A stretch of DNA of 64,000 nt from Sphaerodactylus townsendi. Taxonomy: Eukaryota. Every line of letters begins with the position of its first letter. Position 1 is the stretch's first letter. The notes below the pieces were generated by a model. That model saw nothing but the letters and a program-made list of their open reading frames with translations. It was not told the origin of the DNA and did not search any database. The stretch spans positions 25,730,001 to 25,794,000 of the forward strand of contig NC_059436.1 of assembly GCF_021028975.2 (NCBI RefSeq), read 5' to 3'. Below, piece after piece: positions 1 through 64,000 of the stretch. The position numbers were made by a program, and so were the translations under genes.

Positions 1-1849
1 TCTGAGCTGCTCAGCCGCCCGCTCCTTGTTCTCATGGAGTGTGAGGGAGATCTGGGCTCTGATCGAATCGGGCTGAACACTCTCCTCTTTCGTTTCCTCA
101 AAGTGACGGATGCAGCAGCGCCTCCTCCAGCAGCTCGACTCACAGAGGAAGGCAAGGTGACGGATTCAAAGATGCGGGAGTGGGCCTCGCTCGGAGTGAA
201 TCTCGGCGCTCGCAGCAGAGGGCTCCTCTTGTGCACATCAAACCTGGTCCCAGAGTGCAGAGGGGAAAATAAGCGTGTCGGAGCCGGGGCGCCAGCAGCT
301 GAGAAACTAGAAGCAAAACCAACATCCTCAGGGGTCAGTGGGGGAGGCCGGAAGTTATCAAATATGGGTTTGCGGATAAGTCCTTCTTTGGCATATTTTG
401 CTGAGGAAAAGTACTGAGGTTCAGACCTGGAGTGCTTCAGAGAGGTCCACCGGAACGTTGGCTCTCGCAGAATGGACTTCCGCTTCTCCTGCATGGGTGC
501 AGCAGAAGAGGGTAAGAAGGGTGAAGCCAAAGGGATTGTGGGGGGCATGAGCCAAGGGGCGTGCTCAGAGATGCTGGCAGCTGGTTGAAGGGGCGGGGGT
601 GGGGTCAGGAGGGGCGGGGGTGGAGAGGCAGAGGAGGACTGCTGCTGGGAGACACTCTGGAGGCTGGGCAGCTTTTTGGCTATCTTGGGTCCAAAACTGC
701 GCTCTGCCACAGAAAACCTCCTCCTCCTCCTCCGCCTCCTCCTCCTCCGCCTCCTCCTCCTCCGCTCACCACTCTCATTCTCAGGGGATGGGGAGTCAGG
801 CAGGGAAGAGGGAACTACCTCCGGAGTGTTGCTGCATTCTTCAGACAGTCCTTGCACCTCTTCTGAGGCCTGTGTATCAGTGGACGTGTCAACGCTGGGG
901 CTGCTGGACCGGGAGGAATCCGACGATGCCTGTGAGGAGTGACGGGAGGCCCCGCTGGACTTCTCACTGGATTCACAGGAGGTGGCACTGAACCGGGTGT
1001 TCGGTGTCGACTCCAAGCGGGCGATTTTGACGGGTGGGTCGTAGTCCTCATCTTCAATGAAGCGCTTGGGAGTTTTAATGATTCGGGAAGAGATGGCGCT
1101 CACCACTGGCATGATGAACTGGCGGATATTTTTGAGCTGAGTTCTTGCCTTGCGTCCCTGCAGCTTTGCTGCTTCTTTCTCAATCTTTTTCTGGGCCCCC
1201 TTTTTTGCCTTCTGCAAGAGTTGCTTAGCAATGGTGGCGTCTGTTCTCTTGGAGGAAGGGATGATCCTCACGGGCTTGATCCTGCGAGGGCTCTGCCGGA
1301 CTGCAGGCTTTTCTTCTTTGGGAAGCAGCGACACGCCGTCTTTCTCCTTTCTGATCCGCTGGGCTCTGTCCAGCTGAGAACTCTCCGCTGTAGCCAGAGC
1401 AGCATTCAAGCGATCGGAAGATGGTGGCCGGCCTCTCCGACGCACCAGCTGTACACTTTTTCTTCCAAGGTGGAGCTTGCCAGATTTGAATTTAGACTTC
1501 AGCGGAGAGAGCTTGCCTGCTCGCAGCTTCTTGATTTTTGTTGCATGCTGAAAGGCCGTAGACGGTGCCCGCTTCACTTTCTTTAGATTCTCCTTTTCCT
1601 CCTTGCCCCTCTTTTGAGCATCTGCTGTGCCCTTCATGTGTCTGATTTTGAACTTCATGCTGCCAAGGGCAGGAGGCCTCCCTCGTCGTTTTTCTTCACT
1701 TTTCAGTTCGTTCTTCTGTACTTTTTCTGTGGGTGTGAGTTCTGGTCTGTTTGAAGGGGAATAAGTTGTGGAGGACTCGGAGAGCATGGTTGAACTTCGG
1801 TCCAAGCTGTTTCTGGGTCTCCCACGTGGCTTCCTTGTATTAGACTTGG
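1..1849 (-). CDS. KMT2A: KMT2A large exon 3 (partial), AT-hook region
   Basis: Acceptor ctcag|CC AAG TCT; continuous frame to ...[12 protein letters not shown] at the window edge. Confidence 0.96.
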
Positions 1850-4800
1850 CTGAGGTTAAAGGAGGAGAAGAAGGACAAAGGGAAGAGTGAATGTTAAGCG
1901 TTTCTACATCCTGCCACAGGCTCCTTCCAGGAATGCCTAAGTGTCCTGCATTGATAAGTCGCACAACACAGCCCACTGCAAATGAACTACTGTGAGGTAA
2001 GGTAAAGTATACGGAGCAGTGTAATGATCAGGCTCTGCCCCTGGAAAAATTCCTCTTTCTAGCTGATTGTAGTGGATTAGTTGTCCCCAAGACTCTTAAA
2101 GTGACAATAAAACAGGAACAGTAGCTTTGGAGATAGTTCACAACTTCCTCTCATATTTTCCCAGAACCATCTGAAATATTACATCTGAAAGATCAAGAAT
2201 AGTTCTCAGGGCAACCCTGGCCGGGGGCTGAAGGAAGGGACTTGGCAGCCTCCTCCAAATCTGAAACGATCTGAGTACTCAGACAGAAACACCATCGGCT
2301 GGGAGAATATGTTCAGCCACTGCTTACTGCATGGACCTGACTGCAGAGAGCCATTCAGGCCAGTGGAATTACACCACCCCAGGTCTCAGGTACTAAGCAG
2401 GGCTGGGCAAGGTTAGTACTTGGGTGGGAGACCACTAAGGAAGTCCAGGGTTGCTACACAGAGGCAGGCAGTGACAAACCACCTCTGAACGTCTCTGGCC
2501 TTGAAAAGCCCATGATGGGCTGCCATAAATCGGCTGTGACTTGATCGGGAAAAACAATTCAGCCAGTTCCTGTGAACAGCCCATTCCGCAGTCTAAGTTT
2601 ACCTGTGGAAGATTTGGTGGGACTTTGTCCTTTAGCTTCATCATCTGAACCAAAGCCCAGGAACTGCTCATCCTGCACACACACAAAAAAGGTGGGGGGA
2701 GGGAATAGGAGGTTTATGCAGGTCAAGTGGACAGTTCTACATAATTGGGGATTGAAAAGCAATTATAGTAACAATACTTCTGTACAGTGTTATGTCAGAC
2801 AAATGTGCAGCAATGGCTGCTTGACGCTGAAGAAGCGTTCTTTACGCACCACAAGAGAGACGCCCAGGTCCAATGGTGGACCACGGGACACCCATGTGTA
2901 ATAAATCTGATGAGCATGCCCAGAGGCTGCTCTGCCCTGAAAGCAAAGCTCTCTCACTAACACTTGCCCATTATGCACAACAGGAGGAAAAATAAGGAAG
3001 AAGCTACTTCCTGCGCACAGGACCAGAAAAAAGGCCACACTCTTCCAGAAGAAGCCCCTCTGGATCACGCAAGTGGAAGGACCTCCTCATACTAATAATG
3101 CTATAAAATAATTCTGTATTCCCAAGTAAGCTGTGGACCACCCCAAATATTGCACCTTGGGTACTGCGCCCTGTGAAGAGACGTGAAGCTCAAACCAGGT
3201 AGAATCCCCAAAGTGTGCAGTTATATGATTTACTGAACCCCAAAGCTTATTCTGGGTGCAGAGCTTCCAAAAACCTGGGAGCCAATTTCAGCCTTGCTAA
3301 AAAGTAACCAGGTGTCACCAGGAATCACCTATTTCAACCCCAGACTACAAGCAGCACCTGAAAGAAATGAGGGAGGGGGAACCTCCAGCCAGCTTCACAG
3401 GTGACGTCCTTGCAAACCTTTTCCATACACCTTCCTTGCCCTGGTCTTGATGCTGCCAGGAGGCAGGTTTTTCCCAGCTTTGCACAGGACAATGGTGCAC
3501 CTGTGCCCCTCTTGGGGCTTCCCTTGCTTTTATCTTTGAGGGTGTAAACAGGCATGTGGACAGGGGTGAACCGGTGGACATTGTCTACTTGGATTTCCAA
3601 AAGGCTTTTGACAAAGTTCCTCACCAGAGACTGTTGAGAAAACTCAGCAATGAAGGAATAAGAGGGGAAGTCGTCCTATGGATTAAAAACTGGTTGAGAA
3701 ACAGGAAACAAAGAGTGGGTGTAAATGGGAGGTTCTCACAATGGAGAGATGTCGGGAGTGGTGCCCCCCAAGGATCCGTTTTGGGACCAGTGCTCTTTAA
3801 CCTATTCATAAATGACCTGGAAGTAGGGGTGGGTAGCGTGGTGGCCAAGTTTGCAGATGATACCAAATTATGTAGGGATTGGGTGAGAACCAAAAAGGAT
3901 TGCCAACACCTCTTGATCAATTAGGTGAGTGGCCTCACAAATGGCAAATGCAGTTCAATGTAGCAAAATGTAAGAGTGCGATGCACATAGGGGCAAAAAA
4001 TCCAAACTTCACATACACGCTACAGCAGGGTCAGTGCTATCAGTCACAGACCAGGAAAGTGAGGATTTAGGCGTCTTAGTTGGTAGTAGTTCCATGGGAA
4101 TGTGCAACTCAATGCCATGGCAGCTGTGAAAAAAAGAGCAAACTCTAATGCTGGGGATCATTAGGAAAGGGAGATTGATAATAAAACTGCAAAGATTGTC
4201 AATAAGTGCCCTTATATAAAAGCAGTGGTGCGACCCAAGCACTTAGAGTAACTGTGTCCAGCGTTCTGGTCAGCTGCAAGATCTCAAAAAAAAAGATATT
4301 TGAGGGAGATAGAAAAGTGCAGAGAAGGGCAACAAGGATGATTGAGGGACTGGAGCACCTTCCCTATATGAGGGAGAGAGGCTGCAGCGTTTGGAACTCC
4401 TTTAGTTTGGAGAGGAGGCGGCTGAGGGGGGATATGCTTGAAGTCTACAAAATTATGCATCGGGTAGAAAATGTTGACAGAGAAATGTTTCTCTCTTTCT
4501 CACAATATTAGAACCAGGGGGGCATACATTGAAAATGCTGGGGGGAAGAATTAGGACTAATAAAAGGAAACACTTCTTTCAATGCTAACGTGTGATTGGT
4601 GTTTGGAATATGCTGCCACAGGGGAGGTGGTGATGGCCACTAACCTGGATAGCTTTAAAAGGGGCTTGGACAGATTTATGGAGGAGAAGTCGATTTATGG
4701 CTACCAATCTTGATCCTCCTTGATCTGAGATTGCAAATGCCTTAACAGACCAGGTGATCGGGAGCAACAGCCGCAGAAGGCCATTGCGTTCACATCCTAC

Positions 4801-7800
4801 ATGTGAGCTCCCAAAGGCACCTGGTGGGCCACTGCGAGTAGCAGAGAGCTGGACTAGATGGACTTTGGTCTGATCCAGCTGGCTTGTTCTTATGTTCTTC
4901 TTATGTTCTTATCTTATCTTTCCCAACCCTGCTTTGCTGCAAAGTTTTGAGGAAGAGGACAGTCAAACCTCAATGGCAGTCCTGTGAGGAGGGAAGTTCA
5001 CATGTTCCTGGTCCCACCCATAGGGTAGCCATTTCCCCATCCCCTGTCACCTGCTGCGCGCGGGGGAGGGGGGGAATGCTTTTTCAGGCAGCAAGGGAAC
5101 ACCTGGCTACTTTAAACCAATTCAAATCTCCAGGTCTTGATGAGATAAATCCCAGGGTATTAAAAGAACTAGCAGAAGCAATCTCAGAATCACTTGCTAT
5201 ATAGACTTTGAGAACTGGAGAACAAGTCCCAGTGGACTGGAGGAGAGCTAATGTTATCTCCAGCTTCAAAAAGGGAAAAAAGGAGGACCCTAATAATTAC
5301 CGTCCAGTCAGCCTGACATCAATATCAGGAAAGATTCTGGAGCAGATAATTAAACAGATGGTCTGCCAGCACTTAGAAGGGAATGCTGTGATTACAAAAA
5401 GTCAGCATGGGTTTTTGAAAAACAAGTCATGCCACACTAATCTTATCTTTTTTTTTAATGGAGTGTCAAGCTTGGTAGATGAAGGGAATGCATACCTTGA
5501 TTCTAGTAAAGATTTTGACAAGGTGCCCCAAAATATTCTTTCAAGTAAGCTAGTGAAATGTGGACGAGACAATGCTACTATTAGGTGAATTTCTAATTGG
5601 TTGACTGACTGAACTCAAAGGGTACTCATCAATGGCTCATCTTCATCCTGGAGTAAAGTGACTAGTGGGGTGCCACAGGGTTTTGTCCTGGGCCCAGTGC
5701 TATTCAATATTTTTTATCAACAACATGGATGATGGAATAGAAGTCATGCTAATGAAAATTTGCAGATGACGCCAAAATAGGGAGGGGTAGCTAACACCCC
5801 AGAGGACAGAGTCAGAGTTCAAAATGACCGTGACAGATCAGAGAGCTGGGCTAAACAAACAACATTAATTTAAACAGAGATAAGATACTACACTTAGGCA
5901 GAAAAAATGAAATACACAGATACAAGGTGGGTGACACCTGGTTTGACACACTACATGTGAAAGGAATCTGGGAGTCTGAGAAGACCACAACCTGAACATG
6001 AGTCAGCAGTGTGATGCAGCAGTCAAGAAAGCCAATGTGATTCTGGGCTGTATCAATAGGAGTGTAGTGTCGAGGGATGTAATTGTACCTCTGTATTTTG
6101 CATTATTTAGACCTCACCTAGAATATTGATCTCCTGCCTGCCCTGACTCTGGACTGTTTTGGACTATGCTTTTGCCTGTTACCTGCCCTGCCTCCAGCCT
6201 GACTCAACTGTGCCTCGCTTGCTGCCCACCTGGACTCTGGTCTGTCTGGCCACGCACTAGCTAGCACCTGCTGGCGACACCTTATTGGTTAATATAAAAC
6301 AATGTGGATACGTCAAAACAGCAATGAACCAGTAATTATTTTATTGTCAAAAATCATAGAAGCCACCCAATGGCAGTCTGCCACATCTCTATCACAAACA
6401 GAGGGTTCCACAAAATTTCACGTGGTTATTTAAAATATTGCTATTTCTCATCTCTGTATCCAAGGTCGCTTACAATATGGAAAATAATACATACATCCAC
6501 ATATATGCCTTTATTGGCATTAAACAATAAAATGAAATTGTCGAAGGCTTTCACGGCCGGAATCACTTGGGTGCTGTGTGGTTTCCGGGCTGTATGGCCG
6601 TGTTCTAGCAGCATTCTCTCCTGACGTTTCGCCTGCATCTGTGGCTGGCATCTTCAGAGGATCCTCCGAAGATGCCAGCCACAGATGCAGGCGAAACGTC
6701 AGGAGAGAATGCTGCTAGAACACGGCCATACAGCCCGGAAACCACACAGCACCCAAATAAAATGAAAGCCAGTAACACAATTAAAGTATTTAAAAAATCC
6801 AGAGTAAAATCAGCAATTAAAACAGCAGCAGCAGATCACAGAAGAGCAGAATAAATTATATACATTCCTAAAAGGTGTGCTATAAAACCCCCCATAGCCT
6901 CCAGTCACAAAGAGCAACAGTAGAAAATTGAGTCACTGCAGGGGATCAACTTCTGACCCTGGAAAGGGCGTGGGAGAGCAGAGAGATGCCTTGTGCAGAC
7001 CTCTGTTGCGCCAGCTCCATCCCTTTGCCTTCCTGATGGCAAAGGGAAAAAATGACCTTCCTTTGAAAGATAAATAGCTGCCAAGTTAGTGAAGGAAGGA
7101 CTGAAGGGGTGGAATAGATAGAGCAGACTGTCCATTCAGAACCTCAAAAGGAGCCCGGTTGCACAGAAATGACCAACAGATTTTGTCTGCAGCAGGCGTG
7201 TTTTTGCCCTTTCTGTGCTTTTAGGCACCTTATTATCATCAGTTCTTCAAAAGACTCTGCAATGCTTGGAAGCAGTTATAGTCAAGGCCACAAGGCAGCA
7301 CACGCGTCTGCTGAGCCCGAGTTTCGGAAGAAGCAAGAGGCTCTAATGTACTGTAACCAGCATTCACACAGACAACAAGCGTTCACACAGCCTGCCTTGG
7401 ATAGTTCCACTTCTTCAGCACCAGGATGGTGAGACAGCACCTCCAGCACTGGAAAAAGAAGCAGCCATGTGAAGAGGCAACGCCTTGGCTGGGAGCTGCC
7501 AGACAGAGCAAGGCACCTGTAGGCTGCCGGGGGCTGCTTCCTGCATGCCCCTTCCAAAGCCAGGCTGTGGCATCATACAGAGAGGGGGCAGAAGCCAAGC
7601 CATCCAACCAGGCAAGGGGGGGGGAGGACGGGAAGGCCCGGCTGTCTCCTGCTCCCAGCACAACCTGCAGGGCTCCTCTGAGTGCCCTGCAGAAGGAGGA
7701 CAAAACCGAAAACCATTTCTCCTGCCCAAATTCTACCCAACAGGCTGATCTTCACTTTTTATCTTTGACTTTAGTTATAGTCCACCTTTTGCACTAAGAT

Positions 7801-10800
7801 TCAAGCCAGGTGCCCCGGTGAAAAACCGTCCTGACCAACTGCATCCACAATGCTAGAAACAAGTACTACAATACTGAGTATTGGACATGATATATCATGT
7901 GATATACAGATAAGGCCTCTTATCCACTGTGGCTCAGCCCACAGTCCCATTCTAAAAGTGCCATCCTGAACCACTCCAAATACAAACATCCCTTCCTGCA
8001 CATTTCTGTTTTACTGAGCGTTGGATTCAAAGGACGCTTTCCCGCAGCAGAGAAGCACTTTCCAGCCTTCCCATTTCCCTGATCAACACAAAAGGCGGAG
8101 TACAGGCGTCAACAGCAGGAAGACGGAATCAGAAGACATTTTCGTTAATGGAAATTTTAGTCTGGATCCAACCCATAGTGTGCAGAATGAAAGCCTTGTT
8201 AAGAGGCAGATCACTCCACCACAGAGAATGCAGGGGTCTGGGCAGATGTCAGCTTGACCCACTTGTAGAGGGGCTCCTGCAGGAGAGACAGGGCCAAATT
8301 GGTCCAGGAGATTTGAGGGTCAAAAAGGGCATAAAAGGGCATTGTATGCAAATGAACCTAGTAACTGAGGGAGTGTGGAGGGACTGCAGAATATGCACAC
8401 TCCGCCTGGCTCCCAATAGTAACAGCTGGAGTTGACCTCAAAGAGATTACATTACAATAGTCTTGAGTGGCATGGATCCACATGGCCACAACCACCACAG
8501 CAAATAAGTTGGAAGACAGAGGCAGTTGCCTTTGCTTCCTTCCCCTGCCATATTGGGTCCAGTATAATCCCTAGATGTTTAACTAAGGCAGACATGGCCA
8601 GCTGGACCCCATCAAATGGAGGAAGCAGAAGGTCCTTCAAGACCTCTTCTGCCTTCCCAATTAGCATCAGCCCTGTCTCATCAGGATTTGGGTTCCATTT
8701 TTTCATCCTCCGCTCGTCTCCAGCAGGAATGTTCTGAGCCCGGTCAATGAGAAATGGCTGACATCAATCCAAAGCACACTCCTGATTCCTCAATTAGATG
8801 ACAGGCTCCTCAGTATCAAAAGCTGCTGAGAAATCCTGTTAGAACATGGAAGAGGAGCAGCTCTTGTCTATGGAGGACACCAACGAAAATTACCAGGCAG
8901 GAGTCCGAAAGACCCTCTGGGACCTCTTCATCTGATTCTTCCTCCTTCCCATCCTGTGGCAGCTCTGCTTGGCAAGTGACAGCTTTAAGATCTTTAGGGC
9001 GTTAAGAGAAGCAAGGGATGGTGAGAGATGCACCACCACCAACTGCTGGAAGAATGCCTAGAACCAGGGGGCATCCATTGAAAATGCTGGGGGGAAGAAT
9101 TAGGACTAATAAAAGGAAACACTTCTTCACGCAACGTGGCAGTTGAATTATTTGGAATATGCTGCCACAGGAGGTGATGATGGCCACTAACCTGGATGGC
9201 TTTAAGGGGGGCTTGGACAGATTTATGGAGGAGAAGTCGATTTATGGCTACCAATCTTGATCCTCTTTGATCTGAGATTGCAAATGCCTTAGCAGACCAG
9301 GTGCTCGGGAGCAACAGCCGCAGAAGGCTATTGCTTTCACCTCCTGCATGTGAGCTCCCAAAGGCACCTGGTGGGCCACTGCGAGTAGCAGAGAGCTGGA
9401 CTAGATGGACTCTGGTCTGATCCAGTTGGCTTGTTCTTATGTTCTTATGGTGTTCCCCCTCTTGCTCACATATTCACTGGTGCGTATGGAGTGTGTGGTG
9501 TGTGTTACTGTTCTCTGGTGGTCTTGGAACTTCCAGGGACCCTGTACGGCTGCCAAGAATTCTGCTAGCTTTTGATCGTATGGCTACTGCTGGGGTGACA
9601 AGATTGCTGCTAGTTAGGCGCAAAACACCAACTGTATTATGCCCGCATTCCCCCTGCTGCGACAGGACCATAGGATTGAACTGCATGTCCAATGTGCTCG
9701 ACAAGAATGGGAAAACTACTTATTTTAAAAAATTAGTCCTCTCCTTTGGAAGAAATGCAAGGGCTTTTACATGGTGTAGTTTTAAATCAGATTGGCTGTT
9801 TTTAGTTGTACATTTTAAACAACTTGTAAAAGGCCACGGCTCAGTGGCAGAGCACCTGCTTTGCACACAGAAGCCCCCCCCTCCCCCCCCGGAATTCTAA
9901 TCCCCAGTACCTCAGGCTAAAAGAACTGCAGGCAACATTTGCTAGAAATCAGCTTCCTGTGTTTGCACACATTTGATGCACTCAGTGCCTTCACGTGGCC
10001 CATTGAATCCCTCCTTTTCTCATCCACAGCCATGCCTTACTGGGCCAGTCTTGCTGAAGAGCACACTTGGCTCCAGCCCTCTGGGAAGTGGTGCTGCTGA
10101 CAGCCTTGGGATAAAGCTGCTCGGTTAAGCACTGACAGGCTGCAAGAGAGGAGCCCCATTTACTCGCCTGTCACAAATCACTGCCTCCTCCAAAGGGTGA
10201 CGCAGGCCCAAGTGGCCACTCCCACACAAGCCTTCCTTCAGAGGTCTCCGTGCCTCTCCTGGCCCAGGCCTCTAGAAAGGGGCCAGTGGGCAGGACTGGT
10301 GGCAGCTGCTGGTGGTTAGGAAGACCCAGGAAAGTCTCCAGCAGCCTGGCAAGGGTGGGGAAGCCTTCCTGGGCATCCGGAATGGTCTATAGTTCTGTAG
10401 GCTGCACATAAGAACCCCGGAAAAACACAGGTCTCCTCTGCCAATCATATCACGCTTGGAGCCACGCCAGGTGCAACTGTGTCCTTGTGTCTGCCATGGG
10501 GCCCCAGCCACCAATTTACAGCCTAACATGGGAAATTCAAAAATGTAAAGGGCCCAATCCTGAGGCAGAATGCACTTTGGCCCCCCACCCCCAGTGCCCC
10601 TTTAAGTGTTGAAACAGCATGGCATGGTAGATAAGAGCAGCTGGTTCTAATCTGGAGAACTGGGTTTGTTTCCCCTCTCCTCCACATGGAGCCTACTGGG
10701 CGACCTTGGGCTAGTCACAGTTCTCTCAGAATTCTCTCAGCCCCACCAACCTCACAAGGTGTCTGTTATGGGGAGGAGAAGGCGATTGTCAGCTGCTTTG

Positions 10801-13800
10801 AGACTACTTAAAGGTAAAGAAAAGTGGGGTATAAAAACCAGCTCTTCTTCTTTTTCTTCATTCAGCAGTTGAAAGAAAGGGTGTGTGGGTGAGGGAATCC
10901 ACTCCAGCACTTCTAAACCACCCATGGTCATCTATAAAATGGGGGTGGCATGCCCAGGTCCAACCAGTCACAAAGCAGAATTCAGCCACATCAGATGTCC
11001 TCCGGCTTTACCAGTAGGAAAAAAATACTTACAGTAGAAAACCTATTCTGGTCATTAGGAAATGTGCAAGAACGCAGGACCATAAGAAGTTGCCTAACCC
11101 TACTGAATCAGTCCCCTGGTCCACCATAGTCGTGTCCATGCAGGCTGGCAGTGGCTTTCCAGGGTCCCAGGCAGAGATCTTTCATATTCCTTCCTGGGAG
11201 AAACTGAGGATTATGCCTGGGACCACAGGGTTGCTAAGCAGGGGCTCTACTGCGGAACCACACCCCTCCCCGACAATCATCATCTGGTTTGTGATGCTGC
11301 GCAGAGACATCTTCTGCTAAAAATACTGCGTTAAGACTTCATCCTGAACAGTTAAGCATAATGCTATTACATCCACAAAAAATGAACCACAGAGTTTGAA
11401 AAGGCTACCAGAACCTTCGAGTCCAACCTCCTGCCGTGCTGAAATACACAGTCAAAGCACCCCTGACAGGCCATCAAGCCCCTGTTTAAAAACTTGCAAA
11501 GGAGGAGACTCCATCATCCTCTGAGGCAGCATATTCCACTCTAGAACAGCCGTTACCCTCAGAAAGTTCTTCCTAATATTTAGGGTAGAATCTCTTATCC
11601 TGAAAAACCCATTACTCCTGGTCCTAGTCTCTGGACTGGCAGAAAACAAGCTTGCTCCCTCTTGTACATGACATTCCTTCAAATGTTTAAACATGATTAT
11701 CATGTCACCCCTTAGCTTTCCAAACTAAGCATACCTGGCTTCCTCAGTATGGTGCGATATAAATTCTTGCCTTCATGTATTTTAACAACAGCAGTTCTTC
11801 ACAGCCTAACACATCTTAACCCACAGATATTTTGTTTTGGAAATGGAGCTGCATTAGCTTTCTCTCCCAGTCCTGCCTTCCCATCAGCCATAGACAATGA
11901 GTTGCATCCCAACAGCTTTCCCTACATTGCCAAAGGGATGAAAGAATTTCTGTATTTTTTTAAAAAGGGGGTCTGGGTTTAGATCAGGAGACTTGAATGA
12001 ATAAAAGCAACGTGTGGCAGAAAAGTTGGCTGGATCCAATCTGACAGACCCCAAGATTTCAAAGGAAAACCAGCATCTTAGCGGAGCCTTTAAGTGTAAG
12101 TACGTATCACTGGAGACCAAGATCATGATTACTGGGTATTCCAAATTATTCTGCATGGATGAGAATGTTGAATGGTGAAAAAAGATGCCATGAAGAAAAC
12201 TGATTAATTTGAAACTAGCATTAAAGCCCCTTGAGTGGGGAAAATGCACAAAGCTCTAGAAAAGTGGTGGGTGGTGGGGGACAAGCAAGCATTTCATCCT
12301 GCAATGGGCTGTTGCTTTACTTGCCTTCCCAACTATTGATGAGCCTCAAAGATGTGTTGGTCCCAAGACACCAGCGGCAGCTTTGGTAAGTGTTGAAAGC
12401 TGCTGGGGGTGGGGTGGGGTGTGCGTGCGTGCGTGTGGCAGAAACAGGGAGGGTGGAAGTTGGGTCTGGGATAGGGAATGAAAAGCCCACTGGCGAGGCA
12501 GCATGGAGGGGGTCTGCCGGCAGAGAAGGTGGGTGTTTGGAGGCTGGAAGAGGGCTGTGGGGGAATGGGAAGGCCGCTGGGTGCTGATGTGAACGTACTT
12601 TGTATTAAACTGATGTGAATGGTCAATAATGCTGGGAAAAGTTAAAGGCAGTAGGAAAGAGAAAGACCCACCAGGAGTGGGATTGATTCTGTAAAGGAAA
12701 CCACAGACCTGGGAAAGATTGTTAATGATAGGATATTTTTGCCAGAAGTGACTTCATAGCATACAACACACACGCCAAGAGTCTTGAGTTCTGCCAACTC
12801 AGTATGTTAAAACATAATGTTTCAGGGGACCTGTAGAACTATTATTCCAAGGTTGTTATTAGTAATTTAAATAATAGTTCTACAGCTAAGTTTATTGTAT
12901 GCCATCACTGCTTTACCGCAAGCTTTCACAGTTGTTGACAAAAGTAAAAGATCAAACATTCAACAATAAACATCTTCCAAAATCAGCCTTTAACAGGTTT
13001 CCAATTTAATTAGCCAGGCCACAATTCCAAAGAACTGTTGTAAGAACAGAAAGATCATGCTGAATGTAAAATGACCTAAAAATAACTTGCATACACACAC
13101 ACTCTTTCTCTAATACGCTGGTATATAATTGTAATTTGTAAGTTAATTTAAGACAGCTCATTATTTTTCTTGATTGCTCTTCCGGGGAAAACTTAAGTCT
13201 CCCTTTCAAGTAAACATGTCTAGTTTTTCTTTTGCCTCCTAAAGAAGCAGCTTAAAGCACAGGAGGATTCAGATGGTTGAAAGAGGCCCCTTGCAGTATT
13301 GCAGATCAAAATGATTTAGCTTCCAAGGTCAAACCAGCAACTTGAAGTGAGAAACATATACACAATCACTGTTGGCACATGTGCTACATGCACCCTTTGG
13401 CTGAACAGTGTTTCTGAACAGTCTTCAAGGGCAGCCCCACCCATCACAACTAAAGGAGAAGCTGCATCAGCAGCCTGAATGGCAAGGCCAGAGCCTCTCT
13501 ACGGCAGCAGTCAGTCTGCATAGGGCTGCACTAGCTATACTCACCAAAGGTCCTCTGAACTCCACACACCACAAGTCAGATTTTGGGGGGAGGGAGTGGA
13601 TTCACCCCACCCAGGGATTTCTCCACTCCCCACCCTCTTCCCGGACCCGGCTGCAGCCCGCTCACCGTCCTCCAGGCAGCGGCTGATCATTCTGGGCACC
13701 TGTTCAGGGCCTCCAGGGCTTTCCCCGAGTCCGTAAAACCAAGGAGCTGCTGGGCCTCCTCAGCCCACCGGGCAGGGACTCTGCGCCGTCAGCCCTGCGC

Positions 13801-14628
13801 TCCTCCGCCGACACGGCCGGGGCCTCACGGTTATAAGGTTCCGCTCCAGCAGGGCGGGCGGCAGGACTCAGACAAGGCGGGCGAGTGACGCTGGGATGGG
13901 GGTCTGCTCCGGGAGCCTCCCCCTCCCCCCCCCACCCCGGCACCCCCGGAACAGCGAGCAAAAGCCGTCCCGGGCAAGGAGGGGCCGGAGACGATGGCGC
14001 TGCTGCTGCTGCTGCTGCTGCTGCTGCGGTAACCGGGCCCCGGTGGGCGCTGCGGCTGCCACTCCCGCTCTGCCCAGCAGGCCGGGCAGGGCAGGGCAGG
14101 GCTGGGCCGAGGGGGGGCGTGTCCGCCGGGCGGGCGGGCGGGCGGGCCGGCGCTCTCCCTCCCTCCCTCCCGGGCACCGGCGCGATCCACGCCCCCCACC
14201 AGGGCCTGGCGGCTCACCTCTCCGCTGCCGGCCTCGACGCCGCAGGCCGCCCGGAACCGGCGCAGGTTGATGCCGATGGCGGCAGAGACCTGGAGCGCCG
14301 CGTCGAATCCCGGCGCCACCCCGGCCGACGAGCCGCAGGAGGAGGACGAGGAGGAGGAGGAAGAGGCGGCGGCGGCGGTGGAGGAGGAGGAGGCCGCCGC
14401 CGCCGCCGCCGCCGCGCAAGGGCCGCCCGCCCCGCCCCCTCCGCTTCCCGCCGCGCCGCCGCCTCCCCCTCCGCCCCCTGCGGGCCGCTCCCGCGGGCGC
14501 TCGTCTGGCGGCTCCCCGCGCAGGCTGCAGACGGCCGGCACCCGCACGCGGCAGCCCCCGAGCCCGCGGCGGCCCCAGGCGCCAGTGCCCGGCCGGGCCG
14601 GGAAGCGCCAGCGACCGCTGTGCGCCAT
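1..14628 (-). CDS. KMT2A: Histone-lysine N-methyltransferase 2A (MLL1), 5' part; coding exons 14628-14218, 2672-2603, 1849-<1 (continues past the window edge)
   Basis: [14 protein letters not shown] menin-binding motif, [30 protein letters not shown]-hooks ([22 protein letters not shown]), [35 protein letters not shown]; GT-AG junctions in phase; frame open to base 1. Confidence 0.98.
2381..2555 (+). mobile_element. 5S rRNA-derived SINE remnant
   Basis: ctaagcagggctgggcaaggttagtacttgggtgggagacc matches the 5S internal control region; followed by a non-5S body. Confidence 0.7.
2603..2672 (-). CDS. KMT2A: KMT2A exon 2 (70 nt)
   Basis: cag|[23 protein letters not shown]|gtaaac. Confidence 0.95.
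3537..4913 (+). mobile_element. CR1 LINE, 5'-truncated (RT C-terminus + 3' UTR), young family
   Basis: [36 protein letters not shown]; (TTCTTATG)n tail; frameshifts. Confidence 0.93.
5085..6127 (+). mobile_element. CR1 LINE fragment (RT N-terminus), older
   Basis: [47 protein letters not shown]. Confidence 0.9.
6538..6755. mobile_element. Penelope-like (PLE) non-autonomous palindromic element with hammerhead motifs
   Basis: 95-bp inverted arms 6567-6661/6662-6756; 12-bp TSD AATAAAATGAAA at 6526-6537 and 6756-6767; same end sequence as the GIY-YIG-bearing copy at 42613. Confidence 0.85.
6619..6661 (-). ncRNA. Minimal type I hammerhead ribozyme motif (PLE type)
   Basis: UCCU-CUGAAGA-U-GCC(loop)GGC-GAAA-CGUC-AGGA: stem I, core, stem II, palindromic ACGU stem III, GUC cleavage triplet. 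Confidence 0.65.
8230..8890 (-). mobile_element. Degenerate L2 LINE fragment
   Basis: [11 protein letters not shown] and [10 protein letters not shown] resemble the L2 RT C-terminus. Confidence 0.6.
9059..9448 (+). mobile_element. CR1 3' end (same family as 3537-4913)
   Basis: Near-identical to 4510-4900; TTCTTATG tail. Confidence 0.9.
10616..10857 (+). mobile_element. Squam3-like tRNA-derived SINE
   Basis: tctaatctggagaactgggtttg...ccttgggctagtcacag...(TTC)n tail; related copies at 46850, 60900, 62445. Confidence 0.75.
11385..11750 (-). mobile_element. CR1 3' fragment
   Basis: [26 protein letters not shown]. Confidence 0.8.
13999..14027. repeat. (CTG)9 microsatellite in KMT2A intron 1
   Basis: Direct reading. 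Confidence 0.9.
14218..14628 (-). CDS. KMT2A: KMT2A coding exon 1 (411 nt)
   Basis: ATG at 14628 (AAGATGGCG); ends GGAGAG|GTGAG. Confidence 0.95.
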
Positions 14629-16613
14629 CTTCCTTGTGAGGCGACGAGCCAGAGAGCGGGGCCGGCCCGGGCCCGGGAAGCTGCTTGGCGCACACGCCGC
14701 CCTGGCCCGCCACGCCCCGCGCGCCAGCATCCAGGTTGCGGGGCCCCGGCACCGCGCCGCCCCGCGCCTCGCATGAGCCACACGCAGCCGCCGCGCGCCC
14801 GGCACAAGAGCGGCGCCTATCCAGGCTCCCGGGCCCCGCGCGCCGTCACTGCGCACGCGCCCCGCGTCAGCAGCGCCAGAGGCCCGGCGGCCGGGCTGGC
14901 CGCAGGAGACGCGTTGGGGTTGGAGCCCAGAGTCCCAACTGCCGAGCCAGGAACAAGAAGCCGCCCCGCGCCCCGCAGCTGCATGGCCCCTCCGCCTGTC
15001 TCGCCTGCCAGCCCTAAAAGGGGAGGGGGGTCGGCGCCACGTTGGGCGACTCTCTCTCTCCGCTGCTGCTCAGCCTCGTTGGCCTCCGAGGGCAAAGGAG
15101 TTATCTTTCGGCGGGAACATCCGGCTGTCTGGCCTAGCACGGGTTGTCTTCAACCTGCCATGGGGCGCTCCACGGCTCATTCTTCGGGGGCGGGGGGGGG
15201 GGGGAGCCGGTGTGGCACAAAAGATCTTGTGCTAGACCCTCAGGTGCAAAGTACAGGTAGGGGGATGGAAGGGGCTAGAAATGCATCCTGGCCCATGGGT
15301 GACGTTTTTAGTGGCTGGGGATTAGTGTTAGTTGAAAGTGTCACCGGGTAGGCTCCTGCAAGGTGGAATACATTTTCTAAGTTTCTAAACATTTTATCTC
15401 TGGAGGCACAAGTGATTGGGTTGGTGGCACACTCATTTCACAAGGGCCATGCAGTGGCCTGTCCTTGAGGCAATTAGTGAGGATGGCTTCTTGGCGTTTT
15501 TTTCCTACTGTTTGGAGATGCTCAATGTTTGGAGATGCTCAATGCTTTAGTAAGGGTCAGGGGGAACTAGACTGGAATGGGGTTTGTAAAACTCAGAAGA
15601 AATCTGACAGTACACTCTAAAAAGCCTGTGGCAGCCGTCATGAATATGCATGCCTCTGCCACCCTTCAGCTATGTGATGTTGCTAGAAAAATATGAATTG
15701 GGATCTTTTCAAAAGCCCTAAATAGAATATGATCTGATTTAGCATGTTTATTTTCACTTAGTAATTTTTTAAAATTAAAGTACACAATATTACTAGGTCC
15801 CAATAGAAATAAATACTTGAACTACTTAATTAAACTGGGGGGGGGGGATCAAGGGTGCTGTAAATGTCATTCAAACAAATCCAGGCTTTTGTGGAAAGCG
15901 TCAGATTAGTATTTGTAAAGTCAAAGACAACACAGCATACACTTTTAGGTTGTCCAAAGGGAAGGAGGCTGTCCTGCCCCAGAGATGAAACAGCTGCCTG
16001 GAAGAGGGAAACACCACTCCTGCATCCCATCCCCTTCCATAGAGAGGCTGGCAGGGGCAAAGCAGGCTGAAGCATATGTGAAGGGCTCAACAAGGGAACC
16101 TGAAGCACAGTTCTGCCCACCCAGGTGGTGGCCAAGTGGTCCAGCTCTACGTTTGGAAGAGGACAGTTTGAGGCCCAACTCCGGTGATGAACAGATCTGG
16201 TAACATTAAGCTTTAAGGAGAATTTTGTGCATCACCTGTGCATAAATCAGTCTTCTTTGCTGTTCAATCACGGCTCCTGTTTCAGCCATCTGTGTATAAA
16301 ACTTGCCTCACAATAGCAACCCAGAACCTTGACGCTTGCTGCCTTAAGAACATCTGATAATTGATCACAAAGTTTGTCTCCCAAAACCAGCAAGGTTCCC
16401 CAAATGCACTGGACAGCCAGTGTGGGTCCCTCACACAGAAAGCAACCCTGGGGCAGGTGTTTCGTGGACACTCCCTGCAGCAGCTCCTCTTTTGCTGATA
16501 GTCTGATGAGGTGAGTAAGTACAGTAGATGAAAACCCAGTAATGTGCCGGGGGAATTTTCTCTGTGTTCCACATGCTTAGTGCCACTTCTAAGGCCACGT
16601 GCAGTGGAATCAA

Positions 16614-16685
16614 TGGAAGAGTAAAGGACTAGAACACTTCTGAGATAACTGGAAGAGTTAAGGACTAGAACACTTCTGAGATAAT
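16614..16685. repeat. 36-bp tandem duplication
   Basis: tggaagagt(a/t)aaggactagaacacttctgagataa(c/t) x2. Confidence 0.9.
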
Positions 16686-16795
16686 TGCAACTGCTAGAAA
16701 AAGGCAATTTCAAAGTGGCCCCTTCCACATGGGCAAAGTACAGCAGGTTGCAGTTGGGATTAAGCAACCTGCATTGCCGTCAGGGCGTTTGCATG

Positions 16796-17729
16796 CAGGG
16801 GCATAACAAGGCAAACTGTAGCCCTGGGCAAAACCTGAGTTGGATGCCCCCACCCCATGGGTGGCCACTCCACCACAACCAATTTTTTTTTTGCACCAGG
16901 ACATTGGTGCCTGCAGGGGGTGCATTTTTAGACATATCAGCACCAAAATGTCAGCGTATCATCAGGAGACTGTCCTTATGCTACCCCCCAGGTTTGGTGA
17001 GGTTTGATTCAAGGAGTCCAAAGTTATGGACTCCCAAAGGGGGTGCCCGATCCCCCATTGTTTCCAATGGGAGCTAATAGGAGATGGGGGCTACAGTTTT
17101 GAGGGTCCATAACTTTGGCCCCCTGGAACCAAACTGCACCAAACCTGGGGGGTATCATTAGGGCAGTCTTTTGATGAGACCCTGAAAGTTTTGAGACTGT
17201 GCCTTCAGAAATGTGCCCCCCACAGCCTGCAACCCCCATTGACAGCAATACAGAAAACTCAATGCAGAACAAAGATTCTTGGGCAAATTTCTGGGATGTT
17301 CCTGCAGGGGGCACATTTTTGATGTATCAGCACCATAATTTCAGGGTATCATCTGGAAACTGTCCTGATGGGACCCCCCAGGTTTGGTGCAGTTTGGTTC
17401 AGGGGGGCCAAAGTTATGGACCCTCAAAACTGTAGCCCCCATCTCCTATTAGCTCCCATTGGAAACAATGGGGGATCGGGCACCCCCTTTGGGAGTCCAT
17501 AACTTTGGACTCCCTGAACCAAACCTCACCAAACTTGGGGGGTAGCATAAGGACAGTCTCCTGATGATATGCTGAAATTTTGGTGCAGCTAGCCTAAAAC
17601 TGCGCCCCCTGCAGCCCAAAAATGGAAAACCACTAAAAATACCCAAAAATGAACCCTGCATTTTGATGCCCCCCACAAGGTGGTGCCCTGGGCAGCTTCC
17701 CACCTTGCCCAATGGGCATTACGCCCCTG
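16796..17729. mobile_element. Non-autonomous hAT DNA transposon (934 bp)
   Basis: TIR CAGGGGC(A)TAA...TTACGCCCCTG; 8-bp TSD TTTGCATG; second copy at 62809-63668. Confidence 0.9.
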
Positions 17730-18081
17730 TTTGCATGCCTCCATGCAAGAAGCGAACAGAGCCTGTGGAGCCAAAATGGGTTGCCGTTGCACCTTCACAC
17801 GGAGGCACTTTTTCCCCACTCACCTCCCTCTTCTGTGTAGCTATGAAGCCAGGCAGGCATGGACCTCCACAGCCATGCTGCCGTCCCTGTGCCCCTCCGT
17901 AACTACGCAGTAGAGAGGCAGGGACTGAAAAAAAAGGGAAGCACGGCCAAGTAACACGTTTCCCAGGGCAGCCATTTGCTCCACCGCAACCCACCTTGAA
18001 ACGAAAGAATTGCTGATAGTAAGAATAAAAAACCACGGCCTCTGAGAACTTTTTAATTGTTTTCTCATTTCACTGAACTCT

Positions 18082-18830
18082 TAAGAACATAAGAACATAA
18101 GAACTAGCATGCTGGATCAGACCAGAGTCCATCTAGTCCAGCATTCTGCTACTCGCAGTGGCCCACCAGGTGCCTTTGGGAGCTCACATGCAGGATGTGA
18201 AAGCAATGGCCTGCTGCTGCTGCTGCTGCTCCTGAGCGCCTGGTCTGCTAAGGCATTTGCAATCTGAGATCAAGGAGGATCAAGATTGGTAGCCATAGAT
18301 TGACTTCTCCTCCATAAATCTGTCCAAGCCCTTTTTAAAGCTATCCAGGTTAGTGGCCATCACCACCTCCTGTGGCAGCATATTCCAAACACCAATCACA
18401 CGTTGCGTGAAGAAGTGTTTCCTTTTATTAGTCCTAATTCTTTCCCCAGCATTTCTTCTCAATGAATGCCCCTGGTTCTAGTGTGATTGTGAGAAAGCAG
18501 AGAAAAATTCTCTCTGTCAACATTTTATACCCCATGCATAATTTTATAGACTTCAATCATATCCCCCCTCAGACGTCTCCTCTCCAAACTAAAGAGTCCC
18601 AAACGCTGCAGCCTCTCCTCATAAAGAAGGTGCTCCAATCCTTCAATCATCCTCGTTGCCCTTCTCTGCACTTTTTCTATCTCTTCGATATCCTTTTTGA
18701 GATGTGGCGACCAGAACTGGACACACAGTAAATCCGCGCGGTCACACCACTGCTTTATATGAGGGCATGACAATCCTTGCAGTTTTATTATCAGCTCCTT
18801 TCCTAATTATCCCCAGCATAGAGTTTGCCT
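18082..18830 (-). mobile_element. CR1 3' part (same young family)
   Basis: [27 protein letters not shown]; (CATAAGAA)n tail. Confidence 0.92.
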
Positions 18831-21199
18831 TGACACAACTCTTGTGTCAAGATGGATTGCAGTGACCTTTTCCAACTTTTGAGAGAAGAATGTTTTGTTC
18901 TACCCGCATGACCAAACAAGTGAATTCATAATCTGATTCACAATATATATGTGTAATTTTATCCTCTGCATTTTAATCGGGAAATACTAATTATGCTAAT
19001 TAGTGCCGCTTTGAAAAGCTGCTGAAAGCTATGTGGCTGTCCTGCATAGCTATAACCCAACAGCATTTACACTGAAGAAGACTCGCAACAATTGCTGGCT
19101 ACTTTCAAATGAAGTCTTGTTATAAGTATCATATGCATCCAAAACTACAAATGTTAAAAAATATCACAAGGTATCTGAAATACAGACCCTAATAAGATTG
19201 ATAAAAATTCTGTGCAGTACAAAACATCTACTAAGCTAACTGGAACCCAGATATATACAGGTCTCATATAAGTTTCAAAGCTAGCGGAACATCAATTCCA
19301 TATCCGTGCTTCCAAAATGTACAAGTCTGTTAGAATGGCAATGATTTGAAAACATCAGGGATTGCAGTCTGCTCTGAAACCTCTGGCTGATGCAAAATGT
19401 CCTTAACCCCAAAGCTCCCATCCGATTGCTGAGAGCCTTTTTCAGTGTAATTTCTATTAAGTTGTACTGTGTGCACTGATCCCCACTTAATTCAAATGGT
19501 GGGTGCATAGCTATAAGTCATCTAGAAACCATCACTAGAAAAACCAAGTTAAAAATCCTATAAATATGGATGCCCTCATTTTCCAGATAAGGTGTGCAGA
19601 AGAGCCCCAAAGAAAGAACTGCTGTTTGTAGTTCACCTTCTCTTGTTTCCTAGGTCTTGGGACAGCCAGCCAGTTTGTTTACGATGCAAAGAAAGCAACA
19701 AACCAATCATTCCTTTCAGAAACCAGTGACATTCTGTACTGAGATGAAGTCAACCATTTAATTGTGACTGCACAGAACTAAAAGCAGTCTATGGGCTGTC
19801 CAGACTCCAAAATTCTAGAGAAGGAGTTCAGGTAACCTGGATTCCCAATCCCTTTTGCTCTTCTAGGCACCCCCTCAAGGCATCCAACATGATCTTCCTT
19901 GCTTGGGAATTCTCTTACTTTAAGATACAAGACAGGAAGTGACTGGACAGGGCCTTCACCAGGGTGGCCTTGTAGGTGAACACCTGAAATGCACTTTCCT
20001 ATTTGAACAAGCTTTTGAAAGTTGGTGCCATCTCAAGGGGACGGACAGACATATTTCTCTGAAGTAAACGTATCCCCTTTCAAGAGTCAAAACTCTCTGA
20101 CAATGGCAGCTTTGGCTCTTGAAAGGTACTGCCCTCCAAATCTTATTAGCCTCTTAGGTACTGTTTGAATCTATTTGAGGTTTGAGCACAGTTGTCTTTT
20201 CCTAGCATGGATAAAGATAAGAAGAATGTATGCACCTTTTTCCTAACCAGTTTTTTCAGCAAGTTCTATGAGAAGAAAAAAATAGGATAAGCAGATTGAC
20301 CCATTTTTGTTAGTAAACTAGCCATGAAAACTCAAGGGAAGGGAGAGCCCAAATTTTTATGCAATTCCTCTAAAATGTTTAACCTATTTCCACATGAACC
20401 GCTTCTCGGATTGAGTAGGTCTTTCTTGTAAATAGTTGGCTATTTTGTTTTTTGTTTTTTCTTACTCTGCCCACCATGGGAGAAGAAAGCCGACGTTTCC
20501 TATTCCCCATGCCGTTTTCAAGCTCTACCGTTACAGCAGAGATTTACAACGGTGATTTACAACTGAGAGCAGCTCATTAGCCGTTAGCACCGCGTATTCA
20601 AAGCCCCTTACAGCTTGCAGGAATTCAGAGCTTTTGCAGGGTAGTTACAGCAGTTACAACAGCTTAAAATTTTCTTAATGGCGTAGTGGGAGGGCTAATA
20701 TAGATAAGATATTAAAGAAAAACTTGCGGAGGAGCTGGAAAGCGTGCATCCACTTCGCCTGCCGGAACCGGAAGACAAATTTTTATTCTATTTATTTAAA
20801 TTTGCAAGGTTTTGTTTGTGCCTGGGACAGGGCTTTGAGTCACAAAGAAACTGAGAGATAAAACTCCAGAGCAGATCATTGGACTTAATATCTCTAAAAC
20901 AGCATCCCAGACAGAGGATGGTTCCCTTGGCAATGTGTGGATTCTGGACAAGGCCACACCCAGTGCTGGCAGTGGGAGAGAACGGCTGCCTGGACGTTGC
21001 CTGTGGCCCCATGCAATGGTACTGGGTGGGGCAGCTGACTGTCAGCCCACTTACAGAGGGGGAGGAGGAGGAGGAAAGGAGAGCGAGTGTTGGGGGGGGC
21101 TCCCCTGGGCCTTCCTGGCACCCCCCCCCCCCCCCCCCCCCACAGAAGGGTCGTCAGTCAAGCAGTTACTTATCATTGCCTTAGGACGGCCATTTAATA

Positions 21200-22400
21200 G
21201 GGAAACAGCAGAGGCCGGAAAGCCTGTCAGACGTCGTAGCCGACCAGGCCGCGCTTGCCCAGGATCTCGCCCACGAAGAACCACATCAGCACCTCGGTCG
21301 CCACCAGGCCGTTCCGCAGGGCTTCCTGGAAGAGAAGAGCCGCCGTTGACCGCTCCGCCCCCACCCCGCCCCCACCGGGGGGAGGGGGTGCCAAGGCCGC
21401 CCCCGGGAGGAAGAGGAGGCGCCGCCCGGCCGGAGCGACCGGGAGTGCCCGGAGAGGGCGGCGCTCTGGCCGGCGACCGACGGTGGCTCGGCAGGGCAGG
21501 CGACCGACCTTGACGGTGAGCTGGGCCAGGCGGCCGGCCTGGAAGCTGCGGGCCAGGCCCTTGATGCTGTCCACGGCCTGGGGGATGTCGGCGGGCCTCG
21601 GCGGGGCCAGCTCCACGCGGGCGTAGTGCCAGAAGGTGGCCAGGCGCGGCCTCGAGAACGACACGGCGGCTGCGCGACAGGGGGGGGGGGGAAGGGAGAG
21701 AGAGAGAGCCCGGAGGGAGGGAGCCGCGTCAGGCACAGGAGAGGCGCCGGCGGCGGCAGAGCCCTCCAGCACACCGGCCGCCCGCCCCGCCCGGCCCGGC
21801 CCCGCCCTCCACTCACCGGAGACGAGCTGCGGGGCCCTGGTGGCCACGGCCTTGGCCAGCCTCTGCGCGGACTGCGCCATCCTAGCGGAGCGCCGCCTGA
21901 AGGTCACCGGAGCTCGGGCCGGCTCCCTTCCCTGCCCGTCTGAGGCGCTGCGCGCGCACCCTCTCACCCACAGGCCTCTGCGCGACTTCGGCGGCTGCAG
22001 GCGGGGAATGAGGCGCATGCGCGCTCAGCTGCTCGAGCATCCGCCTTCAGGCCGGGCGGCGCAAGCGCGCTGGACGTGCCTTGCCTCGGCCGCCTTCTCA
22101 TTTGGAACGAGCTCCGCCCCCCGCCGCGGCCTCGCGTTGAAGTTCCCGCGGCTTTGCTGCCCGGCCTGCCAGGAGGAGAGGCGGCCAGCAATGCCCAGGT
22201 GCAGACGCGAGCCCTTCCAGGGACGGCCGGACGGCCCCTGGCAGCAGCCGCGAGAACAGGTGCCCCCTCCCAGCAGCGGCTGCCTGCCGCACACCCCTGG
22301 GGACGGGCTCGATCCCCTGCTCCTCCCCATGAGGCCTGCTGGGTGACGGGGCCAGTCGGGTCCCCTCGGCCCCACCTGCCTCACAAGGAAAGGAGGGAGC
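21200..22400. promoter_or_regulatory. CpG island covering all of ATP5MG and its promoter
   Basis: CpG-dense; NRF1 palindrome GCGCATGCGC at 22013-22022, typical of nuclear OXPHOS gene promoters. Confidence 0.8.
21227..21880 (-). CDS. ATP5MG: ATP synthase membrane subunit g (ATP5L), 107 aa; exons 21880-21817, 21669-21509, 21325-21227
   Basis: [17 protein letters not shown] and [32 protein letters not shown]; exon sizes 64+161+99=324 nt; canonical splice sites; ATTAAA at 21198-21193. Confidence 0.97.
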
Positions 22401-22470
22401 CTGGAGGCCACTTTGAGGCTCCTGGAAGCTAGAGTAAAGCGGGGCATCAACACCTGCCTGGCAGCAGTTC

Positions 22471-22969
22471 TGTAAGGGTGGGGGTTAGTTTCTGCTCCTT
22501 CTGCCTGTCCTTGGCGCATTCCTCGTTCTGGGCTGCGTGCCCGGGCCTTAACCTTGCTGTGGTTATCTTGTGTGTTTGAGGCTTGTTTCTATCCTGTCGT
22601 GGGAACTCTGCTGGGAAGTTTGGGGGAGGGGGCTGGAGGGTCCGTAAAAGCGACACCTTGAGCCCGGGAAAGTCAGAATCCGCATTCCGTGTATTGCGAT
22701 CATTGAAGCTTATGAAATAAACGAACTGAACTCAGTTACTTTGTTTCGAGTCCTTTGAGGTTCCTTACATTCCCGGGCTCAAGGTGTTGCTTTTACGGAC
22801 CCTTCAGCCCCCTCCCCCAAACTTCCCAGCAGAGTTCCCACGACAGGATAGAAACAAGCCTCAAACACACAAGATAACCACAGCAAGGTTAAGGCCCGGG
22901 CACGCAGCCCAGAACGAGGAATGCGCCAAGGACAGGCAGAAGGAGCAGAAACTAACCCCCACCCTTACA
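22471..22969. mobile_element. Solo-LTR-like element fused to an inverted partial copy of itself
   Basis: TGTAAGG...CCTTACA unit 22471-22769 with AATAAA; 200-bp inverted arms; 5-bp TSD AGTTC at 22466-22470 and 22970-22974. Confidence 0.85.
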
Positions 22970-22993
22970 AGTTCTCGCCTTGAATCAGGCCCT

Positions 22994-23180
22994 TGTGACC
23001 CTAAAGGCGAAGGTCCTCTGCGCAAGCACCCAGTCATTTCTGACCCACGGGGGGACGCCACATGCTGTGGTTTGCTGTGCCCTTCACCACTCGTCTACAC
23101 TTTACCCACAGCAAGCTGGGTCCTCATTTTTCCCACCTCGGAAGGCTGGAGGCCTGAGTCAACCTTGAGCTGGCTTCCCG
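22994..23180 (-). mobile_element. Sauria SINE remnant
   Basis: gcaagctgggtcctcattttt...ctcggaaggctggaggcctgagtcaaccttgagc. Confidence 0.7.
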
Positions 23181-23279
23181 CTTCTAAGTGGAAATTCTGA
23201 GATGGAATGGGGAGAGTGGCAACACATGGCAGCCACCCACAAGTCAAAACCCACGACCCCAATTAGAACCTCTGTCATT

Positions 23280-23285
23280 TTTATT
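23280..23285 (-). terminator. Candidate UBE4A poly(A) signal AATAAA
   Basis: AATAAA on the minus strand about 670 nt after the stop, followed by GU-rich sequence. Confidence 0.6.
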
Positions 23286-23957
23286 GTCTGAAGGTAAATG
23301 TCACACTATATACACACTGAATACATATTGACATAACACAGGCACAGGACAAATGCAGGCAGGACTGATGGGGCACCTGTACGAGCCTGTCTGTGCCCAG
23401 TGCTTTTCTTTCCCCCCAACAGGCCTCCACATCAAGAAGGGGATTGGCTCTGACAATGAACTGAGCCACGCTGGGCCAACACCTCTGGCACAGCACAACC
23501 CCTGCAGCACTTACAAGACCTGCTGGTGCCCCTGAATTCTTCCCTCCCAGCCCACTCCCTTAAGCCCAAGGGGGCGGGTGCTGCAGGCCAGCATCCTCTT
23601 CAGAGACCAAGTCAGGAGGGGCTTGCAGAACAAAGGCCTGTCCAAAACAGGGCTGGGGTGAGAGCTTTTGCCTTCACAGCAACCCCAGAGTTTAAAGATA
23701 AGTTTCTGGCACAAGAGCTGCAGCAGCAGCAACGGTAGAGGGCGGTGTTGGCGATGGCACCTGCCACTGAGCCACAACAGCAGACAAATCAGCCGGGGAG
23801 AAACTGGAGATTTCTACCACAGGAAAACGGTGGCGGCGGCGGCGGCATCAAGGAGTCCCATCCCTTTGGGTTGGGGGTGTGTGGGCTTCAGGGTCCAGTC
23901 ACCTGCAAGGGGGGAGGGAACTTTGGAGAAGGTCACGACCGCTTCGTCTAAGCCAGG

Positions 23958-24093
23958 TCACAGAATGTCCGTCATCATCTCCTGTGCTGTTTTCCTTTCA
24001 GCAAGCCACCGCTGGATGCGTTCCTTCAGCTCAGTGTTTGGTCTGACCTGGTCCATGGTAAGAGGGCTCCGGTTGAAAGGGTCCGTCTGGTCA
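23958..24093 (-). CDS. UBE4A: UBE4A last coding exon
   Basis: [35 protein letters not shown]...*. Confidence 0.94.
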
Positions 24094-27000
24094 CTAGAAA
24101 GAGGAAGCAGGAGGGGTTCAAGAAGGCCACATCCCACTCTGCCTTCACAAAGGCCCAACCAGTGGACACTCACCCCAGCCCTTCCTTGAAAACTGGCCTC
24201 TGGCCACGGTGCTTCATACCCAGATTTCACCCAGGTTCAATTGCGGTCATGTGCTTTTCATGGGACTGGCCAGAAATGTCAGAGGATCGAAAATGAATCA
24301 GCCCGGTCATGGTCAGGGCAGGCTGCCTCTGCACTCACCCACTCATGGGGGCTGCCTGTGAGCACAGTTCAAAATGAAGGCCCTGCATGGATTGTGGCCA
24401 GAGTCTGTTTGCCTCGCCTCCAAGCCTGACTCTCTACGTCCCCTTCCCCACCTCCTCCCCCTTCTGGAGGCTCACCTGGCGCTTCCTCCACTGGCCTCCA
24501 GCACTTCTCTTTTCTCAGTTTTTTTCATCTTCCCTGTCTAGCCTGAAGGCTGTTTAATGCTGTTTTGTGGCTTGTTTCAACCTAGGTAATTTAATGATCA
24601 CAATTTTTATGATTTGATTGCATTTGTTTTTACTGTGTGAACTGGGTCGAGCAGGTGTCTGGGAAGACAGCGTGTACTTTTTAAAAAATCAGTAATAAAC
24701 TGGCTAATTCTCTGAAGAGATGGACAACATAGCGCAGACCCCAGAAGATGGTCTTTTGCTGACTCCCAGGTTAGACCACAGGGGTGGACACATTTCTCCT
24801 TTTAGGTAGCCTTATCTGCGGCTCTGACAGAACCCAAAGCACCCATCTTGTGTGCAGTTCTGCTTTAGGGGTGTTGCTGAAGTGTGTGTGTGTGTGTGTG
24901 TGTGTTTGTGGGTGAGTGGGGAGCAGTGTAATGAGCAGCTGGGAAGGAAAGTGTGAAGTTGGGACTGGAGGATGCTTCTGCAGGGGGAGGGGGGGGGCTG
25001 CCCGGAATTTAATGCACTTTCACTCATTTTGAAAGGGAGCGAGTCAAACATTCACCCTCCACGCTGTTCCATTCAGTGTGCTTCTGAATACCTCAGCAGG
25101 TGCCTGGCAATGGTTGATCTATCCACTGTGACCCGGGAAGAGGGCAGCAGCACAGGGTCCATCATTAAAGTGCTCATGATGGGATCCAGGAACTCATCAC
25201 AGGCATCCGAGTAGGTCTCCTCCTCTCGCTGCTGGCGATCAGCAAGGGACTGCAAGGAGACAAGCCAAGCTGCCTTCACCTCAGCCAGGTTGTGCCAGGC
25301 CTGGTCAACTCTGCCTGGCCACAGCCTTCCAGAATCTCCGGTCGCAGAGGGTCTTTGGCACCCCCTCCAACTGAGCCATGCACCCCCTAGTTGTAAAAAT
25401 GTGTCATGCAGGCGTGTCTAGAGTTCCCGTGGTGAAGCATTCCGAAACCCAGGCTTTGCATTTGCAGGAGGTTCCTGGTTTCCAGGAGAAGGCATGATTT
25501 CATTCACATGTGCTGGGCAGCTCACAACGGAAACCCTGACCCACATCGAGCATGCCACGCAGGGTTCCAGAAGAGAGTGAAGCAGGCTCTGTGGCAGATT
25601 TGGGGGCAAAGTCACACCCCTCTCCCACCTGAAACACCAACAGCCGAGGGGGGGGGGTGCTCTAGAAAGCAGGAGTCTAGGGCACAAGGAGGCACTCTCA
25701 ACCTCCTCCCCTCACCTTGATCCGTTCTGCCAGGTTGCTGAATGCTACGATCATGTCACCCGGCTTGTTAATCTTCTTCAGAACTCGGACTGTCTGAGCA
25801 AAGAGAGTTGGGGAATACGACCACCCATCTTTCGGCACTGTGGCACAAAAGTTCTCTTCATCCCTGCAACAGACAAAGGGGCTGAAAGGACAGCTGGGGG
25901 GGGGGGGGGCTGCTGCCTTCTCTATGCAGGCAAGTTCTCTGCCAAGAGCCACAGAGGAACCTGAGATCAGTCAGGCATTCCCATCCTGGCTCCAAGGACA
26001 TGTTTGACATGGCTGCCAACGCCTTTCTCTGGAGAGCCAACAAACAGGAGGTCTCCTGGCACTGGATTTGGGGGCCTGCACTACTGGAATACAGAGTTCC
26101 CCTTCAGTCACCACAGCTAGTGGCAGCCACTGATTAACCTCCCCTCCATGAATCTGTCTGAGCCCCTTATCCAGCCACCTGTGCTCCTGGCCATGACTGC
26201 ATCCACTGACTGTCAGGCTCTCCGTTTAATTACTTGCCGAGTAAATTAGTGTTTCTACTTGTCTGTCCTGCACTACACGCCCATTCACTTCACTGTTTAT
26301 CTCTGTGTTCTACATTATGAGAGAGAGGGAAATATTTCTATTCACTTTCTCCATCCCTTGCATCATTTTCTCATGTCTCCCATCCACCCTTTTTCTTCCA
26401 GACTGAAAAGTCCCAGCCTCTGCTCACAGGTACAGGAATCTGTCACCCTCTCCGGCACTTTTCCCAGCTCTGCAATGACCTTTTTGAGATGCAGCGATCA
26501 GAACTGCACCCAGTCTTCCAATTGAGGCTGCACATGGATCTATACGTGGACACTGCTGTTTTATCCCCAGTTCCTTTCCTAATATACCCCTTATAAACTG
26601 CTTCCTCTTTGTTCCTGCATCCTGTTTCTGTCCATGTAGGGGATGGAATCACCAGACCTGACACCATCCTCCCCAACACAGGACTTACCCAAGATTTAAG
26701 TAGATAGTACAGATGTCAGAGACCAGCTGCTGGGGCTTGAAGTCAAACTCACTGAAGTCTTTGACCTTCAAGGCCCCCATTTTTGGGCCCACCAGGTGTT
26801 GTAAGAAGTCATTCAGCATGGAGATCAAACGCTCTGCCAGGAAGGGGTGCACGAAGAGGGATTTTATCTCTGCAACAGAAGCCAGACCATTTGTTAGGCT
26901 CCCCGACAAGCCCCGTTCTCTTCCACAATCCCAGGGGGACAGTGGTGCCTTTACCTGAGGTCAGGAAGCCCAGAGTCCCGATGGTTTCATTGGACATGAT

Positions 27001-30000
27001 GTTGTGAAAGCGAGCCAGCTGTCCAAACATCTGCAGACTGGCTTCCTTCTCGCGCCGTGCCTCTGGGGACAGGCTGTCCCACTCACCCCTGTCCTTCTCA
27101 ATCTGCTGGATCTTGATCTTACTCAGGTACTGCAGAAATTGGGGGAAGGGAAAGGTGACTGCATTGCTCAATGATAATTAGATCCAAAACCAGACTCAAA
27201 GCACCCTTCAAGCAGGAAAACATCTGTACATCCTTGTCCAGCTGAGCTTCTTTGTGGGGCTCAAGGGCAATTCCCTGACAACCCCAGGGAATTGGATTCT
27301 GACCACACAGCTGCCCATTGTGATCTATTTGCTGCTTACTTTGCAGACAAAATTGCCCTGATCTCTTTTGGGCTAGAAGCCAGCATAGAAGCATATTGAG
27401 ATGAAGTACTTTTGGCACTCACATGTCCCATTTATATGGATACCTTTCTGCTTGTTCAAACCCAAGGACGCAGACAAGATCTTTGGAGAAGTGAGACCTC
27501 CCACCAGTATTCTCAATCCTCCAGGCTGAAAAAAGCTGCCAGAACAGGGCTGCTTTCTTGACAGGGGGCGCTGTGCTGCCTGTGCTCAAGGAGGCAGCAA
27601 CGAGACCCATTTTGAAAACCCTCCTCCCTAAGGCCTCCTGCATCGGACAACTTCCAGCCGCTCTCCAGTCTGGCATCCTTGGTCAAGGTGCTTGAGTGGG
27701 TTGTTGTTTCTCAGCTCCGGGGGCTCTTGGAAGAGGCAGCTTTTCTGGGCCCAAATCAACCTGGCCTCAAGCTGGACCAGATGCTGACTGCTTGGGCCAC
27801 CTGGGTTGATGATCGCTACTGGGAGCCAGACGGAGGATTGTGATCCTATGCTAGCTCTGTTGGGCCTCTCAGAGGCCTTCAATACTACCAACAATAATTT
27901 CCTACTCAGCCCCCTCTCAGAACTGAGATAGTGGTCTGAGTCCTATTAAGGGGGTGGTTTTCATCTTCCAAGTGCCACGTGGCTTCGGACCAGGGCACCC
28001 AAAGGTCGCTCTTTGCTCACATGTTCCTGACTGGGAATGAAGGTTGCAGTGCAGCCCTCCTCAAAGAAGTTCACCTGGTGGGTACATGAGAGAGGGGCTT
28101 TTCAGTGGCAACCCCACAATTAGGAGACAACCACTCCAGGAAGGCACACCTGCCCCCTCCCTTTTGGAGACAGCTGGAGTTGGCTTGATTTAGGACGGCA
28201 TTTGATTAAGTTACTAGTAATCTTAAAGTGTGATTTCAAATGTTGGTTTTATGTAGCCTATTTTATGTATGTTGGCTATACTGTAAGCCACCTTGGGCTC
28301 TTTAATGCAGCTAATAAATGTTTTTTCCCTAAACAAATTAAGCTGCTGTGTGAGCAAAAATCCAGGATGTGGAAGCCAGGAGAAGAGCAAGATTTTAACA
28401 TGATGCGGCCTGGTTCTAGAGCCGTTTTCTTTGCGGTGAGGTGGGTGAGAAGGGAGAGTCTGTGAGGTGCTTCACAAGGTATACCTTCTGGCAAGGGCCT
28501 GGCTCCAGTCTCCACGGAGGCTCAGAGGCAGCTCTCCAGGTAGGTAGAACCCGAAGAGAGCCCCAGCACATAACAGCACAATCAAGGGCCTACCCAAGGT
28601 CTTTGGAGGAACCTGCCTCCACTACATGGGTGGAAGTATCCTTCCTGCAGTCCAGGGATCACGGAAGTCATCCTGATGTGAACGTCCCATACAGAGCCCC
28701 AGGTGAGCCAGGGAAGGACTCTAGAAGAACTCTCCAAGTCACTGGAAGCTGTGGTGGGAGTTCTTCCAACAGGCACGACTCCAAGCAACTTGCACCTCAC
28801 AGTTCTTTTCCTTGGATGCTTCTCCCACCCCAGCTTGGCAAAAACACGTTACCTGTATTGCTTCGTCCAGAAGGAAAATGGCATCATTCATGAGCAGGTT
28901 AATGAAGCGCAGAAAGAGGGGAGGGGCCATTGCTTCCAGGTTCTCCAGGGCGTAGTCAGCAAGTGCCTGGAAAAAGCGGGAAGAGATGGCTGTTTCCCTC
29001 AAGCCTCCGCTGCAGCTGCATCCCAAGTGACCTGCTGGGCAGTCTCTTTTGCCTTACCTTGATGCTTTCCCGGTAAGAATCTGTGCCCCACATATACCGC
29101 AGAATGGGATACATGGGCCGACGGTAGTTGAATTTCTGTTCAAACTGATGGGGATCTCCTAAGTGGGGGAAGAATGGAGGAAGAAGTGCCAGATGTCATC
29201 CTGACCATTTTGGAGGAAAGGCCAGAAAAGCAGCAGAGACATTCCTGGTGGAGAATAAGGGGCTCAAATCCCTCGGAAGGGAAACTCTCCCCTCCCCCAC
29301 CCCAGCACTGCCAGAAAAGGTGCCAAGAGCAGGATCCTGCCTGGTGGGCAGGTGGCCAGGGTGCCTCACCTGTGAACTCAATGTCCACAAAGACTGTCAG
29401 GAGTGCCTCAGCCAAATGGGCAGCGTGCACGTAGGAGCAAAAGATCCTCTTGCGATGGAAGACGCTGGAGACAAGCGAGTTCTGCACAGGATCTAAGTGG
29501 GGCATGACGGCCTCCAGCACCTCTGCTAGTTTGGCACGCAGATGCGGGTTCTTCATCCTACAAGGGATGGAAGAATGCTAGGATGTCCAAGAACCTGTCG
29601 TTTTAATCGTCTAGAAGGTGACAGATCTATTGGACACACTTCCAACTAACCTGACAGCTGCCTCAGAAGTAGAACATGAAGGCCACCAGAAGCCACCTGG
29701 CAGATGTTTGTATGGACAGGCAGGGCCTAAATATTTCACATTCATTTCAATACCTACTGAACAGGTGTCCACTGGTCCCCTAGGCTACCACTGCTTTTGG
29801 GCCTTGGCAAGACTCAAGAGAACTGGACTCCTCACCCCTTTTCCCGACAGCAGCAACAGCTGTCCTTGGCCTGGTGTGCCATGCCACCAGCTTCAGGGCA
29901 TGCAGCAGCAGAGGTGCAAGAGCCCACGCAAGACAAGCCCGGGCAATGTTACCATCAGCCGTCTGAGCAGCCTAAGACCAGCCTGGCAGCAAGCTGAGGA

Positions 30001-33000
30001 TTGCAGCTTGGGCCAAAGGCTGAACCCCAATATTCATTAGAAACTAAAGTCTTCAGCCTTTGTGGGAAAGTGGCCAAAGGGGTCTTTACCTGCCCACATC
30101 CCCAGTAAAAACAGTCACAAAGTCCAGAACGTGCTCCAAGGAGTCACCCGACGTCTCCAGAAGATCATCAGCAAAGCGGCGCAGAAAAATGAAGAAGTCG
30201 CCCAGGTTATCAGCAAAGAACTCTGTGAATACAAGTCCCACATGAGCTGCTTGCTAGGAACGGTTCTCAGCACTAAGCCACCATCTGCCCCTTTCCCACA
30301 GCCTGCTGAGTGGCTGCTCGAGCCACGGCTAACAGCAGCAACCCTTTCTCTTGGCTGGAAACTCCTGCGAGTCTAGAGAGCCTCCTCTGGAACGGCCGCC
30401 CTTTTGCTCTACCAGCGGCAGATGACAGCAGATGGAAGGCCAAGCGCACCTACGAGGCAGGCCATGCCCAGGATCCATTCCCCGAGGCCTGAATACACAG
30501 GGGGTGGTGGTGGTGGCAGGTGCTTCCAAGGCCAGTGAGAAGAGCAGGACCCCCAAGTTTGTAGTGCTTGAGGCCCAACAGATACAACCAACACCTCACA
30601 ATTACAGAGGGAAAGAGCAGGCTTGACAGCACCCGTTGGCCGCAAGATATCTCGGTCACCTGGCACATGGGCGAGCGCACTCTCCTTCACTTCTGGAAGA
30701 GGGAATGTTAGGTCTGCAAACTCTGTGCCGCGGTTTCCAATGGCCAGCTGGACCAGGAGCAGGGACATGGACACCTGCAGGTTGAGGCAGTTCTGCAGCA
30801 TCTGCGGCTCAGTCATGGCAGCTTTGGTGGAGAGATAGATGGTCATGAGGCGCTCAAACTGCTCCCGGAGGCCGTCCGCTGTGGGGCTGGAGCTCTGCTG
30901 AGCCTCTCGCCAGGCCACCTGCAGGCGGTGGAGGCTTTGGTTGATTTTGATCAGCTGGTCATGCAACCTGCACAAACAGAAAGGGGGGGGGAGAGGGGTC
31001 AAAGATGGAGTCTGAGAGGACTCACTAAAAGAACGCCAGCTGCCCAAGCGGACCCACGGCGGAGGCAAAAACCCAAACCCCTGCTGGACCAGATGAGCTG
31101 CACCCCCCAGAAAAAGGCAATCCATTATTTGAAGGGTGGCTTGGACTGGAGAGGAGTCAAGCATCAGGACTGCACCCTAGAATTTCGTCCACAGCCCTGG
31201 ATGAAAGGCCTCTCTCTCTAAGCAAGTTCATTCTCACACTTACCTTCACACCAGGAGACAGCAGCCAGCAGAGCCCCTGAAGACAGGCCCTGAAGACAGG
31301 TCTTTCCCACCTGCTAGCGGTGCAAACGCAGGAATTTCCAGGGGCTTGGCCATTCCTGTCCCCAACTGATCCTTGTGGAGGCAGTACCTGTGGAATCCCA
31401 GATGCAGCGTGTACTGGGTCAGCACCAAGTTCTCCGTCACCAGGTTGTAGCTGGGGGCAAACTCAGGCTCCTGGTCCATCATAGCTGGGATCAAGCAGGT
31501 CTCCTTTTCCATACCTTTAAGGAAGAGAAAGGGGGAGGTTCTCCACCAGCTCTCAAAAGTGCGTGCGCACACACACAGGATCAAAGGATTCTGTGTCCCA
31601 CAGTTCATCCTCTCTCTTTTTTTGTTATTTGCTGCTCTCCAGAGATCAGCTTGTCTGCAAGCAACATATTATAAAAGCACTACCACTAAAATGATCAGCT
31701 ATTACCTATTCCTCAGCCCCAGCAACTTCCCTCATGGACCCCACTGCAAGCATTTTCAGGGTGGAATTTGACTTGAATCCTGGAGCACCTGAAGGACCTT
31801 AAAGATCACATGTAATCAGCATGAGCTTTTGTGAGTCAAAGTTTGCTTCTTCAGAGACAGCGGAAAGACAGAAAAGAATGTGCCGTCAAAGGCTTTCATG
31901 GCCAGAATCAATTAGCTGTCGTGGGTTTTCTGGACTGTGTGGCCATGATCTCACAGCTTTTGGTCCTAATGTTTTGCCCACATCTGTGGCTGGCATCTTT
32001 AAAGGTATGTATGGCAAGATGTGTTTCTGTCTGTAGCACAAGAGAGATCTGTTTCTCTCACCATGACATACCTCTGAAGATGCCAGCCATGGATGCAGGC
32101 AAAATGTTAGGGAGAAAACTATCAGACCCACAACAGCTAGACTAGAGAAAGAATAGTTTCTCATATTTAACCAGCAAATTACAGGAGGGGAGGGGGGAGA
32201 CTGGAGCAAAGAGGGCTGGTGTCATAAATCAGGTGCGATTCTCTACATCACGGATCTGGACAGCCAGGTTGTTACACAGAACAGATAACCAGAGGGATCC
32301 GAGGTTCTCACCTCTCTCTTCCATGCCATGAAGAGAAGCAGAAGAGCAACACAGTTGGGTAAATAAAGCAATTGAAGGAAGACACTTTCTGACACATGAG
32401 AGACTTAGATGATGTCAGCAAAGGGTCATGATAGGATACAAATAATTAAGAACAGCCTAGTCAAGTTTCTAAGAAGGGTGGCCTACGAACAAGCAGGAAG
32501 TCCTTCAAGAGGGCAGCCTGGAAGGTTTCCTGGCCACCGTGGGGGAGGCGCTCCCCAAAGCCAGGCCCACTGCTCACGGCTCACCTTTCAGATGCACGTT
32601 CTTGCTCCGCTGCTCCTCCTCATTCAGCTCTTTCAGAGCACAGTAGGTGGGGTCAAATGTGAGGAGCCGAGGAGACCGGGGCTTGCAGAAGGGCTGGCAC
32701 AGCCTGAGGAGGGCAGCCCCCAAGTTCAGGAAGAAGGCGTCTGAGGCATACATCTGGAGGAAGATCTCTGGCATCTGGTTGGTCCAGATCTTGGTGCGGC
32801 CTGCGTTGGCATGCAGGCAGTTCCCAAGCCAGGACAGGATCCGGTGTTTGGTCTGCGGGGACAGCTGCAGCAGGTTCTTCAGCATCTGATAGATCTTCTC
32901 GTGGAACTGGGACATGAACTGGTGCCAAGACAGACAGACAGACACGTGCATGTGAGAATATGCACTCCAAGATGAGCATCCAACAGCTACCACAGTATTG

Positions 33001-36000
33001 CCGAAGGCTTTCACAGACTTTGGGTCTCAGGCTTGCTTACCAAGGGCTGCAATGTTTTATGCAGTACAATTAGCACTGATTAGGCAGCTCCTCTGCCTTG
33101 AGAACCCCTTTGACCCCCACAAAGCAAGTCTTCTGGGGTAGTGACAGCTATAGTATTCGTTACCTTACTGACCATTCCTTACTGAGTTTGCAAGCTAATA
33201 AGAGTTCCAGCACTCAATTAACTTTGTTTGCTTAAAGTTACTTTTATCTTGGGACAGTCAATTGAAGAAGCTCCTGAAAAATTAGGCAACTTGCTTTTTA
33301 ATACAGGTTAAGAGTTGAGATTGGTCTGCTTGTCTTGCTATATCAGTAAGTCATAAGCACATGCTGATTGGCTCATTTGGACTTCTATAGATTATCTCAT
33401 ATTTCGTTATGAGTCAATCAGTTATCAGATCACATAATCATGATAGAACAAATTAAGAAATGACATCTTTCTATAAATATGCACTATTGTGACAAGCAAA
33501 TCAAATTCTTCTGGGTAGAAGTCTCAGAAGAACATTAGGAGAGATTTCCAAAGCCATAACTTGAGCTTTTTGACCATTTTTAAAAGCTTGGTTTGGTTTT
33601 CAAATTACTGCTCACATAACAAGATGCAGCAGTGCAGGAACATCGATAGTTCAGAACCCTCTAACTGGGTGCAGGAGGGAATCTCTCACTACACAGATCT
33701 TCTTCAAAGGCCTCCCATTCCGACACAGAGCGAGGAGGGCCCACAGGAGGGCATTGACTTGGAGGGCTGCTGCTATCCTCTTTTTTGGCACTTTGGTAAA
33801 ATAAACCTCTGTTTGCTTGACTTATTTTTCTTGCTCTTTGAATTATCTGTGGTTCGTCGACCAGTCTGCAGAGTTGCACTGGCCTTTGTTGTGGGCTACC
33901 TTGGGAATCCATTTTGGAAGGAATGGCAGGACATAAGTGTCAGTAAGTTTAAGGCAGAGAGCAATGGACATTATCAAACATCCTCCTCTATTCTGAGCAC
34001 TACCTGTTTCAGCTACATGAGCATGAACGACTGTGAGAGACAAGGCACCTCCCCCCACCTGATGAATGTTGGATTCTTGCACTTTGATCTCCTGAGGGCT
34101 GGATCGAGATGGGGACAGGAAGTAGCCATGATTCTCAACAACACCAGGAGTCTTCAGCAAGCACGAAATATTCAAGATGGTCCCCAGCAAAGTCTTCTGG
34201 TAGAGTTGCCCATTGGTTAGGTCCTTTGGCTGGATGTATTCTACAAAGACCTGGCCAAATGGAAGTTGAAGGTATTGATAAACAAAAACAACAGGAACAG
34301 CCGCCACATGAACTTCAGCCAGTGCGTCCTTCTCCATTCCCCTCAGAGAATTACGACTCTGCAAGAGAAACTGGTCCACATCATGGTCACAACTAGAACC
34401 CGGAGCCCAGCTGGGTCAGGATGAGCTGGAGAGCAAGGACACGAGCAGCCCCAGCTGTCTTGCAGGGGAGCCTGGCAGAGAATGAGCAGCCATCTCCTCC
34501 AAAAGGTGGCTCTGCCTGGGCAGCAGCAGCAGCAGCAGCTGAAGGTTCACAGGGCAACTCACTCTGCTGCTCCCTGGCCCCAAAGGGAGAGGACAGACAA
34601 GTGCTCACCTGGGCGATATCCTTTTGTCTGGTGAAGTAAAGGAGCATGTCCAGGTAGGAATACAGGAGGATTTGGCAAAGGTGCAGTTCTCGGATCCGTC
34701 CCAAAAGAATGTCAAAGACAGGCACCATGACCTCTCCAAATGACCGCACTTCCTCATCCATGGTAATGACTTCTATGACTTCTTCCAGGAACTCAGTTAC
34801 CTCTTCAAACTCTACAGAGGAGGGTGAGGAGAAGAAGGAAAAGGCGGTTAGAAAGCATCTTTTAAAGACCTGTAGGAGCTGCAGCTCATTAACTTTTCAA
34901 AGGACGCAAGGCGCCACCACAGTGCAAGGGAGGGGCCAGCTAAGTGGCAAAGAACTGTTCTTGCATGCAGAGGTCCAGTCCTCAGCATCTCCAGGGAAAA
35001 GGATCAGGCCACTGGTAATGCGAAAGGCCTCTGCTGGAGATGCCAGAAAGCCAAACAGGAAATACTGTCTTCAATCATCCAGTGGTCTGATTCAGCATTC
35101 AACTTACGGGCCCCTCTCAACGCCTCCAGGATCAAGTCCACCAGCTGCTCATAGACATTCTGGTTGATGTAAATCTCCGGCATGAGGAGGACAGTGCGGG
35201 TATTGGACACAGTCAGGTTTCGACAGCGCACTGCGAAGGGCAAAAGGTTCTCTGGCACTTTGGTGATCTAGGACAACAGAAAAAAGCTCTTTGTTTGTGG
35301 TCTGTTCTGCTCAGGGCCAGCAAGCTAACAAGGGGAGTGCCGCATGTCTACAGACCTCCTCTTTTGCTCTCTGGAAGCAGGCAAAGAGGTAATGAAGAAT
35401 GCGCTTTTCCCCTGCGTCTCTTTCAGCTGAGAGATTCTGCACAGCGGTGGTGGTCATGTAGATCAAGTGATTCCCTGGTTCTGGGAGCAGCAGTCGGGTG
35501 AAGAGTGCCTGGAGACATAAATTTAACACAGGACATAAATCCCCAGTATGTGTCTGAGGGCATCTGGGGAAAGTGCTCTGCTATTATCTCCCCCTTACAA
35601 CTCCTTGTTTAGACCATTAGGAAGTTTTGTAGACCAGCTTAATAGCAATATTTAAGATTATCTGGACTACTGGACTTTTTCTATTGCTGTGACATATAAA
35701 AGTTTAAAGTTTAATGAACACTAAATATTATGGGCTATAAGGTAGAAGTGCCTTTATGATTCAAGAAAAAGCTCAACCAAACAACCTATATGGCTGTAGA
35801 AACCAAGTCTCACACATATTACAAGAGAAGACCAGCCACCTGAACTGCAAACACAGCAGCCAGCTCGAAGGGCCGGCCAGCCTCCCCAGGAAAAGCTCAC
35901 CAAATTCTCAGCCAGGGGAACCCGCTGCGTACCTGTTCCACGTTCTCCATGTCCAGCCAATCCTGGTCCTCCAGCTCCTCGGCCATCTCTTCCAGGTACA

Positions 36001-39000
36001 CACAGCGCGAGGGGATTCCATTGCCACTTTTCAGACTAGGATCACCTGGGGGTGAGGAGCCAAGCTGAAGTTCAGAACTCAGTCAAAGCCAACAATAAAT
36101 GTATGCAAAGGACACAACAAAACTGTACCGCACCTGAGGCACTTTTGTTGGGGTTGACGGGGGAAAGTATTCCCGATCAATTTGGTATATGACAACTGCA
36201 GCAAGAATTATATATGCATACAAATGGAGGGACAACACAATTCCAACGAAACAAGACTGGATCTTGAAAGTCACAGAGTATGCAGAGATGGCCAGGCTTA
36301 CGGTGGTTATTAGAGACAAGAATACGGACAATTTTCTGAAAGACTGGAAATCCTTTGGTGACTACTTATTGAAAACATGTTCAAACATAGGAGAAACGGC
36401 AGGATTCAATACTTAAATGAAAACAGCGTATTGGATCAAGACAACTTTATAAGGAGGACTAAATTTTTTTTAAAAGGTAAATATGAATTATAAGCATGGA
36501 GTTAGAATTATGCTTGAATCCTCAGTGGGGTAGCTGGAGGTCACCGTGTATAGGTGGAGGTGTGTGCGTGTGTGTGTTTTCTTCTTTTCATTTTGCGTTG
36601 CGATTGTGGGGAAGACTAGATCGGGATTTTAAAAAATCTTTCTAAGTATGTTATTTAGAGGTGTAAAATAAATAAAAATTATTATTAAAAAAACTATACC
36701 GCCATCAAAAATGTATTCCACAACACTTTCTAACCAAGCAATACTCAGAACTTGCACCTTTAACAAACACATTATTAGTATTTGATACTTCACATCCCAA
36801 CACAACACTACAATCTCACTTCCCCCAAGGTTCTTTGCCTTGCAGACTTTAGGAATCATGGAACACAGAGTGAAGTTTTTTCTTGGGAGTGCAGGTAATC
36901 GAGCATCTGTCTCTTGTCAGTGTCATCGCTCATATCTGAAGAGACAGACAGGGCGTGCGCCAGTTCAAGAGGCAGGGGCTGGAAAGGGGCTTTGCCTTCT
37001 TGAGCACAGCCTTCTAGAACTGGGATGGGCAGGCAGCCACAGGAAAGTGATGAGTGCCTCGCAAGGCATTCTTGGTGCCCTCCAGTGCTGCTGCCGTCCT
37101 TTTAAAGTTACTTCTCCCCTCCGGTGGATGCTCAGGCATGCACACACTTTTGCTCTTTCCTTTGTACCAATGATGTTGATGATGCCCCATTGAAGGAAAA
37201 CGCAGGAGTGAGGGAGTATGTCTCCCCTGCAGGGCATGTTACAATTTGGCAGGAAGGCAGAGGATGGGGGGAGCAGATAGGAAAGTAACAGAGAAAAGGT
37301 TTATCCATCCAAACAAACTACACTGAACTGCTCTGAAATGCTGCAAATTATGTACAACCAATAATTCTGCCTCCCGATACACCCACCAAGCTTCCATTTT
37401 GTGACTGGTAGGTCCCAAAACTACTGAGAAAAGTTAAGCAGCTTCCCGAAACATGAAGTCCACCTTCCCCATATCATGTATTTATTTACTTTATTTATAT
37501 TAAGCCTTTCCCCCCAACAAGGAACCAAAGTAGCTCACATTGTTTTCTCTTCCATTTTATCCTACACAAACCTCGAGTGGTTGGTTAGGGCCCCCCCCCC
37601 CCCCAATGACCCGCACAGGAAATCTCTCTCTTGCACCCCATGAACACAACAGAGGCATTTCACACACGTGCACACACCACATGCAGCAGAGGGGAAGAAT
37701 TCAGAATGCTGGCCCTCAGCTCAGAGAACAGATAAGTCAGGGACACCGGGGAAACCCACAGAAAACATTTTCCTCTTCCCTTTCTACCCAACTAGGGCCT
37801 GTGAGGCAGCAGACAATTTACAGGACATTAAGTACCAACTTCAAATACATACATAGATGAAACAATATAAAAAAGAAGGAGGGTCAGCAAAGGGAAGTGG
37901 CAAACTGTGCAAAACGGAATCACTCAGGGAGCTTTTCTTCTTGTTCTCTTTTAGGGCTCTACTGTAATGAAAGATGCTTTGGCCAAGGCCTGGGGACTGT
38001 AGACGAGACTACTGTGTGCCGTCTGCGATTAGTATACTCCCACTAGATAATTTCTGCAGCATTTAATAGGTCATGTTTCAGTACTTATGCTTTGCTTCTG
38101 CCTGCTTGCAGATTTGCTGCACATTGGCCCATCCTGTTGATTGTATTTCACGAATACTACGCAGTGAGAAAGGGAGGCCATTGCTAATGTAAACAAATAT
38201 CACCAGGGAAGGAATTCCACAGTTCTGGTGTCCTGAGAAAGAAGGCCATCTCCCCACAGGTGACCATAATGCTTGGACAGGTTCTCATGGAAGAAGGCAG
38301 TCCTTGAAATACACTTCTCTCAAGCCGATTGGAGGGCAGGGGTGCAGCACATTGGGGTTTTTTTGGGGGGGGGAGGGGGGCATTCAGCATGGGTCTGCCG
38401 GGTCACCTGAGGGCCATACATTGGATGACCCAGTTCACCTCTGACAAAAATGGGCTTGGCTCCGACACAGCCCAATCAGCACCTGCTCTCTTTTAGGAGC
38501 TTGGGCAGTACCCATACAGCAACCAGAATATCCCCAGAAAGATGATCTTAGTTCATGCCCAGTGGCAGAGTCTGCAGCCAGGAACCCCAGCCCTCCCAGC
38601 TTGGACAGCAATGCCCCTCACTTACTATTGTCTAGCGTGATCAGGAAGATCCTCTGGATCATGTGGTTGATGTTGAGCTGCTCACAGAGCTCCTGCTGAG
38701 AGCGGAAGGAGCGGCTGATCTCAGCCACAGAGTAGTCACAGTCCTCCAGACTCTCCGACACACTGTTGTCAGACTCATCCTGGCTGGCGGAGGCTTCTTC
38801 CACTAGAGGAGGACAGCGGGTCAACGAGAGGTCCAGCCCCACCCAACAAAAGCCAGCCCTCTCCCTTGGTCAAGAAGCAGGAGGTAACTGGTTTCTGCTC
38901 AAGGAAGGCATCACCTTCAGGAAAAACTAGAGGGTGACCGTTCACCAGGGCACCGCTCTCTCTGGAGGCTGCCTGCCAGCCACCCACAGCCTGGGCATTT

Positions 39001-40776
39001 CTAGCTCTTTATTCTCCCTGACGCAGGACACGTCGCTGTGTGGTTACCCTCACTATGCCTAACCAGGGCTGCTACCACAGTGGCTGCTCCATCACCAGGA
39101 ACTCCACTCCGCCAGAGATTTGCCCAAACAGGAACCTCCTCAGGAACCCCACAGCTGGGATTCAGGTAGCCAGTGGGGATTCCTAGCAGAGGACAAGAAT
39201 GCTCTCTTCCAGCATTGGGAGAACTGTCACCTGGAGGAGGGCACAGCGCTATTTCCATTGGAAGTAGATGACTGAGCTTGAAACAAGTTATACATTACAG
39301 GTGGAAAGGTGCTAGCTGGACATGAGGGATGTTTTTAATGGCAAAGAGTAGTTCAGCAGTGGGATGAGTTGCCGGGGGGGGGGTGAGCTCCCCCACACTG
39401 GCCGTCTTCAAGCAGTGGCTGGACAAACACTGGCCAGGGATGCTCTCGGCGGCGGCTGCTGCTGCACACAGCAGGCGGTTGGAGCAAATGGCCCGTTTGG
39501 CTCCTTCCAGCTCTGTGGTGCTCTGCAATCCTTTTCTGCAGCCACAGCAGAACACCAGGCGGGATTCTGATGTGAACCTGCTCTGGCATGACTCTTCTGG
39601 GCGTCTTGGCTATTTGCTGCTAGTACCTCTTGACTGTGTGAGTACATGAAGGGACCTGCAACTGCCATCGTGAGCAACAGGGCAGGCAGTATGTCAGAAG
39701 GAAACCACTGAGGGACTCAGGGGACACAACGAAGGTAGAAGCAGTTTCCAGGGCTCAGCAGAAGGCAGAGATATGAACCTGCCGGCAGTCAGTGGCAGGA
39801 ATGTGTCCTCTTGTTCTGCATTTCCTTGCATTCCTGTAGCCTCTTCCAACCCTGGACAGGTGCAGCAAGGAAGAACAGCTGTGCAGATGTTGGAGACCGG
39901 AAGGAGAAGTAATCAGAGCTGCTCTCCAAGTGTAGCCATGCTGAGCAGGCATATTTTCACCTCTATTATCTCCATCCTTCCTCACTCCTGTTCGCTAACC
40001 TATTGGCCAGCTGTGCCTCTTTGAGAATCCCTACGCCAATCTCAAGAGCACACTCTCCCTGGGGAGCGAGCAGAAAGTGCAACAGGAACAAGGAGAACTT
40101 TGGGAAAAAATGGTTGGATGCACACCATTGTACAGGTCAGGATGGATCTACGCTTAGACTTGCTTCCTTTATTCACATCTTCTCATAGAAAAGTAGACTT
40201 TGCCTAGAAATAGATTTGGGACGTTTCCTCCAGTGTGGTGGGAGGACAGGGGAGTGGGGAGGGGGCCCACAACGAGAAGAGTGGGGAACAAGGAAGCCAA
40301 TCTAGACAGAGGCGGGCCTCTCAGCAAGAGAGAGGAAAAGACAGAGGAGAGCACTGATACTACTTGTCCTCTGTGGCAGAAATCGTGGTGATATGTCGGC
40401 ATGCGTGAAAGGTGTGAGAGCTTTTCCCAAAGTCAGCGCTGCAATCTAGGGCCGACGTACAGCCTCAAGTAGCTTACGGATCCCAGCACAGGGCTTGCTA
40501 TTCACGTTCACAGGGACCACCTTTCCCTCCTCCGAGCTGTCCCTTCAGCCCCAGGAGCTGACCATGACCCTCGGTCCCACCTTGAACTCTTTCAGTTCCT
40601 CTGGCCACCATACTGCTCTTGACTGTAATTCCGCCTCTGCAGGGCTTCCCTGGGTCTGTCCCAATGGTGGCCAGCCAAGTCACCCGGCACTCGGGGCCTC
40701 ACGTCTCTCCCCAGCGGGCCTCCAGAGCGCTCCTTGTCCCCACTGGGGCCCCGTGCCCTTTGTCTTAGTCCTGCCC

Positions 40777-40811
<35 letters not shown>

Positions 40812-41395
40812 CTGAGAGGGGGAGCGGGCATGCCAAGCCGAGTCCCCTTGCCTGGGGCGGGCTGCTTGGGGCTCAATCCGAAGAGCCCTCTTGGGCCGTG
40901 GTTCTGACCCACCTCGGGGTCTCCTGCAGGGGCTCACCCTCCGAGAGGGGCTTCTGGCCCGTTCACGGTCGTGGTCCCGGGGGCAGCTGCCCAACAAACG
41001 CCGCCTCCGGCAGGGAGAGACCGGCGCAGGGACGTGGGAGGAAGGGGCCGCGCAGGCCAAGCCCCCCCCCCCGCTCCACGCACGTGGGGTCGCCCGCAGC
41101 CCCCCCGGATACACCTCCCCCCTCCCCCCCACACACGGGCTGTCCTGCGGCCCTCACTGGGGACGGGGGATCCCGACCGCCCCTGGCCAAGGGCCCCCTC
41201 CTCCTCCTCCTCCTCCTCCTCCTCCCCCCGCGCCCCGCTCCCGGTCGTCTCACCGGCGGGCGGCGGCGGCGGCGGCTTCTGGGCGGCGGCGAAGAGGCTG
41301 GCGTCGGCCACCGAGCCGAAGAGGGCGGCGAACGGGTTGCCGGAGATCCCGCCGCCGCCGCCGCCGCCGCTGTTGTTGTTCTCCTGGTCGGTCAT
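23958..41395 (-). CDS. UBE4A: Ubiquitin conjugation factor E4 A (Ufd2 core + U-box), about 1080 aa, 19 coding exons
   Basis: Exons 41395-41254, 38802-38626, 36045-35933, 35508-35356, 35267-35108, 34811-34609, 34250-34059, 32918-32585, 31514-31388, 30967-30660, 30222-30090, 29557-29370, 29158-29058, 28966-28853, 27129-26955, 26869-26689, 25863-25716, 25249-25092, 24093-23958; sum 3243 nt, phases consistent; MTDQENNN start, [13 protein letters not shown]-box [21 protein letters not shown]...DPFNRSPL. Confidence 0.97.
25092..25249 (-). CDS. UBE4A: UBE4A coding exon 18 (U-box)
   Basis: [29 protein letters not shown]...IARHLL. Confidence 0.94.
25716..25863 (-). CDS. UBE4A: UBE4A coding exon 17
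   Basis: [21 protein letters not shown]...LAERIK. Confidence 0.93.
26040..26600 (-). mobile_element. Old CR1 fragment
   Basis: cagaactgcacccagtcttcca and ccttttcttccagactgaaaagtcccagcc are CR1 3' ORF hallmarks. Confidence 0.6.
26689..26869 (-). CDS. UBE4A: UBE4A coding exon 16
   Basis: [39 protein letters not shown]...IYLNL. Confidence 0.93.
26955..27129 (-). CDS. UBE4A: UBE4A coding exon 15
   Basis: [20 protein letters not shown]...GFLTS. Confidence 0.93.
27280..28320 (+). mobile_element. Degenerate L2 LINE
   Basis: Decayed L2-type RT motifs (tttgcagacaaaatt, ctctcagaggccttcaatact); gtaagccaccttggg...aataaat 3' end. Confidence 0.55.
28853..28966 (-). CDS. UBE4A: UBE4A coding exon 14
   Basis: [38 protein letters not shown]. 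Confidence 0.93.
29058..29158 (-). CDS. UBE4A: UBE4A coding exon 13
   Basis: [34 protein letters not shown]. Confidence 0.93.
29370..29557 (-). CDS. UBE4A: UBE4A coding exon 12
   Basis: [19 protein letters not shown]...VFVDIEFT. Confidence 0.93.
30090..30222 (-). CDS. UBE4A: UBE4A coding exon 11
   Basis: [20 protein letters not shown]...VFTGDVG. Confidence 0.93.
30660..30967 (-). CDS. UBE4A: UBE4A coding exon 10
   Basis: [24 protein letters not shown]...ALAHVP. Confidence 0.93.
31388..31514 (-). CDS. UBE4A: UBE4A coding exon 9
   Basis: [11 protein letters not shown]...YTLHLGFH. Confidence 0.92.
31885..32140. mobile_element. Older PLE inverted-repeat element (same family as 6538-6755)
   Basis: tcaaaggctttcatggcc start; gtggctggcatctt...cctctgaagatgccagcca inverted pair; hammerhead core decayed (GAAA to AAAA). 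Confidence 0.75.
32585..32918 (-). CDS. UBE4A: UBE4A coding exon 8
   Basis: [21 protein letters not shown]...KNVHLK. Confidence 0.93.
34059..34250 (-). CDS. UBE4A: UBE4A coding exon 7
   Basis: [10 protein letters not shown]...[12 protein letters not shown]. Confidence 0.93.
34609..34811 (-). CDS. UBE4A: UBE4A coding exon 6
   Basis: [13 protein letters not shown]...[12 protein letters not shown]. Confidence 0.93.
35108..35267 (-). CDS. UBE4A: UBE4A coding exon 5
   Basis: [28 protein letters not shown]...LRGA. Confidence 0.93.
35356..35508 (-). CDS. UBE4A: UBE4A coding exon 4
   Basis: [16 protein letters not shown]...[12 protein letters not shown]. Confidence 0.93.
35933..36045 (-). CDS. 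UBE4A: UBE4A coding exon 3
   Basis: [38 protein letters not shown]. Confidence 0.93.
36175..36520 (+). mobile_element. L1-like LINE 3' fragment
   Basis: [25 protein letters not shown]...[12 protein letters not shown] resembles a reptile L1 ORF2 C-terminus. Confidence 0.7.
38626..38802 (-). CDS. UBE4A: UBE4A coding exon 2
   Basis: [48 protein letters not shown]. Confidence 0.93.
39330..39510 (-). mobile_element. CR1 3' fragment
   Basis: [15 protein letters not shown]-like sequence. Confidence 0.5.
40780..40809. repeat. (CAG)10 microsatellite in UBE4A intron 1
   Basis: Direct reading. Confidence 0.9.
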
Positions 41396-41442
41396 CTCGC
41401 CGCCCGGCCGCGCGCGCGGTTCATGGGGGCTGCCCCCCGCCC

Positions 41443-41475
<33 letters not shown>

Positions 41476-41950
41476 CGCGGCTCCGGGGTCGCGGCCGCCT
41501 CGCACCCTACCCCGCCAGTCAGCCTGGCAACGCAGACGTCACTAGACCGCGCGGCGACGTCACTTGGCGGAGACAGCGGCACAGCCTCAACCCGGAAGCC
41601 GCGGGCGGGGCGGGGCGGGGCGGGGCGGGGCCTCGGCTGAAGCGCCGGGAACGGTCGAACCCCGCGGTCCGGCCCGGAAACCTGCTCAGGGCTCCCGAGA
41701 ACGGAGGGCCGCCTTTTCGCCCCTTGGACGTCAGCGGACGCCCTTGAGATTACATGGCGGTGCAGTCTGCCGCTTCAGCGCCAAAGGATGACGCTTGGCC
41801 TTGGTCGACATCTGGATGGGACCCCTCCTGGGAAGCGCGCCTCCGCCTCCCAGCACTAAAGACGGGGTCTTTTCAGAGACAGCCCCACAATGACAGAGCA
41901 GCTCCCCCGGGGGGATGGGCCAGCCCCCCTCGTTCGTGATCGACCTGCCA
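40850..41950. promoter_or_regulatory. CpG island / UBE4A promoter
   Basis: Two CRE-like GACGTCA (41535, 41556), ETS CCGGAAG (41592), tandem GC boxes 41604-41630. Confidence 0.85.
41254..41395 (-). CDS. UBE4A: UBE4A coding exon 1
   Basis: MTDQENNN...[10 protein letters not shown]...PPA|gtgag. Confidence 0.92.
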
Positions 41951-42612
41951 CAGCGCTTTGGACAGGGTTGGCCAAAGGAGGGGGAAGTCAGTTCTGTTGG
42001 GCGTAAGGGGAATCCGCCTGGAACTGAAGCCAGCTGAAGACCAAAAAAGGAGAATTATTTAAAACTTCTGCAAGAATATATAATCCAATAACAGAGTAAA
42101 ATAACAACCAGCTGTTCCCAAAAGGCATTAATTAAAGACTAACTGGATAGCGTTGCAGAGTTACATACAGGATCCCAAAGCAAGATGTTCCCATCACCAG
42201 TCAGTCCAGAGGGTCAAACAGCCAGAGCTCTCCACAGACAGAGCATCTATGATGGTGAACCAGGAACCTGTAGCAAGGCTTCCCCAGGAAGCACACAGGG
42301 CCACACTGACGTATTTCTGCCAAGAGGCCAGAGACTCCTTGAGCAATCAAAACAATACTGAATGACCTAAGACAGTCACACGTCCAACCCACAACTAGGT
42401 GACCTTAGGGGCCAAGACAAGATAATGGTCATAAGCCATCCCTACCATGATGCCATTGCAATATTTCTAGTCCCCTTAATTGCCTGGACTGGCACCAGAT
42501 GTCTCAGTCTTGAAGGCTCCATGAATAACATAGCAGCAAATATTTAAATGCCCACCTGGCTATTACCAGTACATTCGTCTTGGTAGCAGTTAAAATTCCT
42601 CCTATTTAATGT

Positions 42613-43430
42613 AATGTTGAAAGCTTTCATGGCTGGAATCAACTGGTTGTTTTGGTTTTTTTGGGCTGTGTGGCTGTGGTCTGGTCATTTTTGTTCCTCA
42701 CGTCTTGCCTGCAGCTGTGGCTGGCATCTTCAGAGGGATGTCACAGCAAGATGTGTTTCTGTTCGTGACACACTATGGAATGATTAGGCTCTGTACGCAG
42801 ATGGTCGAATGGGAAAACTGGTGGAAAAACATAACCTTCAAACAATTTTCAGACCCACCAGAAAAGTACAACAAACGCTACAGTCAGCAAAGGACCAGAG
42901 TAACCCCTTTACCTGCGCAGGAGTGTATCCTATATCATGCAGCTGTGGACAAGTATACGTAGGGACTACAAAATACAGCATTCTGTCAAGAATGAAAGAA
43001 CATGAAAGGCCCTGCTGACTAATCCAACCTGAGAAATCAGCAGTAGCTGAATATGCTCTAAACCAGCGGTTCTCAACCTGTGGGTCGCGACCCCTTTGGG
43101 GGTCGAACGACCCTTTCACAGGGGTCACCTAAGACTCTTTGCATCAGTTTTCTCCATCTGTAAAATGGATAAATGTTAGGGTTGGGGGTCACCACAACAT
43201 GAGGAACTGTGTTAAAAAGTCCCAGCATTAGGAAACTTGAGAACCACTTCTTTAAATCAAGTTGGTCATAGGATCTTATTTGAAGACACAGAAATTCTTG
43301 ATAATTCCAACAGCTACTACGTCAGACTACAGAGGAAAGCCATTGCAACCCACTAACACCAGGACAGTTTCAACAAAAAGGAAGAGAAACTGAAAATAAA
43401 AAAAATCTGGCTACTGGTACTAAAAAAATG
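42613..43430 (+). mobile_element. Penelope-like retroelement fragment with GIY-YIG endonuclease remnant and inverted 5' pLTR
   Basis: GVYPISCSCGQVYVGTTKYSILSRMKEHERPC*...EKSAVAE...HRILFEDTEILD; inverted family end at 42613-42770. Confidence 0.85.
43064..43249. mobile_element. SPIN/URR1-like hAT MITE nested in the PLE
   Basis: CAGCGGTTCTCAACCTGTGGGTCGCGACCCC...TTGAGAACCACT; degenerate 8-bp TSD ctctaaac/ctttaaat. Confidence 0.85.
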
Positions 43431-43479
43431 GCCAAACCAAACAATCAGGTTTGCAGCATGGAAGTGCTGTTCAACGTGA

Positions 43480-44000
43480 TGGTTGAAAATCAGACTGCTT
43501 TTGCTCCTTCATCTGCCATGTCAGCTGCCTCCATTTCTGGGTCAGTCAGATCTAGCCACAGTGATCCATGTCATAGTAACAGCCAGATGGGACCACTCCA
43601 GTGTGTTCTTGGGGCTGTGCTCAAAAATATGTTCAGAGGCTGCAGCTAATACACAGTACTGTGGCTGGACTGCTGGTCAGGGCCAGTTATTGGGATCATG
43701 TGACCCCAACCTTACATCAGTTACACAAGCTACCAATCTTCCCCCAAGCCCAGTTCACTAAGGCACTGATCCAGCAGGGCTCTTATGTTCTAATGTATGG
43801 TTTTTACCTTTAAAGGCCTACGTGGCTTGCTACTATATCTGAAGGAATGTTGTCTCTCATACATTCTTAGGAACTAAGATCACAGGGAGGGGCCCTCTTG
43901 AGGGTTCCATCAACCAAAGAAGCTCCTTTGACAGGTCCACAAGACAAGGCCTTTTCTAGGGTAGCCCCACAATTATGAAACAGCTGCCACAATAGCAACG
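43480..44000 (+). mobile_element. Degenerate L2 fragment
   Basis: DLATVIHVIVTARWD and QRLQLIHSTVAGLL...HVTPTLHQLH. Confidence 0.6.
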
Positions 44001-44867
44001 ATCCCTGTCTGCATGTGAATGGAGGTCATCAGCGAAAGCCTCCCAATGCCGCCTGCCTGAGTCCCATGGCCTGGCCAGAACCCCAGGTGAAAGGAGACTG
44101 GAGCAGATGGGTCGCCTGGGAAGACCTGGAGTTGCAGCCATCACTCTCCCAAGAAGCTTGCCCCAAAAGGGAGGAGCTAGACTACTCGGGTTTCCTTCCA
44201 AAATAGGTTATTTAACAATTTTTTTCTGAATTCTGAGGATCCCCCTGGATTTTCAGACCCTGGATGTGGGTGGGACTGCCATACACACAGTTGGATTCTT
44301 TACATATTTGGGAGGCTCCCTGGGCAACAGAACCAACAGAAAAAGAAAACTCCCGAAGGGGCCTGGATGGGCTCCAGGATCACAGAATGTTGAAAACAGG
44401 TGAGAATCCATTGAAGGAAAATTGGACGGGGTGGGTGGAAGGGATGGGTGGACTGAGAGCCCCTGAGACTAGACAGCTCCTTTTTCCAGAGGGGGATTTT
44501 GTCCTGGATCCTCAGCACATATTTCTGTGTTGATCAGCATTGACTTTCCAGTAAGTTCAAGTTTGTTTTTCAAAAGGGCAGGAAGTAATGGTGAGTCAAA
44601 TCCATTTTGTGAGCTTAGAGGTCTTTAGAATTGATGATACGTATAGTTTTCTTTCTTCAACCCACGCAGACATGAACCTCCATGTGCAGGGGAGGGCGAG
44701 AGACACAGAGAGAAAGAGATACCCCCCTCCCTCCCTCCCTGCTGACTTCCTGTGCTGATTTCAGAAAAGTCTTCTTGCTGCTTTCCTCTCCCAGCTCAAG
44801 GTAGCAGCCAGCAGCATCTGCCGCTTGGTGTTTCCTCTGGGCAAGTGAGGACATAGCCAGGCTTGGA

Positions 44868-44934
44868 ATGAAGAGCATGGTGGGGCGCTGCCACCATCTC
44901 CTGGGAATGGTGGTTCTTACGTTGATCGTCCAAG
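44868..44934 (+). CDS. CD3D: CD3 gamma/delta leader exon
   Basis: Hydrophobic signal ending CAAG|gtaggg; ATG at 44868 or 44877. Confidence 0.8.
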
Positions 44935-47900
44935 GTAGGGCCTGACTGTGTGACAAGCCAGGGAGTGGGCAGAGGCAGCAGGTTGACGCAGAGGAGGTAG
45001 GGGAGGGGGCTGCCAGCCTCCAGGAGGGGCCAAAATGTCCCTGGGATTCCAATGGCTCTCCAGACTTCAGCAATCAACTCCCCTGGAGGACGTGGCAGCA
45101 ACTTTGGAGGGGTGTGTGTGTGTTGACAATCCTAGAGAATCCACGAAGTGGGGGAGGAAGGCCTCACTGGGGGAAAAGAACAGTACTTTCTGGTGGGGGG
45201 GAGGGGGAGGAGCTCCTCCTTTTCCAACATTCTTCTCACCTGTATGGACAAAAGCGCACCTGAAAATGTACACTTCCCAACAGCCTGCAACATGCTTGGG
45301 AAGCAGGCTTTTCTCTGTTGCTGGCAGTCTGCATTTTGTTCAGAAAACGGCAGATCCCGCAGACCTCAGAGAGCCTTGAACAGAGAAACAAAGAGCAGCA
45401 CTTGGGCCAGAAGCAGCACAGTGGGTGGGTGGGGGAGGGGAGGGGAACAGTTAGGACGAGGACATAAAAGTAGCATCAGGCCAAGGGTCGATGGCCACTC
45501 CCTGACGGCCAACCAGCCATCTTTGGGGAAACCATGGCCTCCAAGCAACAAGTCTTCAGAGGTGTCGTGGAGATGAGTGCTCGCAATGGGCAGCTGGCTG
45601 CTGCCAGATCTCTTCCTTTCTGAAGAGCTCTGCTTCCCGGTTAAAGCCGTCTAAGAGCTCAGCTGGCTATGATGCTGCTGTTCTTTGCAAATTTTAGGGT
45701 GGGGCAGGCAGGCAGACGGAGACGCAGGAGACCATCGCCACCTGAACTGCCGCCACTTCCCAGGCGCACTTGCAGTTTGCAGGCAATCCCTGAGGCATTT
45801 GGCCTCGTCTAGGCCTCTGCTGCTGCCTGTGACAGTGAACTCTATAACTGAACAACACATTGCAGGAAGGAGCACATGTGGTGCCTTTTCTCAGTTCCCA
45901 TGATGGGGGCAAGGAAAGATGGGGGCAAATCTCCACACCCTGCGCACTTGGTGTACACCTCAGTCGTGTCCCGTCCCGCCCCCCACATTCTCCACACACA
46001 CACACACACCCCGTGTGCTTCGACTTTTCTTTTGTCCTGATGCTGTATGGGAACCAAGTAGAGAACCACAGGCACAGTGCTGGGAATTGCAAATGTGGGG
46101 CATTTGGATCCCCGACAGGTTCCTTCCCACTGCCTGCAGTGAGCCATCTACAGCAGCCAGCCAGCCAGCCTCAGCCAGTTCAGCATCATGCACCCCTTCC
46201 TGCTGCTTCCTATCTGACCAGGAGGTCACGCTTTTGCCCCCTCCTTCCCTCCCTCCCTCCCTCCCTCCCTCGATGCAGAGAGCTCTTTTGGGACCTCTTC
46301 CTGGTCTGTTCTGCTTCTCACCATTCTGACTGACCTGCTGTGGGAAAGAATGCCTTCAGGCTGGCCTTTCCAACTAGTCCAGGGGTAGGGAACCTGCGGC
46401 TCTCCAGATGTTCAGGAACTACAATTCCCATCAGCCTCTGTCAGCATGGCCAATTGGCCATGCTGGTAGGGGCTGATGGGAATTGTAGTTCCTGAACATC
46501 TGGAGAACCGCAGGTTCCCTACCCCTGAACTAGTCCATTACTCTTTCAAGGAAATGTTGTTCTTTGTCTTTTCAAATCCTGGGCGAGTTGGCTGGCCAGC
46601 CGGGCACTCACCTGCTTACCCACAGTGCTCTCCCCCGGGGCTGGCGGAGAGCCTTTCTGATATGAGCCTGGGTTGCTGAGCCCAGGGCGCCTTTGGCACA
46701 CCAGGCTGTGTTCTCAGCAGGCTTGGCCCTTGTTGCTGGGCAGAACTCAACCACAGCTTCTTAGTTTCTCCATCTCTCTCTCTCTTTCTCAGGCATTGTT
46801 GTCACTGGAAACTCTGACCAAGGTACAGTCCCTCTTGATGTCCCATAGGAAGAAGAAGAGTTGGATTTATATTCCCCCCCTTTCTCTCCTGCAGGAGACT
46901 CAAAGGGGCTGACAATCTCCTTGCCCTTCCCCCCTCACAACAAACACCCTCTGAGGTAGGTGGGGCTGAGAGAGCTCCGTAGAGCTGTGACTAGCCCAAG
47001 GTCACCCAGCTGGTGTGTGTTGGAGTGTACAGGCTAATCTGAATTCCCCAGATAAGCCTCCACAGCTCAGGTGGCAGAGCGGGGAATCAAACCCGGTTCC
47101 TCCAGATTAGAGTACACCTGCTCTTAACCACTGCGCCACTGCTGCTCTGACCCTAGCAATGGGATGTCTTTGGATTCAGACATGCTTAAGGGTGGGAATC
47201 AAGGGCTCTCGGCTGACTGTCTCCTTCATTGGTCAACTGTTTGAAGGGGAGCCCTCACCACCATCACCCCCCCCCCCCCCCGTGTCATTTATGAATTTGC
47301 AGAGGTTTTTCTATCCTGAGTTCCCCCAAGGAACTGTGAGCACTTCGGTGGAGGGGAAGAAGGGCATGGGGGAGCAGATGGGTGCCCTGGCCAATCCCCT
47401 TCTCCGAAGACCAACGGACAGACTAGGGCGCTTGCTAGGAAGGAAAGTCCCACTGGCTTTGGCGTTTGGAATGTTTCAAAGTCAGGGCAGTTGGGCGTGC
47501 GCTGCCTGCCGCTCAGGTGGCCCCACAGAGATGCAAAGCAGGAGAGTGACAATGTCCTGGCCCATGAAGCAGAACTCTGGAGCCATCTGGAGCTCCAACC
47601 GGCCCCCTCCTGCTGCTGCTGCTGCGCGGGTGGGAGTGTCTGATGTGCGCCTGCTTTGACAGCCACAAAGGAACAGTTCGCTGAGATCCCCCCATGAGTC
47701 CAGCTCAAACACCGGCTTTGCCCCGTGGTCTCAGTGGGATCATGGGAAGGGGGGGCTCTCCCTCCCCATGTTATCTTCCACCCATTTGTTTTGCAGGTGT
47801 TTCCATCCAGGTAAAGCATAAAAGAAATGGCATCTATCTGTTCTGCAGAACAGGAAAGGATAGCAAAGTGCTGAACTGGACCAAAGATGGCAAAGACATA

Positions 47901-50900
47901 GGCAGCGCCAATGAAAAGGAACTGTTGGTGGGCTCGGCTGTGGATGACCCCAGAGGCCTCTACCAGTGCAACTCTGAGAAAGCCAACGGGTCTCTGCAGC
48001 TGTACTTTCGCAGTGCGTGAGTCTCTTTTTCTTCACAAAGAAGCAGGGTTGGCCCAGGCAGTCACAAGTGTGATGTCCAGAGGCTCCTCCCCCTCTGATG
48101 ATATGCTGCCTGTAGGTGTGGTGGGGGGGACTCAACAGGCAGTCTGCAGAGTGGCTGACGGGAGGGAGGGGGTGGCAGTAAAGGCGGAGTGCAGATGCCC
48201 TTCCCACGTGGCCCCGCACTGTTTGATTGGCCCTGGCAACGTGGCTTTTGTTTTCAGATTCTGCTGTGGACCAGCTTTTCCTTGGCAAGAAGAGGTGGCC
48301 CCGAGTTCTGTTGCAAACTCACCTGGCCACGGGCCAAGAAGGGCCCTTGGGACCAGCTTGGTTTCCGCACTTTGGCTTTCCAGCCCCCCAAAGGATCACC
48401 CCTGCTCCAGAGATGCCCTTTGGGCACAGAGGAGTGGGGCAGGAGGTTTGCCAGAGGGCTTCTCAGGAGAGCTTGGAAGTGGGGGGTGGGGGGTAGGTTT
48501 TAAACCCAAGCCTCGTGCTCCTTTGTTTGGCTGCAGCCTGCCACCATCTCTGGTTTGAAGGATGTCTCGTGAATAAATGAAACTCTTAAGAAGGAAGCAC
48601 CTGACTTTGGGCTGCGGTTTTGTCAACAGGATGCAATTCTGAGCTCTTGAATATATTGGCTGCAGCTGGGTCTTAACATCGTGTCAGAGAAACTGCTGCC
48701 TGTCCCTTTCCATATTATTTTGGAAAATGAAAGTCCAGTTTCCTGTATGTGTTGTTAGAATGAAACCAAATGTAAAAATCAATGACTTCTGTGAACATCT
48801 GGTAATCTGGGGACCTTTCTGTCAGCCTGGCTCCTGACTGGGGTTTGGAGCTCATAGAATCCAAGAGGAAAAGAGACCGTGAAACTGACCGGAGGTTTCC
48901 CTCCCACCCCAATGCAAAGCTAAAGGCCGGGCAGAGGGGCCCAGTGGGCAGAGAATCACTCTTCTCCATGCCTGAGACACCCATTCCCCTGTAGGGCCAC
49001 CTGGGTGTCCGTCCTGGGAGGGATTGCATTTCCTGGAGTGTTGCATCCTGGAGAGAGCACCCGAGACCCTACTTTCTGGCCTGGGGGTTGTGGGGCAAGA
49101 GGGGTCCAGCTGGCCAGGCTGGCTGGAATAGTGGCCCAAGGGAGGTGACGGAAGAGGAATGCTGTTCAGACAAGGTGCAAAGTAATGCAGCTGAAGTTGA
49201 GAAAGTTTTTGCAACAAATTGGAAATGGGGGAAAATGCACACCCATCCCCAGCAGTGGGGGATGGGCAGTCTGCACATGCTCAGAAGCATGCTCTGGGCT
49301 CAGTCATGTGAGTCAGGGCTGCTTGTTCCAGGTGTAGGCTGAGTGCTCTCTCTTGCCACAGTGTGCCAGTATTGTGTCCAGCTGAACTCTGCTGTGGTGA
49401 TAGGAATGGTGGCGGCCGAAGTCGTGGCCACAGCGTTGCTGGTGGCAGCAGTGTGGTGCCTTGCTGCTCAGGAGCCCGGCCGACGATCTCAAGGTGAGAG
49501 GAGGCAGGGAGGAGAGGCCTCTGCTGGGGACGGCCGTCACTCTCAGCGGGAGCCGGACCACCAGGGCGTGGTGCCCTGTCGCTTGGGGCCTGTCCTGGAG
49601 CAATTTGGCCGCAGGCCCTCTCAGCTTGTTTCTGTATGTTCCTGGGCAGCCCTTGGGCAAGGGGGGGGGGCCCTCTCTAAGAAGCCGGAGCAAATGTGGT
49701 TGCTTCCCTGGCTACAGATGGTGGGAGGTGTGGTCTGCTTAAATGCTGGCGGCGGGGTTTGGGTATGTTGTGCTGCTTAGATGCTCAGTGGTGTCCAGCA
49801 AGTGTGCTATGTGGAGTGGTCCAGGGTCTGGTGTGTGGGTGTGTGTGGACGGCAGTTGTTGAAGTCCTGATGAAGGAGAGGGCCAAGGGAGAGGGCCAAC
49901 AGCTTCCTTCCCAGGCATGCAGAGACCACCCACAACCAGCTGACTGATCTGCCTNNNNNNNNNNNNNNNNNNNNNNNNNNNNNNNNNNNNNNNNNNNNNN
50001 NNNNNNNNNNNNNNNNNNNNNNNNNNNNNNNNNNNNNNNNNNNNNNNNNNNNNNNNNNNNNNNNNNNNNNNNNNNNNNNNNNNNNNNNNNNNNNNNNNNN
50101 NNNNNNNNNNNNNNNNNNNNNNNNNNNNNNNNNNNNNNNNNNNNNNNNNNNNNNNNNNNNNNNNNNNNNNNNNNNNNNNNNNNNNNNNNNNNNNNTCTGA
50201 CAAGCAAAGCTGCTTCGCTACAGCCCTACCATCAGGCTCTACCTTGCGGTGAGCAAGGAGGGCTCTTGCTCTGGGCAGCTGCCGCCTGTGCTTTCTTGCC
50301 CACCAGGGCTCACGGAGGGCCCCCACCCCAGCGCTAGCCCTGGCATTTGCATGTGTCTGGGTGGGCTGCAGCTGCAGCTGCCGTTGCAATTCCATTCACA
50401 GCACTAAAAACATGCAAACCAAAAGCCGGTGGCATTCAAAGGCAACTGCAAACGAACTCTACCCGGACAGATGCTGATGCTGATGCAGCTGTAATTGTGA
50501 TTACTGCTTTGAGACTCTTTGGTAGAGGAAAGCGGGGTGTAGCAACCAACTCTTCTTCTTTTTCTGGATCTATTCATGCCTTATTAATCTGAAAAAGGAA
50601 AGGGTTAATAGTGCAAAATTTGGGGGAGGGGGGGCGTCTAATTAGCGACATCACCATAGATCAGCCAATCAGTGGCCTGTGGCTTATGCTTAAGAACTTG
50701 CATGATTTTTTTCTTCCTGGAGGGCAAACCTGGAGAGGAAGCGTGCAGGTGATCACAGAGAGGGCGCTTCCAAAGCAAGCCATTGTGGCATTCAGGATGT
50801 GGCACCTTGACTGCTCTCTGGAGGGTGGGATTGCAAAAGCCGAAAGCGGGGTCCAGCACTAAACGTGGGCCTCTCCCGCTCGTTCTCTCCTCTGCCCACT

Positions 50901-50970
50901 GCAGCCTCTTGGAGAACGCAACAACGGGCAGTACAGTCATATCGGAGTGGCCAAGGCCCGCCGCCGGTGA
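44868..50970 (+). CDS. CD3D: T-cell surface glycoprotein CD3 gamma/delta chain (single pre-duplication type gene); exons 44868-44934, 46793-46822, 47797-48012, 49362-49493, <50196-50248 (damaged), 50905-50970
   Basis: Leader MKSMVGRCHHLLGMVVLTLIVQG; Ig domain with DDPRGLYQC; stalk RMCQYC; TM with acidic residue (AAEVVAT); SDKQ; ITAM C-half PLGERNNGQYSHI; located between UBE4A and CD3E. The symbol follows position and orientation; the gene is equally related to CD3G. Confidence 0.9.
46380..46527. mobile_element. 148-bp hairpin hAT MITE
   Basis: Near-perfect palindrome CAGGGGTAGGGAACCTG...CAGGTTCCCTACCCCTG; perfect 8-bp TSD AACTAGTC. Confidence 0.92.
46793..46822 (+). CDS. CD3D: CD3 gamma/delta 30-nt mini-exon
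   Basis: Long pyrimidine tract + ag, GIVVTGNSDQ, |gtacag; phase 1-1. Confidence 0.75.
46850..47147 (-). mobile_element. Squam3-like SINE
   Basis: Reverse-strand tRNA-like head (gtggcgcagtggttaagagc) and (GAA)n tail. Confidence 0.8.
47797..48012 (+). CDS. CD3D: CD3 gamma/delta Ig-domain exon
   Basis: IYLFC...LNWTKDGK...DDPRGLYQC...LQLYFR. Confidence 0.93.
49362..49493 (+). CDS. CD3D: CD3 gamma/delta CxxC stalk + TM exon
   Basis: MCQYCVQLNSAVVIGMVAAEVVATALLVAAVWCLAAQE. Confidence 0.93.
49955..50195. other. Assembly gap (241 N)
   Basis: Run of N. Confidence 1.
50905..50970 (+). CDS. CD3D: CD3 gamma/delta last coding exon (ITAM C-half)
   Basis: PLGERNNGQYSHIGVAKARRR*. Confidence 0.92.
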   Translation, partial: PLGERNNGQYSHIGVAKARRR

Positions 50971-51562
50971 GAGGGGGAGCGGATCCCTGGCCTCCTGAGC
51001 GCCTGGCTTGGAGCAGCTGCAGTTTGCATCTGCTCGGACTGCTGACCATCATTCCAGTGGGAAGGGGAAGCCGGTGAAGAGGAGGAGGTTTCGAGCGGCG
51101 GCTATGAATGCCCGAAGTGTTTTTGGCTTGCTCCAGTCTCCATCACTCGAGAGATCCAGCCGGGCCTTCCAGCTTTGCAGAGCGGGCGGGCAAGCTGCCA
51201 ACTCAGTGTTGCCCAACCATGCCTGGATTTAAACTTTCATCTGTCTAAGCAAGAGGAAGGGGAGCCGTGCATTTGTGCTTCCGCTTTGCCTACAAGGAAG
51301 CAACGAGTCTTGGGAACCTCCCCCTGAGTTTGGGAAGGAGGCCAGGAAGTCTTGTGGGATATCTGTGGACAGGTGGCGTGGTTTGTGCAAGGGGGACGAG
51401 TTCATTTCAGGGGGAAAACAGACCCCTGGGATCAGGATTCCTGGATTAGACGTGGTGCGCTCCATCGCGGGATGTGTCCCGGAATCTCGGAACAGAAAGG
51501 AAGGAACTGGAGCCATCCCCATTCCCCCCCCCCCCATTTCTCTGTAGCCCACCTGGTTCCTC

Positions 51563-51568
51563 AATAAA
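51563..51568 (+). terminator. Candidate CD3 gamma/delta poly(A) signal
   Basis: AATAAA about 590 nt after the stop. Confidence 0.55.
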
Positions 51569-53349
51569 GGCTTTGCTGGCTTGATTCCAAAGGTGTCCTC
51601 TGAAGAAGAAGAGCTGGGTGAGTTTGGGCCCAGGTGCGAGGGCCTGCTCAGGCCGTGAGGAGGGCGGGCGGCGTCAGCAGATGAGCCCCTCCCACTCCGG
51701 GCGCAGATGCACTTGCTCCCACCACATCCTGTGAGCAACTGCAGGCTCTGGGGCTGAAGGTTCTTTGGTGACCACAACCCTCCTGTTCCTGCCCTTCGCC
51801 ACTGCCAGGGCTGCTTCCTGTGCTAGCCCGCCTCTGCAGAGGAGTTCTCCGCCAGGCAGCTGTGGGGCAGGAGAAACCTTTGGCTTGGGTTTGGCCCCGT
51901 TTCTCCATCTCTTCAAAATGCAGCCTCTCTGCACATGGGAGGGGGGGTGACCCCTCCCCTGCCATCCCAGCCTGCTGGGCACGCCCCTCTACCTCCTTAC
52001 CAGACAAGAGAAACCGCTGCACAGAGGGGTTTATCTTCTGCTTTCTCTGATGCCACGGAATCTACCGGGGAAAGGCCCAGACACCTCCTGTGAGGAAGAC
52101 CCCAGTCACTTGGGAATGCATGCCGGGGGCTGGGAGGCAGCTGAACCATCTGGCCATTCCTGCCTCTGGGCACATGAACCTGGGCAAGGATCTGAGTTGG
52201 GTCTGGGGGAAGACGGTGGTGTCCTGATCTAGCTCCCCTGGTGTCGCCCAGCTGCAGGGAGGGGGGCATGCCCTGGAGGGTAGCTGAGCTGCACGGGAGA
52301 TGGGGGGGCAGATTTCTGTGCCAACAGCTGGTGCCCTAGGGATCTTTGGCCACAGGGTTAACCCAACAATTTTATAGCTCTTACAGGGACCTTTTAATTC
52401 TCTGCACAAAGAAACAAAATCCCATTTGAAAAGAACCAAACACAGCCCAAAAGCTATTTCAGTCCTTCAATGGCAGCTACCTGAAAAGGAAGGAAAAGGA
52501 ACTACCCCCAAAGACAAAAAAGTTGATTAATTCAGCTTCATCTGGTTCCTGTACAAATTCTAATGCAATTCATCACAACACACAACTACATCAACCTCCC
52601 CAATTTCCAAGAGCGTTTGAATAATTGCAAGCCACATTGGCAATTCTCATCCAATCAGGGAAGGGAACTAAGGGCACAGTTCTTTAGACTCACTCAGAGG
52701 AGAAGGTAGGGGATGCATGGAAAATAAAGGCCAGAGGACCCTTTCCAGAGCCCTGCTCCCCCTTTAGCTCCCTTCCAAAGGTCTCTTCCCTTGCCTCTCA
52801 TGGGACTGCGGACAAAGGATTATCAAATTAATCTGAAATAAGTGTCTGGGCCAACAGTCTGGTCTCGGCCTGGCCTGGACATCGAAAGCGTTCTGGGCCA
52901 CTTTGCACACCTTTGCCAGCGGTGGGATCTTTGATTGTGGGACCTCCAGCTGGCTAGATTTAAATGATAAACCCTGGATCTCTTAAGCCAAAATAGATGG
53001 ACGACCCAAGGAGGTGGCCACTAGCCAGCGTTCAGGTCATTGGGCCACCCTGACCATTCTGGGAATCCCATGCTGCAAATGTCTGCTGACCTTAAGAGGG
53101 GTGGGGGGGCGCTATGGATCCAACCCCAGGCCTGATCCAGGCAAGAGATGCTCCAGCGGTCAGGAGGCAGGCAGAGACTGCAGGACGACGACAGGCATCG
53201 GCCTTTGCAACTACGAGAGAGGAAGTGCTGCATCCCTAGGTGTGTGCCCGTTTCTTTCACCCCGTGGAGCCAGGCCCACTTCCAAGTCTCCTATGCCCAC
53301 TAGTGCTACAGGTGAGACACAAGACGCCACGCCCCATGACAGTATTTCT

Positions 53350-53950
53350 GTAGTATATTTATTGCCTGCCTTTTCCACTGAGGCTCACAGCAAACCGCAG
53401 TGTGTCATACATTGCAATCAGACTGATCTCACAAGGAATGAAAAAGGACTAGGATTAGTAAAAGCAGAGACAGCGCAAAAAGGTATCAGACACGAGAGGT
53501 TGAGTGATGCAGAAAAAGAAATTACAGCAGTAGAAAACCACGCAGGATACACACAGTGGATGGGCATTATATCTCAGACACAGTGGCACAGACTGCAGTC
53601 CTTTTCCCTTTATAAAAGCGCCATCCTCAATCATTATGTTACACTATCGCCTTGTCACCGTTATAAAAATGCTCTCCAGAACAACTCTCTCTGACATTCT
53701 TTTTGGAAGGTCAGAAAGGGGGGGGGGGGCTTTCCTGACCTTCTGAGTCAGGCATGTGGGGGGGGGGGGCGGTACACCAGATGAACGTGCCCTGCAGAGT
53801 TTTGCCCAGACTGTCCACCAGATGGGAGGGGCCGAAACCACGAAGGGCTCCGTAGTACTTTGAGTGACACTCAGTATCTGTAGGTAGCCGCACCAGTAAT
53901 AGAATCTATATCTTGGCTCACTGCTCTTCATCAAAGAACTGGGCCCAGCC
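53350..53950 (-). mobile_element. Degenerate L2-like 3' fragment
   Basis: tttattgcctgccttt...gaggctcacagc start and decayed L2-type 3' sequence. Confidence 0.4.
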
Positions 53951-54187
53951 AGGCGGCTCATCTGGATCACGTGTTCTTAGAACTGGAACCAAGTCATTCA
54001 GCGGACAGCCAGAACTGCTGAGCCATGACCAAGATGCTTAGTTCACACGAGGTCTTTTTAAAACCCAGCTTATGAAAGCCGAAAGACAGACGGGAATCCA
54101 CGTTCATTGCAGGCTCTGCATCGCTCAGTGGGGGAACAGTTTTCTCCTCTGCCAGGCAGGCAGGCAGGCAGGCTGGCCTCCTCTCCC

Positions 54188-54244
54188 TCAGAAGGCCCGG
54201 GGCTCCAGTCCGGCGTAAACCTCGCGCTGGCCTTTCCGGATGGG
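54188..54244 (-). CDS. CD3E: CD3E last coding exon
   Basis: [18 protein letters not shown]. Confidence 0.94.
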   Translation of the reverse strand, partial: [18 protein letters not shown]

Positions 54245-57206
54245 CTGCAGAAATGAAGGGTTGCAGTGACTTCCTGCAGGGCCTTGGTGACCTCCATCTC
54301 CCTCCTTAGGTGGCTAGCAAGGCAGCCCATGGGGGGAGGGGTGTCCAGGAGGCAATGCTGTGGCCCTGCCGCCCCCCCTCGAAAGCTGACTGCAGACAAC
54401 TGCCTCTGTGACCCAGCCTCCCGCGTGGCCCACTCCAAGAGGAGAAAACCCCAGCTGTCCACAGCGAATGGGCTTGGCCCAAGGATGGCCCTGGCTCCCA
54501 CTCCAGTTTCTCCCCCCCCCCCCCCGCTGCCCTTACCTCATAGTCTGGATTTGGGACAGGTGGGGGCCGGTCCTCTCTCTGGCCTGCAACACAAGACGGG
54601 GCATTGTTCCCACCTGCAGGTTTCCTGAGGGGGGCATCCCAGGGCCAGGGCTGGGAGACAGGTGGCTGCTGCTTTGTGCACCAGCAAAACCTCACTGAGC
54701 CCTGCGGCTCAGGGCCAGACGGATGGGTGGAGGGACCCCCCACTCCCCAGTCACAGCAGCCCCGACTGCAGAGCTTGGCTCAGGCAGGGGCTCTCATCCT
54801 GCCTGGGGCTGTGGGCGCCCCACCTGTGCCGCTTCTGACTCACTGGGGAGGTCCCCAGGTCAGCGTGGGGACGAGCCTCATTTCCAGCACCTCCCGTGCA
54901 GCTCCCTGTTCCCAATCCAGCCCCAAGCGCGGATGCTGTTTTCAGGCTCAGTGCCCAGAGCATCCTTTGGGTCACCTGAATTGCACACTCCCACACTCTG
55001 GAGAGTGAGCCCTGCCACAGGCTGGCTGAGGCTTCGGATCCGGCCCCAGACGTGGGGGGGGTCTCCCGTCCCTGGAGAGGCTGGCGCTCACCTTGTGGCT
55101 GTGCTCGGGGGCCCGCTGCTGCAGAGACACCGCCAAAGCGGGCTGCCCGCTTCCGGCTGCAGTAGTAGGTCAAGATCAGGATTCCAACGGTGAACAGGAG
55201 GTCGGCTACGATGATGCCCGTCGCGAGCCAGAGGTCCATCTCCACACACCCAGGACACTCTGCTCAGGGGAAGGGGTCAGGGCAGCGACCTTGAGACACC
55301 CCCCCCCCCTCAATCTGCAGCAGCCCTGGGAGAGCCCTCTTCACCTGCCAGCCCCACAGACCTCAGCGATGGTCCTGGGCAAGCGGGTGGGGGAGTCCTG
55401 CCCTTCCCACCCAGGTCTGCTGCTGACACATTGTGGGCTTGAGCACTGACCTTTGATGTGCAGGTAAATGCTGCAGCTGGGCTCCTTTGTGCCACAGCTG
55501 TACAGGTCGTTATGCTGCATCCCCTGATAGTTCTCTATCGTCCAAGTGGGCGTCTGGCTGCCATTTTTCTCTTTCCTCCACCACTTGGCATCCTTTATGG
55601 GGCAAGTGAGGGTCACCCCGTTGCCAGAGATGCTCACCTTGATCTCTGCAGAGCAGCAAAGAAGAACAGCCCAAATACTTCAGCCCACCTGAGCAGGCTC
55701 CCCAGAAGCACCTGTCCAGCATGCTGCCATATCCACCTGGGGGGCGGGGCGGGGTGGGGCGGGGCAGGGCGGGGCGATTGAGTGGCTCCCTGCCATTCAG
55801 AGCACTGGGTGGGAGGAAGGAAAACTGGATGAGAGCACCCAGAGCAGGCAAGAATCAGAGGGTGGGCCTGCCTTCCCACAGGCTCCACCCAAGAGCAAGA
55901 GTCCAAGAAGCCGGCTTGCCTGGGCCCTGCCCCAGTATCTGCAAAGGGTTTGCCCAGTCCCTGCCTTGGTCTATTCTATAACACAACGGCTCCCTGCATT
56001 CCCTAGTAATTAAAAAGGTCAGCCATTTTTAGATCAAGAGCCATTACATTGATTACTTCTTCTACAAGTGGAAACCTGACCAAGTTACCCCCCCCCCGCC
56101 CCCCAGATTAGTTGGGAGAGTCCCAGAGGCAAAACCAACAATTGCTGAGAATTTCATCCCAGTTGGATAGAAAATGAAGGTGTTGCAACAGGAAATGTAT
56201 CTTGCCTTTGATAGTTAATATAAGAGACATTTCCACACAGGTTATTTGCCCAAGGTTTTATGCCCTTGGGAAGCGAGGTTTTTCCTCTTTCCCCACAGCA
56301 CTGTGGGACATTCAGAGGTCCCCGAAGCAGGGACCTCACCTCCCTTGAAATACCAAGGAAATGGAGGAAGGCTTTCTGTGCACACCAAGTTACTCTCCCG
56401 GACAATTACTCCACTCCCACGACCATGAATCACAAGGGCAAACAGCCTCCTACAGAACTGGACAGAAGTCCTTGAAAGTCCTCCACGGAAGGGGCAAAGG
56501 GATCTCACTTACTGTTGCTCTCCTGTCCCCGAACAAGGCTGGCTGTGAAGGGAACACAAAATCAGTCAGCAGATGGCAACTTGGAGCGGAAAGTGGGGCC
56601 ACGGCAAAGCAGGCCCCCGTCGGCCCCTTCAAAAGGCCCAGTGCTTGGACCCAACTGGAGCACAGCCGCTCCTGCAACAGCAGAGCCACCACCAGCCCTT
56701 CTCCAGTGCTCACAAGTGCTGAGAAAGCTCCCTGCAGGACCAGGCTGGCTCCAAGAGATAGAGCGCGGGCAGGGGAGGGACGGTGTTGGGCAGCACCAAG
56801 GCCTTCTCTCTGTCGGCAGTGCTGAATTCACACACAGAGTTTGCCGCAGAGGTGCAGCAGCGGTGGCCTCTGGTTTTGGTGTCTTTTGAAAGGGATTCTC
56901 ACACAGGGAAAAGCTCTATGGTTACAAAAGGGTACTTCTGTGTTCATGAACACCCTGCCTCCAAAGGCGAGAGTCTGGGGACCAAGGACAGGGTGGGGGT
57001 GGGGGGTCCACACTTCTGTTATGCCCTGTTTAGCAGATCCTCAGAAGCAAAAAACCTGCCCTTGTTGGGAACCAGAGAGCCAGGGCGATGCAGACTGAAG
57101 GCCTCTTGGGACACCCACCCAACCCTTCCCCTGCTCCCAGTTGGTGGTACTCACGCAAACAGAGCCAGAGAGCCAAGGAGCTGGTGGTGACCCCAAAGAA
57201 CACCAT
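54188..57206 (-). CDS. CD3E: T-cell surface glycoprotein CD3 epsilon, about 182 aa; exons 57206-57155, 56542-56513, 55645-55451, 55259-55092, 54583-54537, 54244-54188
   Basis: Leader [72 protein letters not shown] ITAM; 549 nt in frame. Confidence 0.95.
54537..54583 (-). CDS. CD3E: CD3E proline-rich/ITAM exon
   Basis: [15 protein letters not shown]. Confidence 0.94.
55092..55259 (-). CDS. CD3E: CD3E CxxC + TM exon
   Basis: [37 protein letters not shown]. Confidence 0.93.
55451..55645 (-). CDS. CD3E: CD3E Ig-domain exon
   Basis: [15 protein letters not shown]...LYSC...IYLHIK. Confidence 0.93.
56513..56542 (-). CDS. CD3E: CD3E 30-nt mini-exon
   Basis: ttcacag|PSLVRGQESN|gtaagt. Confidence 0.75.
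57155..57206 (-). CDS. CD3E: CD3E leader exon
   Basis: ATG...TTG C|gtgagt, hydrophobic. Confidence 0.8.
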
Positions 57207-58489
57207 GACGTTCACCGTGGCTTCTTGATGCTGGTTCAGAGCTCCCCCACCCAGCATGGGCCACCGTGCAGAAGAGGAAAGAAGGGCTTTCCGTGAACTA
57301 GTACTGCTGATCCTCACAAGTTGAAAGAGAGCAGTTGCTGTTTCCACTGACGACGCTGAAAGAGCTCAGAATGGGCCCTGCCAGGAAGCGGAGGTGTGCG
57401 ACATGGCTTCCGGCCAGCCCCGTCAGAGGCAGCGCAGGCCTGCCCTCTGCAGTTTCCAGGGCCTGGGGGTTTGGGCTGGGACCCCACCCTCGGCAAAACC
57501 AGCAGAGCTGCCAGGGACTTCTGCAACGGGCTCTGGTGTGGACTTCCTTACAGCTCTCCTTCTCAGGGTGAAGGACCCGATAGAAACAACATATTCAGAC
57601 AGCCTATTAATTAACAATTAAGCACCAACAATTCACAATTGGGTGGTGGCAGCCTCATCCCACCGGGGTCCCCAGGCAAGAGGCTCTCAGAGGTGTCTTG
57701 CTCCTGCCTGCCCCTGCGAAGCAACCCTGGAGTTCCTTGCTGGGCTCTTATCCAAACACTGAGCAGGGTCAACAGCCTAAAACATCCCATAAACACTGCA
57801 TGGGGACTCAGGCGCTGAAAGGCAGAAGACCAGCGCAAAAGGACAAAAGAGGTCAGTTGTGACACATCATAATGCAGAGAGTGGAACGACAGAGGCAGAA
57901 GTCACAGCGAGATTCAACTGATACAACCGATGATGGAATCAATCCCCAGAGCAGCCCGGGGGGGGGGGGGGGGGGGGCATCAGCACCCGACAAGGTGTCG
58001 CGCCGGCAAACTGGCACAGTGCTCTGGGGCGGCTGCTGAAGATACGCTGGCCTTTTGCAGGCCTTTTGCAAAGAAAGGAGGTAGGTGTTGTGTTTGACTG
58101 CGCCTCCTGCAGCAGCAGCAGCAGCCCCCTCGAGTTCTGGCTCCCCTTCTTGAGGCAGCCATTTTGGGGTGGGGCTCCCCATCCCACCTCCAAATTCCAG
58201 AGTTGCCTGCAGCAGGCCCAACAGGGTTGGGGTCCTCCCCTGCCTCCAACACTTGCATTGACAAGAAGGCTGCCTCTCCAGCTGCGCTCCTCCACGGCAG
58301 TTCCCCTCACCTGAGCAGGCCCTTCTGCAGCTTCCACCCTGTAAACAGGGGTGACCTACTCACCCACCCGCCTTCTTGGTGGGGGCCCCACCTCGTGGAA
58401 TGACCTGCCTGAGGAGATCCCACAATTCTGGCTTTCCGCAATTGAGATAAAATAGAATGGTACAGGAAGACATTTTTTATCAAGGCAGT

Positions 58490-58760
58490 AAAAGGTAAAG
58501 TTTCTCCTTCAGTCGTGTCTGACCCTGGGGTACTGCTGCAAGCAGTGATTTCATAGACAAGCCGTTTTTGTGGGGTAGTTTGCCATTGCTTTCCCTGACT
58601 ATTCTTTACCCTCTAGCTATGAGCTAGGTAGTCATTTACTGACCAAGAAATGGATGGATGGCTGAGTTGACCATGAGCCAGCTGCCAGGATATCTGACCC
58701 ACAGGGGGCTCGAACTCCTGACTGTGTGAATGGCAGTGCAAGCACTTAACCACTACACAG
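58490..58760 (-). mobile_element. Sauria SINE
   Basis: aaaggtaaag tail; tcatttactgacc...ggctgagttgacc; cttaaccactacac head. Confidence 0.75.
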
Positions 58761-59336
58761 TAGGGCTTTGTTATTACAAAATGACTCAGGAAGGCACCTT
58801 ATGAGGGAATAGGACTGTGAACTATTTGATAAATTTGATTCAATTAGGTATGCCCTGTGCTGTCCCAAGAAGTCCTTAGTCATTAGGCACGTAGCTAATA
58901 TATACGTTTTAGCAGTAGATAAGGTAGGAGAGCTGTCCCTTTAAACTACTGCATGATGGGACATGTAGTTTCAGGTATCCTTAGGTCACATGTATAGACT
59001 TCCTTCCGGGTGCAAAGCCCCAGCAGCACGCAAATGTGACCCCGTTTTCTGCAGTGTGGCTCAGATGATGAACAGCAGGATGACCCAGCAGCCACCCCTG
59101 TGGCGAAGGCAGCAGAAGCACATGGTCAGTTGGCCCGAGGCAAGCTTGATGACCATGCAGGTGGCACAGTGTGCCTTGCTGTAGAGTGCTCTGTCCTCTG
59201 GCTCCTCCCAGCAAATAAGGGAGTGGGGATATTGGGGGGGGGGCAGAATCACTCCCCAGTGCTTTGAAGTGCAAAAGCCAGCCAGGGTCCAATGAGCAGA
59301 TTACCTTGTGCCTGAAAGCCAAACCTAGAAGGAAGC

Positions 59337-59368
<32 letters not shown>

Positions 59369-59869
59369 GACCCCACATCCCAGCTGGGAGATAGGACAGG
59401 ATCAAACCGGACAGGCCAGGTCCTGACATTCATTGCCTTGGGCCGCCCCCATCCCCCCCCTCGGTGCTGCTGTGTCTGTCTTCTGCGTGGGGGGTTCATG
59501 CTGCCCACCACTCCACTGCGCTCTGAAGGAAAGCCCTTTGGGACTGGTGCAGTGCTGCTATTGCTCTGCCATCCCTGGCGGCCGCACAACTGAGTGTGTC
59601 CCCTCCCCTCCCCTCCCTTGGTGGATTGGGCTGCAAGCAGTAAACTTTAAAAATAACTATATTCAGCGCAGAAGAAATTGGAAGTCCTTTTTTCTTAGTT
59701 TTAGATGGTGGTTTTATGTATCTTTGGTGGTTTTATGTATCTTTGGAAAAGTCATACTAAAAGCACTATTGACCATAGTATCTTATAGAGCTGCCTCTTG
59801 ACAATGGGGCTGGAGGGTACCATATTATGGTGGTTCAAGTCCTGGGGGGGGGGGGTGCTGGGGGGATCC

Positions 59870-60400
59870 CACTGTGTCCCATGGCTGTTGACTTGTGGGG
59901 GCCTGCAGGGTTGTCTTATTTCCCTCCCTCTTCATGAAACCCGTGGGGGAGGTCATCAGGAAGGACAGTTGTCAGCATCATCAGTATGCAGATGAGACTC
60001 TGTTCAGCCTAATTCTGCGATGCCTGGTGAGGATGATGCTCTAAAGGGCTGCTGGGGGTCAGCAATGGGCGGGGTGAGGAGGAACGAGCTGGAACTTAAT
60101 CCTGACAGGACAGCTGGCCAACTCCAGAGCCCCCTGCCTTGGATGGGGCCACATCCCCCTTGGAAAGCCTTAGAAAAAGACCTGGCTGCTGAGGGGTGGG
60201 GGTGGGGGGTCACAGTGGTTTTGCCCACCTTTGGCTGGTGAGCCAGCTGCTCCTCCTGGCTCAGTCTGATCCAGCCACAGTGATCTGTGCCTTAGTTCCG
60301 TCTGGACTGGATGACTGCAGGACACCCTCCTTGGTGCCACCCTTGAAGAGTTTGAAGACTGGAGCCAGAGGACTGCTGGCTAACAGGCCTATACATCCAA
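59870..60400 (+). mobile_element. Degenerate L2 fragment
   Basis: catcagtatgcagatga (HQYAD), NELELNPDRT, ATVICALVPSGLDDC. Confidence 0.6.
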
Positions 60401-60899
60401 CTCTCAACCGAGTCTTCTGCCTGCAGACACGGCAGATAAGGCGGGCACTCTTCCCCAACAAGGTTAAATCCCCTCGAATTCCCCTCACTTATCCCTTGGT
60501 GGTGGTGGTGGCAGCACACAAGACCTTGCGAGGCAGGGGGGTGGTGGGGACCAGGCTGCTGGCCAGAAAGGAGTTGTGTTGAGCAGAGGTGCGGGGGGCG
60601 GGGGCGCATGTGAGTGCTGGGGCTGTGGGGCAGAAAAGGGGTTGCTTGGGGGAAAGAGAGGGATGGATTGGGGAGGTAGGAAGAGAGAGTGGGGGAGCAG
60701 AAAGGAAGAGAAGAGTAAGAGAAGAGCTGCCGGGATGGCGTGCAAGAGCGGAACGAAGGTGGTGGTGGGGTTAACCCCCTCTCCTCAAGTTTCTTGCAAG
60801 TCCCCGCTTGTAAACAGGTAAAGCCCTGGAATGGCATCACAAGCCCACAAAATGCTTCTGAACAACTGTGAGAGAGGTGCCAAGATAGCTGAGGTGTGT

Positions 60900-61111
60900 T
60901 GTCACTCCCACAACCTTGCAGAGCAGGCCAGCAGCCATTTCCCCTCCTTCTGCTGGGTGACCTTGGGCTAGTCACACTTCTTCAGAGCTCTCTCAGCCCC
61001 ACCTACCTCACAAGGTTGTGGGGAGAGGAAGGGATAGGAGCTTGTAAGGCATCTTGAGTCTCCTCTACAGGAGGGGTATAAATCCGAACTCCTCCTCCTC
61101 CTCCTCCTTCT
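60900..61111 (+). mobile_element. Squam3-like SINE
   Basis: ctgggtgaccttgggctagtcac...ctcagccccacctacctcacaagg...(CCT/TTC)n. Confidence 0.7.
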
Positions 61112-61119
61112 TCTGCAGT

Positions 61120-62350
61120 CGTCGGCGCAAGGGTGCCTCTGAGCGCGTGCTGAGGGCCCTCAGTCCCCTGGCAGCTCTCCTTCCAGCTTCCTTCCTCGGC
61201 GGCCTCTGGGAGGGAGGGAGGCAGGGAAGCAGGGAGGGAGGCCTGCCTGCCTTGGCTCCACCTTCGCCGTCCCGCAGCCAGAAGCGGGGCGCCCGAGCAC
61301 TCCAAGGCCCGGGCCGGGCCGGCGCGACGAGCGGAGAATGGCCGCCGGGGCGAGCGTCCGCCTGCTGCTGGGTAAGCGGGAGCCCCGACGACGGGCCCAC
61401 AGCTGGGAAGGAGGGGGCGGGTGGGGGCGAGCCGGCGGCGGGTCGGGCCTCGCTGGACTGGCTCAACCGGCGCCGGTCTTTATTTGGCTCTCCCTCGACC
61501 GGCCCTCCTGTCGGCCGGTCGCCTCGGTTCCAAGCGGCGGAGCCCGGGCCGGGGGGAGGGGCAGCCTCAGAGTCGGCGGCCCGGCCTGAAGCCCCGACGG
61601 CGGCCTCTCCCGGGGCCGAGGGGGCGCCCAGAGGGGCTCTCCCTGCCTGCCTGCCTGCCTGCCTGCGCGGAACGGGGGGCTTTGCGGGGGGGGGGGCTGA
61701 CAGGACCCTGAAGCGCAGAGGGACGGGGCGGCCGTCGGCCTGTTGCGCCGCAGCCCGGCCTTCACCTCTGGCGGGGCCCCGGAAGGCTCTGGGCGGTGCG
61801 GGCGGCTGCGCGCCCTCCGGGTCGGGCGAGGGCCGCTTGCGCAACACGGCGAAGGGAGGCCGGCCCTTCCCGGATCCGAGGAGGACGCCGCCCGCCGCGC
61901 CACCGGCGGACCCACCCGGGACTCGCCCCGATCGCGCCGGCAGGCAGGACGGAGCCCCAGGCCGCCCAGCAGCCGCCCCCTCGACCGCCCCCCTCCTCGG
62001 CCAGCTCTCGCGGGGCAGGGCGAGGAGGGGGGCGGCGGCGGGGGGGGGAGTTGTTTCTGGCCGCTCCCCGCCGGGCTCTGGGCTGCTGCGGAAGGGAGGG
62101 CGGGCTGCTGGGGCCGCGGGACCCGGGCGAGGCAGCGCAGGGTTGGGCCCCCTCCACGGCTGGGCAGCTGCTGGCCTGACCGGACTGGAGCGCTGCGGGG
62201 AGAGCCCAAAGCAGCCTCCTCCCGCCGGCTCAGGGGCTGCAAGAAAAGCGGACCGGGGAGCCGGGCCTGGCCTCAGGTAGTTTCTGGGGAGGCCGAAAGC
62301 CCCCCCCCCCCTCGCATAACCTGGGCCAGCCCGCCGGTGCTCTCCTCCCT
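61120..62350. promoter_or_regulatory. CpG island / MPZL2 promoter and intron 1
   Basis: CpG-dense stretch around the ATG exon. Confidence 0.8.
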
Positions 62351-63960
62351 CTGGCCTGACTGACTAAGGAACAGGTTGCGGGAAAGCCGGGGGGGGGGGG
62401 GGCGGATCCATCCCTGCTTCCTGCTTTGAGGAGTCTGAGCAGCAGCAGAAGAACAGTCTGGATTTGTACCGCACCTTTTTCTCCTGTAAGGTGATTCAAG
62501 GTGGCCTACAAGCTCCTTTCCCTTCCTCTCCCCACAACCTTGTGGAGTAGGTGGGGCTGAGAGAGTTCCAAAGAACTGTGACTAGCCCAAGATCACCCAG
62601 CAGGAATGCAGAATCACATCTGGTTCACCAGATAAGCCTCTGGCACTCAGGTGGAGGAGTGGGGAATAAAACCTGGTTCTCCAGATTAGAATCTACCTGC
62701 TCTTAACTACTACACCAGCCTAGACAGTTTCTTCTTTCCTCCCTGGATCCATTTTCATCTCCCCCTTGCTGCACGGCTTGGTTTTTACCCTCACAACAAC
62801 CCTGTGAGCAGGGGCGTAACGAGGCAGCCCTGGGCAAACTGTAGCCCTGGGCAAACCCTGAGTTGGATGCCCCTCCCCCCCCCATGGGCGGCCACTCCAC
62901 CACAACCAAATTTTTTTTTGCACCAGGACATTGGTGCCTGCAGGCAGGGGGTGATGTTTTTAGACATATCAGCACCAACATTTCAGCGTATCATCAGGAG
63001 ACTGTCCTTATGCTACTCCCCAAGTTTGGTGAGGTTTGGTTCAGGGAGTCCAAAGTTATGGACTCCCAAAGGGGGTGCCCGATCCCCCATTGTTTCCAAT
63101 GGGAGCTAATAGGAGATGGGGGCTACAGTTTTGAGGGTCCATAACTTTGGCCCCCCTGAACCAAACTGCACCAAACCTGGGGGGGTATCATCAGGGCAGT
63201 CTCCAGATTAGACCCTGAAAGTTTTGACACTGTGCCTTCAGAATGCCCCCCCCCCCCCTGCAACCCCCATGGACAGCAATACAGAAAACTCAATGCAGAA
63301 CAAAGATTCTTGGGCAAATTTCTGGGATGTTCCTGCAGGGGGCGCATTTTTGGATGTATCGGCACCAAAATTTCAGGGTATCATCTGGAAACTGTCCTTA
63401 TGGTACCCCCAAAGTTTGGTGCAGTTTGGTTTAGGGGGTCCAAAGTTATGGACCCTCAAAGGGGGTGCCCCATCCCACATTCTTTGCTAAGGAGATGGGG
63501 GCTACCCTTTTGAGTAGCCTAAAACCCTAGCCTAAAAACTGTGCCCCCTGCAGGCCAAAAATGGAAAACCACTAAAAATACCCAAAAACGAACCCAGCAT
63601 TTTGATGCCCCCCACAAGGTGATGCCCTGGGCAGCTGCCCACCTTGCCCAATGGGCATTACGCCAGTGCCTGTGAGGTAGGTTAGGCTGAGAGAGCGTGA
63701 TGAATCACCCAGTAAGTGCCATGGCTGGAAGACCCTGGGTCAGCTCCAGCCTAATCGTGGTACCCCTCCCCCCCGATGGCTTCCTTCCTGCAGTGCTCTG
63801 GCCGGTGGCAGCCATGGACATCTACACCCCGACACCCCTGGAAGTCCTGAATGGGACAGACGTGCGCCTGAAGTGCACTTTCCACAGCGATGTCCCTCCT
63901 GGGAAACAGGTGACCGTGACCTGGAACTTCCGACCCCAGACAAGTGGCCCAGACCAGAAT
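61338..63960 (+). CDS. MPZL2: Myelin protein zero-like 2 (EVA1), first two coding exons 61338-61371 and 63794-63960; continues past the window
   Basis: Signal [11 protein letters not shown]|VLWPVAA, then [21 protein letters not shown]...[10 protein letters not shown]-set domain; 167-nt exon ending |gtgagt; divergent from CD3E as in mammals. Confidence 0.88.
62445..62720 (-). mobile_element. Squam3-like SINE
   Basis: Homologous to 46850-47147. Confidence 0.75.
62809..63668. mobile_element. Non-autonomous hAT transposon (860 bp), same family as 16796-17729
   Basis: TIR CAGGGGCGTAA...TTACGCCAGTG; perfect 8-bp TSD CCTGTGAG; inserted into a SINE remnant. Confidence 0.9.
63794..63960 (+). CDS. 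MPZL2: MPZL2 exon 2 (V-set N-half)
   Basis: [11 protein letters not shown]...[11 protein letters not shown]...TWNFRPQ. Confidence 0.92.
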
Positions 63961-64000
63961 GTGAGTCCTGCGTGTCTCTAGAGGCCTGAGGCAGGCCCAG

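Follow-up and report, generated by a model that had tools for sequence, protein, structure and literature searches.

A loop-less palindrome in KMT2A intron 1 probably consists of two head-to-head, 5'-truncated Poseidon-type Penelope ends

During our analysis of a 64-kb stretch of DNA (called the window throughout, and the frame for all coordinates) we found that a loop-less 190-bp palindrome in intron 1 of KMT2A is probably composed of two 5'-truncated ends of a Poseidon-type Penelope element, placed head to head inside a 12-bp target-site duplication (TSD), which likely arrived in a single insertion and are likely immobile and non-cleaving. We hold it very probable that the palindrome is a dead-end insertion product, and we favour, with moderate confidence, priming from both target strands as the source of its mirror arm. 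The arrangement itself is already published; only two-strand priming and mimicry of element sequence by the target site reach beyond what is known.

The exon 1 peptide matches KMT2A chains in the PDB (E-value 7.5e-9) and the gene lies on the minus strand, with the coding part of exon 1 at 14215-14628 (ATG at 14628, donor position approximate) and exon 2 at 2603-2672, starting at 2672. Since the palindrome falls between the exon 1 ATG and the start of exon 2 on this strand, it lies within intron 1, as an earlier sequence-only reading of this DNA had placed it, and its distances to the flanking splice sites are 3.9 kb and ~7.4 kb. The same intron holds a stop-free stretch at 3451-3921 (plus strand), a putative CR1-type reverse-transcriptase fragment, and the left flank of the palindrome (6000-6130) carries another highly repeated sequence, with a summed depth of 1e5 to 5e5 at 6000-6043. 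Exon-like frames at ~21200-55700, mostly on the minus strand, presumably belong to the ATP5MG, UBE4A and CD3 genes beside KMT2A. The window contains 241 N, with a run near 49950-50200.

The two arms (6567-6661 and 6662-6756) are reverse complements of 95 bp each, with no spacer and one mismatch, A at 6656 against C at 6667, and no other palindrome in the 64-kb window pairs 14 or more bases per arm when a single mismatch and a loop of up to 10 nt are allowed. It is bounded by a 12-bp direct repeat, AT-rich, at 6526-6537 on the left and 6756-6767 on the right, for which the chance expectation from local base composition is ~1.5e-6 per register pair. The sequence-only reading had reported the loop-less palindrome, its single mismatch and the TSD, and we reproduced all of them at the same coordinates, amending it in that position 6756 is common to the right arm and the TSD; position 6537, likewise, is also the next base of the parent element. 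Overlooked by that reading were the 29 bp between the left TSD and the left arm (6538-6566, minus strand), which have no mirror copy and are part of the element, namely a one-sided Penelope 'tail' of the kind reported in PMC11167929 and PMC8557442. Taken as element sequence, the left arm (6567-6663, minus strand) is a 5'-truncated pLTR and ORF start of Poseidon type, sense on the KMT2A strand, and the right arm (6660-6756, plus strand) is its inverted counterpart without a tail, the two having in common a 4-bp self-complementary GATC at 6660-6663. An inverted 5'-truncated copy adjoins the 5' end and the entire unit lies inside the TSD, as in Penelope insertions.

We assigned the element to its family by comparison with PAc (Poseidon_Ac), a member of the Penelope/Poseidon clade from Anolis carolinensis (PMC11167929). 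Between the ribozyme cut and the last base of the tail, 71 of 85 nt match the PAc RNA without gaps, as counted by eye against Fig. S1 of that paper. The PAc ORF is reported there to start at stem II of the hammerhead, with the cut 26 nt after the start codon; here, too, the ORF starts at stem II inside the hammerhead and the cut lies 26 nt past the start codon. The left arm and tail together encode the first 38 codons of the retroelement ORF (6538-6651, minus strand), all open, in the layout of PAc (PMC11167929), and each arm carries the first codons of the ORF. Protein searches with the 38-residue ORF-start peptide returned none of 7 candidates and then 6 matches, none of the 6 with a reverse-transcriptase or GIY-YIG Pfam domain; because there was no reverse-transcriptase match, we draw the link from these codons to a full ORF from PMC11167929. 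Further likenesses to PAc as described there are the ~30-nt tail, the AT-rich target with ATT, and the 3' end of the left arm, which falls inside the start zone of PAc reverse transcription. In contrast to PAc, the ORF here has 114 nt only, without the reverse transcriptase, the endonuclease or the binding region at +115 to +172, and the two copies are inverted rather than in tandem. The PAc match, the ORF start inside the hammerhead, the tail and the TSD together bear out the Penelope-like origin that had been proposed from sequence. The repeat family suggests a squamate reptile as host. As an observation on the side, the first 39 residues of protein P0006 resemble the Poseidon ORF start (66%) and the remainder is a caspase domain, which may be an exonised repeat or a gene-prediction artefact; protein P0002 stops exactly at the tail boundary.

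A minimal-hammerhead descriptor, which was composed after the motif had been seen and allowed the C variant, gave two matches in the 64-kb window, one per arm, and none in 200 block shuffles. The first is a minimal type I hammerhead with an intact core at 6619-6661 on the minus strand, predicted to cut between 6623 and 6622, in which stem I pairs 6661-6658 with 6622-6619, stem II pairs 6649-6647 with 6633-6631, stem III is loop-less and self-complementary, and the core occupies 6657-6651 with an extra U at 6650. The second (6662-6704, plus strand) carries a derived U4C at 6667, and its mirror cut position lies between 6700 and 6701. Judged by sequence, the conserved core and stems I and II expected of an active hammerhead are present, intact on the minus strand and with U4C on the plus strand. 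The earlier reading was therefore right in assigning a minimal hammerhead to each strand, with the minus copy intact and cut at 6623/6622, and in setting the mismatch within the plus-strand core. Its picture of back-to-back ribozymes acting as partners does not hold, since the motifs lie on opposite strands and a single transcript carries one only; for this reason no hammerhead dimer can form in cis. Rfam returned no match at gathering score over the 64 kb, and at E-values up to 10 over 6400-6900 it gave 14 sub-threshold matches, none of them a hammerhead, which we discarded as generic hairpins, mostly miRNA; of the covariance search and folding that the earlier reading had proposed as checks, the Rfam search yielded no hammerhead and folding gave a very stable hairpin. 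We considered 6667 as a trace of A-to-I editing and abandoned this, as a point change suffices.

These motifs resemble the minimal type I hammerheads of Penelope-like elements (PLEs) described in PMC4209133 in their short stem I, the extra base between positions 9 and 10.1, the G10.1-C11.1 pair and the self-complementary 15.2-16.2. The same paper reports that minimal hammerheads show no activity as monomers and notes metazoan PLE hammerhead pairs on opposite strands about 100-700 bp apart; compared with those pairs, the two motifs here abut directly and one has U4C. The dimer result of Lunse et al. 2017 is cited via the review PMC6765202, and U4C is reported to reduce the in vitro activity of a viroid ribozyme (PMC3088659).

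Contigs from 4 of 22 listed sequencing runs were aligned to the window, X1 and X2 being two samples of organism A (either of which may be the window's own source sample), X4 coming from organism B and X5 from organism C. The left junction is crossed with 0 differences by a contig spanning 6226-6561 in X1 and X2, and the right junction by contigs running from 6734 or 6736 to 7300 in X1, X2 and X4. The X4 contig has 6 other letters and 2 indels in 567 flank bases (~1%) and none in the element part; since the right junction is also present in organism B, the insertion predates, or is shared across, this ~1% split. A hole in X4 at 6440-6483 and the lack of a junction contig in X5 carry no weight. 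Among the 32 records listed of 150,937 there was no contig identical to the palindrome centre, so that the centre itself is without read confirmation, and no empty allele appeared among the 15 joints listed of 369. Summed depth over the element was 1.7-7.2 million per bin (X1, X2, X4) against ~18-37 over the unique right flank, figures that differ from copy number and mark a very abundant repeat only. At the left-arm positions listed this copy has the majority letter everywhere except 6568, and the CpG observed/expected ratio is 0.67-0.74 in the element against 0.22-0.23 in the flanks, from which we conclude that the copy is young. The 'recently mobilised' of the sequence-only reading accordingly stands as regards a young copy, qualified by the right junction shared with organism B across ~1% of flank divergence. 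In X1, X2 and X4 the majority letter at 6667 is T, which makes up 63-71% of summed depth; in X5 it is not.

The two 3' ends of the unit can be read against the start sites of PAc, whose reverse transcription begins internally at +111 to +118 and whose optional tail, 30-40 bp long, corresponds to the sequence separating two start sites (PMC11167929). The left arm ends at +114 from its ORF ATG and the right arm at +84/85 from its own ATG (6672), i.e., 29-30 nt earlier, leaving a tail of 29-30 bp on the left arm only. Among 24 listed of 1,732 rows, loose contig ends numbered 249, 236, 224 and 101 at 6537, and 118 (X1) and 124 (X4) behind 6754; because the position of the inner PAc site is given only in a figure, we matched the right-arm end to it by tail length and this pile-up of loose ends. 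In D. virilis Penelope the tail is recognised by the endonuclease, as reported in PMC11167929. According to the same source the PAc template requires the first 172 nt of the ORF, and since the ORF here stops at +114/115 the unit is likely not re-mobilisable.

Among the same 24 rows, loose ends behind 6663 numbered 160, 196 and 175 contigs (X1, X2 and X4). One parent subfamily matches through the GATC at 6660-6663, where it lies just upstream of the hammerhead, and then diverges; another subfamily leaves at 6660. The GATC is therefore a 4-bp palindrome native to both arms, and the palindrome is loop-less because the join falls on it. All 15 listed joints (of 369) run from left arm to right arm, i.e., are head-to-head joins at other loci, and they use 15 different position pairs, share 0-4 letters and are asymmetric by 7-68 nt. 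This centre is also traversed by at least four contigs that derive from other loci; they show 5-14 differing letters and 0, 3, 3 and 6 gap letters, and the crossing in X1 record 7 is ungapped. From the variety of these joints and contigs we conclude that head-to-head joins are common and varied, and that they lack a loop when the join happens to fall at GATC. The window has an older head-to-head pair of the Poseidon-type family at 31885-32116 (77-87% alike), with a left-arm tail, a junction upstream of the hammerheads and both cores decayed, for which a TSD was not established. At 42608-42736 there is a single older copy with tail, 77% alike, which extends upstream into further pLTR sequence, as do the loose ends behind 6660. 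In X2 some contigs jump back to 6537 from 6660 or 6661, with 7 or 13 letters inserted and depths of 900 and 425; these head-to-tail units of ~131-138 bp at other loci are possibly partial tandems or retrozyme-like arrays of the family.

In computed folds, which are equilibrium values with proteins absent, the full unit forms one hairpin at -212.5 kcal/mol (z -29.6), in agreement with the very stable hairpin expected by the sequence-only reading, and on the KMT2A strand the mismatch becomes a G-U pair, leaving the hairpin fully paired. Forcing the hammerhead helices in context costs 74.6 kcal/mol on the minus strand and 71.4 kcal/mol on the plus strand, and stem I pairing computed for the KMT2A strand stays under 1e-44 at each of four transcript lengths, compared with 0.03-0.04 in a single arm. 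The head-to-head layout means that, on either strand, transcription reaches the antisense arm ahead of the ribozyme, and the arms in KMT2A pre-mRNA are predicted to zip into a fully paired hairpin of ~93 bp before the ribozyme folds. The proposal that the RNA folds either as ribozyme or as hairpin is thus disfavoured by the model, with the mirror arm transcribed first and the hammerhead 71-75 kcal/mol dearer, and by computation the hammerhead would be inaccessible in the natural transcript. Isolated arms folded no better than shuffles in any of five pieces (z -0.77 to 0.69), and in a cofold of two isolated hammerheads the active dimer was not the best structure, a result we regard as uninformative. 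The PAc ribozyme needs the PAc protein, and it is not needed for insertion (PMC11167929).

Perfect palindromes can arise as artefacts, and with no centre-identical contig among the 32 records listed we considered an assembly or library fold-back; however, both junctions, in which the element orientations are opposite, occur in contigs of two samples, and a TSD, a one-sided tail and an arm mismatch are not expected from a fold-back read. As far as tested, the palindrome is not an assembly artefact, and we regard such an origin as extremely improbable. The sequence-only reading had instead seen a tiny, protein-free PLE derivative; as a rival we considered such a distinct mobile unit, a non-autonomous palindromic mini-element that the Poseidon protein would copy whole, with a functional hairpin or ribozyme. 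The clean TSD, the retained CpGs and the recurrence, at four or more other loci, of a centre at this position with little or no loop are consistent with this, and the ungapped X1 record 7, which would also be expected if a subfamily spread as a palindrome, counts against our reading of the unit as a two-end stump. Nevertheless, those centres differ in their gap letters and no two listed joints share a position pair, the arms hold the start of an ORF in a published Penelope insertion architecture, the unit lacks +115 to +172, its one hammerhead per transcript is buried in the computed fold, and the PAc ribozyme requires protein and is dispensable for insertion (PMC11167929); we therefore judge a mini-element to be very improbable. 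We give still less credence to selection having retained the palindrome to regulate KMT2A through editing, small RNA, splicing or cleavage of the pre-mRNA, which we hold to be highly improbable. Its site in intron 1, its full pairing on the KMT2A strand and the presence of the right junction in 3 of the 4 runs compared would agree with such a role, but the copy is young and belongs to a very abundant repeat, it lies at the distances given above from both splice sites, and its conservation was seen only across two organisms ~1% apart.

Within the reading as a dead-end insertion, what has to be decided is how the mirror arm arose. PAc cleaves the two strands of its target and extends each, with a preference for ATT in AT-rich DNA (PMC11167929), and the putative minus-strand nick here follows ATT. 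Under two-strand priming, the endonuclease would make two nicks at the AT-rich site, one per strand and 12 nt apart. Priming of cDNA from the plus-strand end at the outer start site (+114) would give the tail, and priming from the minus-strand end at the inner site (+84/85) would give none. Each cDNA would be copied from a pLTR copy and stop near the 5' edge of the hammerhead, the self-complementary GATC ends would anneal to make a palindrome without a loop, and a later single point change at 6667 would break the plus-strand core. The alternative is that the mirror arm came from self-priming, in which a cDNA or antisense template folds back near GATC and is copied, and the endonuclease resolves the product at the tail boundary. 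Self-priming on an antisense template is the account preferred for head-to-head palindromic junctions in PMC3846280, and the tail is ascribed to endonuclease resolution in PMC8557442; most other listed junctions, moreover, keep 7-68 nt unpaired, a possible loop. The arms are nearly identical and share a minority letter at 6568/6755, both of which would also be expected from direct copying and count against two-strand priming. At this centre, however, a fold-back would need a single base pair closing a two-base loop, which seems implausible, whereas GATC ends anneal over 4 bp, and PAc is reported to extend both strands, with insertion ends that coincide with reverse-transcription starts (PMC11167929). 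We rate self-priming as a serious though rather unlikely source of the mirror arm. A search by title and abstract start, with subscription journals outside its coverage, found no printed two-strand or twin-priming account of Penelope inversions.

A more specific form of two-strand priming, which we put forward only tentatively and hold to be somewhat less probable than even, is that the host site mimics the tail, so that both strands are nicked, one cDNA grows from each nick using two internal starts, and the sticky ends join at GATC. A host 8-mer across the putative plus-strand nick (6763-6770, plus strand) equals tail bases 6553-6546 (minus strand), a match noticed after the fact; at least 8 letters are shared with the tail by 156 of 11,091 intron 24-mers (1.4%) and by 523 of 62,901 window 24-mers. 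The host flank at 6763-6781 also bears a loose likeness to the sequence beyond the tail; this and the 8-mer may reflect mimicry by the target, a remnant of an old tail, or coincidence.

According to PMC3846280, a typical Penelope insertion has a pLTR that overlaps an inverted pLTR next to it, a TSD of 9-10 bp and a 31-bp tail at one end, and that paper describes palindromes at head-to-head junctions; PMC8557442 and PMC8969392 present the same insertion structure. Our unit shares with these the inverted head-to-head pLTR, the tail at one end, a similar TSD and an overlap or palindrome at the junction, and differs from the units described there in that the two ends stand alone (218 bp) and the overlap is a 4-bp GATC with no loop. 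It also resembles the non-LTR retrozymes of bioRxiv 10.64898/2026.07.22.740005 in being small, non-coding, hammerhead-bearing and PLE-derived, but these are reported as head-to-tail tandems with at least two ribozymes on one strand, and we rejected a retrozyme identity as there is one hammerhead per strand, head to head and not in tandem.

By itself the locus matters little, being a single young member of an abundant repeat, arranged in a way already known. It is valuable as an unusually clean specimen, in which both ends, the TSD and the 4-bp junction can be compared with the recently mapped start sites of PAc and with its two-strand activity. The origin of the tandem and inverted structures of Penelope is described in PMC8557442 as still undefined, and two-strand priming, if true, would account at once for the inverted pLTR and for a tail on one side only. 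Were the joint reading of two-strand priming and target mimicry true, the unit would be a frozen record of how Penelope inverted ends form, and merely counting such stumps, of which this genome has many, would suffice to test the two-strand model. If two-strand priming is true, such genomes would also accumulate long perfect hairpins in their introns, as putative substrates for editing or small RNA.

Follow-up and report, generated by a model that had tools for sequence, protein, structure and literature searches.

The fold-back insert described here is located between two genes encoded on the minus strand of a 64,000-nucleotide stretch of Sphaerodactylus townsendi DNA (the window). Pfam matches were obtained for 4 of the 58 open reading frames in positions 19500–26000 (U-box, Ufd2P_core, and ATP-synt_G), all on the minus strand. 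The upstream gene, encoding the U-box protein, and the gene for ATP synthase subunit g are those which we take to be UBE4A and ATP5MG, respectively. The following features were identified at the locus:

21227–21881, minus strand: gene of ATP synthase subunit g (ATP5MG; ATP-synt_G Pfam match), start codon 585 bp from the insert
22466–22470, plus strand: left copy of the target-site duplication, AGTTC, read from the sequence
22471–22769, plus strand: complete 299-bp LTR of a high-copy family with 7-bp inverted termini TGTAAGG...CCTTACA, recognized from the sequence and family contigs
22471–22670, plus strand: left arm, LTR positions 1–200, rich in T and G and poor in A; most of it is predicted U3
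22643–22650, plus strand: weak TATA-like box CGTAAAAG (LTR 173–180), 30 nt before an initiator-like TCA at 22673–22675
22660–22670, plus strand: candidate self-primer stretch (LTR 190–200), if the parent element was of the Tf1/sushi type
22671–22769, plus strand: 99-nt loop, LTR 201–299, predicted R-U5, with AATAAA at 22716–22721
22769/22770, no strand: fold-back junction, the terminal CA of the LTR, directly followed, with no intervening base, by the complement of LTR position 200
22770–22969, minus strand: right arm, inverted copy of LTR 1–200, its outer tip being a second TGTAAGG-type end
22970–22974, plus strand: right copy of the target-site duplication, AGTTC
23280–23285, minus strand: AATAAA, probably serving the U-box gene (UBE4A) as poly(A) signal; distance to the insert, 306 bp

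A base-by-base check of the window gave the layout of the insert as AGTTC, the 299-bp LTR, an inverted copy of LTR positions 1–200, and AGTTC again, which reproduces exactly the 499-bp composite, the 299-bp unit, and the 200-bp inverted copy reported in the initial annotation. The arms had exactly 2 mismatches in 200 positions (22636/22804 and 22652/22788), and their pairing was sharply limited both outside (22471/22969) and inside (22670/22770). The bases right after the 299-bp unit, at its 22770 side, were TTCCC and not AGTTC; thus, the duplication flanks only the composite, as had been claimed, and a duplication directly flanking the LTR, as in an ordinary solo LTR, was not present. By chance, two given places would agree over 5 bp with a probability of about 0.001. 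The minus-strand fold of the insert had an energy of −460 kcal/mol versus −168 ± 7 for 100 shuffled sequences (z = −40; none of the 100 as stable). AATAAA at 22716 is LTR position 246, 48 nt from the LTR end. The promoter meaning of CGTAAAAG and TCA is our assumption, and both are regarded as candidate motifs only. No second copy of the 299-bp unit was found within the 64-kb window, no Rfam family was detected in the window at gathering scores, and retroelement domains were absent from all 58 frames (at least 55 codons, positions 19500–26000).

The motif GCGCATGCGC, presumably an NRF1 site, is located at 22013–22022, 444 bp from the insert; this distance and that to the UBE4A poly(A) signal agree with the approximate values annotated earlier (450 and 310 bp, respectively).

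Several other elements were observed in the window. Positions 6526–6767 contain a 190-bp palindrome without a spacer (6567–6756, 99%) and a short head inside a 12-bp direct repeat read by eye (6526–6537/6756–6767), with related copies at 31889–32128 and 42608–42762. Its resemblance to Penelope-type inverted insertions with a hammerhead-like motif is our assumption; Rfam gave no match. A 148-bp palindromic element (46380–46527) with an 8-bp duplication occupies 46372–46535 and is presumably a hAT-type MITE. Two copies of an element of about 900 bp with nested internal inverted repeats were found at 16810–17725 and 62833–63664; the inverted-repeat arms of the former were 253 nt long and 93% alike. 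A LINE-like reverse-transcriptase fragment (3451–3921; RVT_1, E = 1e-15), which we take to be CR1, is unrelated to the LTR insert. A scaffold gap of 241 N is located at 49955–50195.

Public short-read contigs were aligned to positions 21911–22810, covering the left flank, the whole 299-bp unit, and 41 bases of the right arm. Four of the ten matching runs, from three organisms, were used: X1 and X3 (two samples of organism A), X4 (organism B), and X5 (organism C). Runs X6–X8 (share of 0.18–0.19), X2, X9, and X10 were left out; only three of the ten contained at least half of the words. In each of the four runs, hundreds of contigs fell on the 299-bp unit, and the summed depth in the bin 22721–22750 was 617–2058 times that of the flank, a measure of contig depth rather than of copy number. 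In the 32 pieces listed, out of 3733, alignments ended at 22769 in all four runs and at 22470–22472 in three, several of them with long unlike tails; therefore, 22471 and 22769 are the natural ends of a large family, whose contigs were mostly 90–95% alike to this copy. The 299-bp unit is a true LTR-like dispersed repeat with family-defined ends. Its identity as an LTR, proposed in the initial annotation, is supported by these borders, the TG...CA termini, and the presence of AATAAA. The U3 part (22471–22640) is diverse in the family: the depth drops, and loose ends cluster at 22504, 22542–22545, 22629, and 22640. The part from about 22640 onward is common to the members. A 24-base LTR-end pattern had no matches in metagenome contigs.

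The short inverted termini (TGTAAGG/CCTTACA) were compared with Table 3 of PMC3601003. The 3' end fits the Sushi att motif CNTNACA as well as the looser Gamma 3' motif, while the 5' end agrees with the Sushi motif TGTYANR at only 6 of 7 positions and fits TGTNANR of rGmr1; neither of the two models fits both ends. Positions 1–189 of the LTR contain 0.33 T, 0.34 G, and 0.11 A, and passages of the same paper describe the left part of the Sushi and rGmr1 LTR models as T-rich and A-poor, its text naming no threshold. The insert resembles the Sushi and rGmr1 Ty3/gypsy solo LTRs, as these passages describe them, in 7-bp TG...CA termini, AATAAA near the end, a 5-bp duplication, and a dispersed family with fixed ends; it differs in having the extra inverted 200 bp, so that both tips are the left LTR end, and no coding region was seen. 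A gypsy-type origin of the LTR is likely from these sequence features.

The left junction of the insert was spanned by a 793-bp X1 contig, which entered the insert for 30 bases without a mismatch and had an 8-bp gap in the flank. The flank in X5 was 3.4% diverged from the window (14 of 417 positions). Record 28 of X5 agreed with the minus strand of 22592–22670 at all but 1 of 79 positions and then carried 25 letters that depart from the loop sequence. Its match ends precisely at the fold point, as expected of a contig running from the loop end into the right arm; this speaks against an assembly artefact and in favour of an old insertion. The record is strong but indirect evidence, with no tie to the flank of the locus. 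No contig joints were recorded in any of the four runs, and no record with letters across the inner junction was among those displayed. In X3 and X4, no contig carried the locus letters at 22616–22617, and the bin 22781–22810 was empty; contigs drop rare paths and hairpins, and these gaps therefore show neither absence nor polymorphism. An empty site was not present among the 24 of 197 loose-end rows listed.

Two further observations concern the left flank. An 8-bp tandem doublet in the window (22221–22236) is represented by a single copy in the contigs of X1 and X3, with no gap shown in X4 and X5; thus, the window haplotype differs from the contigs of both organism A samples. Located 120 bp to the left of the insert, positions 22311–22347 (37 bp) are part of a SINE-like repeat of very high copy number.

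The letters common to both arms at 22617 and 22606 were held by only 3% and 10% of the X1 depth, respectively, and both arms therefore derive from one template. A 102-bp X1 contig identical to 22550–22651 had a depth of 149 versus 87–101 for single-copy sequence, a ratio of 1.5–1.7, where the collapse of two arms would give 1.78. The total depth of the locus letters in X5 was 45.7 versus 30 for the flank, and 26.3 of it was beyond record 28, as a second arm would give. Contigs with the rare letters of the arms at about two-arm depth in both runs argue for one locus, and the composite looks like a single locus rather than the mobile, MITE-like family offered as one option in the initial annotation. 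In X1 only, a depth of 3552 was recorded in the bin 22781–22810; four X1 records could be placed at either of two sites, and this value may stem from short contigs of the family aligned to the right arm. The locus is probably the same in the organisms of X1 and X5, in which case the insertion is older than their split. Two mismatches in 200 positions are somewhat few for such an age, yet within chance (P = 0.21 with 4.2 expected; P = 0.06 with 6 expected). The insertion is probably single and old.

How such a molecule arose is the main question of interpretation. In our preferred reading, which we consider to have about an even chance of being correct, the insert arose once, before integration, by snap-back of the plus-strand 3' end onto LTR position 200, and was then inserted by integrase via two U3 ends. 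The junction is exactly at the terminal CA, and only DNA that is not yet integrated has a free 3' end there; an event before integration is therefore favoured. The initial annotation had proposed a molecule carrying the same LTR end twice and integrated as a unit, and this is still the best reading of the clean 5-bp duplication with TG...CA at both tips. That the polymerase copy-back was guided by a self-primer is a narrower and more tentative proposal, possible but doubtful.

In this scheme, plus-strand strong-stop DNA, consisting of the LTR and a few downstream bases, would fold back on itself. In the self-primed form the pairing would be built in, a site after the LTR being complementary to an LTR-internal stretch, as in Tf1/sushi-type elements, and the right arm would begin with the native primer-binding site, represented by its first 2 to about 11 bases. 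Reverse transcriptase would extend from LTR position 200 to 1, a second strand would open the hairpin (for example, by re-priming at the polypurine primer, a purely conjectural step), and integrase would join both U3 ends with a 5-bp stagger. Alternatively, an equal slip on a full-length copy, followed by LTR–LTR recombination, may have given the same product.

Some features of the sequence bear on this proposal. One X1 contig (depth of 57) from elsewhere in the genome reads LTR end, TT, AG, LTR start, passing from window position 22771 to 22471; by its sequence, it is like a tandem LTR of an integrated two-LTR junction or a collapsed element. Two-LTR junctions carry four such junction letters, according to passages of PMC7197481. 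The reading of the LTR end followed by TT suggests TT as the natural sequence after the LTR; TT also follows the terminal CA in the insert, where it pairs with LTR 199–200. AA is present at 17 of 298 LTR positions, and the primer-binding site reading is based on two letters (TT) and one contig. No loose end at 22771–22780 pointing to a primer-site contig was among the 24 of 197 rows listed. The LTR end and LTR 201–214 are paired at 9 of 14 positions in the exact register of the junction, the best of 268 registers at that length, which was picked post hoc; at lengths of 10, 12, 16, and 20 the same register ranked 9 of 276, 6 of 272, 2 of 264, and 11 of 256, respectively. With G-U pairs its rank was an unremarkable 25 of 268, pair probabilities were at most 0.02, and the duplex-energy rank was 113 of 263. 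Duplex energies and pair probabilities thus gave no thermodynamic support for an unguided snap-back. The TT match and the in-register pairing are weak hints of polymerase snap-back. Such snap-back requires only pairing of the 3' end and fits the junction at least as well as ordinary autointegration does.

Self-priming is the common feature of Tf1/sushi elements, including vertebrate ones, and a complement of an LTR-internal stretch directly follows their 5' LTR, as far as passages of the published accounts describe them. The built-in complement in the chromoviruses Tf1, Tj1, and sushi-ichi has the geometry to guide a fold-back, and the 5-bp duplication of Tj1 is the same as in the insert, again according to parts of these accounts. 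A parent of this type is a candidate judged from the LTR sequence, and the spacing of the TATA-like box is a difference, arguing for a start further downstream. The self-primer is reportedly retained in Tf1. The TATA-like box is 15–17 nt before LTR 190, which we take to be too close for a vertebrate start there, and LTR 205 presumably fits better; the self-primer version would fail if transcription started there. In listings and abstract openings of the open literature, to which most subscription papers (the classic retroviral ones among them) do not belong, we found no copy-back insertion of Tf1/sushi-type elements, nor a description of the copy-back mechanism or of an insertion that has one LTR end twice and a target duplication.

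Three further candidate signs were dropped. Both arm mismatches are C to T changes in the TC context, as in APOBEC-type editing of the right arm; with n = 2 and one of them a CpG, editing was not retained, and it is also opposed by the organism C contig, which has 1 difference from the left arm across the span of both mismatches. A variant-free 10-nt stretch has a probability of 0.42, and conservation of LTR 191–200 was discarded as a self-primer sign. Folding LTR 190–299 together with the 11 window bases that follow gave an 11-bp stem; the sequence makes this stem inevitable, and it is no evidence.

The junction might instead have been made by integrase, a reading we regard as unlikely: the processed U5 end would have attacked the opposite strand of the 5' LTR at position 200, linear DNA with two U3 ends would have been integrated, and LTR–LTR recombination would have removed the body; one-ended and two-molecule reactions within one particle are variants of it. 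The joint lies exactly after CA, both arms share one haplotype, and autointegration with inversion is common in the particles of some elements, as described in passages of PMC7197481. According to the same passages, however, concerted autointegration yields deletion or inversion circles, called suicide products, and for a linear product three things are required, namely an unusual reaction, its repair, and solo-LTR formation afterwards; the TT match and the in-register pairing, both weak, are not predicted. Thus, of the autointegration product suggested in the initial annotation, the inverted joining of the LTR 3' CA to an internal site stands, while ordinary autointegration, which in these passages uses up both ends in circles, does not give the insert without extra steps. 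An origin in the chromosome, which the initial annotation did not consider, appears decidedly unlikely. Here a template switch during replication of a plain solo LTR with AGTTC would have exited at LTR 299, copied positions 200 to 1 from the opposite strand, and returned via the 7-bp CCTTACA. It leaves the duplication outside the composite, directly explains the shared rare letters, and finds its return point in the 7-bp inverted termini; its geometry is that of the 3-2-1-4 event type, which with its mirror case makes up 31% of the high-confidence human–chimp events in passages of PMC5453318. On the other hand, the exit must hit the last LTR base by chance, and the 200 nt copied compare with an ape median of 12 and a maximum of 128 nt in the gold-standard set, as given in passages of PMC7954356.

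Re-mobilization of the 499-bp composite as a MITE, by integrase or a Ginger-like transposase, is improbable. Its 200-bp TIRs, TGTNR ends, and 5-bp duplication do resemble TDD/Ginger2 as portrayed in passages of PMC2836005, and the X1 depth of 3552 and the organism C contig without a tie to the flank would suit a dispersed family. Identical siblings, however, would give multiples of the single-copy depth instead of the ratios recorded in X1 and X5, an argument that covers identical siblings only, since contig depth is not copy number; the bin 22781–22810 is equally explained by the four short records fitting both arms. Two insertions, an LTR landing reversed inside a sister LTR with 104 bp outside then deleted between TGTAAGG direct repeats, would involve ordinary steps only, with the 7-bp termini supplying microhomology, and opposite-orientation LTRs are proposed as the source of Ginger1 TIRs in passages of PMC2836005. 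This path demands three rare events and two copies 99% alike sharing family-rare letters, and we judge it very improbable. A fold-back artefact of assembly or library preparation has hardly any probability. No displayed contig spans the inner junction, the right junction is beyond the aligned stretch 21911–22810, X1 is possibly the source sample, and the window contains a scaffold gap; against this stand the 5-bp duplication, next to which the unique sequence is correct at either end, the 2 arm mismatches, the X1 contig over the left junction, the two-arm depth, and the contig of another organism ending exactly at the fold point.

The insert was also compared with known systems. The inversion circles of autointegration in SISYPHUS and Ty1 (PMC7197481, in part) have the LTR 3' CA joined inverted to an internal site, as in the insert; they are described there as circles without free ends, whereas the insert is linear, chromosomal, and flanked by a target duplication. 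Relative to the Ginger/TDD transposons, as characterized in passages of PMC2836005, the 200-bp arms are within the TIR range of 40–297 bp and the termini (TGTAA) conform to TGTNR, while the 5-bp duplication matches only TDD-4/5 of Dictyostelium, Ginger1 and most Ginger2 having 4 bp. These transposons encode an integrase-like transposase between their TIRs, which is absent from the insert: its 99-nt loop is the 3' part of the LTR and had no Pfam match. Moreover, the TIR of the insert belongs to an LTR family, whose second LTR end is located within the insert, and there is no sign of sibling copies. In appearance, the insert is like a non-coding Ginger/TDD element. Ginger1 groups with Athila/Tat and not with chromoviruses, and the path from an LTR element to a TIR transposon is called unclear, two opposite LTRs being suggested, in the same passages.

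Copy-back defective genomes of RNA viruses arise when the polymerase restarts on the nascent strand, which places the same end twice around a loop. The layout of the insert is alike; it is, however, an integrated DNA retroelement without a sign of further replication. DIRS and Penelope-like inverted-repeat retroelements are not known to have TG...CA integrase ends or a fixed 5-bp duplication, and the insert, which has both, fits neither type.

With respect to the neighboring genes, one housekeeping gene has the 200-bp stem of the insert in its read-through zone, and another has it in its upstream region. RNA polymerase II transcribes on beyond the poly(A) site, and nascent UBE4A read-through would therefore contain both arms and could briefly fold into a 200-bp RNA stem. 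A plus-strand transcript starting at the ATP5MG promoter or in the left arm would come first to AATAAA at 22716 and only then to the right arm. That arm faces ATP5MG and would be without an initiator if the start is at LTR 205. The insert has apparently been tolerated since before the split of two species about 3% apart; this survival suggests tolerance, not function, and the insert today is probably an inert passenger.

The insert is a clean, readable record that integrase can place into a vertebrate germ line an LTR-derived molecule whose two ends are alike. As a lone accident, it would have little importance. A wider possibility, which we think unlikely, is that self-priming retrotransposons of the Tf1/sushi type own a hard-wired copy-back route at one fixed position, giving integrase-competent DNA with long TIRs; the insert would then be its minimal product, with the same junction expected at other, independent loci, and a slip on a full-length copy would in one step give a Ginger/TDD-like, TIR-bounded element coding for integrase. 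For the origin of TIR transposons, copy-back would offer a single step in place of the two-opposite-LTR path considered in passages of PMC2836005. If the self-priming site sets the junction, there would be a concrete route from LTR retrotransposons to the TIR-bounded architecture of DNA transposons, and a class of long hairpins would be predicted, which repeat annotation splits into two unrelated hits.
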